Shown: one piece after another, positions 1-64,000 of the stretch
Layout: every line of letters begins with the position of its first letter
How positions within the stretch are numbered: position 1 is the stretch's first letter
Assembly: GCA_022827625.1 (NCBI GenBank)
Contig: JAJEIE010000024.1
Span: 40,227-104,226, forward strand
Length of the DNA: 64,000 nucleotides
Direction: 5' to 3'
Source: Candidatus Poribacteria bacterium
GTDB taxonomy: Bacteria > Poribacteria > WGA-4E > WGA-3G
Program-made: the position numbers and the translations under genes
The notes under the pieces: generated by a model
What the model saw: only the letters and a program-made list of their open reading frames with translations
Databases searched by the model: none
Told to the model about the DNA's origin: nothing

Positions 1-547
1 TCAAAACCCCTAACCACGGTGGGTTACCCGCTAAATGTTTCAGATAACCGCCTATCCCGTTCTCTTTAATAGCGATAATTTGAACGCCTAACACAGCCGT
101 TATACCGAGGGCAAGCGTTGTATTCAGGTCTGCTGTTGGGGGTTGAAGCCCGGGAATAACGCCGAGATAGTTCAGGAAGAGAATGAAGATGAAGAAGGAG
201 CCAACGAATGGCACATATTTTCTGCCGTGGTCGCCTAAAATACCACCGAAGAAATCCATGATACCGCCGACAAACACCTCTAACAGTGTTTGACCTTTCC
301 CTTCAGGTATCCGTTTCAACTTGCGAGTGGCGAAAATAAAAAATACGACTAAGACGAGAACAGCAAAGTATGTGTTAGGAATTAAATCGGGCTGATGCCA
401 CCGAGTCGGTTCTGGGATCATTTCATCCGGTAAAAGCCGTGAAATCGGGTAGAGCAAACTGCGGTGACCGTTGTCAGCTGCGAAACTCTCAGCCACTGTC
501 GCTAAACTCAGTCCCGCAACCAACCAGATAAACGATAGTTTTTTCAT
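1..547 (-). CDS. atpB: ATP synthase F0 subunit a (N-terminal part; 3' end lies beyond the window start)
   Basis: Minus-strand ATG at 545-547 opens a frame with no stop up to the window edge. Translation MKKLSFIWLVAGLSLATVAESFAA...FFIFILFLNYLGVIPGLQPPTADLNTTLALGITAVLG carries the subunit-a signature FxNxxGLIP...PTxDLNxTLALA. Confidence 0.7.
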   Translation of the reverse strand, partial: MKKLSFIWLVAGLSLATVAESFAADNGHRSLLYPISRLLPDEMIPEPTRWHQPDLIPNTYFAVLVLVVFFIFATRKLKRIPEGKGQTLLEVFVGGIMDFFGGILGDHGRKYVPFVGSFFIFILFLNYLGVIPGLQPPTADLNTTLALGITAVLGVQIIAIKENGIGGYLKHLAGNPPWLGVL

Positions 548-625
548 GTTTTGTTATTAGTGTTTCTTAAATATAGTGGTAGTTTTGGGTGCTTTTCAAT
601 TCAAAATCAATTCGGAAACGCCACG

Positions 626-1033
626 TTATGACTGATCGGTATCCTTATTCGACAGAATCGACACCACCAAGACCATCGCCTTAATAATAATAGCACCTTG
701 TACTAAAGCGATACCTCCAGCGAGCGCGTAGACATTCATCCATTCCGTTTTAAATAGGAAATAGAGTATTCCACCCAACACTGTATATTTACCTATCGCA
801 ATGAAACCCAGTAAATACTTTGTGCGATTTGTTCTCCCAGGTTGGATAAGGCGGCGGACTACAAATTCAATTGACCAGAAGAGGCTAAGGCTGATAATGC
901 TGCCGATAAGAAAACTGGGGAGTGCGGGGCGTTTGAAGCCTAACAACGCTGCTGCAACGACGATGGTGAGACAGATTGTCAAGATATAGACCTGGCGGAT
1001 AAATCGGTCACCAACTTCCAAAACGGGACCCAT
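626..1033 (-). CDS. Small polytopic membrane protein, AtpI-like (ATP synthase protein I)
   Basis: 135 aa with about 4 hydrophobic helices, immediately upstream of atpB on the same strand; position and size fit atpI. Confidence 0.4.
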   Translation of the reverse strand: MGPVLEVGDRFIRQVYILTICLTIVVAAALLGFKRPALPSFLIGSIISLSLFWSIEFVVRRLIQPGRTNRTKYLLGFIAIGKYTVLGGILYFLFKTEWMNVYALAGGIALVQGAIIIKAMVLVVSILSNKDTDQS

Positions 1034-1107
1034 CTAAATGACTCCTTTGTCAAAATAACGGCAAATCACAGTCGCCGAAATTTACCGCTTTCGGATGTTT
1101 TTGGGTG

Positions 1108-1416
1108 TTATCGTTTTTCAGAGTTTTGTGTTTGTTCTGATGTGGCGCGACGCTGTTTTTCTTGACCGTAAAGTCGCCGGTTCCAGCGCGCAACCGAACG
1201 AAACATTTCCATGAATCCGGCGGCAACCCCTATTCCGAAACCGATGTATGATCCAACTGCTGCATTGCCTAACTTTCCACCGATCCACTTACCCCCAAAA
1301 TAACCGATGCAAATCGCGAGCGCAAGCGTTATTCCAATGGAAGCGAGGTCGAACATCCCAACATTCTCATTTTTCAACGGATTGAGCCGGTGTTTGAACA
1401 TAACGGGTACTCCCAT
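1108..1416 (-). CDS. AtpZ-like small membrane protein (ATPase_gene1 family); the true start may be the internal Met near 1356
   Basis: Two TM helices with GxxxG-rich segments (GYFGGKWIGGKLG, IGFGIGVAAGFMEMFR) and a basic tail; lies upstream of the atpI-like gene. Confidence 0.35.
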   Translation of the reverse strand: MGVPVMFKHRLNPLKNENVGMFDLASIGITLALAICIGYFGGKWIGGKLGNAAVGSYIGFGIGVAAGFMEMFRSVARWNRRLYGQEKQRRATSEQTQNSEKR

Positions 1417-1542
1417 ACATAGCGTGAAAATGAGTGGGGGAACATGTTACCTCGTTAGCAACGGTATATATTATATCACAAGATTATGGAGAATGCAAAA
1501 AAAAGCGGGAACGCCGTGTTCCCGCCTTTATACATAGATACA

Positions 1543-2343
1543 TTATCGTTTTATATTTGCCCATGTCGTGGCGAGTTTGTCGGCGGGAGAGACATCAAAA
1601 GCGTCGTCTAATCCATCTTCCATAATCTGCGTAATATCATCCTCACTGAGGACGACATTAAAAATAGCGACATCATCAATGATGCCCCTGAAGTGACCGG
1701 CATAACCGAAACCGATGAGCAAATTAAGGTTGCTGGGACTGGAATCTCCGCACGGATGTGCGCCACATTTTACCCATTTATCTTGGGCAGTAACTTCACC
1801 GTCTTTGTACATCTTGTATTCACGGTCGTCAACGTTTCTGGTCTCGGCGACATGGATCCATTCGTCATCTACAAAAGTGCCAGCGACTGGTCTGGCAACC
1901 TCTACATAGGGTTGACAGTTGGCACCGCAATCGCCCCAATAAAAACTCAATCGACCGTCTGGTTCCAATGTCAAACAGCCTTCGCCGCCGTAAGATTTGC
2001 AAACTAAGTTTTGGCGGCCGGCACTGACGCTCTCAGGTTTAACCCAGAAAACGATTGTCACATTCCCATCGAATTGCAGGGATGCATCATTACCCATATC
2101 CACAAAAGATGAGCCATCAAACTCAAGTGCCTTACCAAATTTACCATCTACCCATTTGGGTTTATTCTTGAGCTCTCCATCGTTTCCGTTTTCTGAACTA
2201 TCTTTCGTCGTATCGCCTTTCCCTTCATCAAATTTCCATATACCGACAATGGTATCAGGGTCTAACACCGCCTCACTTGAAACGGCTAATGTTCCCACAA
2301 TAAATAGCGCAGTTATACCAATCCATAACACTCTGGATTTCAT
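1543..2343 (-). CDS. Secreted LamG/concanavalin-A-like lectin-fold protein
   Basis: Signal peptide, then the motif WKFDEGKGDTTKDSSENGNDGELKNKPKWVDGKFGKALEFDGSSFVDMG typical of LamG_3/ConA-like jelly-roll domains; paralog of 49527..50303. Confidence 0.7.
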   Translation of the reverse strand: MKSRVLWIGITALFIVGTLAVSSEAVLDPDTIVGIWKFDEGKGDTTKDSSENGNDGELKNKPKWVDGKFGKALEFDGSSFVDMGNDASLQFDGNVTIVFWVKPESVSAGRQNLVCKSYGGEGCLTLEPDGRLSFYWGDCGANCQPYVEVARPVAGTFVDDEWIHVAETRNVDDREYKMYKDGEVTAQDKWVKCGAHPCGDSSPSNLNLLIGFGYAGHFRGIIDDVAIFNVVLSEDDITQIMEDGLDDAFDVSPADKLATTWANIKR

Positions 2344-2437
2344 CTCTCGCTTCCTCCTTAGTTAATAGTTGCAGAAACGTTAGCAGGATTAGCGAAAATT
2401 GTCAAGAAAAAGATCTCTCCGTCTACCTTTGTAAATA

Positions 2438-3703
2438 TTAATTTTCAGTCCGGAGTGCGTCGGTAGGTGAAAGCCGCGCCGCCCGCATTGCAGGATAGAC
2501 GCCAAAACCTACGCCCATGACAATCGAAAAAATAACAGAAGTGAGTATCCACGGTAAGGATAACACGACGGGCCACACATCCACAACTGGCACGATCCGC
2601 ACCGCAAGCCGTGCCATCCCGTGCGCCGCCACCCAACCGCCTGCGATGCCGAGTAGCCCGCCGCAGAGACAGAGACAAATGGATTCCGTCAAGAACTGAT
2701 AAAAAATATCAATTCGTTTCGCACCGACCGATTTCCGCACACCTATCTCCCGTGTCTTTTCACCGACAGAGACGAGGCAGATATTCATGATGCCGACACC
2801 GCTGACGAACAACGAGAAACCTGCAATACTGCCCAAAGTGATTTTTATTACTTTTTGAATGTGGAAAAGTCGTCGAGCCGTCAATTTCGCTATCCAAACC
2901 CCGATAAACTCATCTTTCCCTCGGTGTCTTTTACGCAGCGTGTTTTTAACAGAATCAATAATACTGTTAATCTCTGCCCCTTTTCTAAAAAAGACGAGCA
3001 AGTAATCGACATAACGAAAGCCTTTCACCCGTTGTTGATAGGTGGTCAATGGTACAGAAATAGCGTCATCTAAAGAATACGTGTCACTGAGGCTCATGCC
3101 TTTTGTTGTCATCACTCCGATAACCCGTAACCTGATCTGCGCTTGCCGCCAATGATACCGAAGTTTCACCTCTCGTCCGATGGGCGATGCCTCCCCAAAA
3201 AGCTCCCTGGCAGTGTTAGCACCCAGGACACAGACCTGCTTTGCATTTTCGATATCGCTGTCGGAGAGGAATCTACCAACGTGAACTTCCCAACCCATGC
3301 CGGGGGCGTAGTCTGCTGTGATACCTTCTAAACGCGCTTTCGCTTGATTCCCGTTTCGGCTGCTAACAAAGGTGTTGAAGTCTTCTACTTTAGGCAAGAC
3401 ATACAGCACATCGGGGCATTCTGCCTCAACTGCGGAAGCGTCCTCAAGGGTATATCGTTCTGTCGTGCGCCGGACGAGCCGCGGTCCCTTCCAAATAGAA
3501 GTCCGTGTCCAGAATGCGATTTGGTTGGCACCGCCCATCATTTCAAGGTTTTGAGCGATGATGCGTTTCCCACCATCGCCGATAGCGATCATGCAAAGCA
3601 CACCCGCAATTCCGATGAAGATGCCGAGAATGGACAATCCTGCACGAAGCCTATTTTGCGCAAGGGGCTTCACACCCGCAGCTATAGCATCACGAAGTTT
3701 CAT
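2438..3703 (-). CDS. ABC transporter permease, MacB/FtsX-like (MacB periplasmic core domain + FtsX 4-TM domain)
   Basis: N-terminal TM helix, a large periplasmic domain, then three C-terminal TM helices ending ...GVYPAMRAARLSPTDALRTEN, the canonical FtsX-family C-terminus. No ATPase gene is adjacent. Confidence 0.8.
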   Translation of the reverse strand: MKLRDAIAAGVKPLAQNRLRAGLSILGIFIGIAGVLCMIAIGDGGKRIIAQNLEMMGGANQIAFWTRTSIWKGPRLVRRTTERYTLEDASAVEAECPDVLYVLPKVEDFNTFVSSRNGNQAKARLEGITADYAPGMGWEVHVGRFLSDSDIENAKQVCVLGANTARELFGEASPIGREVKLRYHWRQAQIRLRVIGVMTTKGMSLSDTYSLDDAISVPLTTYQQRVKGFRYVDYLLVFFRKGAEINSIIDSVKNTLRKRHRGKDEFIGVWIAKLTARRLFHIQKVIKITLGSIAGFSLFVSGVGIMNICLVSVGEKTREIGVRKSVGAKRIDIFYQFLTESICLCLCGGLLGIAGGWVAAHGMARLAVRIVPVVDVWPVVLSLPWILTSVIFSIVMGVGFGVYPAMRAARLSPTDALRTEN

Positions 3704-3802
3704 TGCTGCACCTTTTTTGTCTCAGAACTCGGAAGGACCTACCGATGTGCTTGAAATCCGACAGGTCTTCGGGGATTACTAATCACCTGAATGGGTGTTG
3801 TC

Positions 3803-5551
3803 CTACCTCTGTCCCAGCACTTTCAGAAATTCTGGATCCTTTTGGACATCCGAAAACTCAGGAGTCTCAACGAAAGTCGGGTAGTATGTATCCTGATAAT
3901 TATAAGGCTCTACCATATAATCGTTCTGAGCAACCTTCAAGTGCTGTAAAGTTTTTTCTCGATCCTTCTCAGAAGCCCAGATGCTCACGGCAAGCATGAA
4001 GTGGCCATAAGGGTTGTTATTTCCCAAATCGACGGCGATTTGTAGCATCCGCGTTGCTTCGCTATACTTTTTCGACCATACCAGACAACAACCGACATCG
4101 TGAGCAGCCCAAATAAGGTTGTAGGTATTGACCGGATAACGGGCATGCTGTTTTTCTACTTCCCCTTCGATAAACGTCCTTGTATCTGTCCAGACTTGAT
4201 CGAAACGATCCCAATCTTCCTGTTTTCTATACAACAGAAGCCGATTGGTTCTTACAGCTAACCAGAATCTAAAATAATTCCGCCAACCGGGTTCACCGTT
4301 GGCACGTTCCAATTTTTCTATTTCGAGAAGTGCCACATCTAACCGGTCATTGCTTCGTAATATTTCCGCTCCCATTTGTAGAAAATCGCAACGACTGTAC
4401 TGACTCACTTTAGGGTTCTCCAAGCGTTCAGATGCCTCATTATAGAGTTGAATCCAGTCATCAATACGACCTTCCGCTGCCCAACATCCAGCGCTGGTTA
4501 GATTGGAAATGATCCTTAACACATATTTTTCTGACTGCTTGCATGCCCAACGGTAAAGACGGGTCTGCTCCGCAATAGCTTCTCGATTTCTCTCAAGAAA
4601 AGCGAGACTATTGACTAACGTGTTATGCGCCCAGAAACGCTCCGTATTATCTGAGGTCTCATCTATATACCTACGGAGTAGAGATATCCGTTTTTCCATG
4701 CCGAGTTTGCCCATATACGGGTATATCTCATCAACGGCAAGATGTGCCAATTCGGGTGTGGTTTTACCCTTAAGGGCAGCTTCAATCTCGTTGCAGGCTT
4801 CTGTAAGAATATCCGATCGTGATGCAGGATCAGATTTCACATTCTCCATGAATGCAGTGAACCTGCTACGAATTTCTTCTAATTGATTCATGATGTTCTC
4901 CTTGAGAGTATCTGATAGTTCTAAATGACCAAAGAATTCTTGATTCAAGAATTCTGAATCTGTTTGCAGACGCTTTCGCGCCCGTTGGAGTCGGCTCGTA
5001 ATTGTATTCACCGACACTCCCATGAATTGGCTGATCTCTTTCGTTGACATTTCGTCAAGATAGTAGCGTGTTACAACTGCGCGTTCATTCTCTGGCAATT
5101 TTTCCAAAAGTCTTTTCACAAGTTCATGGTAACGCTCCGTCCTCTCTGTCATCCGCTGTTCCGATATATGATGTGTATAAGAGGATTCCTCGATTTCTTT
5201 AACGGGTGTGTCCTCCAGTGATTGCATCACAGACTTTTGGCTTCGCATCCAATCAATACAAAGCCGATCTGCGATGACATGGAGCCATCCGGCAAATTGA
5301 GTGGGATTCTTGAGGGTCGGAAGTTTTTTGTATGCCCTAAGGAAGGTGTCTTGCATAATATCTTCCGCATGGTGAAAATCTTGGGTCTTCCGCCATGCCA
5401 GGGCATGAATGCTCTTTTGGTACTTTTCGACTAAGATACCAAACGCAGCGTCATCACCCGATAAGATTTTGCGGATTAGTTGAACATCGTCTTCTCTTTT
5501 CACGAAACTTTCTCCTAATGAACAGATTCGATTATGTTTGCCCTCATTCAA
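3803..5551 (-). CDS. ECF-type sigma-70 factor with a ~380-aa C-terminal TPR/helical-repeat extension
   Basis: N-terminal sigma70 region 2 (FGILVEKYQKSIHALAWRKTQDFHHAEDIMQDTFLRAYKKL) and region 4 (LPENERAVVTRYYLDEMSTKEISQFMGVSVNTITSRLQRARKRL), followed by long helical repeats. Confidence 0.75.
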   Translation of the reverse strand: MNEGKHNRICSLGESFVKREDDVQLIRKILSGDDAAFGILVEKYQKSIHALAWRKTQDFHHAEDIMQDTFLRAYKKLPTLKNPTQFAGWLHVIADRLCIDWMRSQKSVMQSLEDTPVKEIEESSYTHHISEQRMTERTERYHELVKRLLEKLPENERAVVTRYYLDEMSTKEISQFMGVSVNTITSRLQRARKRLQTDSEFLNQEFFGHLELSDTLKENIMNQLEEIRSRFTAFMENVKSDPASRSDILTEACNEIEAALKGKTTPELAHLAVDEIYPYMGKLGMEKRISLLRRYIDETSDNTERFWAHNTLVNSLAFLERNREAIAEQTRLYRWACKQSEKYVLRIISNLTSAGCWAAEGRIDDWIQLYNEASERLENPKVSQYSRCDFLQMGAEILRSNDRLDVALLEIEKLERANGEPGWRNYFRFWLAVRTNRLLLYRKQEDWDRFDQVWTDTRTFIEGEVEKQHARYPVNTYNLIWAAHDVGCCLVWSKKYSEATRMLQIAVDLGNNNPYGHFMLAVSIWASEKDREKTLQHLKVAQNDYMVEPYNYQDTYYPTFVETPEFSDVQKDPEFLKVLGQR

Positions 5552-5758
5552 AAGGCTTAATCAAATTCCTTAAATTAAGCAATACAATACGATTCGGACC
5601 TTCTATTATTAAAGACGAAAGTTTGAGCAGAAAACGTGCATTATGGAAAAAAACCAAAAAACTGAATGTTTTAGAATTTGTTTTGTGAGTATTAGGGAAT
5701 AAAAAAGGGAACCGGTAAAAAACCAGTTCCCTGTGGACATTCTACTGGACTTCGGAAG

Positions 5759-6100
5759 CTAAACTGACAATCCAGCAACAGCAGCGTCTTCACTGTCGAA
5801 ATGTTCAAATAGATTCACCACACGACTCAGAACAATGAGATTTCTGATATGTTTTCCGACATTGATGACCCCTACGCGTCCGTGTTTCCGTGATGCAGCA
5901 GCGTATGCTTCCATCAAGGTCCCAAGACCTGAACTATCAATCCGATTGACCTGCTCGAAATTGATGAGGATACGTGGCGTATCAGAAGCCTCTATTTGTG
6001 GCAAGATGACTTTTCGTAAGTCTGATGCGGAACGTCCGCCTACCTTTCCAGTGGGTTTTAAAATCGAGATGCCATTTTGCTGGCGAATTTGCGTTGTCAT
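5759..6100 (-). CDS. STAS-domain anti-sigma-factor antagonist (SpoIIAA/RsbV-like)
   Basis: 113 aa with ILINFEQVNRIDSSGLGTLMEAY, the STAS fold with its conserved phosphorylatable Ser region; AGGAG Shine-Dalgarno upstream. Confidence 0.8.
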   Translation of the reverse strand: MTTQIRQQNGISILKPTGKVGGRSASDLRKVILPQIEASDTPRILINFEQVNRIDSSGLGTLMEAYAAASRKHGRVGVINVGKHIRNLIVLSRVVNLFEHFDSEDAAVAGLSV

Positions 6101-6216
6101 TTTTTTCTCCTTTTTTGTTTTTGGAATTTGTAACTGTTAATTGTTTTTTAATATTGTTCAAACGTTCACTTTAAGGATGCATTGACTTGACCCGAATTCT
6201 ATAAAAAACCGCCTTT

Positions 6217-6411
6217 TTAACGCAAATCCAAGTCCGCGTCCGTTTTGAGGAGTCTGTGGAATGTTTCAAAAGACGCTCCCCAAAGTTTCTCCTCTGTATA
6301 AGGATCGCCCGGTTCAGCTGGCACGACAGTCTCATCACAACCGAAAGCAAGGTAACCGATGCCGAAGAGTAACAAACAGACGAGGAATAGATTAATCATT
6401 AGGAAACGCAT
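6217..6411 (-). CDS. Small lipoprotein (about 64 aa) of unknown function
   Basis: The internal Met MRFLMINLFLVCLLLFGIGYLAFGC has a signal peptide plus lipobox-like FGC and an AAGGAG SD 7 nt upstream; the longer 100-aa ORF upstream lacks an SD. Confidence 0.4.
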   Translation of the reverse strand: MRFLMINLFLVCLLLFGIGYLAFGCDETVVPAEPGDPYTEEKLWGASFETFHRLLKTDADLDLR

Positions 6412-6686
6412 TTTTTTCTCCTTATTAGAATAGGACTTGCATTTGAATTTGCAAGTGACAATTTTGCTGAAATTTTTCTTTTTGATCCGTTGATTTAAGT
6501 GACGCATCTTAGATGTCAAAAGGTTGCATTATTTTCAAAACGGGTGTTGAAACCAAATGATCTCAATTTGCAAGAACGGAGAGATAGGAGATGTATTCTC
6601 CAGACCCCTCAGCCTTTTCATTTTTCCTCCTTTTGCCTATATAGAGTTCGTTCAGGAAAAAAAGATAGTAAAGAATTGTCAGTTGT

Positions 6687-6725
6687 CGTTACTACAAACG
6701 AGTTCCAAAACAGTTGCATTTTTTT
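6687..6725 (-). promoter_or_regulatory. ECF-type promoter-like motif (minus-strand GGAAC-N13-CGAC) shared with the sigma24 locus
   Basis: A ~38-nt block, cgttactacaaacgagttccaaaacagttgcattttt, is about 85% identical to 16656..16692. On the minus strand it reads as an AAC...CGT ECF-like -35/-10 pair. Confidence 0.4.
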
Positions 6726-6830
6726 CATTTAAGTTGAACTGGCGTTTTATAAAAATTGATAGCGAAACCCAACTTTGGATACTTTTTGGATTGTTGGGTT
6801 TCGCTCTGTCTATCCGCAGTGCTGTTCGTG

Positions 6831-8042
6831 TTAATTTCGCGCCGTGCTGGCGTAAAATTCCGAGATACTTTCAACGCCGCGCAGCAGCATTTCATCACTC
6901 AAGTGAAACGCCTCGCGTATTTTCAGTTTTTGCTTATCTTCTATTGAAGCAAGCAACCGTTGATTTGGTACAACATGGACGGAGTCAGCCTTTTCTCGAA
7001 GTTCCTGCAGTCCCTGCTCTGCTTTTTCGGCACGGCGTTGCCCTTCAAAATTGAACGGACACGTCACAACGCCTACCGCTAAAGCCCCTTGCTCTTGAGC
7101 AAGAGAGGCAATCAGGGGTGCAGCGCCTCCGCCCGTTCCGCCACCCATACCGGCTACAACGAAAACGATGTCGGCATCGGCAACGACGTTATGGAGTTTC
7201 TCTCGATCCTCCTCGGCAGCCCTTTTGCCCATCTCTGGATCCGCTCCGGAATACCCCGGAGTGGTGTTAGCACCAATCAGCACGGGTGTTGCGTCATTGT
7301 GTTTGTCAAGTGCTTGCTGGTCTATATTCACTGCGTAAAATTCAATATCTGTCAAACCAGATTCAATCATCCATTTGACGGCGTTACCGCCCGCACTACC
7401 GACACCCACAACCTTGATTTTGGGGTGGAGACGCTTGGATTCTTCACGTTTAGATGACATAGTTCTCCCTCTTTCAGGTTCGACACCGAACGCCTTGCGT
7501 AGGAGTTCACGTGTCTGTCTTAACCGTGTTTTAACTGTACCTATCGCTAATCCGAGTTCAGCGTGGATCTCTTTGATACTCCACGATTCCAGATAGTATA
7601 GCACCGCGACACGTCGCACTTTATCTGGCAGGTGATGCACTGCTTCTTTTGCGTCTTCGAGGCGTTCGATTTCTCGAAAATATCCCACCGCGTCCTGATC
7701 AATGCGATGGGTTAGATCGGCATAACTGGACGGAATTTCGCCGCTTGCGTGGCGTGTGGGCGTATAGTACCGCTTACAAGCGTTGTCCGCAATGCGGTGC
7801 AACCAGCCACTAAAACTTTCGACGCGTCGGAGTTGGCTGATGTTTTCCCAGACGGCTCTCCAGATGTCCATAAGGATTTCTTCAGCGTCGCGGCGTTGTC
7901 TCGAATTTGCGATAACGACTTTCCAGATGCGAGGACTATAACGCGACATCAGTTCTGTAAATGCCAACTCATCACTTGCTTGGGCAAGCCGAATGAGTTC
8001 TTCATCTGTCAGATTAGTGTGCGTTAATAGATCGTATCGCAT
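6831..8042 (-). CDS. ECF sigma-70 factor fused to a C-terminal FtsZ N-terminal GTPase domain (tubulin/FtsZ GTP-binding domain only, no T7-loop domain)
   Basis: Residues 1-190 carry sigma70_r2 (FTELMSRYSPRIWKVV...WLHRIADNACKRY) and r4 (LPDKVRRVAVLYYLESWSIKEIHAELGLAIGTVKTRLRQTR). Residues ~207-403 read KIKVVGVGSAGGNAVKWMIESGLTDIEFYAVN...VVAGMGGGTGGGAAPLIASLA...VPNQRL, with the tubulin signature GGGTGGG. By eye this is ~2/3 identical to the GTPase domain of the resident ftsZ (46202..47506). It ends just before the T7 loop. Confidence 0.85.
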   Translation of the reverse strand: MRYDLLTHTNLTDEELIRLAQASDELAFTELMSRYSPRIWKVVIANSRQRRDAEEILMDIWRAVWENISQLRRVESFSGWLHRIADNACKRYYTPTRHASGEIPSSYADLTHRIDQDAVGYFREIERLEDAKEAVHHLPDKVRRVAVLYYLESWSIKEIHAELGLAIGTVKTRLRQTRELLRKAFGVEPERGRTMSSKREESKRLHPKIKVVGVGSAGGNAVKWMIESGLTDIEFYAVNIDQQALDKHNDATPVLIGANTTPGYSGADPEMGKRAAEEDREKLHNVVADADIVFVVAGMGGGTGGGAAPLIASLAQEQGALAVGVVTCPFNFEGQRRAEKAEQGLQELREKADSVHVVPNQRLLASIEDKQKLKIREAFHLSDEMLLRGVESISEFYASTARN

Positions 8043-8233
8043 AGTAAAGTTCCCAATTGGGTTTTAACCTAAAGAGGCAGATTTTTCGCGGGGCGGTTTA
8101 AAAAAATTGAGAAGTCACATTTTTTCGATAGAGCAGGACTTCTCAAAAACCTCCTGTGCCAGGAGGAAGTGGCTTTGGCTTAGGGGGCATTAACTAACTA
8201 TTACGTGAATGATGTCTCCGGGTTGGATTTTTC

Positions 8234-8458
8234 TTAACATTGTTGTGGGTGTGAGTCGATGGCTTGGGTCAAGGCGAACTCTAAAAGGGCGATTGCTTGT
8301 TCCCGAGAGACAGAAGGGAATCCTTCAAGAAAATAGTCAAGACTCTCTCCAGCTTTTAGGTGATCAATGAGTGCCTTTACGGGAACACGAGTACCAGTAA
8401 ACACCGGTGTTCCTCCATGAATCTCAGGATCCTGATTTATCACTTGTTCTGGTTTCAT
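8234..8458 (-). CDS. DUF433-family small protein (antitoxin-like), without the usual PIN/DUF5615 partner
   Basis: 74 aa with GTPVFTGTRVPVKALIDHLKAGESLDYFLEGFP, characteristic of DUF433. Confidence 0.55.
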   Translation of the reverse strand: MKPEQVINQDPEIHGGTPVFTGTRVPVKALIDHLKAGESLDYFLEGFPSVSREQAIALLEFALTQAIDSHPQQC

Positions 8459-8639
8459 TTTTTAGGGTTCTCCTTGTTATTTTTTGGAAAACAAACCTTT
8501 GATCTGCCTGAGTTACTACCTGGGGACGACCTATTAAGTTGTCCTTGCTTTTGGTCTCCAGTGTCAAGGCATCTTTACCCAAAAACTTTGATAAAATTAT
8601 ACAATTTTCCGCAGCGAGGATGCCAATCAAACTCACGTT

Positions 8640-9548
8640 TTAGTCAACATCTCCTGCCTCTAAGTATTTTAGCGGGCTTTCGATGATGTAGTCCCCCGAC
8701 TCCTCAAGAAACTGCTGCACCAGATAGACATGCCCGACACCGATAATCAGAAGGATTCGATCATCGGTAGACTCAGTGATGCGCGTCAGATTTACAAAGA
8801 TTTTGAGATTCCGTGCGTACCAAACATGGGCGAGCCAATCTGCCCCCGGATATTGGTCGCCAAGTCCAATACGGGCATCATGTATGTATGCTCGCTGGCT
8901 CGCGCGGGTCCTTACAGGGTGATTGAAGCGTATATACTTGTCAATTATCGATTCATATTTCTCAATTTTTCCTGAATCTGTCGGATCTCCGAAACGGTGA
9001 TCCTCAGGGGATCCGAAAAGGTGCTCCTGATTGTGAACTTTTGCAAACTCGCTTCGGTTTATCAAGTGATCCTTAATTTTTTCAAGGATCGGGTTTCGCT
9101 CTGGCCAATAATCTACACAATATATTGTTGAATGTCCAAACGCTTTTGCCAACCTATAGCCGATCTGATCCCCCTCGTACCGCTCAAGTTCGTATGTCCC
9201 ATTCAAATAACCTTGATACCTTTTGTTTTCAGAGGCGCAACGGCTTGGATCCAATTCAACCGCTATTTTGGTAGGTTTAAACGCTTTAAGGTGTTCAAAC
9301 ACTTGTTTAATCTCGCGCTGGCGTTTGGGCACAAGGACATCATCCGCAAAGTGCCAACTACCAAGAATCATAATTGTCGGTTTTTTCATCATTTGCTTAC
9401 TTTCTCCTGTAGATACGTCTGTCTGATTCTCGCTTGTGGCTGTGCCGGCAATAGATAGCACGGCGGCGAGTAAGGTTATGAAATAGAGTTTGCATTTCAC
9501 TAAGATTCTCATAAAATTTTCTCCTATCTGTAGATTAAACCCTTCCAA
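8640..9548 (-). CDS. Secreted TraB/GumN/Tiki-superfamily protein (DUF5694-like), paralog 3 of 3
   Basis: Signal peptide; N-terminal GxxH (IMILGSWHF), conserved Glu (ITESTDDRILL) and C-terminal GxxH (IIGVGHVYLV), as in the Tiki/TraB/GumN superfamily; tandem with two paralogs. Confidence 0.5.
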   Translation of the reverse strand: MEGFNLQIGENFMRILVKCKLYFITLLAAVLSIAGTATSENQTDVSTGESKQMMKKPTIMILGSWHFADDVLVPKRQREIKQVFEHLKAFKPTKIAVELDPSRCASENKRYQGYLNGTYELERYEGDQIGYRLAKAFGHSTIYCVDYWPERNPILEKIKDHLINRSEFAKVHNQEHLFGSPEDHRFGDPTDSGKIEKYESIIDKYIRFNHPVRTRASQRAYIHDARIGLGDQYPGADWLAHVWYARNLKIFVNLTRITESTDDRILLIIGVGHVYLVQQFLEESGDYIIESPLKYLEAGDVD

Positions 9549-9689
9549 AAAGGATCATCAAATTTCAGCAACTCTGGTGGAGGGTAAAAACAAATGACCA
9601 CTTCCGCTGTAGGCACGGTTTCCCAACCGCGCCGATCGCACTGTTCCATTAATTCCAAACTTCACCTTAAAATAATGGGTTTAAAGTGT

Positions 9690-10658
9690 CTACTTCTCCG
9701 CCGCGTCCAAGTATTTCAGCGGACTTTCAACGATGTAGTCCCCGGACTCCTCAAGAAACTGCTGCACCAGATAGACATGCCCAGCACCAATAATCAGCAG
9801 GATCCGTTCGTCGGCAGATTCGGTGATGCGGGTGAGATTGACGTAAATCTTTAGATTCCGATCGTACCAAGAGTGAGCGACCCAATTAGCACCTGGATAT
9901 TGGTCGCCGTTCCCTATACGCGCGATCCACCGTATATATCGTTGATGGGACACACTTCTACCTTCAGGCTCGTTGTGGCGTATGTACATGTCAATGATCG
10001 GTTCGTATTTCTCAGGCTCAATCCAGGTTACGCCACTTTCATCTTGTATAACTTTTCCATCAGTTGTAGGCGGAGGTGGAAGAAGATGTTCCTGATTATG
10101 TGTCTTCGCGAACTTTTGATAGTCTATTAAATCCCAATCAAAACCATCTGGAAAAAAAGGGTGATTGTCTGGCCATGGCCAATAATCAACGCCATACACC
10201 TTTGGATGTTCCATCTGTTTTGCTAATCGAAATCCAATCTGGTTACCTTCCCCGCGTTTGAGTTCGTACGTTCCTTTGAGATAGGCTTGATAGTTTGCAT
10301 TGATCTCGGCATCAAATCTTTCATCTGCCTCAAGGGCTATCTTGGTAGGTTGAAATGCCTTAAGCTGTGTGACGAGTTGCTCAATTTCCTGTTGGCGTTT
10401 AGGGGCGAGGACATCATCCATTTTGTAGTTGAAGGCATCCATTCCCGGATTTGATAAGTGTCCGCTGCCAAGAATCATGACTGTCGGTTTTTGTACCATT
10501 TGCGGAGTTTCTCCTGTAGAGGAATTTGTCTGACCATCGCTTACAGCTATACCTACCGTAAATAACATACCAGCAAGTAGTACCGCTGTATAGGTTTTGC
10601 AATTTGCTAAGACTTTCATAAAACGTTCTCCTATCTCTAAGGCGGTTGATAGCCCCAA
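9690..10658 (-). CDS. Secreted TraB/GumN/Tiki-superfamily protein (DUF5694-like), paralog 2 of 3
   Basis: VMILGSGHL...ITESADERILLIIGAGHVYLV; about 60% identical to its neighbours. Confidence 0.5.
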   Translation of the reverse strand: MGLSTALEIGERFMKVLANCKTYTAVLLAGMLFTVGIAVSDGQTNSSTGETPQMVQKPTVMILGSGHLSNPGMDAFNYKMDDVLAPKRQQEIEQLVTQLKAFQPTKIALEADERFDAEINANYQAYLKGTYELKRGEGNQIGFRLAKQMEHPKVYGVDYWPWPDNHPFFPDGFDWDLIDYQKFAKTHNQEHLLPPPPTTDGKVIQDESGVTWIEPEKYEPIIDMYIRHNEPEGRSVSHQRYIRWIARIGNGDQYPGANWVAHSWYDRNLKIYVNLTRITESADERILLIIGAGHVYLVQQFLEESGDYIVESPLKYLDAAEK

Positions 10659-10696
10659 AAAGGGGTTACCAAATTTCCAACAATTAGGAAAGCACG

Positions 10697-11491
10697 TTAT
10701 CGAGTTCCTGTTTTGCCTGAATCCAAGTATTGCAACGGGCTTTCTATATTATAGACCTCGGAGTCTTCCACAATCTGTTTAAGGAATCCTAAGTGCCCAG
10801 CACCGATGATTAGCAAAATACGCTCATCTTCTGATTCCGTAATTCGGGTGAGATTGACAAAAGTTTTGAGGTTCCGATTATACCAAAAATGTGCGACCCA
10901 ATTCGCCCCCGGGTACTCGTCTTGAAGACCAATTCGGGCAATCCGTAAGTAGTCGCGGAGGTTTGTGCGGATCTCTTCATCTTGGTTCTCCCGTATATAC
11001 ATGTCAACTATGGGTTCGTATTTTTCAGGCTCAATCCAGATTCTGCCATCTTCATCCTGCGTCATTTTTCCAGTAGGTGGCGGTCCCAGAAGATGTTCCT
11101 GATCGTTCGTCTCTGCAAACGCCCCGTAATCTGTCCAATGATCCTCCCGATCCTCCCGAACGATTGGATCATCGCGCAAATAATCTACACAGTGGACCTT
11201 TGGATGTCCCATCTGTTTCGCTAATCGGAATCCAATCTGGTGGATTTCATGGGGTTTAAGTTGGAAGTTGTCCTTCAGATAGGCATCATATTCGTTCTGA
11301 AGTTCAGCCTCCCAATGTGTATCAACTTCGACGGCTATCTTCGTCGGTTTGAAACGGGCAAGTTGTTCAACGAGCTGCTGAAGTTCGGCTTGGCGTTTGG
11401 GTGCAAGGACATCGTCCATTCTATAATTGATTCGATCTGCTCCCCAATTTGCCAAATGTCCACTACCCAGAATCATAAGTGTCGGTTTCAT
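10697..11491 (-). CDS. TraB/GumN/Tiki-superfamily protein (DUF5694-like), paralog 1 of 3
   Basis: LMILGSGHLANW...ITESEDERILLIIGAGHLGFL. The called start sits at the GxxH motif, so this copy may lack a signal peptide or have an upstream alternative start. Confidence 0.45.
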   Translation of the reverse strand: MKPTLMILGSGHLANWGADRINYRMDDVLAPKRQAELQQLVEQLARFKPTKIAVEVDTHWEAELQNEYDAYLKDNFQLKPHEIHQIGFRLAKQMGHPKVHCVDYLRDDPIVREDREDHWTDYGAFAETNDQEHLLGPPPTGKMTQDEDGRIWIEPEKYEPIVDMYIRENQDEEIRTNLRDYLRIARIGLQDEYPGANWVAHFWYNRNLKTFVNLTRITESEDERILLIIGAGHLGFLKQIVEDSEVYNIESPLQYLDSGKTGTR

Positions 11492-11535
11492 TTGCGTGTT
11501 TCCTCCTTAAAAATACTAATGAAAAGGCAAGCACT

Positions 11536-11982
11536 TCATTCATCTAACTCTACCCTAAGAGGAACTTTAAAGGTATTCGGATCTAAGCCTTGTGCTTTAA
11601 GATCGTCAATTGTCTCTTGTAATTCCTCACCCGTCTCTTCCAATTCGTGGATGTATTCTCTATCTTCATCGTTATGTCGAGCGATTTCGAGTTCTATCTC
11701 ATTGAGTCGCTGGAGGTCTCTGAGTAAGCCTTCATCTACGCCAACAACCCGCGGGATAATCTCTAACCACTCTTCCATAAGAGGATGTTCACCTTTGGCA
11801 AGAAGATAAAAGGCATTTTTGAGTGATTTCAATGATGCCTCTGGATCAGCGTCTTTAAGATCAAGATACTTCTGCATCATTTCCGCCGCTTTTTCCTGTC
11901 GTTTTTCTATTGGCAGTTGCAAGTAACGCTCTATAGATGCGAGATCTTCTGTCAGGGCTGCCTGCTCTGAATCACTTAGCAC
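11536..11982 (-). CDS. Acidic helical protein, probably a lipoprotein whose signal peptide is in another frame (ATG at 12083; apparent frameshift near 12045-12053)
   Basis: The called ORF starts at a GTG. Upstream in a different frame, an ATG at 12083 encodes MRYTIVIGISLSLL. Upstream of the GTG in the ORF's own frame the translation reads FAFGFLGCGSDEQ, a lipobox, with no start codon. Confidence 0.45.
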   Translation of the reverse strand: MLSDSEQAALTEDLASIERYLQLPIEKRQEKAAEMMQKYLDLKDADPEASLKSLKNAFYLLAKGEHPLMEEWLEIIPRVVGVDEGLLRDLQRLNEIELEIARHNDEDREYIHELEETGEELQETIDDLKAQGLDPNTFKVPLRVELDE

Positions 11983-12154
11983 GATCGAAGAATTCTCTTT
12001 CGTAAGATCTTGTTCATCGCTGCCGCAACCAAGGAATCCAAAAGCAAACTAAGAGAGATCCCAATAACTATTGTGTATCGCATTGTATTCTCACTTTCCC
12101 TTTCCGGCGTGTCCGAAACGGGCGGGTACACCGACACCACCCGTTTCGCTCAAG

Positions 12155-14725
12155 TTAAAACATGCGAGACCACTTAAAATCGACTTGATACCCGCGTCCC
12201 TCTTCGAGTGCTTTCGCAAGGTTCACTCTGAAGGGACCCCCTTGGAAGCCTATACCGAGATTAACCTTGGGTTGTATCTGCTCTATGTCTTCCAAGCGAT
12301 ACCACACTTGTCCTACATCTACGAAGGGGATAAGGAATGCCCCGTCTCCTAAACTGTGAGCATACTCCAAGTTGAAGAGGAAGCCGTGGTTGCCCGCAAA
12401 TTCATAAAGCGAGTAGCCGCGGAGTGTTCCGATACCACCGATAACGAATTGACGTTGATAGGGCAGCTGCCCCGTTGCAGTCCCGACCTTTAAACGGGCA
12501 TCAACTCTATCGTCTCCGATGGGATAGTAGTGGCGGAAATGTGCCTGGAAGCGCGTAAAATCAAAATCGGAACCGATTGCAGGACTGGTGTGCTCTACAA
12601 GAAACGTGTTATACCATTCGACTGCATTTTCGCGGTTCTTAAAGTTTTCTCGGTTCTCAAAGTCGTATTTTACGTCAGTCCATCCGCGATTGTCAAAGTC
12701 GTATTTTAAGGAGATACTCCGCATACTGCCAGGGTGTATCGGCGAATTTTGCCGTCCCGCTAATTCGGGGTGTGCTGACCAATTTCTGAGATGGAAGTCC
12801 ATCGTCCGCTGCAGACTGTTGTGTTCTTCCCAAAGTACGAACGCTCCCAACGAATGCTTGATATTTGGAGATTGCCATTGAAGTGCTGTCACCCCACCCT
12901 CTCTGAGATAGTAGTCTTGGAAATCAGTGCCCCACAATGCCCGAACAAACTGCTCACTATCACTAAGCAAGAGGTCTCTGTCCCTGACGGAGGTTAACCG
13001 ATGGATTTGCGCGCTGTATATCAGGTGTGAATCTCCACCTATTGTTACACCGCCACCCGCTCGGTAATTCGTGCTTCGGCTTGAGAGCCCGTAACTTATT
13101 GTGCCGAACCAAAAGGGATCCACTGACCTATCCCTTTGTGTCCGGGAACCGGCTTCGTGAATATCAATTGAGGCAGTCGTTTCGTACCCGTTTGGCCGAA
13201 TCGTTGAACCCGATCCCGTAAAAAAGAGTGGATCGGAATGCCACCGTTTGCCGATTTCAAGTCCACCACCAATCCGCAGCCCATCAACCGATGTGAGGCT
13301 GCTGGCACTCACAGGACGGAAGAGGTCCTCACTTGATGAATTCACTACTTTAGGACGGATTGGAGTTGGTGTCAGAGAGACATTGTTGGTGCTTCCTAAA
13401 ACAGGTTCTGTTGGTTCACTGGGTTCAATAGGTTCGCTGGGTTCAGCGAGTTCTGTTGGTTCACTGGGTTCAACAGGTTCTAAGGTGTCCAACGAACCTT
13501 GCGGATCTGACAGTTTTGGCGGCAATACATGTAACCAGTGTCCGTCATTTTTATAAGTGTCATCAACACCTATATTTGACCACCAAGAACGGATACCCGT
13601 CCGGACCTGACCGCGGTCAAAGTTAATCCCCATCCGAATCGGTTCGGTTGTGTCTGGGTAATCCAACATTTCCCACGGAATTTCCATTTCCACAACCCAG
13701 CCAGTCGCATTGACGTTAGCGGCGACGTTCCACTGATCCATCCATTCGGTTTTGTTTGCCTCCTGTTTGGGAGAGCGGACGAATTTTTTGCCAATCGGGT
13801 TTGCCATGAAGAAGGTGCGATTAGAAAATCTGTGTGTGTGGAAAGGATCGATGCTGAAGGAGACCCAATCCTCTGTCATGTCAAACCTGACATGATCTTG
13901 AATTTGCCGGGCAATGATCTTATCCGGTTCGCTATCATAGAGATGCCATGCGACGTAGATGGCTTCGTTTGTGTAAATCAGTTTAACAACTGTATCATCC
14001 TCGACCGGATTTTCACTACGCGCATTTGTGAAGTTATTCGCTTCGGGGGCAATTTTCCAACACGCATCGTTAAGGGTTCCATCAATAATTGGAACATTTT
14101 CGACTTTTACAGCGAGTAACTCTCTCTGGACCGTGTCCGCAATCGATTTCGACTGCGCCTTCAGCGCATCACCGACATTGATATCCATCGCACCAAAGTT
14201 GCTCAGATTGCTAAGCAAGTCCTCGATCCGTTCTGGTGCGATTTCTCCGACGATGTTGACAAAGGTAGCTTCTCCAGATGTTTCAGGGATCACGATGATG
14301 AAAATCCCATACACCATATCTTCATCAAAAAGTAGACTAATTTCTACAACTTCACTCTCTTCCTTGATTTTGACCAGAACCTCCCAATTATCTTCCTTGA
14401 GCCTCCGCTGAAAGTAGCCGACCAATTCCTGTTCGTCGATGGTGAGTCTATCATAGGTACGAACATAAATGCCGTCCAGCATCCGAATTAACTCGGCAAT
14501 TTCCGGTGTGTTGCTCACCGATTTCGTAACCAAGTTGATAAGTTTTGCCGTTAGATTAACCTCAACTTTTGCTTCAAGCGAGGCTGGAAAATCAAAGATG
14601 ATAAGTCCTTTTCTTTCAGTTTCGTCCGCTCTGTCCTGTTGTGCAACTGCCGACTGCATCGGTATTAGCGATAAAACTAAAAACGATAGTATAAACAGCA
14701 GGACACAGTGCTTTTGCAGTTTCAT
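12155..14725 (-). CDS. Large secreted multidomain envelope protein: DUF4252-like N-domain, CBM9/DOMON-like domain, EPxEP linker repeats, C-terminal outer-membrane beta-barrel
   Basis: Signal peptide; the N-terminal ~170 aa resemble 14722..15417 (FVNIVGEI... versus FVNIYGEI...); NDACWKIAPE...AWHLYD block; EPVEPSEPTELAEPSEPIEPSEPTEPV repeats; alternating beta-strand pattern ending ...DFKWSRMF (terminal Phe). Confidence 0.6.
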   Translation of the reverse strand: MKLQKHCVLLFILSFLVLSLIPMQSAVAQQDRADETERKGLIIFDFPASLEAKVEVNLTAKLINLVTKSVSNTPEIAELIRMLDGIYVRTYDRLTIDEQELVGYFQRRLKEDNWEVLVKIKEESEVVEISLLFDEDMVYGIFIIVIPETSGEATFVNIVGEIAPERIEDLLSNLSNFGAMDINVGDALKAQSKSIADTVQRELLAVKVENVPIIDGTLNDACWKIAPEANNFTNARSENPVEDDTVVKLIYTNEAIYVAWHLYDSEPDKIIARQIQDHVRFDMTEDWVSFSIDPFHTHRFSNRTFFMANPIGKKFVRSPKQEANKTEWMDQWNVAANVNATGWVVEMEIPWEMLDYPDTTEPIRMGINFDRGQVRTGIRSWWSNIGVDDTYKNDGHWLHVLPPKLSDPQGSLDTLEPVEPSEPTELAEPSEPIEPSEPTEPVLGSTNNVSLTPTPIRPKVVNSSSEDLFRPVSASSLTSVDGLRIGGGLEIGKRWHSDPLFFTGSGSTIRPNGYETTASIDIHEAGSRTQRDRSVDPFWFGTISYGLSSRSTNYRAGGGVTIGGDSHLIYSAQIHRLTSVRDRDLLLSDSEQFVRALWGTDFQDYYLREGGVTALQWQSPNIKHSLGAFVLWEEHNSLQRTMDFHLRNWSAHPELAGRQNSPIHPGSMRSISLKYDFDNRGWTDVKYDFENRENFKNRENAVEWYNTFLVEHTSPAIGSDFDFTRFQAHFRHYYPIGDDRVDARLKVGTATGQLPYQRQFVIGGIGTLRGYSLYEFAGNHGFLFNLEYAHSLGDGAFLIPFVDVGQVWYRLEDIEQIQPKVNLGIGFQGGPFRVNLAKALEEGRGYQVDFKWSRMF

Positions 14726-15417
14726 TTGTTCTCCTCCTTGTTTGAGTGATCGTTTGTTTCAGTTTCTGATTTCGGTGCTTCGTCAGGTTTTTCCGAGTTG
14801 ACCTCCGCGGGCCACCATTGGGAATTAGAAGGGTTTACTAAATCACGAAGCGTCTTGGACATCCCCTCTTCCGAACTGGATGCCATAAGGCGTCCAAATA
14901 GAGCACCAAGCTTCTGGAAGTCGATTTCCCCATAGATATTCACAAAACTCCAGCCTTCATTGTCGATAATCGTGGCGAAAATACCGTGCAGTATCCCCGG
15001 TTCTTCCGCATAGAGCAGACTGAGATTGAATTTGTCCTTAATTTTGACGATATGTTCCCACTTTTCGTCTGCAAGTATACCTTGGTAATGGTCTATGATC
15101 TGGTTGAGATCTTCCGTCTCTTTATCGTAGGCTCGGACAGCCGCGCCTTTTAGCATGTTGGCATACGCCGTATAGGCTGTCATGTCTGTGGGTGGATCTC
15201 CATCAGATTTTGGAATGCTCGCCATACCGAAATTGATAAGCAGATTGAAGAATGTTTTATCCAAGTTAATTACCATTTTGGGAGCAGATGTATCTGGCAG
15301 GTCCATCGCTACTTTACCGCGGATGGTCTCTGTTTTTTCTGTGCCGTTGGTCAGAGCATCCGCGTTTGTCAAGACACAGCTGACTATTAAAAGTGCTGTA
15401 AGGGCGAATTTTCTCAT
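14722..15417 (-). CDS. Secreted DUF4252-like protein
   Basis: Signal peptide; shares a domain with the N-terminus of 12155..14725; overlaps its neighbours by 4 nt (ATGA), consistent with translational coupling in a sigma/anti-sigma operon. Confidence 0.55.
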   Translation of the reverse strand: MRKFALTALLIVSCVLTNADALTNGTEKTETIRGKVAMDLPDTSAPKMVINLDKTFFNLLINFGMASIPKSDGDPPTDMTAYTAYANMLKGAAVRAYDKETEDLNQIIDHYQGILADEKWEHIVKIKDKFNLSLLYAEEPGILHGIFATIIDNEGWSFVNIYGEIDFQKLGALFGRLMASSSEEGMSKTLRDLVNPSNSQWWPAEVNSEKPDEAPKSETETNDHSNKEENK

Positions 15418-16097
15418 TGGGTTTTTCCTTTTTGTTCTGAGTTTTGGGTACCTTCTGTATTCGGAGCATTTTCGGATTCCCGGTTAAGACTATCCAAACT
15501 CCGGTGAATTGCTGATGAAATGTTCATTTTCTTTTTTAATGCCCTGCGCGAAGCTTGTTCAATCTGAACAAACGGACGCTGTGAAGCTTTATTAATCTGG
15601 GCATTTGGCAGTTTCTCGTTGACGACAACGTTGGTTCTCTCCACGGCGTAGTTCAACTTGCTGAGGGCATAATTCAAGTCCTGAGCAGCTTGCATGATTT
15701 TTTGATGCTGTTGATACTGGTAAATACCAAATGCGACAATTCCAAACAGACATGCCAACGCACCTGCGCGAACAAGTGAGAAAGTTAAATTATCCCAGAA
15801 TGTAGATAATTGAAATAACCGATGCCACCATCTTTCACCCTTATCCGGGTGGGCGCGGACATACGCCGCAACCGCATCGAAGACGGCTGGCGGCGGTTCT
15901 GGTCTTGGAAGCTCGTGTAATGCTTCGCCGATTGTTTGGGCAAAGTGAACTTCATCTTGACACGTTGGGCAGGACGTAACGTGTGCTGCTATTCTCGCGT
16001 GTGTCTCTGCATCCAACTCGTCAGCGAGATATGCCTCTAAGGTGTCCTGAACTTCCAGACAAGCTGAATCTTGAGGGCGTGAAAATTGATGATTCAT
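15414..16097 (-). CDS. Anti-sigma factor, zf-HC2 type with one TM helix
   Basis: HARIAAHVTSCPTCQDE is the HxxxCxxC zinc-finger anti-sigma motif, followed by a TM helix (LACLFGIVAFGIY); 4-nt overlap with the sigma gene. Confidence 0.75.
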   Translation of the reverse strand: MNHQFSRPQDSACLEVQDTLEAYLADELDAETHARIAAHVTSCPTCQDEVHFAQTIGEALHELPRPEPPPAVFDAVAAYVRAHPDKGERWWHRLFQLSTFWDNLTFSLVRAGALACLFGIVAFGIYQYQQHQKIMQAAQDLNYALSKLNYAVERTNVVVNEKLPNAQINKASQRPFVQIEQASRRALKKKMNISSAIHRSLDSLNRESENAPNTEGTQNSEQKGKTQ

Positions 16098-16627
16098 CCG
16101 TTATTTCTCCAGTAGGGACGCAAGAGTTCCCGTAACTTCTTACGGGCACGAAATGCGGTTGATTTCACAGTACCTTCGGGTTGCTCTAAAACCGCTGCAA
16201 TCTCTTTGAAACTCATGCCTTCCAGTTCCCGCATAATTATCACTGAACGCATTTCTGGCGGCAATTTTTTGATCGCACAGTGTACCGACGCTTTAAGTTC
16301 CCGCTTGATGACAATTTCGTCAGGCGACGGGTTTGACTGGTGCGTGTGTCTATGCAGTAGCGTTTCGAGTTCAGTTTCGTCTCCTTCTGTTAGCGGTTCC
16401 TGAAATTTCTGCCGCTTTAGCAGATTGAAACAGAGATTCTGCGCACACTTTAGCAACCATGAACGCACGGTTTTCAGACGTAATTTGCGTCGGTGTTCCC
16501 ACGCTTTTATGAACGTCTCTTGTGTTATATCCTCAGCATCTTCTCGGTTTCTGAGTAGATATAGAGCATGCTGATAAATCTGAGCCTTGTGTTTATGGAC
16601 AAGTTCAAGGAATTGATCCTCTGTCAT
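16094..16627 (-). CDS. ECF sigma-24 factor (RpoE-like)
   Basis: 177 aa with sigma70_r2 (IYQHALYLLRNREDAEDITQETFIKAW) and r4 (LPPEMRSVIIMRELEGMSFKEIAAVLEQPEGTVKSTAFRARKKL). Confidence 0.9.
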   Translation of the reverse strand: MTEDQFLELVHKHKAQIYQHALYLLRNREDAEDITQETFIKAWEHRRKLRLKTVRSWLLKCAQNLCFNLLKRQKFQEPLTEGDETELETLLHRHTHQSNPSPDEIVIKRELKASVHCAIKKLPPEMRSVIIMRELEGMSFKEIAAVLEQPEGTVKSTAFRARKKLRELLRPYWRNNG

Positions 16628-16655
16628 ATTGAAACTCCGCGCGTTTTGAGGTTAA

Positions 16656-16692
16656 CGTTACTACAAACGAGTTGAAAAAAAGTTGCACTTTT
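16656..16692 (-). promoter_or_regulatory. ECF-type autoregulatory promoter-like motif (minus-strand CAAC-N13-CGTT) about 20-55 nt upstream of the sigma24 start
   Basis: cgttactacaaacgagttgaaaaaaagttgcacttttc is the same conserved block as 6687..6725. Confidence 0.45.
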
Positions 16693-16963
16693 CTGAAAAT
16701 TACCGCATAGATACAGGTGTGACGGGAGGTGTAACCTTTGTCAACCGAAATCGTATTTATAAAAATATGGGCTGGCCTGCTTATTAAGAGGCAGTTTTGA
16801 GTCCGGAAGGTTGCATAATTTTCGAGAAATGAGAGCGACCTGAATTTTCACCGCAAAAACGGCGAAACCTCTTGAAGGCGGGGTAGATTAGTTTTTTGTA
16901 AGCGGCTGTAGGGACGGAAATCTATTGATGAAGATTCCTTCCCTACCTCGGTGAGTTCTGATG

Positions 16964-17914
16964 TTATTCCCACTGAAAAACGGTGCCCAACAAACGCATC
17001 GGTGCATCGCGAAGCCATTGATATATCTGGGGTGCTTCATCAATACTTACCCGGTGTCGAATCAGCGGCGCAATCTTGACAGAGCCTTGGCGAAGCAACC
17101 GACAGAGATTTTCCAAATCATCACAAGTGAAGTGACTACACTGAAGGATGCTGATCTCCTTGTGTTGACCGACGTTAAAGGTGTAATTGACATCAAACCG
17201 TCCAGCGACTAAAAGCAGACGGCCCCGAACCTTACAGGCATGAACCATCGGTGTAACCATGTCTGGAACGCCAGCGAAATCCATAATAGCGTCAAAAGTT
17301 CCATCTTGAATCTGTGTTTCCCAACCGTCACCGCTTGTATTGATTACCTGTTCCGCTACACCGAGTTGACGCATCTGTTCTAAGCGTGATTCTTCGATGT
17401 CACAGACTGTGACGCGGGCACCCATAGCGTTGGCAATTTGCGCAGCGAACATCCCGATGCAGCCTTGTCCGACAATAAGCACTTTTTCGCCGATACGCGG
17501 GTCAATTCGGCGACAGCAATGCATTGCTACACCGGAGATACCGAAAAGGGCTGCCTCTCCAGGATCAACGTCCTCTGGCAATTTCAGGAGGAGCCCATCT
17601 TCTGGAATCGTGAACCGCTCGACATGGTTCACGCTGGCGTAGATGAGGTCACCAATCTCAAGGTGCGTTACGTCCGGTCCCGTTTCGATAACTCTGCCGA
17701 CGTTTTGGTATCCATCGGTGGTCGGCAGCCGTGTATCGGAGGCTGAATAGTTGCCACCGATGAGTTGATTCCGTTCCGTTCCGTTGGTAAGACCTGTGAA
17801 GACGGCTTGGCACAGGACTTCGTTCCCGACGGGCGGATCAGGCTCTTTCCAATCAGTAACAACAATCTTTTCACGGCGTTTATCTGGCAATAATTTAACA
17901 ACAAGTGCTCTCAC
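16964..17914 (-). CDS. Zn-dependent medium-chain alcohol/polyol dehydrogenase (MDR family)
   Basis: GroES-like N-domain, then a Rossmann fold with VLIVGQGCIGMFAAQIANAMGARVTVCD. Confidence 0.85.
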   Translation of the reverse strand: MRALVVKLLPDKRREKIVVTDWKEPDPPVGNEVLCQAVFTGLTNGTERNQLIGGNYSASDTRLPTTDGYQNVGRVIETGPDVTHLEIGDLIYASVNHVERFTIPEDGLLLKLPEDVDPGEAALFGISGVAMHCCRRIDPRIGEKVLIVGQGCIGMFAAQIANAMGARVTVCDIEESRLEQMRQLGVAEQVINTSGDGWETQIQDGTFDAIMDFAGVPDMVTPMVHACKVRGRLLLVAGRFDVNYTFNVGQHKEISILQCSHFTCDDLENLCRLLRQGSVKIAPLIRHRVSIDEAPQIYQWLRDAPMRLLGTVFQWE

Positions 17915-17967
17915 GATATTGATAACTCCTTACAGAAATTTTTAATACCAAATTCCGTCGGGAACTG

Positions 17968-17992
17968 GTAGGAGGGATTTCCAAATCCCGAC
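17968..17992. repeat. Palindrome-containing repeat gtaggagggatttccaaatcccgac, copy 1 of 3 (about 55 nt upstream of the ADH start)
   Basis: Exact 25-mer also at 56417..56441; the copy at 56472..56496 has 1 mismatch; contains inverted arms GGGATTT/AAATCCC. Confidence 0.8.
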
Positions 17993-18187
17993 TTTCCTTG
18001 CCAACGATAGTGTAAGCGAGACTCGTAGGTTTGTCAAGAATTTTCAGCGTCTCTATTTCTATCGTGTTTCACTTTTTTGAAAAAAATCCGTTGACAGATT
18101 GTCAAGTTTTCTGTACAATTCAAGTTAGAGACAATTAGTTCAGAAGTGATCGACCTCTTTTTATATATTGCACCTTAAGTAAGGAGA

Positions 18188-19072
18188 ATGGGAATGCCGA
18201 AACGCATTAATAAAGCGATCGAATTACTCGAAAATGACCTGCCTGTCTTCTACACTGGCAGTCATACAGGCGCGGCACTCAACTATGACGCAGGTCGCGC
18301 AATGGCGAAAACCTGGGCAGATTATATCAACGTCGGCATGGAACATGGGAGTTTTGATCTTGCTGGATTGGATAATTTTATGCGCGGACTCGCTGATGGC
18401 GGCCCAACGAATAGCGGACATACAACGCCAGCCGTCATTGTTGAGTTACCCGTGGATGGTATCAGCGCAGACGTGATTCGTGCCAACGGTTGGCAAATGC
18501 GGCAACTCCTCGCACGTGGGGTACATGGACTCCTGCTTTGCCACGCTGAATCTCCAGAGGCGGTCAAAGCGTTTGTTGAAGCGTGTCGGTACCCGTTCCA
18601 AACAATAGGCGTTGGGACGCAATTGGATGTCGGACGCCGCGGGTCGGCAGGACAAGGCTCCGCTGCACCTATCTGGGGTGTTTCCGCGAACGAATATCTT
18701 GAGGTCGCTGATCCGTGGCCCCTGAATCCGAAGGGTGAACTTTTGCTCGGACTCAAGTTTGAAAATAAGCGGGCGTTAGCGAACGTTGAGATTACCGCAC
18801 AAGTGCCTGGAATTGCCTTCGCAGAGTGGGGACCCGGCGATATGAGTATGTCGTTTGGCTATATGAACCCGCCAAGTCCGCGCCCACAGGAATTAGAAGA
18901 TGCCCGAAATCGCGTCTTTGCCGCATGCCAAGCCGCTGGCATTCAGTTTTTGGAGAGCACGTCGCCTGATACAATTAAGGAGAGCATTGACGCCGGGGTG
19001 CGAATTACCGGGGGTGGCGAAGAGGCGGCACGCATCGGACGCGCATACGCCGGTAGGGAAATGGCTGTCTAA
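18188..19072 (+). CDS. HpcH/HpaI-family aldolase (2-keto-3-deoxy sugar acid aldolase-like)
   Basis: TIM-barrel aldolase features: ...LLLGLKFENKRALANVEITAQVPGIAFAEWGPGDMSMSFGY. Confidence 0.55.
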   Translation: MGMPKRINKAIELLENDLPVFYTGSHTGAALNYDAGRAMAKTWADYINVGMEHGSFDLAGLDNFMRGLADGGPTNSGHTTPAVIVELPVDGISADVIRANGWQMRQLLARGVHGLLLCHAESPEAVKAFVEACRYPFQTIGVGTQLDVGRRGSAGQGSAAPIWGVSANEYLEVADPWPLNPKGELLLGLKFENKRALANVEITAQVPGIAFAEWGPGDMSMSFGYMNPPSPRPQELEDARNRVFAACQAAGIQFLESTSPDTIKESIDAGVRITGGGEEAARIGRAYAGREMAV

Positions 19073-19235
19073 CTGGCTATCGGCTATCAGGTCGCTTCGC
19101 TTTCAGCCATCAGCACGCTTCGCTTTCAGCCATCAGTAAAGACGCAAGCGTTACAGAACGCATCTTTTCTTTGCTGACCGCTGACGACTGATTGCTATTC
19201 CGCTGACCGCTGATAGCCAGAAAGGAAAATTTGAT

Positions 19236-19970
19236 ATGGCATTAACAGAACAGGAAATGTTGGCGGAACTCCGCAAATATGATACACCCTCGATTACGAA
19301 CGTAGTCGCTACGTATCCGGGCAGTCCTCTTTGTCTTGGACTCTATAATCCTTGGACGGAAAATTGGTATACAGATACAACAATCCGTTGTATGTACCCT
19401 GAACTCGGTGCGATTGCTGGCTATGCGGTGACGTGTGTCTACGGCGTGCCGGACCCCAACTATTCCGAACTCTCCTTTATGGATGTTATTGATGCGTTAG
19501 GTGCGTCCAAGCAGCCGACAATTCTGGCATTTGAGCAAAAGTTTCCGCCTGAATTCGAGAACAAGGTCGGCTTGGCAGGGGGCAATATGACTGCAGCGAT
19601 GAAAGCGATCGGGTGTCTCGGAGCGATCTCAAACGGGCCCTCACGCGATATTGACGAAATCCGTCCTATGGAATTCCAATATCTGTTAAGTGGCATCACA
19701 CCCGGGCATGGCGCAATGGCGGTTCAGGCTGTCAACGTCCCGGTCTCAATCGCAGGTATGGATGTCGCACCCGGCGAAATTATCCACATGGATGAAAACG
19801 GTGCGTGCAAGTTTCCTGGGGACAAACTCGAAGCCGTCCTGACCAACGTCAAGGCGTTACTCGCGGAAGAAGGGGATCGCATTGGAAAGCTCCTCTCAGG
19901 ACCGAAGACAGCAAAGCAGGTCCGCGCAATTTTCAGCGGGCACTCTTATGCGGAGGATGATGAGGAATAG
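19236..19970 (+). CDS. RraA-like protein (RraA / 4-hydroxy-4-methyl-2-oxoglutarate aldolase family)
   Basis: 244 aa with a swivelling beta/beta/alpha domain pattern, e.g. GAIAGYAVTCVYG. Confidence 0.5.
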   Translation: MALTEQEMLAELRKYDTPSITNVVATYPGSPLCLGLYNPWTENWYTDTTIRCMYPELGAIAGYAVTCVYGVPDPNYSELSFMDVIDALGASKQPTILAFEQKFPPEFENKVGLAGGNMTAAMKAIGCLGAISNGPSRDIDEIRPMEFQYLLSGITPGHGAMAVQAVNVPVSIAGMDVAPGEIIHMDENGACKFPGDKLEAVLTNVKALLAEEGDRIGKLLSGPKTAKQVRAIFSGHSYAEDDEE

Positions 19971-20321
19971 AGGCGTTTTCGTAACTCGCAATGCCGGTTT
20001 CGATTTTGAAATCGGCACGCACTTTTACTTCCAATTAATCTCAAAAAGTGAGAAGCACGTCAAAAATCTCAGAAAATTACTTGTGGAGGTGTAGAAAATC
20101 ATATATAATACTCAACAAGAATATTTTCAGTAAGAAATTCTCTCTAATTTCTGCCTTAGATTGTAAGCACAAATTGCTACCAAGTCCTCGATTGCGTCCC
20201 TTGTGTATTAGGTCTACAAACGGCGCGTTGCAAGGTGAACTTTATAGATTTCTAATATCGTGATGCGAATCTCACCTACCGGGTTCTTTAAAAAATAAAT
20301 AAAAACTAAACAGGATAAGAA

Positions 20322-21599
20322 ATGCACGACGTTTTTGAAACCCTGAATGAACGGGGTTTTGTTAAACAGACTACGAATGCAGAACAGGTCGCACGCCTTC
20401 TATCCGAAGGACAGGTTACCTACTATGTCGGTTTTGATCCGACAGCGTCCAGCCTGCATGTCGGGAGTCTTGTTCCCATAATGGCGATGGCACATCTGCA
20501 ACGCGCCGGACATAAACCGATCGCAATCATCGGTGGCGGCACAACCATGATCGGTGATCCGACCGACAAAACCGAGATGCGTCCGATGCTGTCACAGGAA
20601 AATATCGCAGCGAATGGAAAAAGTATTCTCACGCAGCTCCAGCGTTACCTAAATCTGGATAATGCCATAGCCGATGCGAATGATTCACAGAGTGTCTCGA
20701 AAGTAGGGCGGTTTCTCAACAACGCTGATTGGCTGCTTTCTATAAATTACATCGAGTTTCTACGTGAAATTGGTAAACACTTCCGAGTCAATGAGATGAT
20801 TAAAGCGGAGGGTTATCGACAACGACTTGAGCGCGAACTCGGACTCTCTTTTCTTGAATTTAACTATCAACTTCTCCAGGCGTACGATTATTTGTGTTTG
20901 TTTCGAGCGTATGGATGCCGTCTCCAGTTCGGTGGGGACGACCAGTGGGGCAATATCCTCGCCGGTGTCGATCTCGTCCGCCGGATTGAGGGGGCGCGCG
21001 TACACGGACTCACTTTTCCACTGTTGACGACAGCAAGCGGCACAAAAATGGGAAAAACCGCAGGCGGTGCTGTTTGGCTCGACGCTCAGCGGACATCACC
21101 TTATGAATTTTATCAATACTGGATTAACACGGATGACCGTGATGTCTCTCGCTTCCTCGCATATTTCACCTTCCTTCCGATCGACGAGGTCCGACGACTC
21201 GGAAGTTTAAAGGATGCGGCGATTCGCGAAGCGAAGCAGGTCCTCGCTTATGAAACCACACGACTTGCCCACGGAACAGCAGAAGCAGACAAAGCACAAG
21301 CCGCCTCGCGTGCTGCATTTGGCGGTGGTAATCTTGATGAGGTCGCAATGCCGACGTCGGTGATTGATGCGAATCGACTTGAGAGTGGTATTCCGATTAT
21401 GGAATTGTTTCATGAGGTTGGATTGGCGAATTCCCGCAGCGAAGCGCGACGACTCGTGCAGCAGGGAGGTGCCTACGTCAACGAAAAGCAGTATCGTGAA
21501 ATAGATACGGTCATTAGTACGAATCTGCTGCAGGATAATACCTTGCTGCTCCGCGCTGGCAAAAAACGGTATCATCGAATTATTACTAAAGAAAATTAA
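20322..21599 (+). CDS. tyrS: Tyrosine--tRNA ligase
   Basis: Class I HIGH motif (PTASSLHVGSLVP), KMSKS motif (KMGKT), C-terminal S4 domain. Confidence 0.95.
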   Translation: MHDVFETLNERGFVKQTTNAEQVARLLSEGQVTYYVGFDPTASSLHVGSLVPIMAMAHLQRAGHKPIAIIGGGTTMIGDPTDKTEMRPMLSQENIAANGKSILTQLQRYLNLDNAIADANDSQSVSKVGRFLNNADWLLSINYIEFLREIGKHFRVNEMIKAEGYRQRLERELGLSFLEFNYQLLQAYDYLCLFRAYGCRLQFGGDDQWGNILAGVDLVRRIEGARVHGLTFPLLTTASGTKMGKTAGGAVWLDAQRTSPYEFYQYWINTDDRDVSRFLAYFTFLPIDEVRRLGSLKDAAIREAKQVLAYETTRLAHGTAEADKAQAASRAAFGGGNLDEVAMPTSVIDANRLESGIPIMELFHEVGLANSRSEARRLVQQGGAYVNEKQYREIDTVISTNLLQDNTLLLRAGKKRYHRIITKEN

Positions 21600-21704
21600 T
21601 TATAACGATAGAAATTTTTTATAAGCACGCTGTCAGGCGCGCATCATCAGAAATTGGTTCTCACAGGTTCACTTTTCCCAGTGCACCAGCGAACCTAAAG
21701 AGGT

Positions 21705-24700
21705 ATGAGTATGCATAACGCCAAAGAAGGTGAGAGGAAACCAATGTCTCCGAAACATGATAACAAAGGCGATCAGGTGGGACTCACTTTCACACCCTAC
21801 TTTACGACACCCGGTGTTCACCCTTATGAGCCATTAGAGTGGGAACGCCGTGATGCCGTTATTTACAATGAGAAGGGTGATGTCATTTTTAAACAAGAGC
21901 AAGTTGAAGTCCCAGCAAGTTGGACCCAACTCGCCACAGATATTGCGGCATCAAAATACTTCCGTAAAGCCGGAGTACCCGATACGGAGGCCGAGGATAG
22001 TGTTCGCCAGTTGGTCACTCGTGTCGCGCGCACCCTCCGCCGCGCAGGTGAAGAATTGGGGGGGTATTTTGCCACCCCTGAAGATGCCCAGACCTTTGAG
22101 ATGGAGCTGACACACATCCTCGTTACACAACGCGGTGCTTTCAACTCGCCGGTCTGGTTTAATTGCGGTTTGTGGCATGAGTATAATATTGAAGGGGGCG
22201 GTGGAAATTACTATTGGGACCGCGACGCAAAGAAAGTTGAAACCACTACCAATGCGTACGAACACCCACAAAATTCCGCCTGTTTTATCCAAAGCGTTGA
22301 CGATTCTCTGGATTCCATGTTGGAACTCCAGAAATCTGAAGTACGCCTCTTTAAATACGGCAGCGGCACAGGTTCTAATTTTAGCCGTGTCCGTGCGAAG
22401 GGTGAACTCCTCTCCGGCGGTGGCGAGAGCTCGGGGGTCCTCTCTTTCCTTGAAGGCTTTGACCGGTGGGCAGGCAGCATTAAGTCTGGCGGTACTACCA
22501 GACGCGCAGCCAAAATGGTTATCCTCGACATGGATCATCCGGAGATTGTTGACTACATTGACTGGAAGTCAAGAGAAGAGGATAAAGCAAAGGCACTTAT
22601 CGCTGCCGGATACCCTGCTGACTTCAATGGTGAAGCCTATAGCACTGTCAGTGGGCAGAATAGCAACAACTCTGTGCGGATTCCTGATGATTTCATGAAC
22701 GCTTATCTGCAGGGCGACTCATGGAAAACGACCTATCGGACAAGTGGTGAAGTCGCTGAGGAGTATGATGCCAGAACGCTCATGGAAAAAATTGCCTATG
22801 CTGCATGGGCATGTGCCGACCCAGGCGTTCAATTTGATAGCACGATTCAGAAGTGGCATACTTGCAAAAATACGGATAGAATTAATGCAAGCAATCCCTG
22901 TAGTGAATACCTCTTCTTAGACGATTCTGCTTGCAACCTTGCCAGCATTAACCTCGCTAAATTCTTGGGAGATGATGACAGCTTTGACATTGACGGTTTC
23001 CGCGCGACGGTTCGTGTGTTCATCACTGCCATGGAAATTATAGTCGGTTTCTCTTCCTATCCGACCGCAAGAATAGCACAACGTTCCCACGAGTATCGAC
23101 CCCTCGGACTCGGTTACGCTAATTTAGGTGCGCTTTTGATGCGCCTTGGTATCCCTTACGATAGCGATCAGGCTTGCGCTTATGCCGGTGCCATTACGGC
23201 TATCCTCAGTGGACACGGTTATCAAACAAGCGCAGAGATCGCTAAAAGCGTCGGAACTTTTGAGGGCTATCCGAAGAATCGGGATTCGATGTTAGGCGTT
23301 ATGCAGCTCCACCGCGATGCTGCTTACAGCATTGACACTGCCGCGTGTCCACCAGATCTTTTGGACGCAGCACAAGTCGATTGGGATGTCTGTCTTGAAA
23401 AGGGTGAGCAGTGGGGCTATCGGAACTCACAGATTAGTGTTATCGCGCCTACAGGTACTATCTCTTTCCTCATGGATTGTGACACAACCGGGATTGAACC
23501 GGAATTTGCCCTCGTTAAATTCAAGAAACTCGCAGGCGGCGGATACATGAAAATTGTTAACCAGAGCGTCCGCGATGCCTTACATAACCTCGGCTACACG
23601 CTACAGCAAACCGAGACAATCATTACCTATCTCGTCGGAACGGGGACCTTTGAAGGAACACCCCATATCAATCCTGAGACGCTGAAACAGAAGGGATTCA
23701 CGCAGGCGGATATCGCTCGCGTCGCGGAGACGTTACCGAGCGCGTTTGACTTAAATCTCGCCTTTGCGCCCGGGTTCCTCGGTGAAGAGTGCCTTGAACG
23801 GTTAGGCATAACCGAGAAAGCGGCGGCAGACCCGAGTTTTAACCTCCTTTCTACACTTGGATTTAGTGAAGATGAAATTATTACCGCTGAAGAAGTCATC
23901 TGCGGCACTGGAACGGTTGAGGGCGCCCCCCACCTCTCACCGACTCACTATCCTGTTTTCGATTGTGCCGTCCAATGTGGTAAGCACGGAACCCGCTACA
24001 TAAACCACATGGGACCCTTGAAAATGATGGCGGCTGTCCAACCCTTTATCTCCGGTGCGATTTCTAAGACCGTTAATGTTCCACATGATGCGACAATAGA
24101 TGACATCAAAACGCTATATGTGGAAGCCTGGCGACGCGGTGTGAAATGCCTTGCCGTCTATCGCGACGGTAGCAAAGGCAGTCAACCCCTCTCGACCCGA
24201 AGCCAACAGGATTCGGAAAGTGAGGGAACAGATGTGACGCTATCAGATGCCGAACAACCCGCTGCCCATCCGATCAGGCGACGGTTGCCAGACGAGCGAC
24301 GCGCCATCGCACACAAATTCAGCATTGGTGGGCATGAAGGCTACATCCACGTCGGGCTTTATGAAGATGGAAGTCCTGGGGAAGTCTTCCTCCGTATGAA
24401 TAAGGAAGGCTCCGTCATTTCGGGATTGATGGACTCCGTTGCAATTCTCACTTCTGTCGCTTTACAGTACGGCGTTCCCTTAGAATCGCTGGTCAATAAA
24501 TTCAGCCACGTCCGGTTTGAACCCTCTGGGTTCACATCTAATTCTGAGATCCCAATGGCGAAATCCATTATGGACTATGTCTTCCGGTGGCTTGGCACCA
24601 AGTTTCTCTCTGGGGAACCCCAAGAGAATCAGGAAGTCTTAGACTTTGACGAGCAGATGGTACCGCCTGAAGAACTTCATCCTTTCGGACATGGAAGCAA

Positions 24701-24851
24701 CGGTGAAACGGATTCTTGGCTGGAGCGTGAGAAACAGATTGTTCTCCAACACGCAGATGCCCCGCCGTGCCCCGAATGCGGTGCACTTATGGCGAGAAGC
24801 GGGGTCTGTTATCGCTGTGCCAATTGCGGCGCGACGAGTGGTTGTTCCTAA
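21705..24851 (+). CDS. nrdJ: Adenosylcobalamin-dependent (class II) ribonucleoside-diphosphate reductase
   Basis: 1048 aa with NPCSEYLFLDDSACNLASINL (active-site Cys/Asn/Glu loop) and a C-terminal Cys zinc ribbon (CPECG...CYRCANCG). Confidence 0.9.
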   Translation: MSMHNAKEGERKPMSPKHDNKGDQVGLTFTPYFTTPGVHPYEPLEWERRDAVIYNEKGDVIFKQEQVEVPASWTQLATDIAASKYFRKAGVPDTEAEDSVRQLVTRVARTLRRAGEELGGYFATPEDAQTFEMELTHILVTQRGAFNSPVWFNCGLWHEYNIEGGGGNYYWDRDAKKVETTTNAYEHPQNSACFIQSVDDSLDSMLELQKSEVRLFKYGSGTGSNFSRVRAKGELLSGGGESSGVLSFLEGFDRWAGSIKSGGTTRRAAKMVILDMDHPEIVDYIDWKSREEDKAKALIAAGYPADFNGEAYSTVSGQNSNNSVRIPDDFMNAYLQGDSWKTTYRTSGEVAEEYDARTLMEKIAYAAWACADPGVQFDSTIQKWHTCKNTDRINASNPCSEYLFLDDSACNLASINLAKFLGDDDSFDIDGFRATVRVFITAMEIIVGFSSYPTARIAQRSHEYRPLGLGYANLGALLMRLGIPYDSDQACAYAGAITAILSGHGYQTSAEIAKSVGTFEGYPKNRDSMLGVMQLHRDAAYSIDTAACPPDLLDAAQVDWDVCLEKGEQWGYRNSQISVIAPTGTISFLMDCDTTGIEPEFALVKFKKLAGGGYMKIVNQSVRDALHNLGYTLQQTETIITYLVGTGTFEGTPHINPETLKQKGFTQADIARVAETLPSAFDLNLAFAPGFLGEECLERLGITEKAAADPSFNLLSTLGFSEDEIITAEEVICGTGTVEGAPHLSPTHYPVFDCAVQCGKHGTRYINHMGPLKMMAAVQPFISGAISKTVNVPHDATIDDIKTLYVEAWRRGVKCLAVYRDGSKGSQPLSTRSQQDSESEGTDVTLSDAEQPAAHPIRRRLPDERRAIAHKFSIGGHEGYIHVGLYEDGSPGEVFLRMNKEGSVISGLMDSVAILTSVALQYGVPLESLVNKFSHVRFEPSGFTSNSEIPMAKSIMDYVFRWLGTKFLSGEPQENQEVLDFDEQMVPPEELHPFGHGSNGETDSWLEREKQIVLQHADAPPCPECGALMARSGVCYRCANCGATSGCS

Positions 24852-25044
24852 AGAATGGCTGTCGGCTTTTAGGTTGCTTCGCTCTCAGCAGTCAGTATTT
24901 GTGACGGTTGCAGATGCTTTTCCGCCACAACGTTTTCTTGCTAATTGCCGATTGCTGAAAGTGAGCGCAGCGAACGCCCCGAGTGCTGACTGCTAACAGC
25001 CGATTTCCTTGTTTTTAAGTGGATAGATGGGATATAATAGACAG

Positions 25045-25411
25045 GCTTGAGTTGAGTAGATGATCGCGTTCCGAATGTAGCTTACAATCGGAATGAGGAA
25101 AGTCCGGACTCCGTAGGGCAGGATGCTGGGTAACCCCCAGGAGCGGCGACGCTATGGAAAGTGCAACAGAGAGTAGACTACAACGCCTACTTTTAAAGTT
25201 GAGCGTTGTACAGGTGAAACGGTGCGGTAAAAGCGCACCAGTCCATAAGGTGACTTATGGTGCTTGGTAAACCCCATCTGGAGCAAGGTAAATGTGGGAT
25301 TTATAGAGGTGTGCCCGCCTCGTCCCCAGGTAACCGCTTGAGGTGGATGGCAACATCCATCCCAGATGAATGATCATCACATACAGAATCCGGCTTATTC
25401 TCAACTCAAGC
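25045..25411 (+). ncRNA. rnpB: RNase P RNA, bacterial type A
   Basis: P4 halves GAGGAAAGTCCGGACTCC and ACAGAATCCGGCTTA; conserved GGTGAAACGGTGCGGTAAAAGCGCACCAG block; P1 pairing gcttgagttgag/ctcaactcaagc at the ends; T-run follows. Confidence 0.9.
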
Positions 25412-27010
25412 TTTTTTAACGATTGTGTCTGGGCGGTGTTTCCGTAAAAAACCACCACCCCCCGGTGTCTCAATGCGAATAACATCGCCTTCCTCCATAG
25501 AAACAGAGGCTTTACCGGCTAACTGATGTTCTTTTTTTCCAGAAATTAACACATTACGCCCAGGCTTTCCTTGTTCTCCACCTTGTAAGCCGTAGGGACC
25601 GCGTGTCCGTCGTTCCGAAAGGATCGTGGCCTCCGCGTCTGTTAGTATCCGTAATGCTCGAACAACACCGGCACCACCCCGAAATTTACCTTTACCCCCC
25701 GTTCCGCGACGGATTGCATATTCTACGACTTGCATCGGATAGTTCGTCTCGATCGCTTCTATAGGCGTATTCATCGTATTCGTCATGTGTGTATGGATCG
25801 CATCAATTCCGTCGCTGTTCGGACGCGCACCCATGCCACCCGCAATCGTTTCGTAGTAGGTAAATTCCTTTCCGCGTGAAGCGTCATAACCGCCTATTGT
25901 GAGATTGTTCATCGTACCGGAACTCGCCGCAGGAATCTCGTCCGGACAGGCTTGTGACAACGCACCAAGTAGTACGTCAACAATACGCTGTGATGTTTCA
26001 ACGTTTCCACCGGCGACCGCTGCTGGAAATGTTGCGTTCACAACGCTGCCTTCTGGCGCAATGACCTGAATCGGCTCTAAACACCCTGCATTCGCAGGCA
26101 CATCCGCACCCGCAAGGCAGCGGAAGGTGTAAAAGACCGCCGAGAGGGTGATAGCGTAAATCGCATTGACAGAGCCTCGGACTTGCGGAGCAGTCCCAGT
26201 AAAATCGACGACTGCCGTATCACCTTTAATTTCGATCGCGACGCGGATTTCGATCGGTTCATCCGTGATGCCGTCGTTATCCAAGACATCAGCGTATACG
26301 TAGCGTCCATCGGGAATTTCCCGTAAACGCGCACGTACCATGCGACTCGCATACCCACGCAACTCTTCCATATAGGCAGCAATCTCTGTTGTCCCATACT
26401 TCGTTACCATCTCTTGTAAACGGCGTTCACCGACGCGATTCGCAGCCACTTGTGCCTCTATGTCGCCACGACGCTCTTCTGGGGTGCGTACGTTAGCGAG
26501 TATGAGTTCCCAGAGATCCGTGTTCAACGCACCGCCTCGGACGAGTTTGACAGGTGGAATACGGATGCCTTCCTGAATGACACTCGTTGCAATCGGCATT
26601 GAGCCAGGGCTCATGCCGCCAACATCTGCGTGATGTGCGCGATTGGCAACAAAGAATGCCGGTTGGTTTTTTCCCTGCTGTTCTTTCTTATCTGGAAAGA
26701 CAGGCGCGACCAGTGTAATGTCCGGCAGGTGCGTGCCGCCGCGATATGGATCATTGAGCGCAATCATATCGCCGGGTACCATCTCGGTATGCGCAATCGC
26801 AGCGAGCACCGACAACGGCATAGAACCGAGATGCACTGGAATATGTGCGGCTTGTGCCACCATTTTGCCGGTGTCGTCAAACACAGCACAAGAAAAATCA
26901 AGACGTTCTTTAATGTTAGGGGAAAATGCTGTGCGTCGGAGCGTTACACCCATCTCCTCCGCAACCGAGGTTAGCATGTTTTTGTAAAGTTCTAATTTGA
27001 TAGGATCCAT
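25406..27010 (-). CDS. Hydantoinase B / 5-oxoprolinase family protein (HyuB-like); no hyuA partner is adjacent
   Basis: N-terminus [21 protein letters not shown], with conserved HyuB blocks throughout its 534 aa. Confidence 0.85.
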
Positions 27011-27130
27011 GTTTATGACTTGTCGTTGTTATGTGAGTTTGTAGATAAGGTTGATGTTTAGAAGTTGGTTGCATTTTAACATTTTTTCCTATAGTATACA
27101 AGCAACAAACGACGATTTAGGAGGATACAG

Positions 27131-28096
27131 ATGAAGAAAGTTAACATCGCCCTAATCGGTGCCGGTGGTATGGCAAATGGCGTTCACTATCCATCCCTGA
27201 GCGAATGTGAGGATGTGAATCTCGTTGGATTGTGTGATTTAGTGCCTTCAAAACTTCAGGCGACAGCAGAACGCTTTGAGATTGAACAGACATTCACCGA
27301 CTATAAGCAGATGCTGGAAAAGACGAGTCCCGATGCGGTTTATGTCCTCATGCCCCCTCAGCACTTGTTTCCGCTTGTGATTCATTGTCTTTCCCAACAA
27401 CACCATGTCTTTATAGAAAAACCACCCGGTGTTACACTCCATCAGACGAAGGAGATGGCGCGCGCCGCCGAGAAAAACGGATGCAAGACAATGGTAGGCT
27501 TCAATCGCCGTTTCATTCCACTTTTGCAACAGGTCAAGTCGAGAGTTGAAGAACGCGGTCCAATTATCCAAGGCATGTCGACTTTTCATAAAAACTTCCC
27601 AGGAGCATTTTATTACGATGGGGTAATAGACGTTTTGACATGTGATGCAATTCATGCCGTTGATGCGCTTCGATGGATCGGTGGCGGCGAGGTGAAAGCG
27701 GTCGCAAGCGACATCAATAGTTTCTACTCCGAGCGCGAAAATAGTTTCAACGCAATCGTTAAATTTACGAGTGGTGCCTCTGGTTATCTTTGTACCAATT
27801 GGGCAGTTGGTGGACGTATTCATATATTTGAGATGCACGCACGGGAAATTTCTGCTTATATCAATCCCGATGCCGGTGGACACGCCGTGCTTCACACACC
27901 CGAAGGCATCACCGAAATCACGCCTGAGGAAGCAGCGGGTTCTGACGCAACGCATAGAGTTTACGGGTTTTATGGAGAGAGTCGGCACTTTGTGGATGCT
28001 ATTCTGCAAGACCGACAACCCGACACCTGCTTCGCGGATGCAGTCAAAACAATGGAGCTTGTGTCGGCTATCTATCGAAATCGGATAGACCCCTAA
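27131..28096 (+). CDS. Gfo/Idh/MocA-family NAD(P)-dependent oxidoreductase
   Basis: N-terminal Rossmann motif KVNIALIGAGGMANGVHYPSL followed by the GFO_IDH_MocA C-domain. Confidence 0.85.
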   Translation: MKKVNIALIGAGGMANGVHYPSLSECEDVNLVGLCDLVPSKLQATAERFEIEQTFTDYKQMLEKTSPDAVYVLMPPQHLFPLVIHCLSQQHHVFIEKPPGVTLHQTKEMARAAEKNGCKTMVGFNRRFIPLLQQVKSRVEERGPIIQGMSTFHKNFPGAFYYDGVIDVLTCDAIHAVDALRWIGGGEVKAVASDINSFYSERENSFNAIVKFTSGASGYLCTNWAVGGRIHIFEMHAREISAYINPDAGGHAVLHTPEGITEITPEEAAGSDATHRVYGFYGESRHFVDAILQDRQPDTCFADAVKTMELVSAIYRNRIDP

Positions 28097-28250
28097 TGGT
28101 TTGTCATGTCAAAGTTGATGGGGGCAAAGGTCGCGAGCATGAAAAAACACCCAAGCAAAAACACTCGCTCCTACAGGTAGAGGTTTGGGAAAATAAATTG
28201 GCATGTTTCTTGCTATGCTTTAAGACAACGATCGTATTGAGACGAGGCTT

Positions 28251-29204
28251 ATGGATACGCAGCATATACCTGTTTTATGTGACAAGGTGATTGAGTTTCT
28301 CAAACCGAAAGCCGCCGGTATTTATGTAGATGGCACTGTTGGATTAGGTGGACATAGTTCCGCTATCCTGAACGCCTCTGCACCCAATGGACGTGTCATC
28401 GGAATTGATTTGGATCCTGAAGCCCTTGTTATTGCTAAGAGGAGGTTAAACGCCTTCGGCGACCGGTGCTGTTTCATTAACGGTAACTTCGCAGAAATGT
28501 CTGTTTTGCTTGAGGAACGCTCAATTTGTGCTGTAGATGGTGTCCTGCTTGACTTGGGGGTGTCATCGCTACAACTTGATACACCAGACCGCGGATTTAG
28601 TTTTAACCATACCGGTCCATTGGATATGCGTATGCGGACAGGACGCAAATTAGATGACAATCAAGAAGTTACCCCTACAGCGATGCAGGTCATCAATGAC
28701 AGTCCAAGGGACACCTTGGTTCATATTTTCAAGCGATATGGTGAAGAAAGGTTCGCGAGACGCATTGCTAACCGCATTGTTAAAGCACGGCAGCAGCTGC
28801 CTATAACGACAACGACGCATTTCGCAGAAATTGTCAAGGGTGCTGTTCCTCAAAAGACATCCAAGATTCATCCTGCAACCCGTGTGTTTCAGGCACTACG
28901 GATTCATGTTAATAGAGAGTTGGAGAATCTTGAAGCCGGTTTAGATGTCGCCATCTCACTTTTGAAGCCCGGCGGGCATCTGTGTGTTATTGCTTTTCAT
29001 TCGCTTGAGGATAGGATCGTCAAACGGCGATTTCAAAGGTGCGCGACCGCCTGTATTTGTCCGCCCAAAACCCCGGTCTGTATTTGTGACCATGAACCGT
29101 CTCTGCAGATTTTGACAAAACGTCCTATTGTGCCAGATGTGTCTGCAGTAGCGCATAATCCGCGAGCGAGGAGTGCTAAATTGCGGGCAGCGCGTAAATT
29201 ATAA
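28251..29204 (+). CDS. rsmH: 16S rRNA (cytosine1402-N4)-methyltransferase
   Basis: HIPVLCDKVIEFL...YVDGTVGLGGHS...DLGVSSLQLD are the RsmH/MraW signature blocks; first gene of the dcw cluster. Confidence 0.9.
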   Translation: MDTQHIPVLCDKVIEFLKPKAAGIYVDGTVGLGGHSSAILNASAPNGRVIGIDLDPEALVIAKRRLNAFGDRCCFINGNFAEMSVLLEERSICAVDGVLLDLGVSSLQLDTPDRGFSFNHTGPLDMRMRTGRKLDDNQEVTPTAMQVINDSPRDTLVHIFKRYGEERFARRIANRIVKARQQLPITTTTHFAEIVKGAVPQKTSKIHPATRVFQALRIHVNRELENLEAGLDVAISLLKPGGHLCVIAFHSLEDRIVKRRFQRCATACICPPKTPVCICDHEPSLQILTKRPIVPDVSAVAHNPRARSAKLRAARKL

Positions 29205-29399
29205 TCTAAGGGTGTCAACAAAAGCGGACCAATTGGCATAATTGAGAAAAATGTACCTTAAATATGAAATTCAACGTTAAATAGACAGGAGGTTATCGCC
29301 CTTAACCAGATATAAGCGTAGGTGTGAAAGGATTGGAACATAAGGGACGGGACGGAACGTAATGTGCCTGTCCATAATTTGGACTGAGAAGCGGAATAG

Positions 29400-29723
29400 A
29401 TGCAGATATCAGATCAACATTCAGCGCGTATCACGAAACCTGAAGAAACGAAAACAAAAAAAGGATTTCCGTTGGTCTATACACTCTTGGTATTGTCCTT
29501 TTGTACTTTTGCCGGAAGTATCTGGTTTTCATCTTACGCCAAAAAAGTCGCTTTACAACGTCAACCTGTCTATGAAAGACAGAAACATCGCATTCAGGAT
29601 GAAATTTATCAACTTGAATTGGAAGAATCGACGTTAACCTCTGTTCAGAGAATTAGGAAGATCGCTACTGAACTTGGAATGGTTGAACCTACCGAGACCT
29701 CACAGATTATTTGGGACAAGTAA
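29400..29723 (+). CDS. ftsL: Cell division protein FtsL-like (single TM + coiled coil)
   Basis: 107 aa with a TM helix (LVYTLLVLSFCTFAGSIWF), then a heptad-rich segment; positioned between rsmH and ftsI. Confidence 0.6.
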   Translation: MQISDQHSARITKPEETKTKKGFPLVYTLLVLSFCTFAGSIWFSSYAKKVALQRQPVYERQKHRIQDEIYQLELEESTLTSVQRIRKIATELGMVEPTETSQIIWDK

Positions 29724-29774
29724 TTTCGATTTCTCTCTTTCTTGAAAGGACCCGAAGCTATCTTGATTTAATAT

Positions 29775-31580
29775 ATGATAAACAAAAAGAATGACTCATA
29801 TTTATCTATACGTCGTCTTGTTTTTACATTTATTCTGATGCAGATCGGGTTTCTGTTGTTAGTGGGGAAACTATTCCAGATTCAGGTCTCTGGTGGTGAT
29901 TTACATCCCGAAGCGAATACGCGCGACTGGCTTTCTCCCCGTACAGCAGAAATAAAACGTGGAAAGATTCTTGATAGACACGGAAACGTTTTGGCACTCA
30001 GTCGCCATAGCTTGTCTGTTTATGCTGATCCAAAATATATGAAGATGGATCCACTCGCAGCTGCACAAAAATTAGCACCCGTTTTAGGGAGCCCCGAAGC
30101 GGAACTGCTTTCCCAACTCCGTCGAAAGGATAAGCGGTTTGTCTGGCTAAAGAAAGACCTTGATTACGGATGGCTGGATGAAATTCGCGCCATTGAGAAA
30201 GATATCCGCGGTATAAAATATGAAGTTGAACAGAAGCGTTCTTATCCGAAAGGTGAACTCGCCGCTCAAGTCATTGGTCATATTAACGACCAGAATATGG
30301 GTGAGGGCATTGAATATCAGTATAACAATTATCTACTGAACGCCCAGGCACGGCAAGCCGCCCATCGTGCAGCTTTGGCTCGCAACGAACCGATAAACTT
30401 ACTGACGGATGGCAACTCCACCAGTGATTACGGATACAGTGTCGTTTTGACACTTGACGAGTACATTCAATATGTCGCTGAAAAGGAGTTAGCCGCAGCT
30501 TGTCAGCAGTGGAACGCACCACGCGGGACAGTCATCGTCTTGGGATCAAAAACAGCGGAAATCTTGGCACTCGCAAGCTACCCATCTTACGACCTGAATA
30601 CCTACGCACATGCCGATGAAGAGGCGAAACGCAATATTGGGGTCTGGTTCGCGTATGAGCCTGGATCGATTTTTAAAATTATCGCGTCCTCTGCTGTCCT
30701 CAATGAACGGATCATGACATCTGCGTCGACGGTTTTTTGTGAGAATGGACGATATCGACTCTCGAACGGCAGAATTATTCGAGATGTTTCAGCGAAAGGG
30801 TGGCTAACCTTAGAAGAGGTCATACACAAATCCAGTAATATCGGGATGATTAAAATTGTGAAGCAGTTGGGGCATGAGAACTTCGCGACTTACATTGAGG
30901 ATTACGGCTTTGGAAAAACAACAGGCATTGATCTCCCCTATGAACACAGCGGGAGCCTTTTTGCAGTCAAGCGTTGGGATACCCATTCCCTCGGAGCTGT
31001 GCCTTTTGGACAAGGAATTATGGTGACACCCCTTCAGATGGTAAGCGCATTGAACGTCATTGCCAATGATGGTAAACTCCTCCGTCCATACATTACACGA
31101 GAAATTCGAGACAATAGTGGGGAAGTTATTAAAAAGATGTATCCGATTGAAGTTCGACAAGTGCTGCGCCCAGAAGTCGCAAGGCAAATGGCAGACATAC
31201 TCGTCGGGGTCGTTGAAGGTGGGAGCGGACGGCGCGCACGTGTTGAAGACTATAAGGTCGCAGGAAAGACAGGAACCGCACAAAAAGCGGAACCGAATGG
31301 CAAGGGATACCTCGGCAAAGAAGTTATGTCTTTTATGGGGTTCCTGCCGGCGGAGAACCCAGTGATTTCGATAATCGTCATGCTTGATGAACCTACAGGT
31401 GCACGCTTCAGTGGACAGATCGCAGGACCGCTCTTTCAAAAGGTTGCCACTCAAACGATACAATACTTAAAGCAAACTGAATTTTTCAGCCCTGAGATTC
31501 AAAAAACCTCCCAATACACGCCCGTTCTAACAGAAAAAGCACCAAAACAGAATCTCGCTGTGGAAGGAGGCGGGTTGTGA
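29775..31580 (+). CDS. ftsI: Peptidoglycan D,D-transpeptidase (PBP3/FtsI-like class B PBP)
   Basis: N-terminal TM helix, PBP dimerisation domain, and the SxxK (GSIFK), SxN (SSN) and KTGT motifs. Confidence 0.9.
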   Translation: MINKKNDSYLSIRRLVFTFILMQIGFLLLVGKLFQIQVSGGDLHPEANTRDWLSPRTAEIKRGKILDRHGNVLALSRHSLSVYADPKYMKMDPLAAAQKLAPVLGSPEAELLSQLRRKDKRFVWLKKDLDYGWLDEIRAIEKDIRGIKYEVEQKRSYPKGELAAQVIGHINDQNMGEGIEYQYNNYLLNAQARQAAHRAALARNEPINLLTDGNSTSDYGYSVVLTLDEYIQYVAEKELAAACQQWNAPRGTVIVLGSKTAEILALASYPSYDLNTYAHADEEAKRNIGVWFAYEPGSIFKIIASSAVLNERIMTSASTVFCENGRYRLSNGRIIRDVSAKGWLTLEEVIHKSSNIGMIKIVKQLGHENFATYIEDYGFGKTTGIDLPYEHSGSLFAVKRWDTHSLGAVPFGQGIMVTPLQMVSALNVIANDGKLLRPYITREIRDNSGEVIKKMYPIEVRQVLRPEVARQMADILVGVVEGGSGRRARVEDYKVAGKTGTAQKAEPNGKGYLGKEVMSFMGFLPAENPVISIIVMLDEPTGARFSGQIAGPLFQKVATQTIQYLKQTEFFSPEIQKTSQYTPVLTEKAPKQNLAVEGGGL

Positions 31581-33061
31581 AGCTTCGCACGCTGCTCCAT
31601 GGATTAAATATTGTTACGACTACCGGACCGCTTGATCTGGATATTACCGGGATCGTTAGTGATAATCGAGAGGTCAAACTTGGTAATGCTTTTGTCTGCT
31701 ATCAAGGTATCAGTGTTGACAGCCACAGCTTCATCCCCGATGCGATTCAAAAGGGCGCAGTTATTGTTATTGGTGAAAAACCGATTGCCGAACTAACGGT
31801 ACCGACGCAGCAATTTACTTATGTCCAAGTCCCTAATGGACGACGCGCAATATCCTTGCTGGCTGCCAATTGGCACGAAAATCCCGCAAAGCAACTCAAA
31901 CTCATCGGCATTACAGGCACAAACGGTAAGACATCAACAGCACATCTCATATATGCGATACTCAAAGCGAGCGGACGAAAGGTGGCACTCATTGGAACTG
32001 TTGGACACCGATACACGAACGCCCGCGGCACTGAGAAACAACTACCGGCTTTTCTCACAACCCCTGATGCCTTCGCCCTCCATGCCCTCTTTAAGCAATT
32101 CGTTGAAGAAGGTGTCGAATACGTCACGATGGAAACCTCCTCGCAAGGATTGGCGCTGCAGCGACTCGCAGGACTGAGTTTCGATACAGCCGTCTTTACC
32201 AATTTTACACAGGACCATCTTGATTATCATCAAACAATGGAGGAATACCTCAAAGCGAAGCTAATGCTGTTTGAGCAGCTCGGGGATGACGGGGTCGCTG
32301 TTTTGAACGTTGATCTGCCTGTAACAAAGCGTTTCTGGCACGTTTGCGCCGATTTAAAACGTTTGATGTATGGGTTTAATCTGCAGGCAGATTTACGCCC
32401 CGGAGATGTTGAACTCTCTCGTAGCCGATTGGCGTTTACAGCATTTACGCCGTCTGGCAAGTTCCCAGTGGCGCTGCGATTGCTCGGTGAGTATAATATT
32501 TACAATGCGCTCGCTGCGATTGCTGTTGGTGTCCGTTATAATTGTTCTATTGCGGCGATTCAGGAAGGGCTCGCTGCTACTGTTGTACCGGGACGATTTG
32601 AACGCGTAGACCGCGGACAAGACTTTGCGGTTATCGTTGATTATGCACATACCCCCGACGGGTTGGAAAATATCCTGACTGCCGCGAAGCATATCACGGA
32701 ACGTCAACTGATTTCTGTCTTCGGCTGTGGTGGGGATCGCGATAACGGGAAACGCCCAAAAATGGGAAATATCTCAGCCCGCATCGCTGATTATAGCGTG
32801 ATTACTTCCGACAATCCGCGCACTGAAGACCCCGATGAAATCATCGCACAAATTGTGTCAAATTTGCCACATGACGCAAAATATGTGTGTATTTCGGAGA
32901 GGCGTGAAGCGATTCAGCACGCCATCGCGGCAGCAAAATCGGGGGATGTCATTGTGATTGCAGGTAAGGGACATGAAGATTATCAGGAAATTCACGGTGA
33001 AAGATTCCCGTTTGATGATAGGGTTGTGGCTGCAGACTTTTTGAGGATGATGTCTGAGTAA
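31577..33061 (+). CDS. murE: UDP-N-acetylmuramoyl-L-alanyl-D-glutamate--2,6-diaminopimelate ligase
   Basis: P-loop GITGTNGKTST and the DNPR motif diagnostic for meso-DAP-adding MurE; 4-nt overlap with ftsI. Confidence 0.9.
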   Translation: MKLRTLLHGLNIVTTTGPLDLDITGIVSDNREVKLGNAFVCYQGISVDSHSFIPDAIQKGAVIVIGEKPIAELTVPTQQFTYVQVPNGRRAISLLAANWHENPAKQLKLIGITGTNGKTSTAHLIYAILKASGRKVALIGTVGHRYTNARGTEKQLPAFLTTPDAFALHALFKQFVEEGVEYVTMETSSQGLALQRLAGLSFDTAVFTNFTQDHLDYHQTMEEYLKAKLMLFEQLGDDGVAVLNVDLPVTKRFWHVCADLKRLMYGFNLQADLRPGDVELSRSRLAFTAFTPSGKFPVALRLLGEYNIYNALAAIAVGVRYNCSIAAIQEGLAATVVPGRFERVDRGQDFAVIVDYAHTPDGLENILTAAKHITERQLISVFGCGGDRDNGKRPKMGNISARIADYSVITSDNPRTEDPDEIIAQIVSNLPHDAKYVCISERREAIQHAIAAAKSGDVIVIAGKGHEDYQEIHGERFPFDDRVVAADFLRMMSE

Positions 33062-33114
33062 TACCTCCGTTGTCGGCATTCATCTAAAATTTATTACAGA
33101 ACCTGCTTGGGGCT

Positions 33115-33921
33115 GTGAAAGGTTTCTTAATGATCCAGAATCTGCAAGGACAACGGACGCAGCAGCTCATACTTAATAATTTAAAAATTTCATATCAGGT
33201 CGCGGGGGATGGCGAGGTCGTTCTCCTCTTACACGGTTGGGGTGGCGCAGCGGCAAGTTTTCAGCCGGTTTTTGAATGGCTGGCGCAATCCCACAAAGTC
33301 TACGCACTGGATTTGCCCGGCTTCGGCGAAAGTCAGATACCTCCAACACCATGGAACACGTCCGACTATGCGCGGTGTGTCGCAGCTTTTTTAGATAAAT
33401 TTTGCATTCCAAAAGCGCACCTCATCGGACACTCTTTCGGCGGTAGAATTTCAATCATCCTCTCAGCCGAGTATCCTGAAAAAGTGGATAAACTGATCCT
33501 TGTTGATAGTGCTGGGATTAAGCCACCCCGAACTGCGAAATACTATTTTCGCGTCGGTATCGCAAAAATCGGTAGGTTATTGCGCCGGTCTGGAAAGTAT
33601 GGAAATCGCCTCGCAAATGCTGTGTCTCAGCGGACGGGGTCTAAGGACTATCGAGAGGCTGGCGATATGCGTGCTACGCTCGTGAAGGTTGTTAACCAAG
33701 ACCTACGTCCGCTCTTACCCCGAATTGTCGCATCTACGCTGTTAATCTGGGGTGAGAACGATAAAGATACGCCTGTGTCCTTCGGGCGGATTATGGAGAA
33801 AGAGATACCTGACGCTGGGTTGGTGGTCCTAAAAGAAGCGGGACACTTTTCATATCTTGATAAATTTCCGCAATTTTGCCGAATTGTAGCAAGTTTCTTG
33901 AAAATCGAAAACCCAATTTAA
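33115..33921 (+). CDS. Alpha/beta-hydrolase fold protein inserted in the dcw cluster
   Basis: HGWGG oxyanion region and GHSFGG nucleophile elbow, with a C-terminal His. Confidence 0.8.
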   Translation: MKGFLMIQNLQGQRTQQLILNNLKISYQVAGDGEVVLLLHGWGGAAASFQPVFEWLAQSHKVYALDLPGFGESQIPPTPWNTSDYARCVAAFLDKFCIPKAHLIGHSFGGRISIILSAEYPEKVDKLILVDSAGIKPPRTAKYYFRVGIAKIGRLLRRSGKYGNRLANAVSQRTGSKDYREAGDMRATLVKVVNQDLRPLLPRIVASTLLIWGENDKDTPVSFGRIMEKEIPDAGLVVLKEAGHFSYLDKFPQFCRIVASFLKIENPI

Positions 33922-33931
33922 GAGTTAAAAA

Positions 33932-35605
33932 ATGGAAACAGTAAACACCACGCTTTTCTACTTCGCAACGTTAACTTGTGTAGCGAGAGCGGTCGTCAGA
34001 ACAGCACGAGGACTTCATATACTTCAACTCGACGGTTATAAAACAGGTCGATACCTGAAGTGGATAGGACAGCATCTGAAAAACTGCTTTGAGATCAGAG
34101 AGATCCTCATCGTCAGTGGCTTACTGATTCTTGCCGGCGTTATATCTCCACTGTATCCGCAGTATTACAGCGCTTGGTTTTTCCCCGGCGTATGTGTCGC
34201 TTGGAGTGGATTCCAAATTTATATGCTCACACGCCGAAAGCACGTTGAGGCGAAAAAGCCGCTCGTTTACACAGCACGGGCGAAACGCGTGTTTGGACTA
34301 TCAATCATTTTGCTTGTGGGTTTGGCAGTCGCGACTGTCTTCACAGTGAAGGGGAGTCCTTGGCGCGTCGCAGCCTTCCTGTTTAGTGAGGTGAGCGTGG
34401 TCAATTTAACGTTCGCGAATTTGCTTATCTATCCTTTGGAACGGACGATAAATGAGGCATATCTCTTTTCGGCAAGGAAGCGGATTAAAGCACTCAATCC
34501 CAAGGTCATTGGAATTACGGGGAGTTATGGCAAGACGAGTACGAAGTATATTTTGCATCGAATTTTGTCCGAAAAATTTAACACTTTAATGACCCCCGAT
34601 AGTTACAACACGCCCATGGGTATCTGCAAAGTCATTCGAGGGCAACTTGCCGCTGAACACGAGGTATTTGTCGTCGAAATGGGTGCCTATAAACGTGGCG
34701 ACATCCGCGAGTTGTGCAATTTAGCCGCACCCCAAATTGGCATTCTCACAGCCGTCGGTCCCCAACATTTGGAGCGGTTTAAAAGTGTGGAGAATATAGC
34801 CAAGACAAAATATGAGCTGATTGCGTCGCTGCCAGCCGGTGGACTCGCAGTTTTCAATTGCGACAACGAGATCTGTGCTGAACTTGCGAATAAACGGGAA
34901 CAGGGCGGTAATCCGGTGTTCCGCTATGCCACAGAACCATCTTCCAGCGTTGCGGCTTCTGAGCGTCCCCAGCTAACTGCCACCAACATTCGACACACCA
35001 ACGACGGACTCACGTTCACAGTGCATCCGTTTATTGATACGCAGGCGGCTACCGAAGTAGAGATTCGGACCCAACTTTTAGGTAGACATAACGTATCCAA
35101 TATTCTTGCCGCAATGGCAGTTGCAATGGCGTGTGGAATGACGCTTGAGGAAATTCGCGCAGCAGTTGCTAAGGTTGAACCTGTGCCACATCGTTTACAG
35201 TTGGCATCTGGTGCCGGGGGTGTCACGATCATTGACGATAGTTTCAATTCCAACCCTGTCGGTGCCGAGGCGGCGCTTGAAGTGCTCTCTGAGATCGGAG
35301 ACGGGAAAAAGGTCTTGGTGACGCCCGGTATGGTAGAACTCGGTGAGAAGGAGTATGAGGAAAATAAGAAACTTGGCGAACGTGCCGCTGATGTCTGTGA
35401 TCTCGTCATTTTAGTCGGACCTCTGCGGACGCTTCCAATTTTAGATGGCTTGAAAGCCGCCGCGTATCCGAGTCAACAGATCATTGTCGCACTCAACTTG
35501 GAAGAGGTCAAAAAACATTTAGCGACACAGGTGCAACCCGGGGATGTCGTTCTTTTTGAGAACGATCTGCCGGACAACTATAATGAAGAAAGAGCCGCCT
35601 CCTAA
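33932..35605 (+). CDS. murF: UDP-N-acetylmuramoyl-tripeptide--D-alanyl-D-alanine ligase with an atypical ~180-aa membrane-spanning N-terminus
   Basis: P-loop VIGITGSYGKTST at about aa 197, with Mur ligase central and C-domains; about 3 predicted TM helices precede it instead of the canonical soluble N-domain. Confidence 0.8.
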   Translation: METVNTTLFYFATLTCVARAVVRTARGLHILQLDGYKTGRYLKWIGQHLKNCFEIREILIVSGLLILAGVISPLYPQYYSAWFFPGVCVAWSGFQIYMLTRRKHVEAKKPLVYTARAKRVFGLSIILLVGLAVATVFTVKGSPWRVAAFLFSEVSVVNLTFANLLIYPLERTINEAYLFSARKRIKALNPKVIGITGSYGKTSTKYILHRILSEKFNTLMTPDSYNTPMGICKVIRGQLAAEHEVFVVEMGAYKRGDIRELCNLAAPQIGILTAVGPQHLERFKSVENIAKTKYELIASLPAGGLAVFNCDNEICAELANKREQGGNPVFRYATEPSSSVAASERPQLTATNIRHTNDGLTFTVHPFIDTQAATEVEIRTQLLGRHNVSNILAAMAVAMACGMTLEEIRAAVAKVEPVPHRLQLASGAGGVTIIDDSFNSNPVGAEAALEVLSEIGDGKKVLVTPGMVELGEKEYEENKKLGERAADVCDLVILVGPLRTLPILDGLKAAAYPSQQIIVALNLEEVKKHLATQVQPGDVVLFENDLPDNYNEERAAS

Positions 35606-35761
35606 TATTGGTGTTTCAACCTCCGCTGAGTGCCACATGAACATTCAGCGTTGATTCTCTAAAATTAGTAAATATCCTTTAGTAATTCAGAACCGGTTGG
35701 AATTAACCAGAAACCACCGTGAAACATAGTGGAACGGTGACCAGATTTAATCGTTAAAAAT

Positions 35762-36967
35762 ATGTCAAAATACAATGTAGCCCTTATATTTGGTGGATGT
35801 ACACCTGAACACGAAGTCTCCATCGTAACCGCACATCAGGTTTCCCTCGCTTTACAAGAAAACCATCATGTCATCCCAATTTACGTCACAAAGAGCGGAG
35901 ACTGGTTAACAGGCGATGCCCTCGGCGATTTATCCGCTTTTACGGACGGAACGCTACCACATCCTTCCGATTTTGACAAAATTACTATCGAATTTCACCC
36001 TGAGCCAAAATTTGTCATTACCAGCAGACATTGGATCGGCAAGAACGTTCAGAAAAGGACGCGCCTTCCGATAGATATTGTCTTTCCAGCGATACACGGC
36101 ATGCATGGTGAGGATGGAACGCTCCAAGGGTTACTCGAACTGATGAACCTACCTTACGTCGGGGCAGGCGTTGTCGGTTCCGCTGTCGGTATGGATAAGA
36201 TTATGATGAAAGCGATTCTGAGTGAAAACGCGCTGCCAGTGCTTCCATATCTGTATTGGACGCGTCACGACTGGGATACCCGACGCGAGGTGGTTCTCGA
36301 AGAGGTGGCGGCGACGCTCTCCTATCCACTCTTTGTCAAGCCTGCAATGAGCGGGTCAAGCATCGGGGTCAGCCATGTTGAAAATCAAGCCGAACTCTGT
36401 GCGGCTGCCGAAGTCGCGGGACAGTACGCACGGAGGATCCTCGTCGAAAAAGCCGTTGAGAAACCGCTTGAAATCAATTGTGCTGTCATGGGACTTCATG
36501 AACCGATGCCATCTGTTTGCGAGCAGCCTGTCTCACAAGCCGATTTTCTGAGTTTCGATGATAAATATATTCATCAGGAGGGCGAAAATGCAGGAATGGC
36601 AGGTGCGGCGCGTAAAATTCCTGCACCTATTTCTGAAGAACTCACGTCACACATACAAGGTCTTGCTGCCCGCACTTTTCGGGTCTTGGATTGCGCAGGT
36701 GTCGCGCGTGTCGATTTTCTCGTGGATGCAGCGCATAACGTCTATGTGAATGAAATCAACACGATTCCTGGCTCCTATAGTTACTATCTGTGGAACCATC
36801 AGGATATTGAATTTCCAGAATTGGTATCCGAACTTATTGATCTGGCATTTAAGGCACATGCCCAGAAGAATGCGCTAACCTATACTTATACGACGAATCT
36901 CCTAAGCCAAGCCGGTGCGAGTCTCGCTAAGTTGAAAAACGGCGTGAAACTTGGGGGAACGACGTAA
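35762..36967 (+). CDS. ddl: D-alanine--D-alanine ligase (ATP-grasp)
   Basis: Dala_Dala_lig N- and C-domains (ALIFGG...EHEVS; FVKPAMSGSSIGVSHV; EINTIPG). Confidence 0.9.
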   Translation: MSKYNVALIFGGCTPEHEVSIVTAHQVSLALQENHHVIPIYVTKSGDWLTGDALGDLSAFTDGTLPHPSDFDKITIEFHPEPKFVITSRHWIGKNVQKRTRLPIDIVFPAIHGMHGEDGTLQGLLELMNLPYVGAGVVGSAVGMDKIMMKAILSENALPVLPYLYWTRHDWDTRREVVLEEVAATLSYPLFVKPAMSGSSIGVSHVENQAELCAAAEVAGQYARRILVEKAVEKPLEINCAVMGLHEPMPSVCEQPVSQADFLSFDDKYIHQEGENAGMAGAARKIPAPISEELTSHIQGLAARTFRVLDCAGVARVDFLVDAAHNVYVNEINTIPGSYSYYLWNHQDIEFPELVSELIDLAFKAHAQKNALTYTYTTNLLSQAGASLAKLKNGVKLGGTT

Positions 36968-37005
36968 TGTGCTGCTGGAAGCGTTATCGTTTTTTGTAGG
37001 GAAAT

Positions 37006-38124
37006 ATGTTTTACCATCTCCTATATGAAAACCTCGTTGAGATCTTTTCACCATTCAACATTTTTCGTTATATCAGTTTCCGAGCCATTTATGCAACAGC
37101 AACTTCGCTTATCATCGCTCTCGTCTTGGGACCTTTTATGATACAGCGGCTGAAGCAGCTACGCATCGGAGAACACATTCAGGAGGAGGTTGCCAACGCT
37201 CAAAAAAGCACTGAAAATCAGAATAAAGCCGGTGTCCCAACAATGGGAGGCGTGCTCATCATTGTCTCTGTTTTGATATCGGTCGTCTGTTGGTCGCGGT
37301 TAGACCAACCCTATATCTACTTGATGATCTTGACAACGCTTTGGTTTGGCGGGCTCGGATTCCTTGATGATTATAGCAAACTCGTGAAACAGCAGTCCTT
37401 AGGACTTCGTGGATGGCATAAAATTGGACTTCAGACCGTAGGTGCCTTGGCGATCGCAGTGTATCTTTACCAGTGGGGGGCTGCCCACGGCGGAGATGTT
37501 GTGATCCGTTCTTCGCTGAGTCTGCCATTTTTCAAAGAACTACAGCCCGATTTAGGGATATTCTTTATCCCGTTCGCGACGTTGGTGATCGTCGGGGCAT
37601 CCAACGCTGTCAACCTGACAGATGGGATGGATGGGTTGGCGATCGGGTGCACGCTCTTTGTTGCCGGTACGCTCGGTATCGTCGGATATATGACAAGCCA
37701 CAGCGAGATTGCGGCGTATCTAAACATCTTCCATCTCCCGGTTAGCGGGGAGGTTACCGCAATTTTCTGTACAGCCTTAGTCGGAGCAGGCTTGGGATTT
37801 TTATGGTATAACGGCCATCCGGCACAAGTCTTTATGGGCGATACGGGATCACTCGCTCTCGGTGCGACCCTTGGGACCGTTGCTGTGCTTATCAAGCAGG
37901 AATTTCTGCTCCTGATCGTCGGTGCTATTTTCGTCGCAGAGACACTCTCGGTTATTATTCAGGTCTGGTCGTTCCGTACATTTGGCAAGCGTGTGTTTAA
38001 GATGTCACCGATTCACTACCACTTCCTACTTTCCGGATGGAAGGAATCCAAAGTCGTTATCCGATTCTGGATTGTCGGGTTTATATTGGTCTTGATCGCT
38101 TTAAGTACCTTGAAACTGAGATAA
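37006..38124 (+). CDS. mraY: Phospho-N-acetylmuramoyl-pentapeptide transferase
   Basis: 10-TM protein with NAVNLTDGMDGLA and the GDTGSLALG motif. Confidence 0.95.
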   Translation: MFYHLLYENLVEIFSPFNIFRYISFRAIYATATSLIIALVLGPFMIQRLKQLRIGEHIQEEVANAQKSTENQNKAGVPTMGGVLIIVSVLISVVCWSRLDQPYIYLMILTTLWFGGLGFLDDYSKLVKQQSLGLRGWHKIGLQTVGALAIAVYLYQWGAAHGGDVVIRSSLSLPFFKELQPDLGIFFIPFATLVIVGASNAVNLTDGMDGLAIGCTLFVAGTLGIVGYMTSHSEIAAYLNIFHLPVSGEVTAIFCTALVGAGLGFLWYNGHPAQVFMGDTGSLALGATLGTVAVLIKQEFLLLIVGAIFVAETLSVIIQVWSFRTFGKRVFKMSPIHYHFLLSGWKESKVVIRFWIVGFILVLIALSTLKLR

Positions 38125-38148
38125 AATAAACCGTTTTATACGCATAGC

Positions 38149-39612
38149 GTGTCATATATATCACGCTTTTTCTCAAAAGAAATACACTCGCTGGGTCTTG
38201 GAAAAAAAATGAGGTTACAAGGGAAACATGTTACGGTTTTTGGTTTAAATCGGAGTGGCGTTGCCGCTGCAAAGTTGTTGCATACACAGGGTGCGATTGT
38301 CACGCTTACAGATACGCGTACATCCGAAGCGTTGTCGGCCGAAATTGCTGCGCTCAATGTGTTTTCTGAACCCGGCGCTATCCAAAAATACCTTGGAGGG
38401 CATCCGACAGCATGCATCGCTGAGGCGGATTTCATTGTTGTTTCACCAGGGGTGCCGCTGGATATTCCGATTCTATGTGAGGCACGGGCGCAGCAGATTC
38501 CAATTCTCGCCGAATTAGAAGTTGCTGCAAGGGTCTGTCCAGCACCGATTGTTGCTATTACGGGAACGAAGGGCAAATCCACCACGACACTGCTCACGGC
38601 GGCGATGTTAAAGGAGAGTGATCGGTTTACCACGGTCTGTGTCGCAGGAAACATTGGTGTCCCGCTTGCAGCAGAAGTTCAGAACCTAACAGATCAAGAC
38701 ATTGTTGTCGTTGAGGCGAGTAGTTTTCAGTTGGAAACTACTGTCACGTTCCATCCGGTAGTGAGTGTTGTGCTCAATTTTTCACGCGATCACTTGGATA
38801 GACATGGAACGATGTCTGCATATCGTGCGGCGAAACAAAAAATTACCGCAAACCAGACATCAGACGACTGGATGGTTCTCAACGGTTCGGATGTTTCCGT
38901 CAAGGACTTTGCCGCAGCGACAGCGGCAAGTGTGGTCTATTTTACAGATGAAGCCGTGCGTGAAAAAACGGCTTTTTCGGGCGTGTTTAGGGACGGTTCA
39001 GGACTTTTTACACAGTGCGATGGCGTGCGGGAGAGAATTTGTGATATAGTGGATATTCCACTGCCTGGGGCGCACAACTTACAGAATATACTCGCAGCAG
39101 CGGCGGTAGCACGAATCTTCGGGGTTACAGGAACCCAGATTCAAGCCGCACTCCAGAATTTCGATAGATCGCACCCGGCTTTGGCACACGCTTTTGAACC
39201 GGTAAGAACGCTAAATGATGTTGAGTTCGTGGATGATTCGAAGGCGACAAACGTAGCCGCTGTCAAAGCAGCGCTTGAATCAATACAAGGGCGTCAAGTT
39301 ATCCTGATAATGGGGGGCTATGATAAGGGAAACGACTATACACCGCTCTCTGAAATCGTTCAAAACCGTGTTAAAGCCGCCGTTATGCTCGGAGAATACA
39401 CGCAACAGATTGAGAAAACCCTCGCCAATGCAACACAGATTGTGAAGGCAAAGACAATGGAGGAAGCGGTACAGCTCGCCTATAGGCATGCCACACCTGA
39501 TGATGTTGTGCTCTTATCACCCGCAAATGCCAGTTTTGATATGTATACTGACTATAAAGCGCGCGGAACGGCCTTTAAGGAGGCGGTTCAAGCCCTTCAA
39601 CGCCTTAATTAG
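38149..39612 (+). CDS. murD: UDP-N-acetylmuramoylalanine--D-glutamate ligase (start may be the ATG at 38209)
   Basis: KHVTVFGLNRSGVAAAKLL Rossmann-like N-domain; P-loop ITGTKGKSTTT. Confidence 0.9.
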   Translation: MSYISRFFSKEIHSLGLGKKMRLQGKHVTVFGLNRSGVAAAKLLHTQGAIVTLTDTRTSEALSAEIAALNVFSEPGAIQKYLGGHPTACIAEADFIVVSPGVPLDIPILCEARAQQIPILAELEVAARVCPAPIVAITGTKGKSTTTLLTAAMLKESDRFTTVCVAGNIGVPLAAEVQNLTDQDIVVVEASSFQLETTVTFHPVVSVVLNFSRDHLDRHGTMSAYRAAKQKITANQTSDDWMVLNGSDVSVKDFAAATAASVVYFTDEAVREKTAFSGVFRDGSGLFTQCDGVRERICDIVDIPLPGAHNLQNILAAAAVARIFGVTGTQIQAALQNFDRSHPALAHAFEPVRTLNDVEFVDDSKATNVAAVKAALESIQGRQVILIMGGYDKGNDYTPLSEIVQNRVKAAVMLGEYTQQIEKTLANATQIVKAKTMEEAVQLAYRHATPDDVVLLSPANASFDMYTDYKARGTAFKEAVQALQRLN

Positions 39613-39630
39613 AGGATAAAAAACGCTACA

Positions 39631-40905
39631 ATGGCACGCAATTTCCAAAGACGAGACCGCAATAAGCAGAATACCTCGGCGAATGTAAAAGCCGGACGCA
39701 GTTATTGGACGAACACGCGCCCCTATAGTGTCGTCGAAGAAAACCAGAGACGCGTGACCGAGGAAACGGTTATCCCAAGACCTGGACGGATGGATCGAGG
39801 CATCATCGCACTGACTTTCTGTCTCCTTGCCATCGGTATTTTGATGGTCTACAGTTCGAGCCATCTGCTCTCTTCAAGGCACTATGACGGCTACAGTTAC
39901 CGGTATTTGCAGATACACATTGTTGCCTGTGTAATTGGCTTAACAGGGATGTTTGTCGCTTCCTATTTACCCTATAGATTTTATGCGAAGCATGCCAATC
40001 TTTTTTTAATACTTGCCTTTGTAGGCTTACTCTTGGTCTTCGTGCCAAGTTTAGGCGCGAGTGTACAAGGGGCAGAGGGTGGACGGTTTAACCGTTGGAT
40101 TCGTATAGGAAACTTACCTATCAATTTTCAACCCGTTGAATTCGCAAAAATAGCATTGGTCATCCATGTAGCGCATTTCATCAGCAGAGATCCAGAGCGC
40201 GTCAAAAGTTTCTTTAACGGTGTCCTGCCCAATATCTTGATTGTGGGTGCTGCCTTCGGATTGGTCGCAACTCAACCTGATTTTGGTTCTGCTTTCTTAT
40301 TAGCGGTGACGGTTTGTATCGTCCTATTTATAGGGGGCATCCGGATCCTGCATACATTGGCACTCGTTGGTGCCGGCGGTGGACTCCTCAGCTTCCTCAT
40401 CATTCGAGATCCTTATAGACTCAAGCGGTTCTTGGACTATTTTGCTATGTTGAAGTCACCGGATGCAACAAATTATCAGTTAACCCGATCCTTAGATGCG
40501 CTTGAGGGCGGCGGGTTCCTCGGCGTAGGCATCGACAGTAGCCTGCAGAAAATATCGCGACTCCCTTATCCGCATACGGATTTTATCTTCGCAGTGCTCG
40601 GCGAAGAATTCGGATTCATTGGTGCTGTGACGGTAACAATCCTTTTTATGTTGTTTATATGGCGCGGGTTGTATATTGCCCGACGGACAGACGACCTCTT
40701 CGCATCTCTACTCGCTACCGGGCTTACAGTCCTCATCGGTTTACAGGCATTCATCAACATCGGTGTTGTGATCGGACTGTTACCAACAAAAGGTATTACC
40801 TTACCTTTTATTAGCTACGGTGGCTCGTCAATCGTCCTCAGTTTGGTAAGCGTCGGTATACTTTTGAATGTCTCGCGGACCACCAATTCGCCGGCTAAGG
40901 ATTGA
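39631..40905 (+). CDS. ftsW: SEDS-family peptidoglycan glycosyltransferase FtsW
   Basis: Polytopic FtsW/RodA family protein; position in the dcw cluster. Confidence 0.9.
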   Translation: MARNFQRRDRNKQNTSANVKAGRSYWTNTRPYSVVEENQRRVTEETVIPRPGRMDRGIIALTFCLLAIGILMVYSSSHLLSSRHYDGYSYRYLQIHIVACVIGLTGMFVASYLPYRFYAKHANLFLILAFVGLLLVFVPSLGASVQGAEGGRFNRWIRIGNLPINFQPVEFAKIALVIHVAHFISRDPERVKSFFNGVLPNILIVGAAFGLVATQPDFGSAFLLAVTVCIVLFIGGIRILHTLALVGAGGGLLSFLIIRDPYRLKRFLDYFAMLKSPDATNYQLTRSLDALEGGGFLGVGIDSSLQKISRLPYPHTDFIFAVLGEEFGFIGAVTVTILFMLFIWRGLYIARRTDDLFASLLATGLTVLIGLQAFINIGVVIGLLPTKGITLPFISYGGSSIVLSLVSVGILLNVSRTTNSPAKD

Positions 40906-40942
40906 GAGTTAACTTAACGTGAACTCGAGAAAAAGGTTACTT

Positions 40943-40965
40943 GTACCGCAAACTGTTAGTTTGCG
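40943..40965. repeat. 23-nt palindromic element GTACCGCAAACTGTTAGTTTGCG, one of 6 copies, with an inverted variant at 40976..40998
   Basis: 8-bp arms CGCAAACT/AGTTTGCG around a 3-nt spacer. Near-identical copies lie at 49463..49485, 56920..56942, 62424..62446 and 62910..62932, with a half-site at about 62622. Confidence 0.85.
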
Positions 40966-40989
40966 AAGCACACGCCACAAACTAACAGT

Positions 40990-42207
40990 TTGTGCTACAA
41001 TTTTAATATAATGGATTCTAAATTTTACGATACAAATTTATCAGACACAAATAGTCTCTATCAAACGACTGTTGAGGAATGGGCAACACAGAAAAAAGTC
41101 GTTATTGCTGGCGGTGGAACAGGGGGTCATATCTACCCTGCCATCGGGATTGCCCAGGCACTACAACGCTTAGACGCTACGGTGGATATTGTGTTCATCG
41201 GCGGTAGAGATCGCTTGGAGTCGAAGTTAATTCCACAGCACGGCTTCCGTTTCATGCCTATTTCTGTCGCTGGTTTTCCGAGACGCTTGACTTTACAGTG
41301 GGTGTCGGTTCTCTGGAAAGCCTTTCGCGGTCTCCACCAGTCGTTGCACTACATGAAACAACTGAAGCCAGACATCGTTATAGGAACTGGCGGATATGTC
41401 TCAGGACCGGTGCTTTTAGCCGGTCTCCTGCGCCGAATTCCGGTAGCTATCCAAGAACAGAACGCTTCAGTCGGTTTAACAAACGGGGTCTTGGCACGCT
41501 GGGCAAAAATGGCGTATCTCGCTATGGCATCTGTTCACAACAGCAACTCGTTCCGACACACCCCAAGTGTCGAGGTTACGGGAAACCCGATTCGTCCTGC
41601 GATCGCCACGTTCCAGAAGTCTGAGGCGACGTATCGGAAATTCGGGTTGTTTCCAGAGCGGAAAACAATCTTTGTGATGGGTGGCAGTCAGGGGGCACAT
41701 GCTATCAACGACGCGATTGTGGCGGCGCTGCCGTATTTGCTGGAATTCGCCGATCAGCTCCAAATAGTGCATCAGACAGGCGCAGCGGAGGCAGCGGCTG
41801 TTCAGGCTGTGTATCACGACAAACTTGAATCGCATCCCGAATTGCGATGTTGTGTCCAACCCTTTTTTGATACTATTGAGGAGATCTATAGTATCGCAGA
41901 TGTTATGGTGTGCAGGGCGGGTGGCATGACTGTCGCTGAAGTTACGGCTTGTGGTATCCCCGCAATTTTCATTCCTTTACCCTCGCAAACCGGGAATGAC
42001 CAAGTATTGAACGCTCACGCTGTCGCAGAAAAGGGCGGTGCGGTGGTCCTTGAACAGGGCATGTTTACAGTAGAAACCCTTGTTCAAAATCTGGTGAACA
42101 TCCTACTTGATGAAAATACACATGAACGGATGGTCGCTGCAAGTCGAGCACTCGGTAAACCCCATGCCAGTGATCACATTGCCACGTCTATTCTTTCGTT
42201 TACTTAG
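40990..42207 (+). CDS. murG: Undecaprenyldiphospho-muramoylpentapeptide beta-N-acetylglucosaminyltransferase
   Basis: GGTGGHIYPAIGIAQAL N-terminal motif; GT28 family. Confidence 0.9.
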   Translation: MCYNFNIMDSKFYDTNLSDTNSLYQTTVEEWATQKKVVIAGGGTGGHIYPAIGIAQALQRLDATVDIVFIGGRDRLESKLIPQHGFRFMPISVAGFPRRLTLQWVSVLWKAFRGLHQSLHYMKQLKPDIVIGTGGYVSGPVLLAGLLRRIPVAIQEQNASVGLTNGVLARWAKMAYLAMASVHNSNSFRHTPSVEVTGNPIRPAIATFQKSEATYRKFGLFPERKTIFVMGGSQGAHAINDAIVAALPYLLEFADQLQIVHQTGAAEAAAVQAVYHDKLESHPELRCCVQPFFDTIEEIYSIADVMVCRAGGMTVAEVTACGIPAIFIPLPSQTGNDQVLNAHAVAEKGGAVVLEQGMFTVETLVQNLVNILLDENTHERMVAASRALGKPHASDHIATSILSFT

Positions 42208-42310
42208 TTGTTTTTTGTAATTAAGGTTGATTTTTTGCCTCGTAATAGGTTAAAAAATTAAAAGATATTATAATTAACTATAGTTTGGACAATTAAGGCA
42301 AAACAACTGT

Positions 42311-43678
42311 ATGTTTGGAAAAACACGGCATATTCATATTATCGGTATCGGCGGTGCTGGCTTAAGCGGTATTGCTGAAATCTTGCTTGACCTCGAATTT
42401 AAGGTGACCGGTTCGGATATCAAAAAATCTGATACAACGGAACACCTACGAAATATTGGAGCCACTGTCTTCTATGGACATGCTGCAAGGCAGATAGAAG
42501 GTGCCGATGTCGTCGTTGTGTCTCCCGCTATTCCACCCGAAAATTCGGAGCTCCTCGCTGCACAGGATCAAAAAATCCCTATCGTTAGGGGTGCTGAGAT
42601 GCTCAATGAAATTACGCGGATGCGCTATAGCGTGGCAATCAGTGGCACACATGGGAAAACAACGACGACTGCAATGACTGCCACAGTCCTGAGCAGTCTG
42701 GATCCAACAGTTGTTGTCGGCGGAAAACTCGTGGATGGCAGCCATGCCCGGAGTGGTGAAGGCGATGTCATGGTCATCGAAGCCGACGAGGCTTATGGGT
42801 CTATTGAGATGTTCTATCCGACTGTGGCTGTTGTCACATCCGTTGATGCAGACCATCTCGATTATTATCGGAGTGTTGCCGAAATTGGGGAGACGTTTCT
42901 CAAATTCATCAATAAGGTGCCTTTTTATGGCGCAGCTATTCTCTGCTTGGATGCAGAGAATATTCAGAAATTCATTCCCAGAATTGAGAAACGCTATCTT
43001 ACCTATGGGCTTGAAACTGGGGCAGATTTGGTCGCTGAAGGCATCGTTGTTGAGGGACCGACGTCCCGCTATCGCGTCCGGAAAAATGGGCATCTCTACG
43101 GTGAAGTCCATCTTAAAATGCCAGGACGGCATAATATCTCTAATTCCTTAGCAGCGATAGCCGTCGGACTTGAGTTGGATATTCCGTTTGACCAGATTCG
43201 CGAAAGACTGGAGTCCTTTGCCGGTGTACATCGGCGTTTTGAAATACTCGGTAAGGTCAATAATATTATCGTTGTTGATGATTACGCACATAACCCGGCG
43301 AAATTAAAAGCAGCCCTGAGTGGTGCCAGAGATGGTTACAAACGGCGAATCGTCGCCGTCTTTCAACCCCATCGCTACCAACGGGTCAGAGACTTGGCAG
43401 ATGAATTCTCCCGCTCCTTTTATCAGGCAGATGTCCTCATTGTTACTTCAATCTACAGTGCTGGCGAAGCACCCATTGAAAATGTCACCGCTGAAAAATT
43501 GGTACAAGCAATACAGGCACATGGACATCGACACGTCCTTTACGTACCAGACACAGATGAAATTACGAATGTTCTCATGGAGATAACCCAGCCAGACGAT
43601 ATTGTTATTACGCTCGGTGCTGGAGACATCAGTAAGGTAGGACGAGAATTTTTAGCGAGACTTCAGGCGGAAAATTAA
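42311..43678 (+). CDS. murC: UDP-N-acetylmuramate--L-alanine ligase
   Basis: IHIIGIGGAGLSGIAEIL N-domain; P-loop GTHGKTTTT. Confidence 0.9.
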   Translation: MFGKTRHIHIIGIGGAGLSGIAEILLDLEFKVTGSDIKKSDTTEHLRNIGATVFYGHAARQIEGADVVVVSPAIPPENSELLAAQDQKIPIVRGAEMLNEITRMRYSVAISGTHGKTTTTAMTATVLSSLDPTVVVGGKLVDGSHARSGEGDVMVIEADEAYGSIEMFYPTVAVVTSVDADHLDYYRSVAEIGETFLKFINKVPFYGAAILCLDAENIQKFIPRIEKRYLTYGLETGADLVAEGIVVEGPTSRYRVRKNGHLYGEVHLKMPGRHNISNSLAAIAVGLELDIPFDQIRERLESFAGVHRRFEILGKVNNIIVVDDYAHNPAKLKAALSGARDGYKRRIVAVFQPHRYQRVRDLADEFSRSFYQADVLIVTSIYSAGEAPIENVTAEKLVQAIQAHGHRHVLYVPDTDEITNVLMEITQPDDIVITLGAGDISKVGREFLARLQAEN

Positions 43679-43753
43679 TCATTTTCTTGTTGTTTTGTAT
43701 TTTCTTCTCTAATCGTCTCGTTTTTATCTACAACTAAAACGGACGGCGGACAA

Positions 43754-44683
43754 ATGTTTGCTCAATCACGACGTAAAAAATATACCGCTTATGTGCGCGA
43801 GACTTCGATGCCCACAAGGCGACTTGGTAAGCATCCGAATGCCAAGGTTTACATGTACCGGCGCGTGATTTTTGCCGTCACTATTGTACTGACCTGCGCT
43901 TTTATCGCGAAGATCGTACTCAGTTTTTTCGGCACTGAATATGTCTCTTTTGAATTGTCTGGAAATGTACACTATACAGAAGGACAAATCTATGATATAT
44001 TGGCTAAACAGTTGGACAACATCGTTACAGATTCTGAAGAACAAACGGAGAACTATCTCAAAGAAAACCTGAGTTATATTAAAGAGGCACACGTTTCCAA
44101 GCGTGTAATGAAACGTTTATTCACTATTGAAATTACCGAGCGGGAACCTTTTGCCTTGCTCAGGTTTTATGCGGGCTTTAAAAATCCGCCTGTTCTCGGT
44201 ACAGGTGCTGATCAGGATTGTTCATTTTTCTTATTGGATGTTGATACACAGGTTTTGGAGCGTATAGAGGTCGGAGAAATCGGAGTGCCGGTGGATAAAC
44301 GGTTCCAAGGAATGGTTACGCTGATTGCAGCAGGTGATAAACTCCCAAAGGTTGGGGCGACCTTCCAAACTTCAGGAGTTTCTATGGCGGTAAACGTTTT
44401 AAAAAGTGCGATGCGCCAGCAACCCGAACTCGCAAGCCAGATAGAAACTATTGACGCAAGTCGCCCGCAGCAAATTAGAATGTATATTGAAACACTACCG
44501 CTGCCGGTCTGGATCGCAGCGGATGCGATTGAAACCGGGATTTATCATGCTACGTTGCTTTTAAGACAGCACAAGGGGCGTATTCTCGAACTGCTCAAAG
44601 CACATCCAGATGCGACACAACCGTACCTGGACGCAAGATTTGAAGATTCAATCTACTTAGGTGGTTATACACAGACGCAATAG
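43754..44683 (+). CDS. ftsQ: Cell division protein FtsQ/DivIB-like (TM + POTRA)
   Basis: N-terminal TM helix (VIFAVTIVLTCAFIAKIVL), POTRA-like region; position between murC and ftsA. Confidence 0.7.
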   Translation: MFAQSRRKKYTAYVRETSMPTRRLGKHPNAKVYMYRRVIFAVTIVLTCAFIAKIVLSFFGTEYVSFELSGNVHYTEGQIYDILAKQLDNIVTDSEEQTENYLKENLSYIKEAHVSKRVMKRLFTIEITEREPFALLRFYAGFKNPPVLGTGADQDCSFFLLDVDTQVLERIEVGEIGVPVDKRFQGMVTLIAAGDKLPKVGATFQTSGVSMAVNVLKSAMRQQPELASQIETIDASRPQQIRMYIETLPLPVWIAADAIETGIYHATLLLRQHKGRILELLKAHPDATQPYLDARFEDSIYLGGYTQTQ

Positions 44684-44777
44684 CGTCTATTTCGTAGATA
44701 CTGGATCGTGCGGCGTGTAAAATGCTGGTGCTCAGCCGTTTTTTAAAATACAGAAAAAGAAAATACAGAAGAAGGGA

Positions 44778-46013
44778 GTGAAAACCTACATGCCCAAACA
44801 GAATGTTATCGCAGGACTTGATATCGGATCGAGCAAAATTTCAGTAATAGTTGGGAACACCCTACACGGGAGTCAGGAAAAGATAGGGATCGTCGGTGTT
44901 GGCCATGCACCTTCCAAAGGGCTTAGAGGCGGGGTTGTCGTTGACATCAATCAGACAGCCGAAGCCATCCGCACAGCCATCTCCAGCGCGGAATTAATGG
45001 CAGGTGTCAAAATCGATTCCGTCTGCGTCGGCATTTCCGGGGAACATATCATCGGGCAAACCTCACATGGGGTCGTCTCTGTCGCCAATACTGAAATTTC
45101 GCATGAAGATGTTGAGCGCGCAATGGTAGCGGCGAAGGCGATCTCCATTCCTTCTGACCGTGAAAATCTACACGTTATTCAACAGAGTTTTGTCGTTGAC
45201 GCACAGAGTCGTATCAGAGAGCCTGTCGGGATGTCAGGGGCGCGGCTCGAAGCCTATGCCTATATTATTACGGGTGGCACAACGGCTATTCAGAATTTGC
45301 TCAATAGTATTGAAAAAGCCGGTGTGCCGATCGTTGAGACGCTCGTCGCAGCGCCGCTCGCAGCCTCCCAAGCCGTCCTCTCAAGAGATGAACGCGAAGT
45401 CGGGATCGCACTCGTTGATATCGGTGATGGCACAACTGAAATCATTGTTTATAAAGAGGATTCTATTCAACATACAGCCGTAATTCCTGTCGGTGGACAG
45501 CATATCACGAATGACATCGCGCAGTACCTAAAGGTTACCCTCCCCGAAGCGGAAGAACTGAAAATTCATCGAGGCTGTGCTTGGACGGAATTGGTGACGA
45601 TGGATGATGTACACCCGATTCCAGTCGCTACGGATGCCAAACCGCGTTTCATTGATCGATACGAACTGACGCAAATTATCGAATACCGCATGGCGGAAAT
45701 CCTTGAGATTATCGCTTATGAATTGGGGGATACGCCCCTGCCGGGAGGCCTCGTCTTCACTGGAGGCACCTCGCTCATCGATGGGCTACAAGAACTTGCT
45801 GAAACCATGCTACAACTTCGTGTTCAGATCGGCTATCCCACGGAAATACAAGGATTAACCGATCGCGTCAATCATCCGATGTACGCTGCTGGCATCGGGC
45901 TTGCGCTTTATGGTGAAAGTCTCAGACAACAAGAATATGAAAACCACATGCGCCGTCGCGGTAATACCTTCGGGGCATTTCTGCAACGTGTCAAAGAGTG
46001 GTTCGGCTATTAA
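44778..46013 (+). CDS. ftsA: Cell division protein FtsA (actin-like ATPase)
   Basis: IAGLDIGSSKISVIVG phosphate-1 motif, the VDIGDGTTEI motif, and a C-terminal amphipathic tail. Confidence 0.9.
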   Translation: MKTYMPKQNVIAGLDIGSSKISVIVGNTLHGSQEKIGIVGVGHAPSKGLRGGVVVDINQTAEAIRTAISSAELMAGVKIDSVCVGISGEHIIGQTSHGVVSVANTEISHEDVERAMVAAKAISIPSDRENLHVIQQSFVVDAQSRIREPVGMSGARLEAYAYIITGGTTAIQNLLNSIEKAGVPIVETLVAAPLAASQAVLSRDEREVGIALVDIGDGTTEIIVYKEDSIQHTAVIPVGGQHITNDIAQYLKVTLPEAEELKIHRGCAWTELVTMDDVHPIPVATDAKPRFIDRYELTQIIEYRMAEILEIIAYELGDTPLPGGLVFTGGTSLIDGLQELAETMLQLRVQIGYPTEIQGLTDRVNHPMYAAGIGLALYGESLRQQEYENHMRRRGNTFGAFLQRVKEWFGY

Positions 46014-46054
46014 ATCCACAAACTACGCAGCTTCGCCTTAACTTACAGGAATAC

Positions 46055-46083
46055 TTGACTTAACGCGTCTATTAGCGTATAAT
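46055..46083 (+). promoter_or_regulatory. Consensus sigma70-type promoter (TTGACT-17-TATAAT) in the ftsA-ftsZ spacer
   Basis: Exact -35 TTGACT (46055-46060) and -10 TATAAT (46078-46083) with a 17-bp spacer, about 120 nt upstream of ftsZ. Confidence 0.5.
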
Positions 46084-46201
46084 TTAACATGAAAAAGCAA
46101 ACCCAATGAAAGTTATTACGGAACCTCAGCCTGGAAATTGGGGCTATAACGATAGGAGGAATTAGGTTGCTGTGGCTTACGGATAGTAACTGAAATCCAA
46201 C

Positions 46202-47506
46202 ATGATAGAATTTGAACAAGAAGAATTTGAAAACTTACGCGCCAAAATCAAGGTCATTGGTGTTGGTGGAGCGGGTGGGAACGCTGTCAAACGGATGATT
46301 GAAGCAGGACTTACCGGCATAGAGTTTTACGCTGTTAACACAGATCAGCAAGCACTCCTGACCTGCCGTGGCGCCACGCAAATCCAGATCGGTGTGAACA
46401 CGACTGAGGGCTTGGGCTCCGGTGCGAACCCTGATGTGGGTAGAAAAGCCGCTGAAGAAGACAGAGAGCACCTGCAAACTATCGTCGAAAATGCCAACAT
46501 GGTCTTTATCACCGCTGGGATGGGCGGCGGCACGGGGACCGGTGCAGCCCCTCTTATCGCTTCGCTCGCACGAGAACGGAACGCACTGACTATCGGCGTT
46601 GTAACCAGACCCTTTAACTTTGAAGGACAGCGTCGCGCCGACCAAGCCGAAGCGGGACTCGATGAACTCCGCGCCGCAGCCGACTCTGTTATTGTTGTAC
46701 CCAATCAACGGCTCATTGACACAATGGACAGGAAACTCCCCATCCGAGACGCATTTCGTATCGGAGACCAGATCCTCCTCCACGGCGTTCAAAGCATCTC
46801 TGACATCATCACCGAAGCTGGCGAAATTAACGTTGACTTCGCTGATGTTGAATCCATTATGCGTGACGCAGGGAGCGCACTCATGGGAATGGGACGCGCA
46901 ACAGGCGACAATCGCGCCCAAATCGCTGCTGAACAAGCCATCAGCTCTCCGCTGCTCGAACAGACGAATATCGCTGGTGCTATCGGGATGATCGTCAACA
47001 TTACCGCACCCCCTGATTTTATGATGCATGAACTTGATGAGGCAATGCAGGTTATCAAAGATACCGCCATCGATGCACAAATTATCTTTGGGCTTGTTTA
47101 CAAAGATGAATTGGAACTCGGCGATGAAGTCCTTGTAACTGTCATCGCAACAGGTTTCGATGCGGATGAAGATCATATCTTCGGCGGACAAGAGAGAGAA
47201 TACGGCTCCCGGTACGCAGATGTAGATACGTATCAGAGACAGCCAGCGCCTGCACACAATCAATATACGTCAACCCCCGGCAGGACGCGACCCGGTGCCG
47301 GCAGAACCCCATCGAATAGATCTGTTGCACCCGTTCGTGGGCGCAGACCCAACGTCGAACCCCCTATGGAGCAAGAGGAGCAACCCCCGCAGCCGCGGCA
47401 AACCAGACCGTCGCGTGGGAAAGAAAAGTCACGGCAGCGCAGTGGTACGGATTGGGAAATCCCAGCATTCCTCCGCGTTCAAAAAAGAGGGCAGAACAAC
47501 AAATAG
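46202..47506 (+). CDS. ftsZ: Cell division GTPase FtsZ
   Basis: GGGTGTG tubulin signature, the T7 loop NVDFADV, and a disordered Pro/Arg-rich linker plus a conserved C-terminal peptide (DWEIPAFLR). Confidence 0.95.
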   Translation: MIEFEQEEFENLRAKIKVIGVGGAGGNAVKRMIEAGLTGIEFYAVNTDQQALLTCRGATQIQIGVNTTEGLGSGANPDVGRKAAEEDREHLQTIVENANMVFITAGMGGGTGTGAAPLIASLARERNALTIGVVTRPFNFEGQRRADQAEAGLDELRAAADSVIVVPNQRLIDTMDRKLPIRDAFRIGDQILLHGVQSISDIITEAGEINVDFADVESIMRDAGSALMGMGRATGDNRAQIAAEQAISSPLLEQTNIAGAIGMIVNITAPPDFMMHELDEAMQVIKDTAIDAQIIFGLVYKDELELGDEVLVTVIATGFDADEDHIFGGQEREYGSRYADVDTYQRQPAPAHNQYTSTPGRTRPGAGRTPSNRSVAPVRGRRPNVEPPMEQEEQPPQPRQTRPSRGKEKSRQRSGTDWEIPAFLRVQKRGQNNK

Positions 47507-47587
47507 AAATTACCTCTATATTTTCTTCCTATCAGTGCCACTTTTTAGTTAAGCGGGGTTTCTAACCCCGACGCGTAAGCCCTAAAG

Positions 47588-47620
47588 TAGCCTCGACCCC
47601 GTTATTGAGGCTACTTTATG
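47588..47620 (+). terminator. Hairpin (GTAGCCTC...GAGGCTAC) plus a short T-run downstream of ftsZ
   Basis: 8-bp perfect stem followed by TTTA; a second hairpin, cggggtt-tcta-aaccccg, lies just upstream at 47554-47570. Confidence 0.35.
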
Positions 47621-47690
47621 AACTCAAGTCACACTGCTTTTTCTTTACCGGCGCGTTTTTACGTGCACCGTACGATGTCCGAGGATAACT

Positions 47691-49415
47691 GTGGACTTAC
47701 GTCAACATTACCAACATCTCCGCAGCGAAGAACACGGCGGATATAATAATTTCAGGAAACCGAACAAATTTGCACTCGTCTATCCGAGTACTTACGAACT
47801 CGGCATGTCGAGTCTCGGTGTTCAAGTGATCTATGCGATCCTCAACAGTCGAACCGATACCGCTTGCGAACGGGTCTTTGTGCCTGAATCTCAACATCTT
47901 CGCCAACTTGTTAAGCAGAAAAGTCCGCTTTTCTCATTCGAGACGCAGACAGCACTCAATAGATTTGATATTGTTGGATTCTCTGTCTCCTTTGAATCGG
48001 ACTATGTGAACATCCCGCGGACGTTGGAACTCGCAAACATTCCACCGCTTGCCGAAGATCGCACAGAATGGGATCCGCTCATCATCGCGGGTGGTATCAA
48101 TATCGCTTACAATCCTGAACCGATTGCGGATTTCGTTGATGTCTTCGTCGTCGGTGAGGCAGAACTTGTCGTCCATCAACTCATGGCACATTTTGACGAG
48201 TGGCGGCAGCGTCGGGCACCCAAGCGCGAGTTGCTTGAAGTGCTTGCGACTGTGCCAGGACTCTATGTCCCCAGTTTTTATGAGGTGACGTATCAAGATG
48301 ATGGCACTATTGAGGCTGTCTCTCCAAAATCCGGGGTGTCCCCCCAGATTCGCGCAGGTGCCGTTCCTAAACTTGATGATGTTGAGACGTGTACACATAT
48401 CCATACCCCACATACTGAATTCTCAAATGCACATCTTATTGAAATCGTGCGCGGCTGCGGGCGACAATGCCGTTTCTGTGTTGCCGATTACGCACGCCGA
48501 TGGCCACGGCACCGCTCCGTAGAGAGTACACTTGCCCTCGCAGAACGGGCACGCGGCATTACGGACAGAATCGGACTCGTCGGTGCCTCGATCTCTGACC
48601 ATCCCCACATCGATGAGATCGCTTCAGGTCTCGTCGCGCGTGGGTTCCGTATCTCTTGTGCTTCACTTCGTGCTGAAACCGTCCGTGCCCCTTTACTCGA
48701 CGCACTCGCAGACAGCGAACAAGGAACAATCACGATCGCACCGGAGGTCGCAACGGAAGAACTCCAAAAGGTCGTCAATAAAGCGATCCCACGCGAACGG
48801 CTTTATCACGTCTTTGAGGAAGCATTGAAACGCGATATTCTCAATCTCCGTCTATACTTTCTTATCGGGGTCCCACAGGAAACCCCAGCGGATGTCGAGG
48901 CTATTGTTGAGATGGCAAAGGAGATGCGCACCATATTGCTGCCACACGCGAAACGGACCGGCAGGATGGCGCGTATCAGTTTTACCATTTCTCCGATGGT
49001 ACCGAAACCCCATACGCCTTTCCAGTGGGTCGCGATGGAACCCCCCAAAACCATTGCCCGAAAACTTGACTTTTTGAAACGCGAAATTAACGCGCTCGGT
49101 AGCATAAAGGTTGGCTCTGCCAGTGCCAGACTCGCACACCAAGAAGCCGTTTTCGCACGCGGTGATCGGCGGCTTGGAAAGGTTATATTAGAACTCGCAC
49201 GCGGGACATCGTGGAACCAAGCCTTCCGTCAATATGGACTGTCACCTCATTTTTACGCCACCCGTGAGCGTCCGCTGCATGAGGTCAATCCGTGGGATCA
49301 CCTCGACCTCAATGTCAAACCCCAGTTTTTGCAACTTGAATTCCACAAGCAGGAAAAAGGGTTTATGACCAGTGCTTGTGACACAACCGTCTGTAAAAAG
49401 TGCGGTGCTTGCTAA
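47691..49415 (+). CDS. B12-binding-like/radical SAM domain protein (TIGR03960-like family)
   Basis: CxxxCxxC radical SAM motif CGRQCRFCVADY, preceded by an N-terminal B12-binding-like domain (KFALVYPSTYELGMSSLGVQVIYAILN). Confidence 0.8.
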   Translation: MDLRQHYQHLRSEEHGGYNNFRKPNKFALVYPSTYELGMSSLGVQVIYAILNSRTDTACERVFVPESQHLRQLVKQKSPLFSFETQTALNRFDIVGFSVSFESDYVNIPRTLELANIPPLAEDRTEWDPLIIAGGINIAYNPEPIADFVDVFVVGEAELVVHQLMAHFDEWRQRRAPKRELLEVLATVPGLYVPSFYEVTYQDDGTIEAVSPKSGVSPQIRAGAVPKLDDVETCTHIHTPHTEFSNAHLIEIVRGCGRQCRFCVADYARRWPRHRSVESTLALAERARGITDRIGLVGASISDHPHIDEIASGLVARGFRISCASLRAETVRAPLLDALADSEQGTITIAPEVATEELQKVVNKAIPRERLYHVFEEALKRDILNLRLYFLIGVPQETPADVEAIVEMAKEMRTILLPHAKRTGRMARISFTISPMVPKPHTPFQWVAMEPPKTIARKLDFLKREINALGSIKVGSASARLAHQEAVFARGDRRLGKVILELARGTSWNQAFRQYGLSPHFYATRERPLHEVNPWDHLDLNVKPQFLQLEFHKQEKGFMTSACDTTVCKKCGAC

Positions 49416-49462
49416 AAAAAGTTATCGGTGCCTAATAGCCGACGGTTGTGGATTGCGTATTT

Positions 49463-49485
49463 GTAGCGCAAACTGTTAGTTTGCG
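49463..49485. repeat. 23-nt palindromic element copy (GTAGCGCAAACTGTTAGTTTGCG), about 42 nt upstream of the LamG gene start
   Basis: See 40943..40965. Confidence 0.85.
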
Positions 49486-49526
49486 TCTTAGACGACTGAC
49501 AACTCTTACTAAAGGAGGAACTCACT

Positions 49527-50303
49527 GTGGGCAAACTCAAACAATTTATAAGACTGTTTGTTACGGTATGTGCGGTGCTAACCTTTACAATCCCTTTATA
49601 TGCAGGATTAGATGATAAATCCCTCGTTTTATACCTCTCCTTTGATGAAGGAAAAGGAGGGAATGCTGCGGACGGTTCTGTACACGGACACGAGGGTGAA
49701 CTTATTGAAAATCCATCATGGGTAGATGGACAGTTTGGCAAGGCTTTAGAGTTTGACGGCACGAAGCAACAATATGTCATCGTGCCTATTAACGACACTT
49801 TGCAGTTAAGAGAAGAGTTTTCTGTCGCCTTTTGGGTGAAGCGTGGCAAGGCACAAATTCGGGACTGGAACTACATGGTGGCTGCTGGTAGCTTGAAGTG
49901 GGCAACGATTTTTCAGAACGCCAGTAGTAACACCTTTTTCTGGTCAACATCGGGTGGTGCTTGGGCACAGAAAGCCGTCAGCGATGACATCCAACCTGAA
50001 GACTGGGTCCATTTAACGGTGACACACGATACCAAGTCAAAAGTCGTCATCTACAACGACGGCAAAGAGGCGGGTGGTGGCGCGAAACCGCCTCCTGTTG
50101 ATGAGATTGACGGCTCTATTATGGTCGGTGCGAGACACCCGGGGGAGGAATTTTTCACGGGTATCATCGACGAAGTGTTTCTCTTCAATCGGATTATCAC
50201 TGCGGCAGAAATCAGCGACATCATGAACGGCGATTTTCTACCCGTCGAACCCGCAGAAAAACTCACCACAACGTGGGCGAGTATTAAAACGGATCGCGAT
50301 TAG
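49527..50303 (+). CDS. Secreted LamG/ConA-like lectin-fold protein (paralog of 1543..2343)
   Basis: SFDEGKGGNAADGSVHGHEGELIENPSWVDGQFGKALEFDG, and a C-terminus (EPAEKLTTTWASIKTDRD) mirroring 1543..2343 (PADKLATTWANIKR). Confidence 0.7.
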   Translation: MGKLKQFIRLFVTVCAVLTFTIPLYAGLDDKSLVLYLSFDEGKGGNAADGSVHGHEGELIENPSWVDGQFGKALEFDGTKQQYVIVPINDTLQLREEFSVAFWVKRGKAQIRDWNYMVAAGSLKWATIFQNASSNTFFWSTSGGAWAQKAVSDDIQPEDWVHLTVTHDTKSKVVIYNDGKEAGGGAKPPPVDEIDGSIMVGARHPGEEFFTGIIDEVFLFNRIITAAEISDIMNGDFLPVEPAEKLTTTWASIKTDRD

Positions 50304-50382
50304 CTATTCGCTTATCGCGGTTCGCGTACCGCGGTTCGCGGGAAGAGGTCTGCGGTAGACGGTTTGCGGGAAGCGGAAACGT

Positions 50383-51528
50383 ATGCTAAAATATGTCACC
50401 ATATTTATCCTCTTCAGTGCCTTTGAAATCTCTGCTTTATCCGATCCCGCACCTGCCGAAAAGCACTATGCGCAAGCCTCTGCTTATCACGCCATTGGCG
50501 AGTTTGCGCAAGCCATTGCCGAATACAAGAAAGCCATCACACTCGACCCAAACTCCCCTATCTTCTACAATAGACTGGGTGTTGCATACGCCGAACTGAA
50601 GCAATACGATGCCGCACTTGATGCCTATCAGGCGGCGGTAGCACTGTCGCCTATGACACCTGAGCCGCACTATAATATCGGGTTGGTTTATCTCAAGAAA
50701 GGGGACCTTCCGCATGCCCTTGAAGCGTTTAAACGTGCGGTTGCCCGAAATTCAGAATGGGAGGCTGCCTATACTGGACTCGGTGAAGTCTACTTGAAAC
50801 AAGGTCGTTTTGAACAGGCGGGGCTCTCCTATAAAAAAGCCGTCCACCTCAATCCGAAGGAGGCTGGCGCAATTTTGGGGTTGGGTAAGGTCTATGTTAA
50901 GCAGGATCGCTTGGCGGACGCAATTACGACCTTTGAGAAAGTAATCGAAATTCAGGTCGATCATACAGAGGCACATTACCAACTCGCACAAGCCTACATC
51001 AAACAAGGGGAGAAGGAGAAAGCCGCCGCAGCGATGGCGTTCTTCAAAGTCCTCCGTCAGACGGACCCGCTCGTTCAGGAAGCCGAGATGTGGGTGAACA
51101 GACATCCGAATGACGCAAGAGGCTATAACAACCTCGGTATCGTCTACCTCGCCCGTCATCGCTTTTCGGATGCCATTACCAACTATAAGCGTGCAATCTC
51201 TCTTAATCCCACCTTAGCCACTGCCCATTACAACTTGGGGCATGTTTATCATAAACAGGGAAAAATTAAGGGCGCGATCGCAGCCTATCGCGAGGCACTC
51301 ACTGTTGATAATACACTCGCCATCGCCCATAATAACATCGCCGTTTGCTATATAGAATTGGAATCCGACCTTGATAAAGCACTGCTTCACGCCCGAACGG
51401 CTGTCCAACTTGCGCCAACTGAAGCAAATTATTGGGATACCCTTACCCAAGTTTGCACCCTCCGTGGATTGGAGGATGAAGCGCGCCATGCCCGTGAGAA
51501 GCGGGAAGCCCTTTCTCAAGAAGAATGA
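50383..51528 (+). CDS. Secreted TPR-repeat protein
   Basis: About 9 consecutive 34-aa TPR units (AxxYxxLGxxYxxxGxxxxAxxxYxxAxxxxP). Confidence 0.85.
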   Translation: MLKYVTIFILFSAFEISALSDPAPAEKHYAQASAYHAIGEFAQAIAEYKKAITLDPNSPIFYNRLGVAYAELKQYDAALDAYQAAVALSPMTPEPHYNIGLVYLKKGDLPHALEAFKRAVARNSEWEAAYTGLGEVYLKQGRFEQAGLSYKKAVHLNPKEAGAILGLGKVYVKQDRLADAITTFEKVIEIQVDHTEAHYQLAQAYIKQGEKEKAAAAMAFFKVLRQTDPLVQEAEMWVNRHPNDARGYNNLGIVYLARHRFSDAITNYKRAISLNPTLATAHYNLGHVYHKQGKIKGAIAAYREALTVDNTLAIAHNNIAVCYIELESDLDKALLHARTAVQLAPTEANYWDTLTQVCTLRGLEDEARHAREKREALSQEE

Positions 51529-53225
51529 GATACCTCTGCTATATTCTCTTTGCTCTCAACCTTACGCCTTACATTTCTGCCGAAGTCCAATTCGTCGATG
51601 CAACGACCGCTGCAGGAATCGACTTTCAGCATGTTGATGGCAGAACCGGTGAGAAATATCTCATCGAAACCCTCGGCTCTGGTGCACTCTTTTTCGATTT
51701 TGACCTTGATGGGCACCTTGATCTTTACATAGTCAATGCCACGCATATCCCACCGCCGATCGACGGAAAATCCGTTCAAACAGAAGAACTCCCACAAAAT
51801 AGGCTCTATCGGAACAACGGGGACGGCACTTTTACTGACGTTACGCACAAAGCAGGCGTTGGAGATACCGGCTACGGTGTCGGATGCGCTGCCGCTGATA
51901 TCGACAACGATGGCTATCCCGAAATCTACGTAACAAACTTTGGACAGAACCGACTCTATTACAACAACGGCGATGGCACCTTTACGGATATAACACAGAA
52001 AGCAGGTGTCGGTGATGCACGCTGGGGGACCAGCTGCGCTTTCCTCGATTACGATTTGGATGGGGACTTGGACCTATACGTCGTCAACTATATGAAGTTT
52101 TCTATCGCTGAAAACCGATGGTGGGAGACCCGTGGCATCAGAACCTATTGTAGTCCAACGGATCAGATTGCTGGGAGCCATTTTGTCAGTGAATCCGATA
52201 TTCTCTACCGCAATAACGGCGACACCACCTTCACCGATGTCACCCAAAACGCGGGCGTTTCGCATCGCGCCCTCGGTCTCGCTGTCGCTGTGGGAGATTA
52301 TGACAATGACGGTTACCCGGACATTCACATCGCCAACGATATGGAAGCCGATCAATTTTACCGCAACAACGGCGACGCGACTTTTACCGAAACCGCTGAC
52401 CTGACCGGCACCGGCTACGATGGGAACGGTTTCCCGGGAAGCGGGATGGGGAGCGCGTTCGGTGATTACGATAACGACGGCTATCTCGATCTCGTCGTCA
52501 GTAACGCCTCAGCCCTCCCAGTGATCCTTTATCGAAACGAGAGAGCAGCGTTTTTTACGGATGTCTCTTTTATCTCAGAGATTGGCGCAGCCACGCTGCC
52601 TTATTTTAAATGGGCAGTCGAATTTTTCGATTACAACAACGACGGTCTCCTCGACCTTTTTGTTGCGAATGGGCATCTTCAGGAGAACATTTCACTTTTC
52701 TCAGACAGTACGTATCCACAAGCAGATTTACTTTTCCGCAATACACGCCAACAAGACGGCACCTATCGCTTTACGGACACTTCTGCTGAAGTCGGACTGA
52801 CCCAACTCCCCAAGCAGGTGAGCCGCGGTGCAGCGTTCGGAGACTACGACAATGACGGCGATATTGATATTTTCCTGAATAATTCCAATCAACCCGCAGT
52901 GCTTCTCCGAAATGACGGGGGTAACAGCAAGCATTGGCTTACTGTCCAACTTACTGGAACGCAAAGCAATCTATCGGGCATTGGTACAAAGGTATTTGTA
53001 AAGGCAGGAGATCTATCACTTTTCAGGGAGATACGTAGTGGTGCGAGTTATCTGTCGCAGAGCGATCTTCGCGTGCACTTTGGACTCGGCGAGAATGCGA
53101 TAATTGATACCTTAGAAATTCGTTGGCAAAGCGGGCATAGGGATCAATTTTCTAATCTAAAGTCAAACCAGATTCTAAGCGTTAAAGAAGGGCAAGGAAT
53201 TATAAACGGACAAAAAATAAAATAA
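51525..53225 (+). CDS. CRTAC1-family protein with FG-GAP/VCBS repeats and a C-terminal ASPIC/UnbV domain
   Basis: Repeated NRLYRNNGDGTFTDVT...GDYDNDGYxDLxV units; C-terminal GIGTKVFVKAGDLSLFREIRSGASYLSQSD; 4-nt overlap with the TPR gene. Confidence 0.8.
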   Translation: MRYLCYILFALNLTPYISAEVQFVDATTAAGIDFQHVDGRTGEKYLIETLGSGALFFDFDLDGHLDLYIVNATHIPPPIDGKSVQTEELPQNRLYRNNGDGTFTDVTHKAGVGDTGYGVGCAAADIDNDGYPEIYVTNFGQNRLYYNNGDGTFTDITQKAGVGDARWGTSCAFLDYDLDGDLDLYVVNYMKFSIAENRWWETRGIRTYCSPTDQIAGSHFVSESDILYRNNGDTTFTDVTQNAGVSHRALGLAVAVGDYDNDGYPDIHIANDMEADQFYRNNGDATFTETADLTGTGYDGNGFPGSGMGSAFGDYDNDGYLDLVVSNASALPVILYRNERAAFFTDVSFISEIGAATLPYFKWAVEFFDYNNDGLLDLFVANGHLQENISLFSDSTYPQADLLFRNTRQQDGTYRFTDTSAEVGLTQLPKQVSRGAAFGDYDNDGDIDIFLNNSNQPAVLLRNDGGNSKHWLTVQLTGTQSNLSGIGTKVFVKAGDLSLFREIRSGASYLSQSDLRVHFGLGENAIIDTLEIRWQSGHRDQFSNLKSNQILSVKEGQGIINGQKIK

Positions 53226-53234
53226 ATGTTGTGA

Positions 53235-54209
53235 TCACAAATCAACAAGCCAATTGGATAAAGATGCAACTTGATCAGGATTTGTCAAGTTCGCCGCGTT
53301 TTCCAATGTCCTATCTTCAAGTTGGTTCCAGATTTCCGCTGCCATGCTGTCAACAATAACGGCTCCTATGAAAAAGAGATCTGGCGATAGATTGTGACTG
53401 GCAAAAGCGGTTCTGATGCGCGTCAACGCAGTTTGAGCAGTCTTCCAATGTTCATCTGCGCCTGCCGGATCAATTCCGCCTTTCAGTTCTCCGAAGGCGA
53501 TAAATTTCTCAGGCATCCTATAAGTTTCACGGTTTACTTCGTTTGGTGGGCAACGGAGTAGACAAATATCTATATTTTTTTGCACAAGCGGTATTGTTCG
53601 ATTGTAAATCAGTGTGCGTGTTTCCTTATTTTTTTCCCAGCTAAGCCCCTTGAGACTCAATTCTATATCTGCAGTATTACTTGTTCCCTTAATCCATGTG
53701 TTACTCGCAGCGTTAAGCCACTGATAAGAGGTTTCGGTTAGCGTCAGGGTAGAAACGATTGATCGGGTGAGTTTTCTTTCTGCCAATTTACCTGCCATAT
53801 TTCGCATTGAACCGCCGAGTGAATCCCCGCGTGTCAGCAGAAAACGATAAACCAATTCCTCAACAAAGTTCGTGCCTGCCGGTTCTAAAAATTTCTCTAT
53901 GAAATCTTGAATTGCGCCCGTTTGATCTTTCTCTGTAGTCTGCTTGGTTGCTTTCTCCGAAAATCCCGATGCGGTTAGTAAAGCAGTCCGTATGCCTTCT
54001 ATTTCGAGCAGCGCGTTAGGACGTTTTGCACGCGTAGCTGAAACTTTCAATGCGCGTGCTTGTTCAACAAAGGGGGTTGCACGACGACTCCTTTCCAAAG
54101 CCAATGCCACAAAACCTGCACGAATTTCTTCAGGAGCGGTTATAAGATCTGCGCCAGCGGATAAATGTTGGAGATATGGCATCATCTTTTTCTCCAAACG
54201 TATACGCAT
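53235..54209 (-). CDS. Putative type II restriction endonuclease (cognate of the upstream methyltransferase)
   Basis: Co-oriented with the MTase and overlapping its 3' end by 28 nt; no other recognisable family motif. Confidence 0.4.
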   Translation of the reverse strand: MRIRLEKKMMPYLQHLSAGADLITAPEEIRAGFVALALERSRRATPFVEQARALKVSATRAKRPNALLEIEGIRTALLTASGFSEKATKQTTEKDQTGAIQDFIEKFLEPAGTNFVEELVYRFLLTRGDSLGGSMRNMAGKLAERKLTRSIVSTLTLTETSYQWLNAASNTWIKGTSNTADIELSLKGLSWEKNKETRTLIYNRTIPLVQKNIDICLLRCPPNEVNRETYRMPEKFIAFGELKGGIDPAGADEHWKTAQTALTRIRTAFASHNLSPDLFFIGAVIVDSMAAEIWNQLEDRTLENAANLTNPDQVASLSNWLVDL

Positions 54210-55612
54210 TTCCGAAGCGGCACACGCCCGTATGCCCCCATCTGTTGACTGCTATTCCCTTTTTTCCCGGGCACAATAAGAATATTTTCCACCTCGAAAC
54301 CCAATGTTTGTGCGATGTCAGATAGAATCATATCTACAGATATGCTCACACCGGCGTAACGCACGTTGTCATTAACCATAAAGAGGCGCGCATTTGGCTT
54401 TAGAACACGGGCACACTCACCGATAACACACGCCATTTCGGAGAAATACCCACGAACCATCCTCGGAATGCCGCCGTTATTTAACGTGCCAGATGCTTTT
54501 TCATGTTCAAGGTAGGTACATATTGTTTGTAGTAATTTTTGTTGATTAGCTGCTTCTATAAAGGGAGTCCACTGCGGACATATTTTTAATAAATCTTTTT
54601 CTCGATTTTCCACAGTGCAACTAAGCATCTCTTGCCGCAGCCTTAAAACTTCCGCTTGTGTCAAATCCAACATAGCGAGTTCAAGCGCGTAGGTCCGGGT
54701 GTAATCGTAACGGTTGCAATAAGGGGGTGAAGTTACGATCGCACCATAAGAGGCTTTTTCAAGGGTAGGAAGGATTTCGAGACATGAGCCTTTGAATAAA
54801 CGAATATCCGCCGCGATCTGTTTGACAGGGAAAAGTGTTGCGGGTCGTTCAGCGTCACGCACATCTGATAAAATTTCTTTAAGTTTGGCGGTTATCGCTG
54901 TATCAAAATCAAGGATTTTTCCTTTATTGAAAGCCTTGGTCCCCGGCCGTCGTTTGCCTGACCGGGCATCCCAGCGCAAATACTGCCCATCTTTTCGTGT
55001 ATAGCTAATATCTTCTAAGATGCACAAGAGTGCCAAACGTAAGATAGCTTGAGCGTTCTCATTCTCTTGTTGGATGGCACTTCTGTATCTTTCGATCGCT
55101 TCTACTGTTTCTGGTGGATAAGCGTTCTCTGTGATCCGGATGGTACTGAATGGAAGTCTTTCTGAGCATGCCTTCCAAGGAAGGGAGGTTATCCAACGCT
55201 CGATTGTGCTGGTGTCCTCTGCTGTCAGTTTTCTTTTTGATAAGAGACGGGCGCGGATAATTTCCTGACCGATCGGTAGTAATTCTATACCATCGGCGGG
55301 AATTCCTTGGGAACTTGCCGCAAACAGAGTTGTCCCTATTCCGGCAAATGGATCAAGCACCTTTCCCGATATGCGTTCTTTGTAGCTGCCGAGAAAATAT
55401 TCAACAAGTCCTGCTGAAAAGGCTTCCTTGTATTTGTACCAACCGTAAGCGGGTTTGTCTTTATTTCCTTGAAAACTCACGGTTTTTCGGGACAAAAACA
55501 AGGCTGTCGAGAATTGTAATTTGAAGTTCTCAGCGAGTTCAGCATCGAGTGCTGCGATTTTATCGCGGAGTTTGTTAGTTTCTGGCTGGGTTTTATTTTT
55601 CTCAGATGTCAT
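54182..55612 (-). CDS. DNA amino-methyltransferase (N4-cytosine/N6-adenine; motif order I then IV)
   Basis: Motif I DPFAGIGTT and motif IV SPPY (IVTSPPYCNRYDY). The start is chosen at the internal ATG 55612 (MTSEKNK...) because the longer frame would overlap the convergent epimerase gene. Confidence 0.75.
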   Translation of the reverse strand: MTSEKNKTQPETNKLRDKIAALDAELAENFKLQFSTALFLSRKTVSFQGNKDKPAYGWYKYKEAFSAGLVEYFLGSYKERISGKVLDPFAGIGTTLFAASSQGIPADGIELLPIGQEIIRARLLSKRKLTAEDTSTIERWITSLPWKACSERLPFSTIRITENAYPPETVEAIERYRSAIQQENENAQAILRLALLCILEDISYTRKDGQYLRWDARSGKRRPGTKAFNKGKILDFDTAITAKLKEILSDVRDAERPATLFPVKQIAADIRLFKGSCLEILPTLEKASYGAIVTSPPYCNRYDYTRTYALELAMLDLTQAEVLRLRQEMLSCTVENREKDLLKICPQWTPFIEAANQQKLLQTICTYLEHEKASGTLNNGGIPRMVRGYFSEMACVIGECARVLKPNARLFMVNDNVRYAGVSISVDMILSDIAQTLGFEVENILIVPGKKGNSSQQMGAYGRVPLRKCVYVWRKR

Positions 55613-55619
55613 AAGTCTT

Positions 55620-56384
55620 TTATTCTTCCCCATCCGGAATCTCCGGCCAATTATGTTCCGGTGAATACCCCAACGCCTCTTTTCCTGGGTGCCATGCAAA
55701 ACGAGAATCCGCACGTCCCGCAACGGCGTTATAAGCACCGTACTTAACCGTCTCCGTCTCAATCGCACACGCAACACATTGTGCAACATCCCTCGGATCG
55801 ACATAAACAAACCAAGGTGCCGTCACAACGTCAGGCACCGTCGGACCCGGATTCTGTCCATCACCCGCAATCACACCCGGACGGACGTGGATGACGTCCA
55901 ACCCGTGTGCCTGATGATACGCCGCACCGATCTGCTCACCAAGATACTTCGACAGCGAATAGTAGAGATCCCCCGGACCAAACACAAAATCATCATCGAC
56001 GTGGTATGGCAGTTTGGCATCGGGTGCAGGGTGACACGCCGAAATACTCGAAATGTTCACCAATTTTTGCACACCTTGTTGCACACAGGCTTCCGCTACG
56101 TTCCACGTGCCTTTCACCATAACGTCCGCAAAGAGCGAAGCAGGTTTGCCTGACCGTCCCCGCACCAAAGCGACGAGATGCACAACAGCATCCTGACCGG
56201 CACACGCCGCTTCGACTTCAGAGGGGTTTGTTACGTCTGCTTTGATAAAAGTTGTGTTGGGAAATGAACCCTCGGGTGCAACGATGTCGGTTAGCGTGAG
56301 TTGGTAGGCGTCCTGCAACCGATCAATAATAAATCGCGCCAAGTATCCACTTGCACCCGTAATCAGAATCTTTTCAATAGGCAT
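55620..56384 (-). CDS. NAD-dependent epimerase/dehydratase (extended SDR)
   Basis: ILITGASGYLARFIIDRL Rossmann motif. Confidence 0.8.
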   Translation of the reverse strand: MPIEKILITGASGYLARFIIDRLQDAYQLTLTDIVAPEGSFPNTTFIKADVTNPSEVEAACAGQDAVVHLVALVRGRSGKPASLFADVMVKGTWNVAEACVQQGVQKLVNISSISACHPAPDAKLPYHVDDDFVFGPGDLYYSLSKYLGEQIGAAYHQAHGLDVIHVRPGVIAGDGQNPGPTVPDVVTAPWFVYVDPRDVAQCVACAIETETVKYGAYNAVAGRADSRFAWHPGKEALGYSPEHNWPEIPDGEE

Positions 56385-56400
56385 CAGTGTCTATCCTATG

Positions 56401-56510
56401 GTTCTTTATTTTTTCTGTAGGAGGGATTTCCAAATCCCGACTTCTTATACATCTGGTTCTTTATTTTTTCTGTAGGAGGGATTTCCGAATCCCGACTTCT
56501 TATACATCTG
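56401..56510. repeat. Tandem duplication, 2 x 55 bp, each unit containing the gtaggagggatttccaaatcccgac element; upstream of the epimerase gene
   Basis: Units 56401-56455 and 56456-56510 differ at one position. Confidence 0.9.
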
Positions 56511-56546
56511 GATGCCTGAACTTGTTCAGGAAAAGTATTTGAACCT

Positions 56547-56888
56547 CTAAACAAAAGGAGCTTCCGTCTCATAGAGCGCAGCGTTATAGCCGACAAGAAA
56601 GACATCCCCGCTCCTGACCGTAGGCGCACGGAGACTTCCGCTGCGTCCCAGCACCACCTTTAGGATCGCTTCTTGCGTGTCTTCAGTCGGCACAAAGGTT
56701 TCAACGCGCCGCCCTTTCGCAACAACGATACGTTCCGCACCGCCCATTAATTCCCATACCGCCCCTGCCTCCATTTTCTCTTTTCGAGCATCCGTACGGC
56801 TTTCCGCTTGTAAGTTGTGTGTGTCAAGTAACTCTTGCACTTTTTTACACGAGTTTCAGCCATTCCGAAAATAAATCCAATCTATCAT
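56547..56888 (-). CDS. ArsC/Spx/YffB-family thioredoxin-fold protein with in-frame TGA (candidate selenocysteine) at the CxxC catalytic position
   Basis: AAGGAG SD 8 nt upstream of the ATG at 56888. Translation MIDWIYFRNG-U-NSCKKVQELLDTHNLQAE...LRAPTVRSGDVFLVGYNAALYE aligns with YffB/Spx ([24 protein letters not shown]...IKRPLL...LLGF), with the TGA (56856-56858) exactly replacing the first Cys. A bulged hairpin with a GU-containing loop starts about 15 nt after the TGA. Confidence 0.55.
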
Positions 56889-56919
56889 CACAATTTCTCC
56901 TTACTTTGACATCTCTTGT

Positions 56920-56942
56920 GTACCGCAAACTGTTAGTTTGCG
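56920..56942. repeat. 23-nt palindromic element copy, about 32-54 nt upstream of the ArsC-like gene start
   Basis: See 40943..40965. Confidence 0.85.
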
Positions 56943-57060
56943 TATTCTGCCCACAATTTTTTTGGATGCCCCAACTTGTTGGGGACGCGAGACAGTGAAA
57001 CACTCCCGAACAAGTTCGGGCATCCGGACATGGGGTATTACGGGTCCTGAATACCTTTAG

Positions 57061-58089
57061 CTAAAGATCCTTCACACGAATAAATCTACCAGTCCCACGG
57101 CTCTGAACAGCTGCGTCGATGAGCGCAAGCGTCTCAAGTCCGTCAGAGAACGGCGAACGAATTAACGTCCGATCACCCGTTTCAATCGCCCGCAACCATG
57201 CGCCTATTTTGCCCAAATTCGGATTGTTTTCGGAGACCATCGGTTCATCAACCGTTTCCCCATTCAAATAACCACGAATCGCGTTCTCTCCCATATTCGC
57301 CTGTAAGCGTAAATGCGGTCCGACAACCTCGACCTCAAAACTGAATTTTTCCGTGCCACAATGATTCATGTGCGTGCCAAAGACCCCGTTATCCAGTTGA
57401 TACGTCATCTGGATCGCGTTTTCAGCATCAAATTCCGTGCGTTCCAGCCCCATATTCTTTATTGCCAAGGCGTGCGCCTGCACCGGTTTCGGGTTCCCCA
57501 TAACGAACCGTGCGCAGTCCAACACATGCACCGCCTGTTCAGGCAAGGGACCCCCGCTGATCTCATACTGCAGAAACCACGGCGACATCCGGAAACTCAA
57601 GTAATAATCAACAGTGCAAACCGTCCGTACCAGATGCACCGTTTCCGAAGCAATCAACGCCTTCAACCGTTCATAGAGCGGATGATACCGGAGTTGAAAT
57701 CCAACAGCGGCAATAACGTCCGCTTTCTCAATACAGGCGAGACACTTTTGACCCTCAACCATGTTCAAGGCAGGCGGTTTTTCGACCATCATCGGAATAC
57801 CGCGATCGCACGCCATCTGGATAGGTTCAAAACGAATAGGGGGTGGCGTTGTAATCACCACCCCGTCCATCTCTACCTCGAAAAAAGCGTCCAATGCCGT
57901 CGTCGCAAGTTCAGTGTCGGCGTGTGTCGCGAGTTCGCGCGCCGCCGCAAGCCGCGTATCGTGAACAGCAACGACTTTGGCACCGTAGTTGGTCACCGCG
58001 CCATGATGATGTCGGCCCATATTACCAGCACCGATAATACCTATCGCTAACGGTTTTTGATGCATCATTCTTCCTTCAATTGACCCCAC
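57061..58089 (-). CDS. Gfo/Idh/MocA-family oxidoreductase
   Basis: LAIGIIGAGNMGRHHHGAV Rossmann motif. Confidence 0.85.
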   Translation of the reverse strand: MGSIEGRMMHQKPLAIGIIGAGNMGRHHHGAVTNYGAKVVAVHDTRLAAARELATHADTELATTALDAFFEVEMDGVVITTPPPIRFEPIQMACDRGIPMMVEKPPALNMVEGQKCLACIEKADVIAAVGFQLRYHPLYERLKALIASETVHLVRTVCTVDYYLSFRMSPWFLQYEISGGPLPEQAVHVLDCARFVMGNPKPVQAHALAIKNMGLERTEFDAENAIQMTYQLDNGVFGTHMNHCGTEKFSFEVEVVGPHLRLQANMGENAIRGYLNGETVDEPMVSENNPNLGKIGAWLRAIETGDRTLIRSPFSDGLETLALIDAAVQSRGTGRFIRVKDL

Positions 58090-58778
58090 GTCAGAGATAA
58101 TTTCCCACTTGGTTCAACCGCCATCGGATCTCTACCGCCATAAATCTCAAGTTCATCAACACGAGCACCCGCATTCGCGCGTATATGGAGACGCAACCAG
58201 CGTGCCTCCACATCTTTGAAGGTGAACTCAGTCGTTTCGCTAATCGGATCACCCTTGTGTGTGTAGACTTTTGTCCATGTGTTCGCGTCCGAGTTTGGAT
58301 CGGCTTTCGTAGTTGCTACGAGGATATCAAAGTCAACGGTTGTCCGATCCACAAACCCTTGTGAGTGATCGCTACCGAATATGATCCGATTCACATTCGC
58401 GACGTCGCCCATATCAATCTGCGCCCACCCCGGTATCGCACCGATGATCCAGCTCCGGCAGTTATTATAGAAACCGTCGTTGAGGTATTCAGTGCAGTGC
58501 CGGCGTGGACACCAGCCTGCTATCTGTGAAGACGCTTCCGCCGTCGCATCTTTCAGGAGTGCCAAGTTCGGTTCATCGTCCCGAACCGTCGGCACGAATT
58601 CCGGTCCCGGCTTACCGCCAGCCTCGCAGGCATCCGTTGCCGCTTTAATATCCTGTTCCTTGAATTCGTAACGTCCAAATTTTTCAGGTCCCTGGTCTTC
58701 TTCATGGATTGCGAAGACAGTCGGTGCCCCCATTAGCATCACCAGCATCACAATCCCCAAATATGTTATCCATCTCAT
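58065..58778 (-). CDS. Secreted protein with a discoidin (F5/8 type C)-like carbohydrate-binding domain
   Basis: Signal peptide; ...GWAQIDMGDVANVNRIIFG...RWLRLHIRANAGARVDELEIYG resembles the F5_F8_type_C jelly-roll. Confidence 0.5.
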   Translation of the reverse strand: MRWITYLGIVMLVMLMGAPTVFAIHEEDQGPEKFGRYEFKEQDIKAATDACEAGGKPGPEFVPTVRDDEPNLALLKDATAEASSQIAGWCPRRHCTEYLNDGFYNNCRSWIIGAIPGWAQIDMGDVANVNRIIFGSDHSQGFVDRTTVDFDILVATTKADPNSDANTWTKVYTHKGDPISETTEFTFKDVEARWLRLHIRANAGARVDELEIYGGRDPMAVEPSGKLSLTWGQLKEE

Positions 58779-58913
58779 TGTCTGTTCCTCCGTTTGTCTG
58801 TTGTAGCGTGATTACCAAATCCCGCGCCAACGGTGTGTAGGGTGCAAGTTATCATGCTTCCGGCATAATTTCTATTATACCATAATCTATTTCTCCCTTC
58901 AACCCAGAACCCT

Positions 58914-59105
58914 TCAACCCAACGTGCGATGAATCGCACTACTACGAACAGATGTTTGTTAAGGGAGAGGTGTCTACTCAACCCAACGTGCGATGAATCG
59001 CACTACTACGAACAGATGTTTGTTAAGGGAGAGGTGTCTACTCAACCCAACGTGCGATGAATCGCACTACTACAAACAGATGTTTGTTAAGGGAGAGGTG
59101 TCTAC
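58914..59105. repeat. Three perfect-to-near-perfect 64-bp tandem direct repeats (iteron-like), each with an internal 7-bp-arm palindrome GTGCGAT-ga-ATCGCAC
   Basis: Unit tcaacccaacgtgcgatgaatcgcactactacgaacagatgtttgttaagggagaggtgtctac occurs 3 times with period 64; copy 3 has one substitution. Confidence 0.9.
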
Positions 59106-59219
59106 ATAATGCTAAGCTTTACTGTAGTTTTCGGATTTTTGTCCATTTTAATCGGAGATCGCAGGTAGGAGCTTGCTGCTATAGGAAGGAGTCAGGATAA
59201 GGACGTGAACGCTTTCGTT

Positions 59220-62171
59220 CTAAAGTTCTGGGAGCCTATAAACACCCCGGCGAACCTTTACAATTTCACCGGTGTTTACAAGGCGGGTGAGTTCTGTATT
59301 TATTGCTTTCGGATGTCCTTGAATACGCGCCGCGAATTCCGGTGTTCTTTTTTCGCCATCAGCGAGAAGTGCGAGAATTTGCTCGCGGAACGGAACACGT
59401 GCGATTTTCCCACCCCTCAGTTTTCGCAACACTCGGTTCGCCTGCCTTGGGGAGCATCCGAGAACCGCCTCGACCTCTTTTCTGCTGGATTCAGGTGTGA
59501 GAGTGTCGCGTTCGGTCTCAAAGCGTTGGCGTGTCGCTATGACCTCGGAAAGTTTGTCTAACCCACCGGCGACATCGAAATCTTCCCAGTCAAAAAGAAG
59601 GGTTTCCGGTCTATCGGTGATCTCAGGAATTCGCAAGCCTGTAATCCACATAATTTTCTTGTTGGTTTCCAAACGGTGTAGCTGCGCCAGCCCTGTCATC
59701 CGTGTGAACATATCGGTGACCTCTTTTTCATAAACGCTTTGGACGCGTGCGTCTTTGTAACGGTAGGATTCAGGCTCCATTTCATAAGAGAGGGGTTTCT
59801 CGTCGTTTCCGAACAAGATCCGAGTGCGCTTCAAAATGGCGCGGGGCCCTATTTCCGGCAAGCCAACTATCCAGATAACCTGTGCCTCTTGAAAAGCGAT
59901 TTCCAATCCCGCCTCCCTCCGAAAACCCATCAGGAAACAGACGTTCTCATTTTTCGCGATATTGTTCAGCTGTTCAGTTGCGTGATCATAGGTGATAATC
60001 CCATGCTTAATATTCGGATCCCTTTCAATTTCGGTTTGGATCCTCCAGAAAATGCGCTTTCCAGTTTCAGATATCCCGAGAACGTCCCAGGTGTTGTCGA
60101 GTTCTAAAATTGCTTCCATTGGATAAATACCCGTACGCATCTGAAAAACACGGTTTCCGGGAACCCACGCCCGCGGTTCGGTGTCAAGGATCTCGGTTTT
60201 CTCATCCAAGAAGGCTTGATGTAGATGTCTGCCTTGGAGCGTCGCGGAAGGGACCAATAGGTATCTGACGCTCGAATGGAGGACCGGCGGCATCCAAAAC
60301 TGTAGCACTTCGTCCTCCCATTGCATCGGAGCATCAGCGTTTCGCGTGTAATGCGCGAAGAAACGCTTGAGTTGATGCCAAACTGTCCAGTTTGGATTTC
60401 CACGGACCGTCTGGGACATCTGTTCGATGATTTCTGCTTCCAGCCATTCAAACGTCTGTACCGCCATTCTGAGACGTTTGATGAAGTCGACATGGGATTT
60501 GTTTCTAATTTCTACTGCATTCAGCAGAAATGTGGCAAATTTTCCTAAGGCACCGCCTTGCCAGTCGGCAACCCACGCCTTCAATGTGGTTTTTGAGAGT
60601 TCGTATTCAAGAAACAGTTGATTCTCTCTTCTGGCACTGATGAGACAAAGCCGCTGTGTTTCATCGCCCCCTTCGAGAAGTTGTTCGGCTATTTTTGCGT
60701 ATTGTGGGTCCAAGAACAGACGACGATCTTCTAATATTTGTGCATTTCCCACATTTCGGTTTTGAAGCAGTTGTGCTGCCGCTGCCGCCAGCGCATCATT
60801 TGGAACGTTTAAACAGATGGCGCCATCATTACGCAGAACGGATTCTACTTCCGGGTCCTGTTCTGCGTCTGGCTGTGTAATAAATCCAAGAACGCGTGCG
60901 TTCCTATCAAAAGCGCGCTGTACCTGCGTGCTAATTGCTTCGCTGGTCTCATGCATCTTTTCTGTAGGGTCGGACTTCTGTAACACCGGTGGCGGACGTT
61001 TTATGCCCAGCGGACTGAGTTTCCCTTCCCGAATGGCAAGCACCTTAGCGTCTATCGGCAGCCCCGTCGCGGGGACCGGCGGTAGGATACCTGTATCGTT
61101 CCAAACATCTGTTATGAGCGTTGCCGCCGTCGGCAGTCCCGTGTCATCTGTCGTGGCACGTATCCACACACCCTCCTCGTTCTCCCACAATGATACCTCT
61201 ATATCGCCGATCGCCGCCCCTTGCCGCTTCCAATAGTGAAGTCCATCCGCTTGTCTGACGTAAGAAAATCCGCGCTTGAAAAACGCCTCTTTGGCAAGGT
61301 CAAGTTTAGCCGATCCGAGAGAGTAGGGTGCCTCGGGAATGCTCTCCTTACGTCGTTTGCTTTGGAGCACAGGTTCGTGGAGTTTCGCGCGAAGCGCGTC
61401 AAGAGGCGCAAAGAGTACCTCTTTAGCAATTACAGGTGGCTCTAACAGATTTCCGAGCAGAATTTCATAGCGCGCATCCCAGCAATTGTGTCCTTTTTCG
61501 CCAAAAATTTCGAGATACGCCTCGTGTTGGTCGGGATTCTCTGCGGTCGGTGTGCCTTTACAGACGTACAACCGTGCCTGCTGGGTGTCTGGGTGCAGGT
61601 ACCCCGGTATCCGACAAGAAAAGCGGAGCCCACCCGACTTTGACAGCGTCAACAACGGATTCGCAACTGCGCCAACAAGTGCTTGAACACAAGCAAGCAC
61701 GGCATCAGGGGCGGTACAGAGTGCTTCATACTTAAAATCGATGTCATGCCATGATGCCCCATCGCGTGCCGATGGCAGACCCGTATACAGATGAATTCCC
61801 CAAGACTTGTGCCATCGGATGGCACTCCAGTCTATTGCCTCTTGGCGTTTCAAAAACCGCTCACCCCCAAAAGAGCGCGGGGGACGGTCGGTTTCAGGGG
61901 CACGCCCTATCGGCATAAAGGAAATACCCACCGCCTCCAAGTCTTGAAGTGCGACAGGGTATCCGTGGGCACAGTAGACTGTGAAATGGTATGGAAGCCC
62001 TTTGTAAAGCCGAGGCGTTATGGTCGTCTTCCGTTGTTTAAGTGGGTTCGCGCGCCGTTCGTGGCAGCGGGCGATTATATCTTGAAAGAGATTGGTTGTC
62101 ATTGGCATCACAATCAGGCGATTTTTTATCCTTGGACGGAATAAATTTCGGCGCGTCTGTGGCAAACTCAC
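59220..62171 (-). CDS. 983-aa protein with a C-terminal AbiEi-like winged-helix DNA-binding domain; N-terminal region with DxD-containing blocks of uncertain (possibly primase-polymerase-like) nature
   Basis: The C-terminus ...FREQILALLADGEKRTPEFAARIQGHPKAINTELTRLVNTGEIVKVRRGVYRLPEL matches the LxRLxxxGxLxRxxRGxYxL wHTH pattern. The N-terminus has WHDIDFK and SKSGGLRFSCRIPG blocks. No P-loop was found. Confidence 0.6.
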   Translation of the reverse strand: MSLPQTRRNLFRPRIKNRLIVMPMTTNLFQDIIARCHERRANPLKQRKTTITPRLYKGLPYHFTVYCAHGYPVALQDLEAVGISFMPIGRAPETDRPPRSFGGERFLKRQEAIDWSAIRWHKSWGIHLYTGLPSARDGASWHDIDFKYEALCTAPDAVLACVQALVGAVANPLLTLSKSGGLRFSCRIPGYLHPDTQQARLYVCKGTPTAENPDQHEAYLEIFGEKGHNCWDARYEILLGNLLEPPVIAKEVLFAPLDALRAKLHEPVLQSKRRKESIPEAPYSLGSAKLDLAKEAFFKRGFSYVRQADGLHYWKRQGAAIGDIEVSLWENEEGVWIRATTDDTGLPTAATLITDVWNDTGILPPVPATGLPIDAKVLAIREGKLSPLGIKRPPPVLQKSDPTEKMHETSEAISTQVQRAFDRNARVLGFITQPDAEQDPEVESVLRNDGAICLNVPNDALAAAAAQLLQNRNVGNAQILEDRRLFLDPQYAKIAEQLLEGGDETQRLCLISARRENQLFLEYELSKTTLKAWVADWQGGALGKFATFLLNAVEIRNKSHVDFIKRLRMAVQTFEWLEAEIIEQMSQTVRGNPNWTVWHQLKRFFAHYTRNADAPMQWEDEVLQFWMPPVLHSSVRYLLVPSATLQGRHLHQAFLDEKTEILDTEPRAWVPGNRVFQMRTGIYPMEAILELDNTWDVLGISETGKRIFWRIQTEIERDPNIKHGIITYDHATEQLNNIAKNENVCFLMGFRREAGLEIAFQEAQVIWIVGLPEIGPRAILKRTRILFGNDEKPLSYEMEPESYRYKDARVQSVYEKEVTDMFTRMTGLAQLHRLETNKKIMWITGLRIPEITDRPETLLFDWEDFDVAGGLDKLSEVIATRQRFETERDTLTPESSRKEVEAVLGCSPRQANRVLRKLRGGKIARVPFREQILALLADGEKRTPEFAARIQGHPKAINTELTRLVNTGEIVKVRRGVYRLPEL

Positions 62172-62423
62172 GCTAAAAATATTTATGAGATGTTCACAAA
62201 CTTCACATTCTCACATCAGTTAGTAGTGTGTATTATTATATCAAAAATCTCCGCTTAGGTCAAGTTTTAAATGAGCGTAAAGTCAATAGGCATCAGGCTT
62301 TAAGCGATAGTTAGGTTGGGACGTATTTGATTTTGAAAGTAGATAATAATAGCGTATATCCTGATCAAACGTTTTCGGTAATTCGAGATTTCCCGCAAGC
62401 TCCGGTAGGCGCGGTTAGTCTTT

Positions 62424-62446
62424 TGTACCACAAACTGTTAGTTTGT
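62424..62446. repeat. 23-nt palindromic element copy (variant GTACCACAAACTGTTAGTTTGTG)
   Basis: See 40943..40965. Confidence 0.85.
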
Positions 62447-62909
62447 GTATAGACTTTGTACCGAAAACTAAATCGGTATTTTTTCCCGGAAGCCCGGATT
62501 TAGTATGGGGCGAGACTAAATCCGGGCCTTGTATTACATTCTTGTTCGGAACAGATCGGGCAACCCCGAATAAATTCGGGCTTCCAGATATTAGGACATT
62601 ACCAAATTAATAAATCTTCATACAGTTTGCGGTACAAAACCTTTCTGGAGAATGAACGCCTTTCATTAAAAACAGGGGTCTGATCCCCTAAAATTTTGTA
62701 AATAGCAACTTAATGTTGCTGATTTTTATCAAAATATCTTATTTTTTATTGATTTTTTGTAAAAATTTGCGTATAATTTGTAGTTGGATAAGGATATTAC
62801 TATTTTAATCCTAAAATATATATAAAAATCGACCTATTATAACCAAAGAGGTTTGTTATTCCAAGCGCATCGGCATCCGCTATGCTGTCAACATCTAAAG
62901 CCGCCCAGT

Positions 62910-62932
62910 GTACCGCAAACTGTTAGTTTGCG
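62910..62932. repeat. 23-nt palindromic element copy, about 91 nt upstream of the 63023 gene start
   Basis: See 40943..40965. Confidence 0.85.
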
Positions 62933-63022
62933 TGCGTTAGATTTTCTGCTTTTCTCGGCATTACCGAGTTAAATTCTTAATCCGCATTTAAGCGATATTT
63001 ATTTTAAAACGGGGTGAACATC

Positions 63023-64000
63023 ATGAAAAAATTGCTGCTCTCTCTTATCGTTTTAGGATTACTCATCAACTGGATGCCCACGTCTGCCGAAGCAGATGCG
63101 CCGGTAACAAACATTCCTTCGATAACAAGGACGCAGTCGGGGGTATTTCATGCCGCCATTATTTTCGGCGAAGCTGTAGACGGTTTTACACAATCGGATA
63201 TTACACTAAGTCCCAGCGGTCTGGCGAGTGTGACGCGTTTCACTGGTAGTGATGGTGATAGCCAATATACAATCCAAATAACACCAGCCGATGGGCAGGA
63301 AGGCACGTTGACGATTTCAGTAGCAGCGGATGTCGCAACCGCAACTACCGGTGGCGAAGGGAACCAGGCTGGATCGGGGACGGTAGCGATCGATACGCTG
63401 GGTTCTACGCTAACAATTACGCCGCCAACAGGGACGCCGACGGGAGCATTTGATGTGACATTTGCGTTCGTTCCAACAGTGACCGGTTTTGCACAGGACG
63501 ATATTGTAGTAACGAATGGTGCACGCGTGACGAGCTTCACTGGTAGTGATAATGACACCTCCTATACAGCAACAATAATACCTAAGGTTACAGGGAACGT
63601 GCAAATCAGCGTGAGTGCGGACAAAGCACAGGATGACCTTGGAAATGGGAACATCGCAGCATCCGCTACGGTAGCAGTCGACCTGCCGCATGGCATAATG
63701 GTGATGGAGCCCGACGACGGACCGCATAACGCCGCTTTTGAAGTGATGATTATGTTCACTGAAACCGTGGGCAGTTTTACAGCAAGTGATATTACGTTAA
63801 GCCCGAGTAGCCTCGCGACCGTGACGAGTGTCACAGGGAACGAACCGACGTATACAGCCACAATCACACCGGCTAATAATAAGAGCGGCGATGTGGACAT
63901 CTCCGTGGCGGCAGGTGCTGTACAAGACAGTAATAGCATGAACTATCCCGCCTCAAATACAGTGACGGTGGCGGTAGACACGGAACGTCCAACGGTGGAC
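63023..64000 (+). CDS. Secreted protein with tandem ~90-aa Ig-like (Big-like) repeats; partial, continues beyond the window
   Basis: ATG at 63023 with signal peptide MKKLLLSLIVLGLLINWMPTSAEA. Repeats of the form F(T/A)xSDITLSPSxLAxVT...TGxxxxYTATITPA...ISVAA occur at least 3 times. The frame is open to the window end, and the minus-strand ORFs in the track are antisense artefacts. Confidence 0.6.
   Translation, partial: MKKLLLSLIVLGLLINWMPTSAEADAPVTNIPSITRTQSGVFHAAIIFGEAVDGFTQSDITLSPSGLASVTRFTGSDGDSQYTIQITPADGQEGTLTISVAADVATATTGGEGNQAGSGTVAIDTLGSTLTITPPTGTPTGAFDVTFAFVPTVTGFAQDDIVVTNGARVTSFTGSDNDTSYTATIIPKVTGNVQISVSADKAQDDLGNGNIAASATVAVDLPHGIMVMEPDDGPHNAAFEVMIMFTETVGSFTASDITLSPSSLATVTSVTGNEPTYTATITPANNKSGDVDISVAAGAVQDSNSMNYPASNTVTVAVDTERPTVD

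Follow-up and report, generated by a model that had tools for sequence, protein, structure and literature searches.

The analysed window, that is, the whole stretch of DNA studied (64 kb; GCA_022827625.1 JAJEIE010000024.1:40227-104226), comes from Candidatus Poribacteria bacterium, an uncultured sponge bacterium. Within it, positions 2438-8042 carry five genes on the minus strand, encoding a fusion of an ECF sigma factor with part of FtsZ (sigma::FtsZ), a 64-aa peptide, a 113-aa STAS protein, a 566-aa ECF sigma factor with a long extension (sigExt), and a MacB/FtsX-type permease. The features of the locus are as follows.

1543..2343, minus strand: LamG/concanavalin-like secreted protein (Pfam)
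2438..3703, minus strand: MacB-type permease, MacB_PCD plus FtsX domains, 421 aa (Pfam)
3803..5503, minus strand: sigExt, ECF sigma factor (residues ~1-195) plus TPR-like alpha-solenoid of ~370 aa, GTG start, 566 aa (Pfam)
5607..5643, minus strand: predicted near-invariant ECF-type promoter of the sigExt family, TAATGCACGTTTTCT-N-AAACTTTCGTCTTTAATA, 48.5 bits, the window's top site
5698..5731, minus strand: intrinsic terminator directly 3′ of STAS, 11-bp GC-rich stem plus T tract (terminator scan)
5759..6100, minus strand: STAS, 113 aa, single-domain, anti-sigma-factor antagonist family (Pfam, NCBIfam)
6217..6411, minus strand: gene for the 64-aa peptide (tblastn, 16 loci)
6494..6531, minus strand: predicted ECF-like promoter of the small peptide gene, TAATGCAAC-N18-CGTCAC, block invariant in 13 loci
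6749..6806, minus strand: terminator-like 13-bp hairpin plus U-rich tail, 3′ of the sigma::FtsZ stop codon (RNA fold)
6831..8042, minus strand: sigma::FtsZ, ECF sigma factor plus N-terminal GTP-binding domain of FtsZ, 403 aa (Pfam)
8071..8101, minus strand: predicted sigma::FtsZ promoter, TTAAACC-N17-CCTCTTT, ending ~28 nt before the ATG

Transcription units and conservation of the locus

A first-pass annotation of this DNA had described the genes as a co-oriented island forming one system. They are indeed all on the minus strand, but this is little informative because every gene between 626 and 17914 is. With promoters deduced from conservation and ECF-like spacing, and thus predicted throughout, the 5.6-kb stretch reads as four transcription units and not as one operon or machine. 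Unit 1 would comprise sigma::FtsZ-N with its own promoter and terminator; unit 2 the small membrane peptide and STAS, between an ECF-like promoter and a terminator; unit 3 sigExt and the MacB-type permease under a putatively autoregulatory ECF promoter; and unit 4 the LamG gene, for which a candidate sigma-70-type promoter (TTGACA-N17-TAACGT) is located in the spacer at 2377-2405, and which is either present or absent at the equivalent position among relatives. Sequence comparison across loci revealed three distinct conserved promoter motifs in the stretch. That of sigma::FtsZ (in an alignment of the sequences preceding 21 orthologues, TTAAACC is invariant and a CTC element downstream of it conserved) is unlike that of sigExt. 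The hairpin following sigma::FtsZ folds with −22.5 kcal/mol (z = −4.4; none of 200 shuffles as stable), and the terminator following STAS (fold z = −4.0) has a stem that is invariant in 12 aligned loci. The 99-nt spacer between sigExt and the permease gene contains neither a terminator nor a stable structure (z = +1.0), and the two genes are probably cotranscribed. An Rfam scan of positions 1-9000 gave only one chance-level match, which overlaps the STAS terminator.

The invariant terminators after sigma::FtsZ and STAS and the three different promoters argue against the notion that all genes constitute one system, as do the variable distance between sigma::FtsZ and the small peptide gene (0.3 to 5.5 kb) and the fact that STAS has no counterpart in several Poribacteria which retain sigma::FtsZ, sigExt, and the atp operon. 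The order sigma::FtsZ...small peptide-STAS-sigExt...FtsX-atp recurs in 13 other species-level genomes, whereas ∼10 other Poribacteria keep sigma::FtsZ, sigExt, and atp without STAS (among them loci L004, L005, L009, L028, L066, L071, and L081, with FtsX retained in L028 and L081). All STAS-containing loci belong to a single clade, whose members are broadly syntenic as far as the atp operon. Despite heavy local rearrangement, with frequent IS insertions and module turnover, adjacency of small peptide, STAS, and sigExt is kept in 12 of 14 loci, a persistence which could reflect selection for a functional link.

The extension-bearing sigma factors and the permease

Sigma::FtsZ had been annotated as a fusion gene, and this holds: a single 403-aa ORF encodes both Sigma70_r2/r4 and a Tubulin/FtsZ GTPase domain (residues 208-366, E = 1.3e-40; Pfam), and 22 related loci carry it as one uninterrupted ORF (395-421 aa). 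Its C-terminal half shares 64% identity with residues 5-202 of the FtsZ encoded in the window itself (46202-47506), contains a glycine-rich box (GGGTGGG) at residue 300, and covers profile positions 8-206 of the 353 in TIGR00065 (NCBIfam), with a score (231.7 bits) below the cut-off (295.2). The protein is not a member of the FtsZ family proper, as it contains the Tubulin domain without FtsZ_C and its alignment to the host FtsZ stops at residue 202. It also ends before the T7 loop; lacking this loop and the C-terminal domain, sigma::FtsZ would be unable to complete a GTPase active site in a filament. Sister ECF sigma factors encoded nearby are fused either to the GTP-binding domain of FtsZ or to the DnaN clamp.

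For sigExt, the GTG start is preceded by a GGAG ribosome-binding site at a distance of 8 nt, and homologues are also called at 566 aa. In this protein, Sigma70_r2 spans residues 24-90 and r4_2 residues 127-179 (40-106 and 143-195, respectively, in the 582-aa ORF translation used for Pfam); the score against TIGR02937 is 103 bits (NCBIfam). Because it possesses only the sigma-2 and sigma-4 domains, followed by a fused extension of >50 aa, it is an extension-bearing ECF sigma factor, so that STAS is, as first annotated, adjoined by two of them. The extension, previously described as a TPR domain of ∼380 aa, is ∼370 aa long and yields no Pfam TPR match; its resemblance to TPR is at the level of the fold. 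The AlphaFold model (mean pLDDT 73, >85 for residues 280-520) shows an all-alpha solenoid, Foldseek matched the N-terminal part to SigW and sigma-E and the extension to TPR proteins, and distant homologues of the extension give weak TPR matches, which together justify the term "TPR-like".

The sigExt family is large and lineage-specific. At least 508 relatives were confirmed in Poribacteria genomes, and the extension constitutes a rare family of its own, with 116 clusters among 1.84 billion representative proteins. The predicted promoter precedes 77 of 110 sigExt copies when searched for by regular expression and 84 by matrix scan, the motif GCA(C/A)G-N17-CGTC(T/A) being located 25-120 nt upstream; over 1.44 Mb of loci, it was also found before 10 S9-peptidase genes and five extension-only genes. 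The gene next downstream of the 110 full-length sigExt copies encodes FtsX in 28 cases, another sigExt in 17, an ABC-2 pair in 15, and DUF5916 in 15; for most copies, STAS is not nearby. No anti-sigma gene (zf-HC2 or RskA-type) adjoins sigExt in the window, in L001, or in L081, and the only zf-HC2 gene of the window (15414-16097) is paired with a different, short ECF sigma factor.

Several candidate explanations for variants of this family were discarded. The extension-only ORFs (361-393 aa) are not membrane-anchored decoys; their N-termini correspond to the signal peptide of the neighboring S9 peptidase, which makes them look like recombination chimeras. Relatives carry two tandem sigExt paralogues where the window has a single one, but the latter does not look like a simple recombinant of the two: its sigma part resembles the FtsX-proximal copy and its extension, slightly, the STAS-proximal copy, a pattern opposite to that predicted for a simple deletion. 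Standalone homologues of the extension were considered as split versions beside an ECF sigma factor; the small ORFs neighboring them lack sigma domains. One such homologue, in Gemmatimonadota, is encoded within an array of MacB_PCD/FtsX permeases without an ATPase, which suggests that the permease may be more than cargo. Other standalone homologues, and a sigma-fused one in Chthonomonadaceae, have no permease neighbor.

The permease was correctly annotated as a MacB/FtsX-type protein lacking an ATPase: it matches PF12704 (E = 5e-37) and PF02687 (E = 2.5e-18), aligns to MacB residues 254-648 (E = 6.6e-53; NCBIfam), and has no nucleotide-binding domain. Among 32 FtsX genes, 28 lie downstream of sigExt, at a median gap of 15 bp and with gaps down to a 4-bp overlap. 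The sigExt-FtsX pair is thus robust, and it is the only tightly coupled one in the stretch. Downstream of FtsX, complete ABC exporters are encoded in six loci. An FtsX-type permease also follows sigma::FtsZ in L019 and L073. To our knowledge, a permease paired with an extension-bearing ECF sigma factor has not been described before. The terms FtsX, MacB, and permease are absent from the main text of the ECF reclassification paper, and a literature search for Poribacteria anti-sigma factors, or for ECF sigma factors in connection with STAS, FtsX, FtsZ, or tubulin, returned nothing relevant.

The STAS protein, the small peptide, and the search for partners

Assignment of the STAS protein to the anti-sigma-factor antagonists is corroborated by PF01740 (E = 8e-13) and TIGR00377 (55.6 bits, cut-off 53.45), and its family profile matches SpoIIAA structures (E = 7e-9) with the DSSGLG motif aligned. 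Across 30 family members, D55 never varies and S56 is retained in at least 90%; this serine falls on the DSSGLG motif that contains the phospho-serine of SpoIIAA (Ser58 in SpoIIAA numbering). Conservation of Ser56 argues for control by phosphorylation and, therefore, for a kinase somewhere. Within the block, STAS shows the highest conservation (92-98% identity, 13 loci) and the sigExt extension the lowest (62-78%), which fits poorly with a coevolving interface between the two. STAS is one of several 113-aa paralogues dispersed in these genomes, of which up to four occur within 10 kb, beside unrelated genes; no kinase was seen near them in the Pfam-annotated contexts. The paralogues elsewhere are preceded by another motif (ACGAAC-N-GACTAA) and have in common with the STAS gene only the proximal TGAACGTT block, which may be the promoter of the STAS gene itself. 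In L031, an IS element lies between the small peptide gene and STAS without disrupting the TGAACGTT block.

The 64-aa ORF is real and conserved in 16 loci, but its annotation as a lipoprotein did not hold, as position 25, the putative lipobox cysteine, is Cys in only five of 17 aligned orthologous copies, the others having Ser or Tyr. With its near-invariant hydrophobic N-terminus (residues 1-24), an acidic tail, and no match in Pfam or NCBIfam, the product is, by prediction, a small signal- or TM-anchored peptide and not a conserved lipoprotein. Its promoter is fixed 77 nt before the ATG in orthologous loci and is the second-best match to the sigExt matrix in the 64-kb window (12.2 bits; no shuffled sequence reached 8 bits), although 12 bits compares with at least 27 bits for the sites used to train the matrix, so that a different sigma factor may read it. 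Across all loci, eight of the 14 low-scoring matches to the matrix are promoters of this gene. A conserved 19-codon ORF/hairpin upstream of it was dismissed, as its fold was no better than that of shuffles (z = −0.9).

That no kinase is encoded near STAS was borne out both in the window and in relatives. No HATPase_c, SpoIIE/PP2C, or ABC_tran domain was found by Pfam in any ORF of at least 150 aa of the 64-kb window, and six-frame phmmer, which included shorter ORFs, detected no RsbW-like protein in it. Likewise, ∼1.56 Mb of related loci contained no RsbW/SpoIIAB-like kinase when scanned with RsbW and SpoIIAB query sequences. As for a kinase just outside the window, the flank beyond its left edge is, judging from related loci, the atp operon. 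As to ABC ATPases, the only ORFs with Walker A and LSGGQ motifs in the related loci are fused TMD-NBD exporters of the ∼620-aa class (320-640 aa as called, some being truncated).

Interpretation and comparison with known systems

The reading favored here, which is on balance probable, is that the locus is a hot spot, specific to Poribacteria and located 5′ of the ATP-synthase operon, in which self-contained, extension-regulated ECF modules are arranged in four units with unit 3 as the functional core. SigExt would be a "one-component" ECF sigma factor without an anti-sigma partner; we infer, by analogy to ECF41/ECF42, that its fused TPR-like domain gates the sigma domains. Once active, sigExt would read its own near-invariant promoter, resulting in positive feedback and coexpression of the downstream cargo. 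The cargo here would be a permease without its own ATPase, the latter, if there is one, being encoded elsewhere. Modules that combine sigExt paralogues with different cargo (ABC-2 pairs, DUF5916, S9 peptidase) appear to have undergone duplication, recombination, and deletion here, and the small peptide-STAS pair would be a lineage-specific insertion. Because the promoter of the small peptide gene resembles that of sigExt, the pair is probably read by a sigExt-type sigma factor, which hints at a shared regulon. STAS itself is assumed to act most likely via a kinase, a phosphatase, or another target elsewhere, and not via the fast-evolving extension.

A different role for STAS was suggested by the first-pass annotation, namely that the orphan protein is a kinase-independent antagonist binding the extension of sigExt, of sigma::FtsZ, or of both, with the island acting as one switch from envelope or transport status to division. 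The lack of any kinase or phosphatase in the window, and of an RsbW/SpoIIAB-like kinase in 1.56 Mb of related loci, would agree with this, as would the constant spacing of ∼270 bp between STAS and a sigExt-family promoter downstream of it (12 of 14 loci), the related promoter before the small peptide-STAS pair, and the TPR extension of ECF42, which is likewise without a known partner (PMC8999054). Such a switch is nevertheless very unlikely, given that an invariant terminator separates the transcription units of STAS and sigExt, that STAS is missing from the equivalent locus of ∼10 Poribacteria with both sigma factors and from the vicinity of most sigExt copies, that its paralogues adjoin unrelated genes, that it is so much more conserved between genomes than the extension, and that its conserved Ser56 points to a kinase. 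Conversely, STAS and its small peptide might be linked to neither sigma factor, with neighborhood explained by descent, the likeness of the promoters coincidental, and STAS engaged in canonical partner switching elsewhere. Origin of all STAS loci from one syntenic clade, the ACGAAC-N-GACTAA motif of the paralogues, and the intact TGAACGTT block at the IS insertion in L031 are all in line with this. It is still rather unlikely, since the small-peptide promoter is the only other sigExt-like site on the two strands of the window (128 kb together) and accounts for eight of the 14 weak matches in the 2.9 Mb scanned, and since the adjacency outlasted frequent IS insertions and module turnover.

It is also conceivable that the permease is a sensor, the extension of sigExt docking at the vacant NBD face of a MacB- or ABC-2-type permease until a periplasmic signal frees the sigma factor. 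The pairing of sigExt with 28 of 32 FtsX genes is tight and recurrent, 15 further copies precede ABC-2 permease pairs which also lack ATPases, sigma::FtsZ itself precedes an FtsX-type permease in L019 and L073, and the Gemmatimonadota homologue is found inside an ATPase-less permease array. On the other hand, about as many sigExt copies precede secreted or outer-membrane proteins (DUF5916, S9 peptidase, c3) or another sigExt, none of which could tether a cytoplasmic sigma factor; the remaining standalone homologues and the fused one in Chthonomonadaceae have no permease beside them; permeases without an adjacent ATPase gene are already known (ADOP family, TIGR03434); and complete ABC exporters follow FtsX in six loci. 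A sensor function is thus improbable. An extended version, in which ATPase-less MacB/FtsX or ABC-2 permeases serve as membrane sensors or tethers for ECF sigma factors whose extensions (TPR-like, FtsZ, or DnaN) fill the vacant cytoplasmic face, and STAS and the small peptide compete or modulate, must be considered highly doubtful; if tethering were true, it would constitute a pathway from permease to sigma factor without anti-sigma factor, kinase, or ATPase.

Returning to the hot spot of self-contained ECF modules, its main value is corrective: the regulatory gene cluster is real, but the one-system reading is weak, the island being a neighborhood of independent modules and its STAS protein one of many kinase-less copies in these genomes, as far as the loci examined are concerned. 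No class of sigma regulation is understood less well than ECF sigma factors with fused extensions, and Poribacteria, with hundreds of sigma-TPR-like paralogues sharing one promoter but differing in extension and cargo, provide a natural experiment. Should it be the extensions that determine which paralogue is active, the family would amount to a compact collection of one-component sigma switches that might be open to engineering. The repeated occurrence of ATPase-less permeases beside sigExt, in turn, raises the question of whether such permeases serve signaling rather than transport.

Compared with known systems, the C-terminal half of sigma::FtsZ keeps the glycine-rich nucleotide-binding boxes of FtsZ; the protein differs in lacking T7 loop and C-terminal domain, in the fused ECF sigma factor, and in its own conserved promoter. 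Like the type VII permeases of MacB, LolCDE, and FtsEX, the permease has the four-TM FtsX domain together with the MacB periplasmic core domain, but a cognate nucleotide-binding domain is neither fused to it nor encoded adjacently in the window. Members of the ADOP family (NCBIfam TIGR03434, which was matched in the NCBIfam search) are reputed "orphan" permeases and also have no adjoining ATPase gene. What sets the permease apart is that it is a single, nonduplicated 421-aa module and lies systematically directly downstream of an extension-bearing ECF sigma factor.

STAS resembles SpoIIAA/RsbV in being a single domain of ∼113 aa, in scoring above the TIGR00377 cut-off, and in the aligned DSSGLG motif. 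It differs in that a SpoIIAB/RsbW-type kinase or PP2C is absent from its operon, the 64-kb window, and the related loci examined, and in that its gene is multi-copy and dispersed in Poribacteria. Moreover, the sigma factors beside it are ECF (group 4), whereas the SpoIIAA/RsbV pathways serve those of the sigma-B/F type. Antagonist-family STAS genes can be encoded away from their kinase, and with BtrS-BtrUVW of Bordetella a partner-switching module linked to an ECF sigma factor exists. In both of these cases a kinase/anti-sigma partner is known, whereas none was found for the STAS protein in the Poribacteria loci examined.

The closest relative in design of sigExt is ECF42 (Streptomyces venezuelae; ECF-10 of Pseudomonas putida), which likewise combines an ECF core with a fused helical-repeat extension, without an anti-sigma gene nearby. 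The TPR extension of ECF42, ∼200 aa in length and accompanied by a conserved YCII-related neighbor, was proposed to act via protein interaction (PMC8999054), and a regulatory role of this kind is probable for both extensions (PMC8999054, PMC7826278). By these features, sigExt does not match ECF42, as it has neither a recognized TPR domain of ∼200 aa nor a YCII-related neighbor: its extension measures ∼370 aa and is missed by the Pfam TPR models, and no YCII-related gene is annotated in the Pfam-annotated neighborhoods, where FtsX, ABC-2 permeases, DUF5916, and S9 peptidase are found instead. Unlike ECF42, the sigExt family has, in addition, greatly expanded within a single phylum.

Gene content and predicted transcription units

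The genes between sigma::FtsZ, an ECF sigma factor fused to an FtsZ GTP-binding domain, and a MacB/FtsX-type permease (FtsX) had been read by the first-pass annotation as possibly one system (the island, 2438-8042). Its list of genes proved largely correct, and the island and its surroundings contain:

1543-2343, minus strand: LamG-like protein
2438-3703, minus strand: permease with MacB_PCD and FtsX domains (FtsX)
3803-5503, minus strand: ECF sigma factor with a long extension, 566 aa, GTG start (sigExt)
5759-6100, minus strand: STAS protein, 113 aa
6217-6411, minus strand: 64-aa ORF (small peptide)
6831-8042, minus strand: ECF sigma factor with FtsZ GTPase domain, 403 aa (sigma::FtsZ)
46202-47506: true ftsZ, in the dcw cluster

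The GTG start of sigExt is backed by homologues and by a GGAG ribosome-binding site. Left of the LamG gene, the ATP-synthase operon begins (AtpZ, AtpI). All island genes do lie on the minus strand, but this co-orientation is little informative because it is shared with every gene from 626 to 17914. A 74-aa DUF433 gene (8234-8458; 94% conserved in the related locus L013) is located between sigma::FtsZ and three tandem DUF5694 genes (8640-11491), after which comes a classical ECF/anti-sigma module (12155-16627) composed of a short ECF sigma factor (16094-16627), a zf-HC2 anti-sigma factor (15414-16097), DUF4252 (14722-15417), and an 856-aa DUF4252/CBM9/Omp85-like protein. DUF433 is often met as an antitoxin-like gene. 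The DUF5694 genes and this module were found again beside sigExt arrays in many loci. Elsewhere in the window (53235-55810), a gene for a BsoBI-type restriction endonuclease (PF09194, E = 2e-141) adjoins a DNA methylase gene.

The island is predicted to form four transcription units, [sigma::FtsZ], [small peptide-STAS], [sigExt-FtsX], and [LamG], because of its terminators, an unstructured sigExt-FtsX spacer (99 nt; z = +1.0), and separate putative promoters. Directly 3′ of STAS lies a terminator (5698-5731) made up of an 11-bp GC-rich hairpin and a T tract; the hairpin does not vary among 12 aligned loci, and it folds far better than shuffled sequence (z = −4.0). That following sigma::FtsZ (6749-6806) is terminator-like, with 13 bp and a U-rich tail (z = −4.4). 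Phylogenetic footprinting yielded three types of promoter motif. The one of sigExt (5607-5643; TAATGCACGTTTTCT-N-AAACTTTCGTCTTTAATA) precedes 77 of 110 sigExt copies in a regular-expression search, and a matrix scan of 1.44 Mb placed it 5′ of 84 sigExt, 10 S9-peptidase, and five extension-only genes. That of sigma::FtsZ (8071-8101; TTAAACC-N17-CTC(T/A)TT, with TTAAACC invariant) is unlike the sigExt motif. The predicted promoter of the small peptide (6494-6531; TAATGCAAC-N18-CGTCAC) is conserved in 13 loci and situated 77 nt 5′ of the ATG in orthologous loci. Apart from the sigExt promoter itself, no site but this one in the 64-kb window resembles the sigExt matrix (12.2 bits; no shuffled sequence reached 8 bits), and of the 14 weak matrix matches across all loci, 8 are to this promoter. 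Thus, a sigExt-type regulon may include the small peptide-STAS unit. LamG is preceded by a sigma-70-like TTGACA-N17-TAACGT. Two conserved non-coding blocks (6563-6621 and 6682-6720) lie 5′ of the small peptide promoter, one being a 19-codon ORF with a GGAGG ribosome-binding site and the other a second TGCAAC-containing block; the predicted fold is no better than that of shuffled sequence (z = −0.9).

The sigExt family, its extension, and the ATPase-less permease

The sigExt family is very large and lineage-specific, with at least 508 relatives confirmed in the genome collection. The genes that come next to its full-length members in the related loci are listed below.

Next gene 3′ of 110 full-length sigExt copies in related loci (copies; median gap)
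FtsX permease: 28; 15 bp
another sigExt: 17; 302 bp
ABC-2 permease pair: 15; 37 bp
DUF5916/CBM9 protein: 15; 97 bp
S9 peptidase: 7; 204 bp
secreted ∼480-aa protein: 7; 254 bp

Conversely, 28 of the 32 FtsX genes directly follow sigExt and two follow sigma::FtsZ; in one locus (L081), sigExt and FtsX overlap by 4 bp. That the permease lacks an ATPase was borne out: ORFs of at least 150 aa throughout the 64-kb window contain no ABC_tran domain (nor HATPase_c or SpoIIE/PP2C domains), and no MacB-type ATPase gene adjoins FtsX in the related loci. ATPase-bearing ORFs in these loci are only fused exporters of a ∼620-aa class, located 3′ of FtsX in six of them; the window contains none of this class. 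Two related loci (L019:7205-8485 and L073:7699-8979) encode, directly 3′ of sigma::FtsZ, another type of FtsX permease that shares 41-43% identity with that of the window. It is absent from the window, where 311 bp separate sigma::FtsZ from the ORF containing the small peptide gene (419 bp from the peptide's ATG).

The ∼370-aa extension of sigExt, previously described as TPR, has no Pfam TPR match. The label "TPR-like" is nevertheless fair, because an AlphaFold model (alignment of 27 sequences; mean pLDDT 73, and >85 over residues 280-520) presents the extension as an all-alpha solenoid, because Foldseek matched this part to TPR proteins including LbcA, OGT, NprR, and MalT domain III (TM-scores 0.25-0.34; the N-terminal part matched SigW and sigma-E), and because distant homologues of the extension give weak TPR matches. 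The domain family is rare (116 clusters in a set of 1.84 billion representative proteins). Fused to a sigma factor, it was found in Poribacteria and one Chthonomonadaceae MAG, and as a standalone domain of about 360 aa in Gemmatimonadota. One standalone homologue sits within a MacB_PCD/FtsX permease array without ATPases; the other family members examined do not.

Extension-only ORFs of 361-393 aa occur 3′ of a sigExt-type promoter in four related loci (L017:8632-9807, L015:12174-13352, L018:8618-9799, and L031:15265-16350). The N-terminus of the first three is the signal peptide of the adjoining S9 peptidase, which that of L031 (361 aa) lacks. These ORFs look like recombination chimeras, which suggests that the locus is highly recombinogenic.

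Conservation of the island and its individual proteins

Gene order was compared by searching 72 related loci, all from Poribacteria MAGs, with the proteins of the window (tblastn). Thirteen other species-level genomes share the order sigma::FtsZ ... small peptide-STAS-sigExt (one to three copies)-FtsX-(LamG)-atp. However, sigma::FtsZ and the small peptide gene lie from 0.3 kb (window) to 5.5 kb apart, the larger gaps holding DUF5916, S9-peptidase, ABC-2, or IS genes, and in about ten other Poribacteria the corresponding place has sigma::FtsZ, sigExt, and atp but no STAS (L004, L005, L009, L028, L045, L050, L066, L071, L073, and L081). FtsX is present in two of these (L028 and L081), and the small peptide gene occurs without STAS in L025 and L073. 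In relatives, IS605 (TnpA/TnpB-like) and IS630 transposase genes separate the small peptide gene from STAS and also occur 3′ of FtsX (L001:895-2348 and 13123-13976; L008); the upstream block next to STAS survives these insertions.

The small peptide, kept in 16 loci, begins with 24 hydrophobic, nearly invariant residues. Its designation as a lipoprotein had to be abandoned, as the putative lipobox cysteine is Cys, Ser, or Tyr across orthologues; it is a small peptide with a signal or TM anchor and no conserved lipoprotein. The STAS protein scores above the curated cut-off for anti-sigma-factor antagonists, and in an alignment to SpoIIAA the DSSGLG motifs coincide. Among 30 family members, D55 is invariant and S56 is retained in at least 90%. 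Paralogues of about 70% identity are found in the same genomes near rpsB-tsf-frr, adjoining heparinase II/III-like genes, with four copies inside 10 kb at one locus. Upstream, the arrays (113 aa; L077:8782-10342 and 17441-17782; L074:10001-10342) have a conserved motif of their own, ACGAAC-N-GACTAA. A 983-aa ECF sigma factor with a beta-propeller-like extension is encoded near them. The STAS gene does indeed stand without a kinase, both among window ORFs of at least 150 aa and within 10 kb of the paralogues, where no phosphatase was found either. A heuristic phmmer search of six-frame ORFs from 78 loci and the window (1.56 Mb), using approximate RsbW and SpoIIAB queries, returned no RsbW/SpoIIAB-like proteins. 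The conserved Ser56 suggests that a kinase or phosphatase for STAS is encoded elsewhere.

Residues 5-202 of the host FtsZ share 64% identity with the C-terminal half of sigma::FtsZ (6831-7442), which is a recent within-lineage copy of them. This half retains the glycine-rich boxes and ends just before the T7 loop; the truncated part could therefore bind GTP and the end of a filament yet be unable to activate hydrolysis. The fusion, intact in 22 related loci and equipped with its own invariant promoter, is best regarded as a further ECF sigma factor with an extension, one that could bind FtsZ filaments. Three related loci (L015:1110-2837, L019, and L028) encode an ECF sigma factor of 573-577 aa (protein cluster c53), sharing about 49% identity with the sigma portion of sigExt and fused to a full domain that, on reading the sequence, resembles DnaN (DNA polymerase III beta-clamp). 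This putative domain would be a third "housekeeping-domain" extension beside the TPR-like and FtsZ-N ones.

A proposed model for sigExt regulation

From what is established for extension-bearing ECF sigma factors (PMC7826278, PMC8999054), we infer that the fused TPR-like domain gates the sigma domains of sigExt, and that active sigExt would read its own promoter, thereby co-expressing the permease. More speculatively, the small peptide-STAS pair may belong to the regulon and exert feedback on the system.

The first-pass annotation had proposed that the orphan STAS protein may bind a sigma extension and that the island may couple envelope or transport status to division. The recurring gene order and the related promoters lend the notion of a single system partial support, but the separate units and the STAS-less loci speak against it, and no functional tie between sigma::FtsZ and STAS was found. 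Moreover, between genomes STAS is 92-98% identical to the window protein (the orthologous FtsX 89-97%) versus 62-78% for the sigExt extension, with which recognition of the extension by STAS is hard to reconcile. The first-pass proposal as a whole is considered quite improbable. That the ATPase-less permease is instead a sensor tethering the extension is the more interesting alternative, albeit an unlikely one. Gating by the fused domain is the preferred reading. The region represents the known type of extension-regulated ECF sigma factors; what sets it apart is its new extension family and the repeated pairing with ATPase-less permeases.

Follow-up and report, generated by a model that had tools for sequence, protein, structure and literature searches.

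ECF sigma factors form one of the major signalling systems of bacteria, and how many of their groups sense a signal in the absence of an anti-sigma factor is an unsettled question. Anti-sigmas are typically missing for ECFs that have C-terminal extensions (PMC7826278, PMC8999054), and the ligand-binding extensions of ECF41 and ECF238 have been proposed to act by conformational change (PMC8999054). ECFs often autoregulate, and the subgroups without autoregulation have no conserved motif (PMC7826278). We identified a gene of Candidatus Poribacteria, a sponge-symbiont bacterium, in which an ECF sigma factor is continued in frame by the N-terminal GTPase domain of FtsZ (sigma-FtsZN). The gene lies in a 64-kb stretch of DNA, the whole of which was analyzed and is referred to here as the window.

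The fusion resembles the ECF41-, ECF42- and ECF57-like sigmas in that its two-domain ECF core continues into an extension longer than 50 aa (here 209 aa), no cognate anti-sigma adjoins it, and a group-specific conserved promoter is predicted at its own gene. It also shares with ECF57 the use of WD40 propellers, which are found on paralogs of its sigma module (PMC8999054, PMC7826278). However, its extension is not a dedicated sensor fold but is paralogous to a housekeeping cytoskeletal GTPase and, in the sister genes, to DnaN or DnaE; a conserved internal start precedes the extension, and the payload is exchangeable at one locus. Additionally, the sigma half has a single conserved Cys (C89), whereas ECF57 is reported to have two that link sigma2 and sigma4, a point against the ECF57 signature. 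Neither FtsZ nor tubulin is mentioned in the ECF classification and review papers (PMC7826278, PMC8999054). The first-pass annotation had not recognised such an extension from the literature, and we likewise found no description of a sigma-FtsZ fusion in the full-text literature, including papers on ECFs, FtsZ polarity and conflict systems; a sponge metatranscriptome paper likewise contained nothing relevant. Within the literature searched, sigma-FtsZN is an ECF with a C-terminal extension of a previously undescribed type.

The proteins SulA, MciZ, MinC and MipZ bind the C-terminal domain or T7 face of FtsZ, and FtsZ mutants altered in the bottom face are reportedly dominant-negative, blocking the growing end. 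Growth of FtsZ occurs at the end where the C-terminal domain is exposed, and the N-domain with bound GTP is pre-formed for attachment at this end (PMC11157280, PMC9897490). Capping of the growing end, discussed together with MipZ, is an established inhibitory mechanism (PMC9897490). Similar to MciZ, SulA and MipZ, the FtsZ part of the fusion is proposed to occupy the bottom (C-terminal, T7) interface of FtsZ and thereby block subunit addition (PMC9897490, PMC11157280). However, it has no sequence relationship to these proteins, and the putative capper is an FtsZ fragment that occurs as a natural gene product attached to a transcription factor, and its binding is predicted only.

Prokaryotic conflict systems (Kaur, Burroughs, Iyer and Aravind, 2020, 2021) also contain related parts, namely MinD/ParA, FtsK and rare FtsZ/tubulin modules (PMC7159879) and ECF-like sigma outputs fused to variable partner domains (PMC8195603). 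However, those systems are multi-gene (MoxR-vWA, GTPase, TRADD-N, caspase), no core component is found near the fusion, and neither paper describes a sigma-FtsZ fusion. Finally, ClpB, IF2 and CheA each give two in-frame products through an internal start. The fusion likewise has an internal SD and start codon in a continuous ORF, with predicted long and short isoforms that share the C-terminal part, but its predicted short form would lack the entire sigma and consist of the FtsZ-derived module only.

The fusion protein and its two halves

The coding features are as follows.

6831..8042, minus strand: sigma-FtsZN fusion ORF (group A), 403 aa; ATG at 8042..8040, TAA at 6833..6831
7764..7952, minus strand: sigma region 2, residues 31-93, with motifs DAEEILMDIW and F..WLHRIA.NACKRYY
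7494..7652, minus strand: sigma region 4, residues 131-183, LP..VR.V..LYYLE.WS.KEI...LG...GTVKTRL; Pfam PF08281 and PF04545
6855..7421, minus strand: FtsZ N-terminal GTPase domain and most of helix H7, residues 208-396 (Pfam, BLASTP, PDB, TIGR00065)
46202..47506, plus strand: resident full-length ftsZ in the dcw cluster, downstream of ftsA; presumed parent lineage and proposed docking partner

The sigma half is a canonical ECF (group 4) sigma-70 factor, consisting of regions 2 and 4 only and scoring above the family thresholds. Among Pfam profiles, Sigma70_r2 (PF04542) matches residues 31-93 with 36.8 bits (cutoff 24) and Sigma70_r4_2 (PF08281) matches residues 131-180 with 37.1 bits (cutoff 25.7), and the protein has no Pfam match for sigma region 1.1 or region 3. 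The score against TIGR02937 is 65.9 bits (cutoff 42.9), and PDB chains of SigW, SigE and RpoE match residues 9-193. We compared the protein with the ECF motif set DAED..Q..W, F..WL..IA.N and LP...R.V..L....G.S..EIA..LG.S.GTVKSRL (regions 2.1-2.4 and 4.2). The fusion carries DAEEILMDIW, FSGWLHRIADNACKRYY and LPDKVRRVAVLYYLESWSIKEIHAELGLAIGTVKTRL, with most positions invariant among 64 homologs.

The FtsZ half matches the Tubulin/FtsZ GTPase profile PF00091 over residues 208-366 (E 1.3e-40, 140 bits, cutoff 33), and its best PDB match is FtsZ 5xdv_A (E 6e-50). In a BLASTP alignment of residues 198-396 with residues 5-202 of the resident FtsZ, 127 of 200 positions are identical (64%, E 8e-63). 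The motifs GSAGGNAVK (215-223), GGGTGGG (300-306) and PFNFEGQRR (329-337) are all present, and the conserved elements G1 (GxGxAGGN), T4 (GGGTGxG), T5 (PFNFEG), T6 (Asn360) and H7 (Phe379/Asp383) are kept. The resident FtsZ has exactly the same T5 and T6, and T4 reads GGGTGGG in the window protein and GGGTGAG in the group A consensus. The nucleotide-pocket residues are near-invariant throughout group A, and the T3 glycine that senses the gamma-phosphate (G266) is found in 98% of members. T2 and the first half of T3, which belong to the longitudinal interface, are relaxed or changed in group A, and 55% of members, the window copy included, have a one-residue deletion in T3. Together these changes could weaken docking onto FtsZ.

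The resident FtsZ carries both the Tubulin and the FtsZ_C Pfam domains and scores 387 bits against TIGR00065, above the cutoff. In contrast, the fusion has no match to FtsZ_C (PF12327), and its TIGR00065 score of 231.7 bits, covering profile positions 8-206 of 353, is below the equivalog cutoff of 295.2. The alignment with the resident protein ends about five residues short of the T7 loop (GEINVDFADV), and the fusion protein terminates within helix H7, without the T7 loop, the C-terminal domain or the FtsA-binding tail. We found no remnant of the FtsZ C-terminal part past the stop codon in any frame (tblastn, whole window), so the truncation is clean and not a frameshift. The fusion also differs from FtsZ in being fused to a sigma, in evolving several times faster, and in its location 38 kb away from the dcw cluster that holds the true ftsZ.

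In AF2 models, sigma region 2 has a pLDDT of 80-90 and the FtsZ half of 80-94. The whole fusion gives a pTM of 0.47 with low pLDDT for sigma4, the linker and the junction, whose peptide is predicted to be disordered. From the shallow alignment used (74-97% identity), no confident packing of FtsZN on sigma2, sigma4 or the linker is obtained, and an intramolecular autoinhibition step is therefore unsupported.

These scores and alignments bear out the first-pass annotation, which had read a complete ECF sigma (regions 2 and 4) in the 403-aa ORF, an FtsZ N-domain with the three motifs given above that is about two-thirds identical to the resident FtsZ, and a stop ahead of the T7 loop with no C-terminal domain.

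Promoter, terminators and internal start

The putative regulatory features lie on either side of the gene and at the junction of its two halves.

8150..8166, minus strand: terminator-like hairpin CCTCCTGGCACAGGAGG followed by TTTTT (consensus scan, pattern match only)
8095..8106, minus strand: predicted family promoter, T-tract and -35-like box TTTTTTTAAACC, with an AAC core typical of ECF -35 elements
8070..8077, minus strand: predicted family promoter, -10-like box CCTCTTTA, 17 nt past the -35-like box
8043..8069, minus strand: conserved leader GGTTAAAACCCAATTGGGAAC... with an SD-like GGGA 9-12 nt before the ATG (upstream alignment, PWM consensus)
7458..7472, minus strand: junction with candidate internal ribosome-binding site, AGAGGGAGA (7472..7464), ACT, then ATG (7460..7458, Met195)
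6831..7460, minus strand: predicted second product, free FtsZ N-domain, Met195-Asn403, 209 aa (from junction conservation and a sigma-less derivative)
6761..6805, minus strand: terminator-like 13-bp hairpin GCGAAACCCAAC...GUUGGGUUUCGC and U-rich tract, 26 nt past the stop codon

The conservation of the leader was assessed from 53 upstream regions aligned by eye and from a PWM consensus. A predicted ECF-type promoter, TTTTTTTAAACC-N17-CCTCTTTA, is found upstream of essentially all genes of groups A, B and C, whatever the upstream gene. Strict matches to the two boxes in 1.03 Mb of related loci nearly always precede family genes (81 of 82), and the sole strict match in the 64-kb window is the fusion's own site (0.15 expected). 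The -10-like box also occurs upstream of a sigma-WD40 paralog (L086), and in a sigma-DnaN paralog (L085) it is displaced by an insertion. No promoter targets beyond family genes were found in the window or in approximately 1 Mb of related loci, and in a metagenome scan one of the 120 matches listed is a true family member, the remainder being chance. The promoter might be read by a different sigma. Having a defined predicted promoter, the family could be of use in orthogonal synthetic circuits.

The hairpin downstream of the gene folds with -27.6 kcal/mol (z = -4.2), and none of 200 shuffled sequences is as stable. The hairpin at 8150..8166, which is terminator-like by pattern match only, probably ends the upstream DUF433 gene and would insulate the fusion gene. 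This arrangement shows the fusion gene to be a monocistronic, stand-alone unit with its own predicted promoter and terminator-like hairpins.

No anti-sigma gene adjoins the fusion in any of the 54 group A loci, and the zf-HC2 anti-sigma genes that occur nearby partner a separate, short ECF sigma. The neighbours of group A genes are transporters, secreted proteins and other ECF sigmas, a recurrent set whose order is shuffled. Neither conserved gene order nor division, replication or defence genes were found around the group A loci, and the window contains no canonical relatives of DnaN, DnaE or WD40 proteins.

At the junction between the two halves, synonymous-site variability is 0.13-0.21 compared with a mean of 0.51, the lowest in the gene save at its true 5' end. 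The encoded residues change here, but the purine core stays. The junctions of groups B and C read AGGAGG, AAGGAG or AAGGGG, followed by ATG, or by GTG where Val replaces Met. In one Poribacteria lineage the sigma part has been lost and the internal start is used; this sigma-less derivative begins at exactly the junction site and is represented in at least 17 contigs. The FtsZ part therefore has a function that is independent of the fusion. The conserved internal SD and start codon predict a second product, free FtsZN. Alternatively, the conservation of these junction elements could reflect recombination or gene conversion between paralogs. The family provides a clear example of internal-start conservation, with a second protein predicted from a fusion ORF.

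Distribution, ancestry and selection

The first-pass annotation had suggested looking for the same architecture in related genomes, and a sigma-FtsZN protein of approximately 400 aa is found at 54 of 80 Poribacteria loci and in more than 120 protein clusters. Members of group A have a constant length and an end point in helix H7, and closed chromosomes of 5-6 Mb are among the assemblies. The fusion is in frame without a stop codon in all 54 loci, and is likewise maintained in groups B and C over long divergence. Given the E-values and the recurrence in these clusters and independent loci, a chance architecture is excluded. In this analysis, the sigma-fusion family was seen only in Candidatus Poribacteria.

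Elsewhere in Poribacteria the sigma module is joined to full FtsZ, FtsZ-DnaE, DnaN, the PHP domain of DnaE or WD40. The FtsZ, FtsZ-DnaE and DnaN fusions share one syntenic slot in different genomes. The DnaE payload keeps the PHP and palm catalytic motifs and ends after the HhH, without the OB and tau-binding parts, and most FtsZ payloads of groups B and C retain a T7-like loop. The family is thus a natural series of swapped payloads on a constant sigma scaffold, and the sister fusions suggest a general design in which a common sigma module is combined with an interaction module copied from a subunit of a self-assembling cell-cycle machine.

The first-pass annotation had taken the FtsZ half for a recent in-genome duplicate of ftsZ and a recent, lineage-specific domain capture. 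Neither proposal survives comparison with the relatives. Recent duplication is ruled out by the DNA identity between the FtsZ part and the resident ftsZ (67%), the phylum-wide distribution and the identity within the group, and group A is one branch of a larger paralogous family. On average, the FtsZ domains of group A are 70% identical to each other and 63% identical to resident FtsZs, whereas resident FtsZs are 93% identical to each other; the group A payload evolves approximately 4-5 times faster than resident FtsZ. The divergence of the fusion tracks that of the resident FtsZ. In NJ trees, group A is monophyletic with 82-92% bootstrap support, its placement as sister to resident FtsZ receives 20-56%, and a grouping of A, B and C receives 39-42%. 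Descent from a Poribacteria FtsZ is favored mainly because identity is 63% to resident FtsZ compared with 48% to FtsZ of other phyla.

The dN/dS values are 0.147 for sigma2, 0.154 for sigma4 and 0.152 for FtsZN, and as sequence-based estimates they show both halves to be under equal purifying selection (approximately 0.15), which rules out a pseudogene. There is no sign of diversifying selection at the resolution of this analysis. The concern in the first-pass annotation that the junction might be an assembly chimera is lifted, as dozens of independent assemblies, closed chromosomes included, have the same junction; a frameshift is also ruled out, with no FtsZ remnant past the stop. No relatives of the fusion were found on viral contigs, and a phage origin is without support.

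Possible functions of the fusion

Our preferred reading, which we advance tentatively as one that may well be right yet falls short of probable, is that the fusion is an autoregulated sigma whose FtsZN module docks on the resident FtsZ, coupling sigma availability to FtsZ assembly. The sigma would switch on its own promoter; we infer autoactivation because it is the usual reason for a group-specific conserved promoter at an ECF gene. The ORF would give two proteins, sigma-FtsZN (45 kDa) and free FtsZN (23 kDa, from Met195). FtsZN would bind GTP and, with its nucleotide ('top') face, dock onto the bottom (T7) face that the resident FtsZ exposes as a monomer or at the growing filament end, and since it has no bottom face of its own the docked module could not be extended. 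Docking would tether or sequester the sigma on FtsZ, such that its availability to RNA polymerase would report the assembly state of FtsZ, and may also damp FtsZ polymerisation. Free FtsZN would compete for the same sites and set the threshold of the switch. Capping or tethering by FtsZN is plausible by analogy, given the retained top face, the missing bottom face and the published polarity of FtsZ, and would also agree with the conserved nucleotide pocket of group A.

The fusion may link gene control to the division machinery. The module that would sense or give the output is recognisably taken from that machinery, and in the sister genes from the replisome. The identity of the payloads therefore suggests testable partners, namely the resident FtsZ, DnaN and DnaE. 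If FtsZN docks on FtsZ, the fusion would be the first example in nature of a physical connection between a transcription factor and the pool of Z-ring subunits, and FtsZN the first genetically encoded FtsZ fragment used to bind filament ends. Through this family, cell-cycle control becomes approachable in an uncultivated phylum of sponge symbionts.

It is unlikely, but deserves some weight, that the payload is instead the output and the sigma its self-amplifying driver, with FtsZN, mainly in its free form from the internal start, capping filaments of the resident FtsZ and arresting division. Sister payloads would poison the clamp or the polymerase, and the module would act as a bistable switch to growth arrest or dormancy, possibly useful to a slow-growing symbiont. 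The conserved internal start, the maintenance of the sigma-less FtsZN gene in at least 17 contigs, and a monocistronic gene whose promoter is seen only at family genes are all consistent with such a brake, as are the truncations of the group A payload (T7 loop and C-terminal domain) and of the DnaE payload (OB and tau-binding parts). There is also precedent in the cell-division-derived effector domains of conflict systems, rarely FtsZ or tubulin (PMC7159879), and in capping as an established route of FtsZ inhibition (PMC9897490). However, a brake does not account for the retention of the in-frame fusion throughout the 54 group A loci as well as groups B and C, and WD40 payloads are not obvious poisons. 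Nor are the other payloads clearly dominant-negative, because the DnaE catalytic motifs and the T7-like loops of most group B and C payloads are retained.

We consider it decidedly unlikely that the fusion is an integrated decoy, or guard, in which a phage or toxin inhibitor binds the payload and the sigma is released or activated to turn on a protective regulon. By analogy with the integrated decoys of plant NLRs, the FtsZ-N, FtsZ, DnaE and DnaN payloads would be copies of essential hubs that inhibitors attack. The phage proteins lambda Kil and T7 Gp0.4 target FtsZ, which would fit such a role. So would the interchangeability of the payloads on one sigma module, all of them copies of essential cell-cycle proteins or WD40, the occurrence of FtsZ, FtsZ-DnaE and DnaN versions in a single syntenic slot, and the faster evolution of the payload (70% compared with 93% mean within-group identity). 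In conflict systems, ECF-like sigma domains provide the output and are combined with partner domains that vary greatly (PMC8195603), and a defence island is reported to be under the control of an ECF sigma (PMC11506125). However, membership in a known anti-phage defence system finds no support in PADLOC-DB 2.0, where the fusion gives only sub-threshold HTH matches (E ~0.008) and the FtsZ, DnaN and DnaE paralogs and the STAS and DUF433 neighbours give nothing meaningful. The transporters, secreted proteins and other ECF sigmas around the fusion include no defence genes, no relative is found on viral contigs, and selection is purifying, with diversifying selection unseen at this resolution. Group A also lacks the C-terminal domain and T7 face to which the known proteinaceous FtsZ inhibitors bind. 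The broader version of this idea, a Poribacteria family of exchangeable hub decoys or WD40 sensors that would convert attack into transcription with the free payload as a buffer, is by the same analogy slightly more doubtful again.

We give little credence to FtsZN acting as a GTP/GDP (or related) sensor that alters the conformation of the sigma with no involvement of the resident FtsZ. The near-invariant pocket residues alongside relaxed polymerisation-switch loops T2 and T3 would suit a nucleotide sensor, and ECF extensions 'activated by conformational change' are known (PMC8999054). However, the AF2 models contain no confident contact of FtsZN with sigma2, sigma4 or the linker, the DnaN and WD40 sister payloads are not nucleotide binders yet share the same sigma module and junction, and both the internal start and the sigma-less derivative argue for a role of FtsZN in trans.

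An artefact or decaying remnant (a chimera, a frameshifted gene pair or a pseudogenised ftsZ copy), which the a priori oddity of the architecture and one related copy that looks broken (L080, 231 aa, two HSPs) might suggest, has a negligible probability and is, on sequence comparison, already refuted by cross-genome conservation: the same junction and length recur in 54 loci from independent assemblies and in over 120 protein clusters, dN/dS is approximately 0.15 in both halves with no FtsZ remnant past the stop, and the gene has its own conserved predicted promoter and terminator-like hairpin.

A sigma factor joined to an FtsZ N-domain

The fusion gene is a single ORF on the minus strand of the window (6831..8042; ATG at 8042, TAA at 6833..6831) encoding a 403-aa protein. 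Pfam places Sigma70_r2 at residues 31–93, Sigma70_r4_2 at residues 131–180 and the Tubulin/FtsZ GTPase domain PF00091 at residues 208–366 (E 1.3e-40). FtsZ_C has no Pfam match in the fusion; the resident FtsZ (46202..47506) contains both PF00091 and PF12327. By BLASTP, residues 198–396 align to residues 5–202 of the resident FtsZ with 127/200 identities (64%), and the alignment stops a few residues short of the resident T7 loop GEINVDFADV. A tblastn search of the whole window with FtsZ found no further FtsZ-like sequence past the fusion stop in any frame. The first-pass annotation had described an ECF sigma and an FtsZ N-domain in one ORF, the latter carrying named FtsZ motifs (all found), about two-thirds identical to the resident FtsZ and ending before the T7 loop. 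This observation is correct in every particular.

The nearest solved structures to the FtsZ half are FtsZ chains (E about 6e-50), and no PDB chain spans both halves of the fusion. Although FtsZ-derived, the domain falls outside FtsZ proper by NCBIfam, scoring below the equivalog cutoff (231.7 vs 295.2) and covering profile positions 8–206 of 353.

We compared the FtsZ halves of 53 fusions of the window type (group A) with 17 resident sequences. Group A retains G1 (GxGxAGGN), T4 (GGGTG[A/G]G) and T5 (PFNFEG), together with Asn360 in T6 and Phe379/Asp383 in H7. The T3 glycine G266, the counterpart of E. coli G71, is kept in 98% of the 53 group A sequences; in published work this residue flips upon gamma-phosphate binding and is part of the filament interface (PMC11157280). 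T2 is relaxed (Thr240 is conserved in just 49%), as is the first half of T3, with a one-residue deletion there in 55% of members.

Distribution, age and exchange of payloads

A search for the same architecture in relatives, as the first-pass annotation had proposed, was productive. Among 5.8 billion proteins, more than 120 clusters share the Pfam architecture (74–97% identical, 399–419 aa), the few named ones being called 'sigma-70 family RNA polymerase sigma factor [Candidatus Poribacteria bacterium]'. Scanning a single genome from each GTDB species gave 80 family loci, every one in Candidatus Poribacteria and many on closed 4–6.7 Mb chromosomes; no family relative was found on viral contigs. 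Group A, which includes the window gene, accounts for 54 loci with proteins of ~395–427 aa and a common end point in helix H7 (...SISEF(H/Y)..). The sigma-FtsZ fusion is thus real and conserved. Pairwise dN/dS (NG86, 250 pairs) is 0.147 for sigma2, 0.154 for the linker and sigma4, and 0.152 for the FtsZ part, so that both halves are under equal constraint. An artefactual origin was considered and rejected, given the same architecture across loci and closed chromosomes and the dN/dS of ~0.15.

The fusion had been described as a recent in-genome duplicate of ftsZ, a claim refuted by the mere 67% DNA identity between the two FtsZ segments, the Poribacteria-wide loci and the divergence within the group. 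N-domain identity averages 70% within group A, 93% within resident FtsZs, 63% between the two, and 48% between group A and FtsZs of other phyla; going by identity, the duplication probably occurred inside the phylum. When fusions are paired with resident FtsZs whose contigs have an identical length, and which are presumed to come from the same contig, fusion and FtsZ identities are 81 vs 91%, 78 vs 89% and 76 vs 78%; on that pairing the fusion diverges in step with FtsZ, only faster. Because of the DNA identity, the loci across the phylum and this divergence alongside FtsZ, the duplication is an old one, going back at least as far as the sampled Poribacteria. Neighbor-joining bootstraps support monophyly of group A (82–92%) and of resident FtsZ (100%), but leave their sister relation unsettled (20% with all groups, 56% without the long-branched groups B and C).

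One locus (L043) carries two group A copies ~4 kb apart (1867..~3140 and 6001..7284), one of 427 aa aligning in two pieces, and another (L080, OZ244616.1) a broken 231-aa copy at 6007..6702. Duplication and decay thus take place now and then inside the family.

An exhaustive search over 50%-identity representatives, followed by Pfam, revealed that the sigma module, at 50–60% identity, also heads other payloads:

P0124, 595 aa: full globular FtsZ
P0122, 1425 aa: FtsZ, then DnaE (PHP to HHH_6)
P0127: DnaE PHP domain
P0128: DnaN clamp (three-domain version in L002)
P0132, P0135, P0137, P0138, P0143, P0145: WD40 propellers
L055–L057, L059, L060, L062–L065, L073, L077, each 6001..~10290 (+): sigma-FtsZ-DnaE triple fusion, 11 Poribacteria genomes
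L085 6001..7410 and L002 1..1418: sigma-DnaN (beta-clamp); slot-mates for comparison, L058 and L066–L083

Group C comprises sigma-FtsZ proteins of 585–602 aa (15 genome loci) and group B sigma-FtsZ-DnaE proteins of 1419–1438 aa (11 genome loci); several genomes carry a group A gene together with a gene of group B or C. The B and C genes lie in a common syntenic slot (SDR, TatD, BPD_transp_2 permease, fusion, then a WD40 gene), which the sigma-DnaN gene P0128 also occupies. With FtsZ, FtsZ-DnaE and DnaN fusions in one slot, the payload is therefore exchanged at this locus and differs from genome to genome. Most B and C FtsZ parts retain a T7-like GEI(N/S)xDFDDI. The triple fusion, which is conserved and ~1430 aa long, joins the ECF sigma to a full globular FtsZ (Tubulin and FtsZ_C, T7-like loop) and to DnaE with PHP, pol III alpha, finger and HHH_6 regions; the PHP (HLHNHSEYS) and palm (PDIDIDF) motifs are intact, and the DnaE part ends after HHH_6, without the OB or tau-binding end.

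Two further arrangements were observed. P0139 (L207 660..2030, a 2-kb contig of GCA_004196255.1) joins an unrelated ECF sigma to an FtsZ N-domain that groups with the non-Poribacteria FtsZ P0144, with unrelated sequence past helix H7; this one case could be either a similar fusion that arose separately or an artefact. Five proteins without a sigma domain (P0125, P0136, P0141, P0142, P0162; 640–840 aa) contain two tandem FtsZ units, with two Tubulin stretches and, in most, two FtsZ_C stretches.

Promoter and predicted internal start

All group A, B and C genes are preceded, ~35–45 nt before the ATG and regardless of the upstream gene, by TTTTTTTAAAC(C/T)-N17-CCTCTTTA, which is also found at the sigma-WD40 gene L086 and, displaced by an insertion, at the sigma-DnaN gene L085. 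The elements around the window gene are:

8166..8150: terminator-like hairpin ahead of the promoter
8106..8070: family promoter upstream of the fusion; sole strict two-box match in 64 kb (0.15 expected)
7460..7458: internal ATG, Met195
6805..6761: 13-bp hairpin and U-tract past the stop codon (z = -4.2)

Strict matches precede family genes in 81/82 cases in 1.03 Mb of related loci, and no other promoter targets were found there or in the window; a metagenome-wide scan for the pattern was swamped by chance matches. The AAC-containing -35 and the group-specific conservation are as would be expected for an autoregulated ECF. ECFs 'often auto-regulate', and subgroups that are not self-regulated have no conserved motif (PMC7826278). 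From its flanking elements, the fusion gene appears to be monocistronic. In four loci the promoter is split from the gene by insertions of ~100–1000 nt (L019 ~5829..6000, L021 ~5414, L026 ~4923, L085 ~5830..6000), some with a stem-forming GC-rich segment; these may be small mobile elements that landed between promoter and ORF.

Synonymous-site variability is lowest in two places, the true 5' end and codons 188–199 (0.13–0.21 vs a gene mean of 0.51). The junction residues vary (ERGRT, IREGI, EGVRI, ERRGT), and a purine-rich GGAG/GAGG/GGGA core is retained 5–9 nt ahead of an ATG with 98% conservation. At the same position, groups B and C have AGGAGG, AAGGAG or AAGGGG, then ATG. Four genes (L075, L081, L083 and the DnaN fusion, L085) have Val in place of this Met, and its codon is GTG, itself an alternative start. 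Because AF2 predicts a disordered junction peptide, the constraint acts on the nucleotides. At least 17 contigs have, in the group A neighbourhood, a stand-alone 212-aa FtsZ N-domain (P0129), and upstream of it is TTT GAG GTC GAA CCA TAA AGG GTA ATT ATG. This stretch holds the final five codons of the sigma, a stop codon and the purine box, followed by the ATG, now serving as the real start. In three such loci (L208, L209, L210, each 5001..5639) the sigma is deleted save these codons, the family promoter is missing and there is a GC-rich palindrome upstream. The conserved junction could alternatively be a recombination joint between paralogs. We favor an internal start, by which the ORF would give two products, sigma-FtsZN and free FtsZN.

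Possible activity and genomic neighborhood

FtsZ filaments grow at the end exposing the C-terminal domain, where the GTP-bound N-domain is pre-formed to bind (PMC11157280), and capping of this exposed interface is an established mode of FtsZ inhibition (PMC9897490). A T7-less N-domain that binds GTP could therefore in principle add to FtsZ and not be extended. The most likely activity of FtsZN, which lacks the T7 loop and C-terminal domain, would be to join FtsZ yet block extension. FtsZ would then tether or titrate the sigma, FtsZ assembly would be damped, and free and tethered FtsZN would be in competition. AF2 of the fusion (pTM 0.47) gave no confident inter-domain geometry. Capping or tethering, as put forward in the first-pass annotation, is still the best candidate mechanism.

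If FtsZN were instead the output, a brake that the sigma merely drives, this would fit the internal start, the derivative without a sigma and a promoter seen only at the family's own genes, but retention of the fusion would be left unexplained. That the payloads are integrated decoys is consistent with their swapping among essential hubs and their faster evolution; however, PADLOC found no defence context and selection is purifying. A pure nucleotide sensor would suit the conserved pocket of the FtsZ half but not the DnaN and WD40 sisters.

By formal criteria the fusion counts as an ECF sigma that carries a C-terminal extension and has no anti-sigma beside it, and it would work like one. Known extensions are SnoaL, TPR, WD40, Cys-rich, DUF1835 and transmembrane (PMC7826278, PMC8999054); the main text of neither paper mentions FtsZ, tubulin or Poribacteria. 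Conflict systems offer precedents, in that some of their effectors are cell-division domains and some of their outputs are ECF-like domains joined to variable partners, but their architectures are unlike that of the fusion (PMC7159879, PMC8195603). We found no published description of a sigma-FtsZ fusion. Its interest is raised by the exchange of FtsZ, DnaN, DnaE and WD40 payloads on one sigma scaffold with a common promoter and a conserved internal start.

The same-strand neighborhood of group A is recurrent yet shuffled, with ABC-2 permeases, a CBM9/DUF5916 secreted protein, DUF5694 paralogs, MacB/FtsX, a long ECF sigma, a STAS protein and a small lipoprotein-like ORF; no anti-sigma gene adjoins group A genes. 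In the window, the neighbors are:

3803..5551 (-): 582-aa ECF sigma with a ~380-aa C-terminal extension, helical-repeat-like in appearance and without Pfam match; a MacB_PCD/FtsX gene (2438..3703) comes next
5759..6100 (-): 113-aa STAS-domain protein of anti-sigma-antagonist type
6217..6519 (-): small lipoprotein-like ORF that probably begins, in reality, with the ATG at 6411; MRFLMINLFLVCLLLFGIGYLAFGC...
8234..8458 (-): 74-aa DUF433 protein directly upstream of the fusion promoter, with no obvious partner gene identified
8640..11491 (-) and 14722..16627 (-): three tandem DUF5694 paralogs (302, 322 and 264 aa)

Homologs of the 582-aa sigma (cluster c2, ~565–597 aa), which is only 30% identical to the sigma part of the fusion, lie near group A genes in 31 loci. 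Several genomes again have the STAS and lipoprotein-like ORFs (clusters c15 and c10) downstream of their group A genes. The DUF5694 trio is downstream of a short ECF sigma (16094..16627), with a zf-HC2 anti-sigma and a DUF4252 gene between them, going by position and length match to L001; L001, like several further loci, has this block ahead of the fusion too. IS605 OrfB/TnpB-like and DDE transposase genes occur near several family loci (L003 1..527, L086 3097..5629, cluster c12) and may be relevant to the shuffled neighborhoods.

Follow-up and report, generated by a model that had tools for sequence, protein, structure and literature searches.

The locus examined here raises the question of what a lone in-frame TGA does inside an otherwise intact reading frame. 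It lies in a window (the whole stretch of DNA that was analyzed, 64,000 nucleotides from a Candidatus Poribacteria bacterium, with a G+C content of 47.9%) in which gene callers report a 97-amino-acid open reading frame that begins at a GTG. The initial annotation had extended this frame upstream through the TGA to an ATG and had read the whole as a gene for a selenoprotein, with selenocysteine (Sec) encoded by the TGA. A TGA in this position might also reflect a damaged gene or a sequencing error, a true stop followed by a second gene, or a genome in which TGA is a sense codon. On the evidence set out below, we consider it very probable that the locus is one gene encoding a 113-residue thioredoxin-fold selenoprotein of the NCBIfam family NF041106, whose UGA is recoded as Sec by way of a downstream SECIS hairpin.

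Gene structure at the locus

Direct reading of the minus strand, combined with the family comparisons described below, places the following features at the locus:

56547..56888, minus strand: predicted full selenoprotein coding sequence of 113 codons, with Sec as codon 11 and a TAG stop at 56547-56549; a member of NCBIfam NF041106, based on the NF041106 match and on full-length orthologues in 69 genomes
56897..56902, minus strand: Shine-Dalgarno sequence AAGGAG, 8 nt 5' of the ATG at 56888-56886, read from the sequence
56856..56858, minus strand: in-frame UGA, read as the Sec codon (residue 11); it opens the redox motif U-N-S-C (codons 11-14, 56847-56858)
56821..56840, minus strand: SECIS-like hairpin GUGCAAG-AGUUA-CUUG(A)CAC, beginning 15 nt past the UGA and lying within codons V17-T23 (helix alpha1)
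56547..56840, minus strand: 97-amino-acid GTG 'ORF' of the gene callers, read here as an artefactual truncation of the 113-codon coding sequence
56622..56648, minus strand: G-R-S-G-S-L-R-A-P (residues 81-89), the signature of the family; its R-x-P corresponds in alignment to the LLRRP / IKRP loop found in Spx and YffB

The frame runs ATG ATA GAT TGG ATT TAT TTT CGG AAT GGC TGA AAC TCG TGT AAA AAA GTG ... TAG and translates as MIDWIYFRNG*NSCKKVQELLDTHNLQAESR...APFV; with Sec at the stop, the product becomes MIDWIYFRNG-U-NSCKKVQELL...APFV, 113 residues in length. A single TGA (56858-56856) separates the ATG at 56888-56886 from the GTG at 56840, which stands in the same frame. The placements that the initial annotation gave for the open reading frame, the TGA, the ATG, the AAGGAG, and the hairpin were each confirmed by this reading. 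Orthologues carry GGAGG- or AAGGA-type motifs at the position that matches the Shine-Dalgarno sequence of the window, and the sequence upstream of the GTG at 56840 contains none. The identical 97-amino-acid fragment is found on contigs of Candidatus Poribacteria metagenome-assembled genomes (MAGs) from sponge metagenomes, for example on contig JAJDZC010000008.1 of GCA_022824825.1.

Conservation of the TGA and of the codons around it

With just one MAG-derived sequence, a lone in-frame stop might be a mistake, and no sel genes are present in the window; both points would fit a pseudogene, or a Cys-encoding gene in which the TGA arose through sequencing or assembly. We scanned one genome per species and recovered the gene in 68 Poribacteria and one Desulfobacterales MAG. 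TGA occupies the same column in all 69 of these species-level genomes (68 Poribacteria, 1 Desulfobacterales), so that the sister genomes show a conserved TGA and not a frameshift or an indel, and every one of the 69 loci retains the N-terminal decapeptide together with a motif resembling a Shine-Dalgarno sequence. A scan of JGI metagenomes with the family alignment yielded 80 diverse loci with 42-68% identity to a distant member, all of which have TGA at the Sec column (80/80). The TGA is thus present in 149 of the 149 other loci examined, which were assembled independently and include long-read complete chromosomes. Such recurrence, together with amino acid conservation and synonymous variation on both sides of the TGA and a conserved hairpin downstream of it, leaves a pseudogene or an error with a negligible probability.

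The codons that flank the TGA were compared in 69 distinct Poribacteria coding sequences. Across codons 2-10, the amino acids are kept while the codons vary synonymously, as is seen for Ile5 (ATC/ATT/ATA), Arg8 (CGG/CGA/AGG/AGA), and Asn9 (AAT/AAC). Codons 12-16 are likewise conserved at the protein level, with four different codons for Ser13 and both TGT and TGC for Cys14. Synonymous variation combined with amino acid conservation, both before and after the UGA, marks a single uninterrupted reading frame, and the pattern of substitution indicates that purifying selection acts on the codons on either side of the TGA. These observations bear directly on the possibility that the TGA is a true stop, in which case a 10-codon leader ORF would be followed by a separate 97-amino-acid protein initiated at the GTG at 56840. 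Gene callers do report this 97-amino-acid ORF and GTG is a legal start codon, but the five-codon stretch from the TGA to the GTG (N-S-C-K-K) is protein-conserved with synonymous variation, Cys14 is invariant, and the GTG lacks a Shine-Dalgarno sequence. Moreover, homologues outside Poribacteria have an alanine codon (GCN) at the position of the GTG, so there is no conserved downstream start, and the Cys-encoding forms of the gene are continuous through this region. In the structural model, a product that starts at V17 would lose the redox motif together with strand beta1 (residues 2-7) and the beginning of helix alpha1. We therefore regard two separate reading frames as highly improbable and continue with a single gene that is translated through the UGA.

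Homologues with cysteine at the UGA column were found, as expected from the alignment proposed in the initial annotation. Two of these (P0137 and P0142) have a C-V-T-C motif at the same column, encoded with TGT and TGC at the position of the UGA, and their open reading frames run uninterrupted across the region between the UGA and the GTG. When 1.84 billion cluster representatives (50% identity) were searched exhaustively with a profile, 342 clusters came out at E <= 1e-10, and both Sec and Cys forms occur among the representatives of the NF041106 family. When motif matching was applied to the best 150 of the 342 clusters, 31 representatives had Cys at this position, 8 had a 'W' that results from reading TGA with code 4, and 109 had no N-terminal motif, the last being what is expected if gene models are cut at the UGA.

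The 'W' entries could be taken as a sign that TGA is a sense codon throughout the genome (code 4 or 25), with residue 11 being Trp or Gly. Several database entries indeed show W at the site (P0028, P0037, and P0123-P0133), among them the full-length entries P0028 and P0037. However, the DNA behind P0028 and P0037 has TGA at the Sec position, and under code 11 the W entries do not translate to the stored protein, which shows that the W is a choice of the gene caller (code 4) on short contigs. TGA also terminates 10 of the 42 long ORFs in the window, from which it follows that the organism uses TGA as an ordinary stop, as well as 4 of 70 orthologues of this same gene; and the site aligns with a redox cysteine. 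A genome-wide reassignment of TGA therefore has next to no probability.

The hairpin downstream of the TGA and the selenocysteine machinery

The initial annotation had proposed that the hairpin after the UGA acts as a SECIS. Its apical loop spans 56829-56833, with a loop G at 56832, and about 22 nt separate the UGA from this loop, within the UGA-to-loop range of 16-37 nt reported for the bSECISearch consensus of Zhang and Gladyshev from 2005. As in a bacterial SECIS of the E. coli fdhF type and in the bSECISearch consensus, the hairpin is part of the coding sequence, follows closely on the UGA, and has a loop G at position 1 or 2. It differs in that the stem is short, consisting in Poribacteria of 4-5 bp, a bulged A, and a further 3 bp, and reaching up to 8 continuous bp in other lineages; the loop measures 3-5 nt. 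Taken by itself, the hairpin of this one sequence is weak and no better than chance: its folding energy is -7.5 kcal/mol (z = -0.81), 46 of 200 shuffled sequences fold equally well, and an A26/A30 mismatch leaves only a 4+3-bp stem. A search of the window against Rfam returned RNase P RNA only, with no match at this gene.

It is the comparison across genomes, in the form of the TGA column, covariation, and frozen synonymous sites, that raises the observation above chance. We aligned the 45 nt from the UGA onward in 121 distinct sequences without gaps, in which the hairpin corresponds to columns 19-26 paired with columns 30-37. Standard pairing at the inner five positions is found in 83-100% of the 121 sequences, and compensatory changes include A-U to C-G or G-C at 26/30 and U-A to C-G at 21/35, among others. 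On four of five covariation measures, none of 500 shuffles attained the observed value. The signal is also present in the 71 sequences from outside Poribacteria, where 7 of the 8 hairpin pairs (columns 19-37) show double-sided changes and the covariation (0.255 against a shuffled mean of 0.160, 0/500) exceeds that of every slid register; within Poribacteria, the hairpin has its bulged A and varies little, with 94% of the cells paired. The three-base core of the loop is GUU, GGU, GGC, UGU, or similar, and 120 of the 121 sequences have a G at position 1 or 2, the published rule for bacterial SECIS elements being a G at one of the first two apical-loop positions (PMC13582414). The orthologue L019 has a UUU loop without a G. 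We also considered a longer lower stem that pairs columns 9-12 with 39-42 and forms part of the minimum free energy fold of the window, and rejected it, as 130-319 of 500 shuffles matched it.

Synonymous sites within the hairpin are frozen. CAA, GAG, TTT, CTT (for Leu, which has six codons), and GAC are the sole codons used wherever their residues are encoded (38-69 of the 69 Poribacteria coding sequences), and ACA is used in 63 of 64. Normalized synonymous codon diversity amounts to 0.068 in the hairpin, compared to 0.50 upstream and 0.72 downstream. In two genes of the Cys form, the hairpin is degraded, with 5/8 and 3/8 pairs in register and one of the loops lacking a G. Taken together, the covariation, the frozen synonymous sites, and the degradation in Cys forms identify the hairpin as a conserved RNA element that goes with the UGA, in the way a SECIS would. 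The proposed SECIS thus gains its support from the comparison across genomes and not from the folding energy of a single sequence.

A different structure could be the functional RNA, namely a hairpin that contains the UGA itself (columns 2-31: GAAACUC.UGCA-AAAAAG-UGCA.GAGUUUC) and cannot form at the same time as the covarying one. For the window as well as for many orthologues, this structure is the minimum free energy or centroid fold, with 78% of the cells paired, and in the window it is equally stable. It shows no excess covariation, however, being matched by 144-464 of 500 shuffles in the 121 sequences and by 438-496 of 500 in the 71 sequences from outside Poribacteria, and its AAAAAG loop breaks the rule of a G at position 1 or 2. 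We consider it very unlikely that the UGA-containing hairpin, and not the one that begins 15 nt past the UGA, is the functional element.

As far as can be judged from sequence comparison, reading the gene as a selenoprotein is strongly supported: the family match, the conservation of the UGA and the coding constraint around it, the Cys homologues, the alignment with Spx and YffB (see below), and the covariation of the SECIS all agree with the Sec recoding put forward in the initial annotation. The UGA at 56858-56856 is most likely recoded by the standard bacterial route, in which SelB-GTP carrying Sec-tRNA(Sec) binds the mRNA hairpin, here 15 nt past the UGA and with its loop G, and delivers Sec to the ribosome. 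The hairpin is written into codons that also specify K-K-V-Q-E-L-L-D-T.

Genes for this machinery were not found in the DNA that we searched. ARAGORN identified no tRNA genes in the 64-kb window or in 60 related loci, and tblastn with the E. coli proteins returned no homologue of SelA, SelB, or SelD in the window or in 77 related loci. The approximately 8.5 kb past the low-coordinate end of the window contain an ATP synthase operon and no sel gene or tRNA. A search of the window for a second selenoprotein (in-frame TGA, C/S/T-x-x-U-type motifs) gave 64 candidates, all of which, except for the known site, look like off-frame noise. At the level of the phylum, the COG table of Slaby et al. 2017 records SelA/SelB/SelD at 2/1/1 in Ca. 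Poribacteria WGA-3G, 2/1/1 in bin70, and 4/1/2 in bin44 (Table S4; PMC5649159). WGA-3G is the source of one of our orthologous loci (L030), which carries the TGA-containing gene. In addition, Sec-containing group 4 hydrogenases were described in Poribacteria in a 2026 study (PMC13582414). From this literature on the phylum, which is where the support for the machinery comes from, we infer that this genome makes use of SelB and Sec. Our literature search found no report of experimental selenium incorporation for any member of the family.

Recoding through SECIS and SelB might also take place with a different outcome, if a tRNA(ReC)-type tRNA inserted Cys at the UGA or if termination left little full-length product. 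Some bacteria are known to have tRNA(ReC) systems in which UGA is recoded in a SECIS-dependent manner (cited in PMC13582414). On the other hand, Poribacteria are reported to have SelA and SelD, which are required only for making Sec (PMC5649159), and the strict use of UGA over TGY in 68 species argues for selection for Sec itself. Such an outcome is therefore very unlikely, and insertion of Sec at residue 11 is the reading we retain.

Family, fold, and likely activity of the selenoprotein

To place the protein in a family, we queried it with U replaced by C. It matches NCBIfam NF041106.1 (ArsC_rel_Se_1, 'ArsC family (seleno)protein') with 120.8 bits against a cutoff of 85 (E 3.6e-35), over residues 2-106 of the protein and profile positions 1-107 of 107. 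The N-terminal U/C-x-x-C motif of this family is present as U11-N-S-C14. In the family alignment (A1), the column of Cys14 is invariant, column 12 holds U or C, and G82, G85, L87, R88, A89, and P90 are invariant columns; the invariant motifs of the family are D-A-R-K and G-x-S-G-x-L-R-A-P. No substantive difference sets the window protein apart from NF041106, which it matches in full length and under which Poribacteria orthologues are named 'ArsC family (seleno)protein' in NCBI nr (e.g. MDE0555016.1). The NCBI models of these Poribacteria proteins are 97 amino acids long and are without the Sec codon and the first 16 residues.

The broader label of ArsC/Spx family given in the initial annotation holds as a statement of kinship, as seen from the Spx, YffB, and ArsC-related proteins that the profile and the fold match, but it fails as a formal assignment. 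The protein reaches 13.7 bits against the gathering threshold of 24 for Pfam PF03960 (ArsC), stays below threshold for Pfam Glutaredoxin (17.2 bits), and falls short of the curated Spx/MgsR cutoffs (TIGR01617, 14.4 against 75.05 bits; NF009885, 15.6 against 152 bits). With scores below the thresholds of Pfam ArsC and Spx/TIGR01617, it belongs only distantly to the ArsC/Spx/YffB superfamily, and no curated threshold makes it an arsenate reductase or an Spx.

The family profile, searched against the PDB, aligns over its whole length with Spx (3l78, 1z3e), YffB (1rw1), and the ArsC-like 2m46 at E values of about 2e-4. The profile alignment sets U11 on Cys10 of the Spx CxxC motif, with C-x-S-C of the query (U-x-S-C in the gene) on C-T-S-C of Spx. 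The predicted structure is nearest to solved ArsC, Spx, and YffB structures, which places it in the ArsC/Spx/YffB branch of the thioredoxin/glutaredoxin-like fold. In this model, residues 2-7 form strand beta1, the U-x-x-C motif sits at the start of helix alpha1, and a beta-hairpin (residues 53-65) lies between beta2 and the C-terminal half. The region of this beta-hairpin is all-helical in solved Spx and ArsC structures. Both structural claims of the initial annotation are borne out: the profile and fold matches put the U on the first Cys of the Spx CxxC, and in HMM alignments the C-terminal LRAP falls on the LLRRP/IKRP loop of Spx and YffB. We infer from the position of residue 11 that it would have a catalytic role.

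Among the closest known systems, Spx of Bacillus subtilis (1z3e, 3gfk, 3l78) gives the best Foldseek and PDB-profile matches, in which C10-x-x-C13 corresponds to U11-x-x-C14 and LLRRP to LRAP. The TM-scores to Spx are nevertheless only 0.5-0.58, and the window protein is far below the cutoffs of the Spx models. YffB of E. coli (b2471) aligns in full length with hhalign, although weakly (E 0.0058, 21% identity); this protein and its P. aeruginosa counterpart (PA3664, 1rw1) have a single Cys at the U position and no CxxC, and the ArsC-related protein 3gkx is another of the closest known proteins. The glutaredoxin-coupled ArsC of the E. coli / R773 type shares the thioredoxin-like fold and has its nucleophile, Cys12, at the equivalent N-terminal position. 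The hhalign match to E. coli ArsC is restricted to 22 residues (6-27; E 0.17), with the U on Cys12 and with the oxyanion-binding triad Arg60, Arg94, and Arg107 outside the alignable part, and no ars operon context is found at the loci.

A selenol/thiol-selenenylsulfide cycle is suggested by the location of U-x-x-C where helix alpha1 of the thioredoxin-like fold begins, by the invariant Cys14, by the invariant motifs D-A-R-K and G-x-S-G-x-L-R-A-P, and by the fact that CxxC homologues exist. By analogy with CxxC and UxxC proteins of the thioredoxin fold, the protein probably cycles between a selenol/thiol and a selenenylsulfide form to reduce a substrate. It is conceivable, but unlikely, that it represents a functionally distinct, phylum-wide selenium-dependent redox protein with an activity unlike that of characterized ArsC, Spx, and YffB proteins, for example a redox switch based on a selenenylsulfide, or a reductase dedicated to a substrate relevant to symbiosis. 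This proposal draws on the Sec form in 68 of 68 recovered Poribacteria genomes, usually next to the same two oxidoreductase neighbors, and on the modeled beta-hairpin. These neighbors in Poribacteria are a GFO/IDH/MocA oxidoreductase upstream (61 of 69 loci) and an NAD-dependent epimerase downstream (60 of 69). Outside Poribacteria, no neighbor recurs except for a 342-amino-acid downstream ORF in 13 loci, which by eye resembles ArgC. Since no neighbor recurs across phyla, there is no operon logic and hence no clue to function from gene context.

The statement in the initial annotation that selenoproteins resembling ArsC had been reported before is supported by three publications. A 2006 survey describes an 'ArsC-like' selenoprotein in Desulfotalea and a 'distant ArsC homolog' in Desulfuromonas (Zhang et al., PMC1794560), the 2008 GOS selenoproteome lists 'Arsenate reductase 2, cd03032, UxxC' with 42 Sec and 238 Cys sequences (Zhang and Gladyshev, PMC2398784), and a 2022 review includes 'Arsenate reductase-like protein, COG1393, UxxC' (PMC9312934). 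These published proteins, which come from Deltaproteobacteria and marine metagenomes, have in common with the protein described here a UxxC in an ArsC/Spx-like thioredoxin fold and the existence of Cys homologues; judging by motif and family only, they would correspond to NF041106. Poribacteria are not mentioned in connection with this selenoprotein family in PMC1794560, PMC2398784, or PMC9312934. Given the curated NCBI HMM, the literature of 2006-2008, and the Poribacteria orthologues that already bear the family name, the locus adds little new biology: it is a correct call of an already known, curated selenoprotein family and not a discovery.

The expectation that standard annotation would miss the gene is half right. 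Poribacteria orthologues are already named as 'ArsC family (seleno)protein', but their models are truncated to 97 amino acids, and the hundreds of close relatives in the protein database are almost all N-terminally truncated models of 94-99 amino acids. Correcting the truncated (~97 amino acids) models, in this genome as in most public entries, and the false-Trp models would give the true 113-amino-acid product with Sec, strand beta1, and the redox motif, and herein lies the value of the locus for annotation. It also adds a clean, well-supported selenoprotein to Poribacteria, which fits earlier reports of SelA/SelB enrichment in sponge symbionts, and offers a compact example of a SECIS embedded in a conserved helix-coding segment.

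Repeats flanking the selenoprotein gene

We observed two kinds of repeat beside the gene for the ArsC family (seleno)protein:

56399-56511, tandem repeat (55-nt unit x 2.05), directly downstream of the selenoprotein gene
56510-56530 (+), 56964-56984 (+) and 57005-57025 (-), REP-like palindromic element (three exact copies)

The copies of the tandem unit are 98% identical, and every unit contains the palindrome GGGATTTCC(A/G)AATCCC, which occurs again at 17974-17989. Allowing up to two mismatches, we found 7 matches to this palindrome, compared with 0.09 expected. The REP-like element (GGATGCC-YSAAC-WW-GTTSRGG), for which 0.06 exact copies would be expected by chance, lies on both sides of the selenoprotein gene, and two of the three copies form a 25-nt inverted repeat that spans it. 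Possible roles for the element are those of a terminator, an mRNA stabiliser or a mobile repeat.

The SECIS-like hairpin and annotation of the Sec position

L019:3031-3075, apical-loop variant of the SECIS-like hairpin in a Poribacteria orthologue

The rule that a G occupies position 1 or 2 of the three-base apical-loop core was broken in one of the 121 distinct sequences, that of locus L019 alone. Specifically, this hairpin carries GAU UUA in place of GAG UUN, resulting in an AUUUA/UUU apical loop without a G. This difference may reflect either a sequencing variant or a form of the SECIS that is tolerated.

In addition, the Sec position is stored as Trp in the public protein entries P0028, P0037, P0123-P0131, P0133 and P0141 (loci L007 and L008). 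These entries represent a systematic mis-annotation within the family, apparently caused by gene callers that apply a TGA=Trp code to short contigs.

Other features of the window

53235-55810 (-), BsobI-family restriction endonuclease (471 bits) and adjoining N6/N4 DNA methyltransferase
59220-62171 (-), 983-aa ORF with a C-terminal AbiEi_4-type match
25048-25412 (+), class A bacterial RNase P RNA, matching Rfam RF00010 at 292.5 bits
6831-8042 (-), 403-aa sigma-FtsZ/tubulin fusion ORF, from domain matches

The endonuclease/methyltransferase pair is shared with locus L003 and is missing from L001 and L002, both otherwise syntenic; it looks like a strain-variable restriction-modification island. 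The 983-aa ORF, whose sole domain match is the AbiEi_4-type DNA-binding domain (residues 955-981), is kept upstream of the selenoprotein locus in related MAGs. The RNase P RNA was the only match in an Rfam search of the window.

In the fusion ORF, an ECF-type sigma-70 factor (Sigma70_r2, residues 31-93; r4, residues 131-183) is followed by a GTPase domain of the FtsZ/tubulin type (PF00091, residues 208-366, 140 bits), an uncommon pairing of domains. We found the identical 403-aa architecture, called as a single gene, in two further Poribacteria MAGs (L164 and L165).
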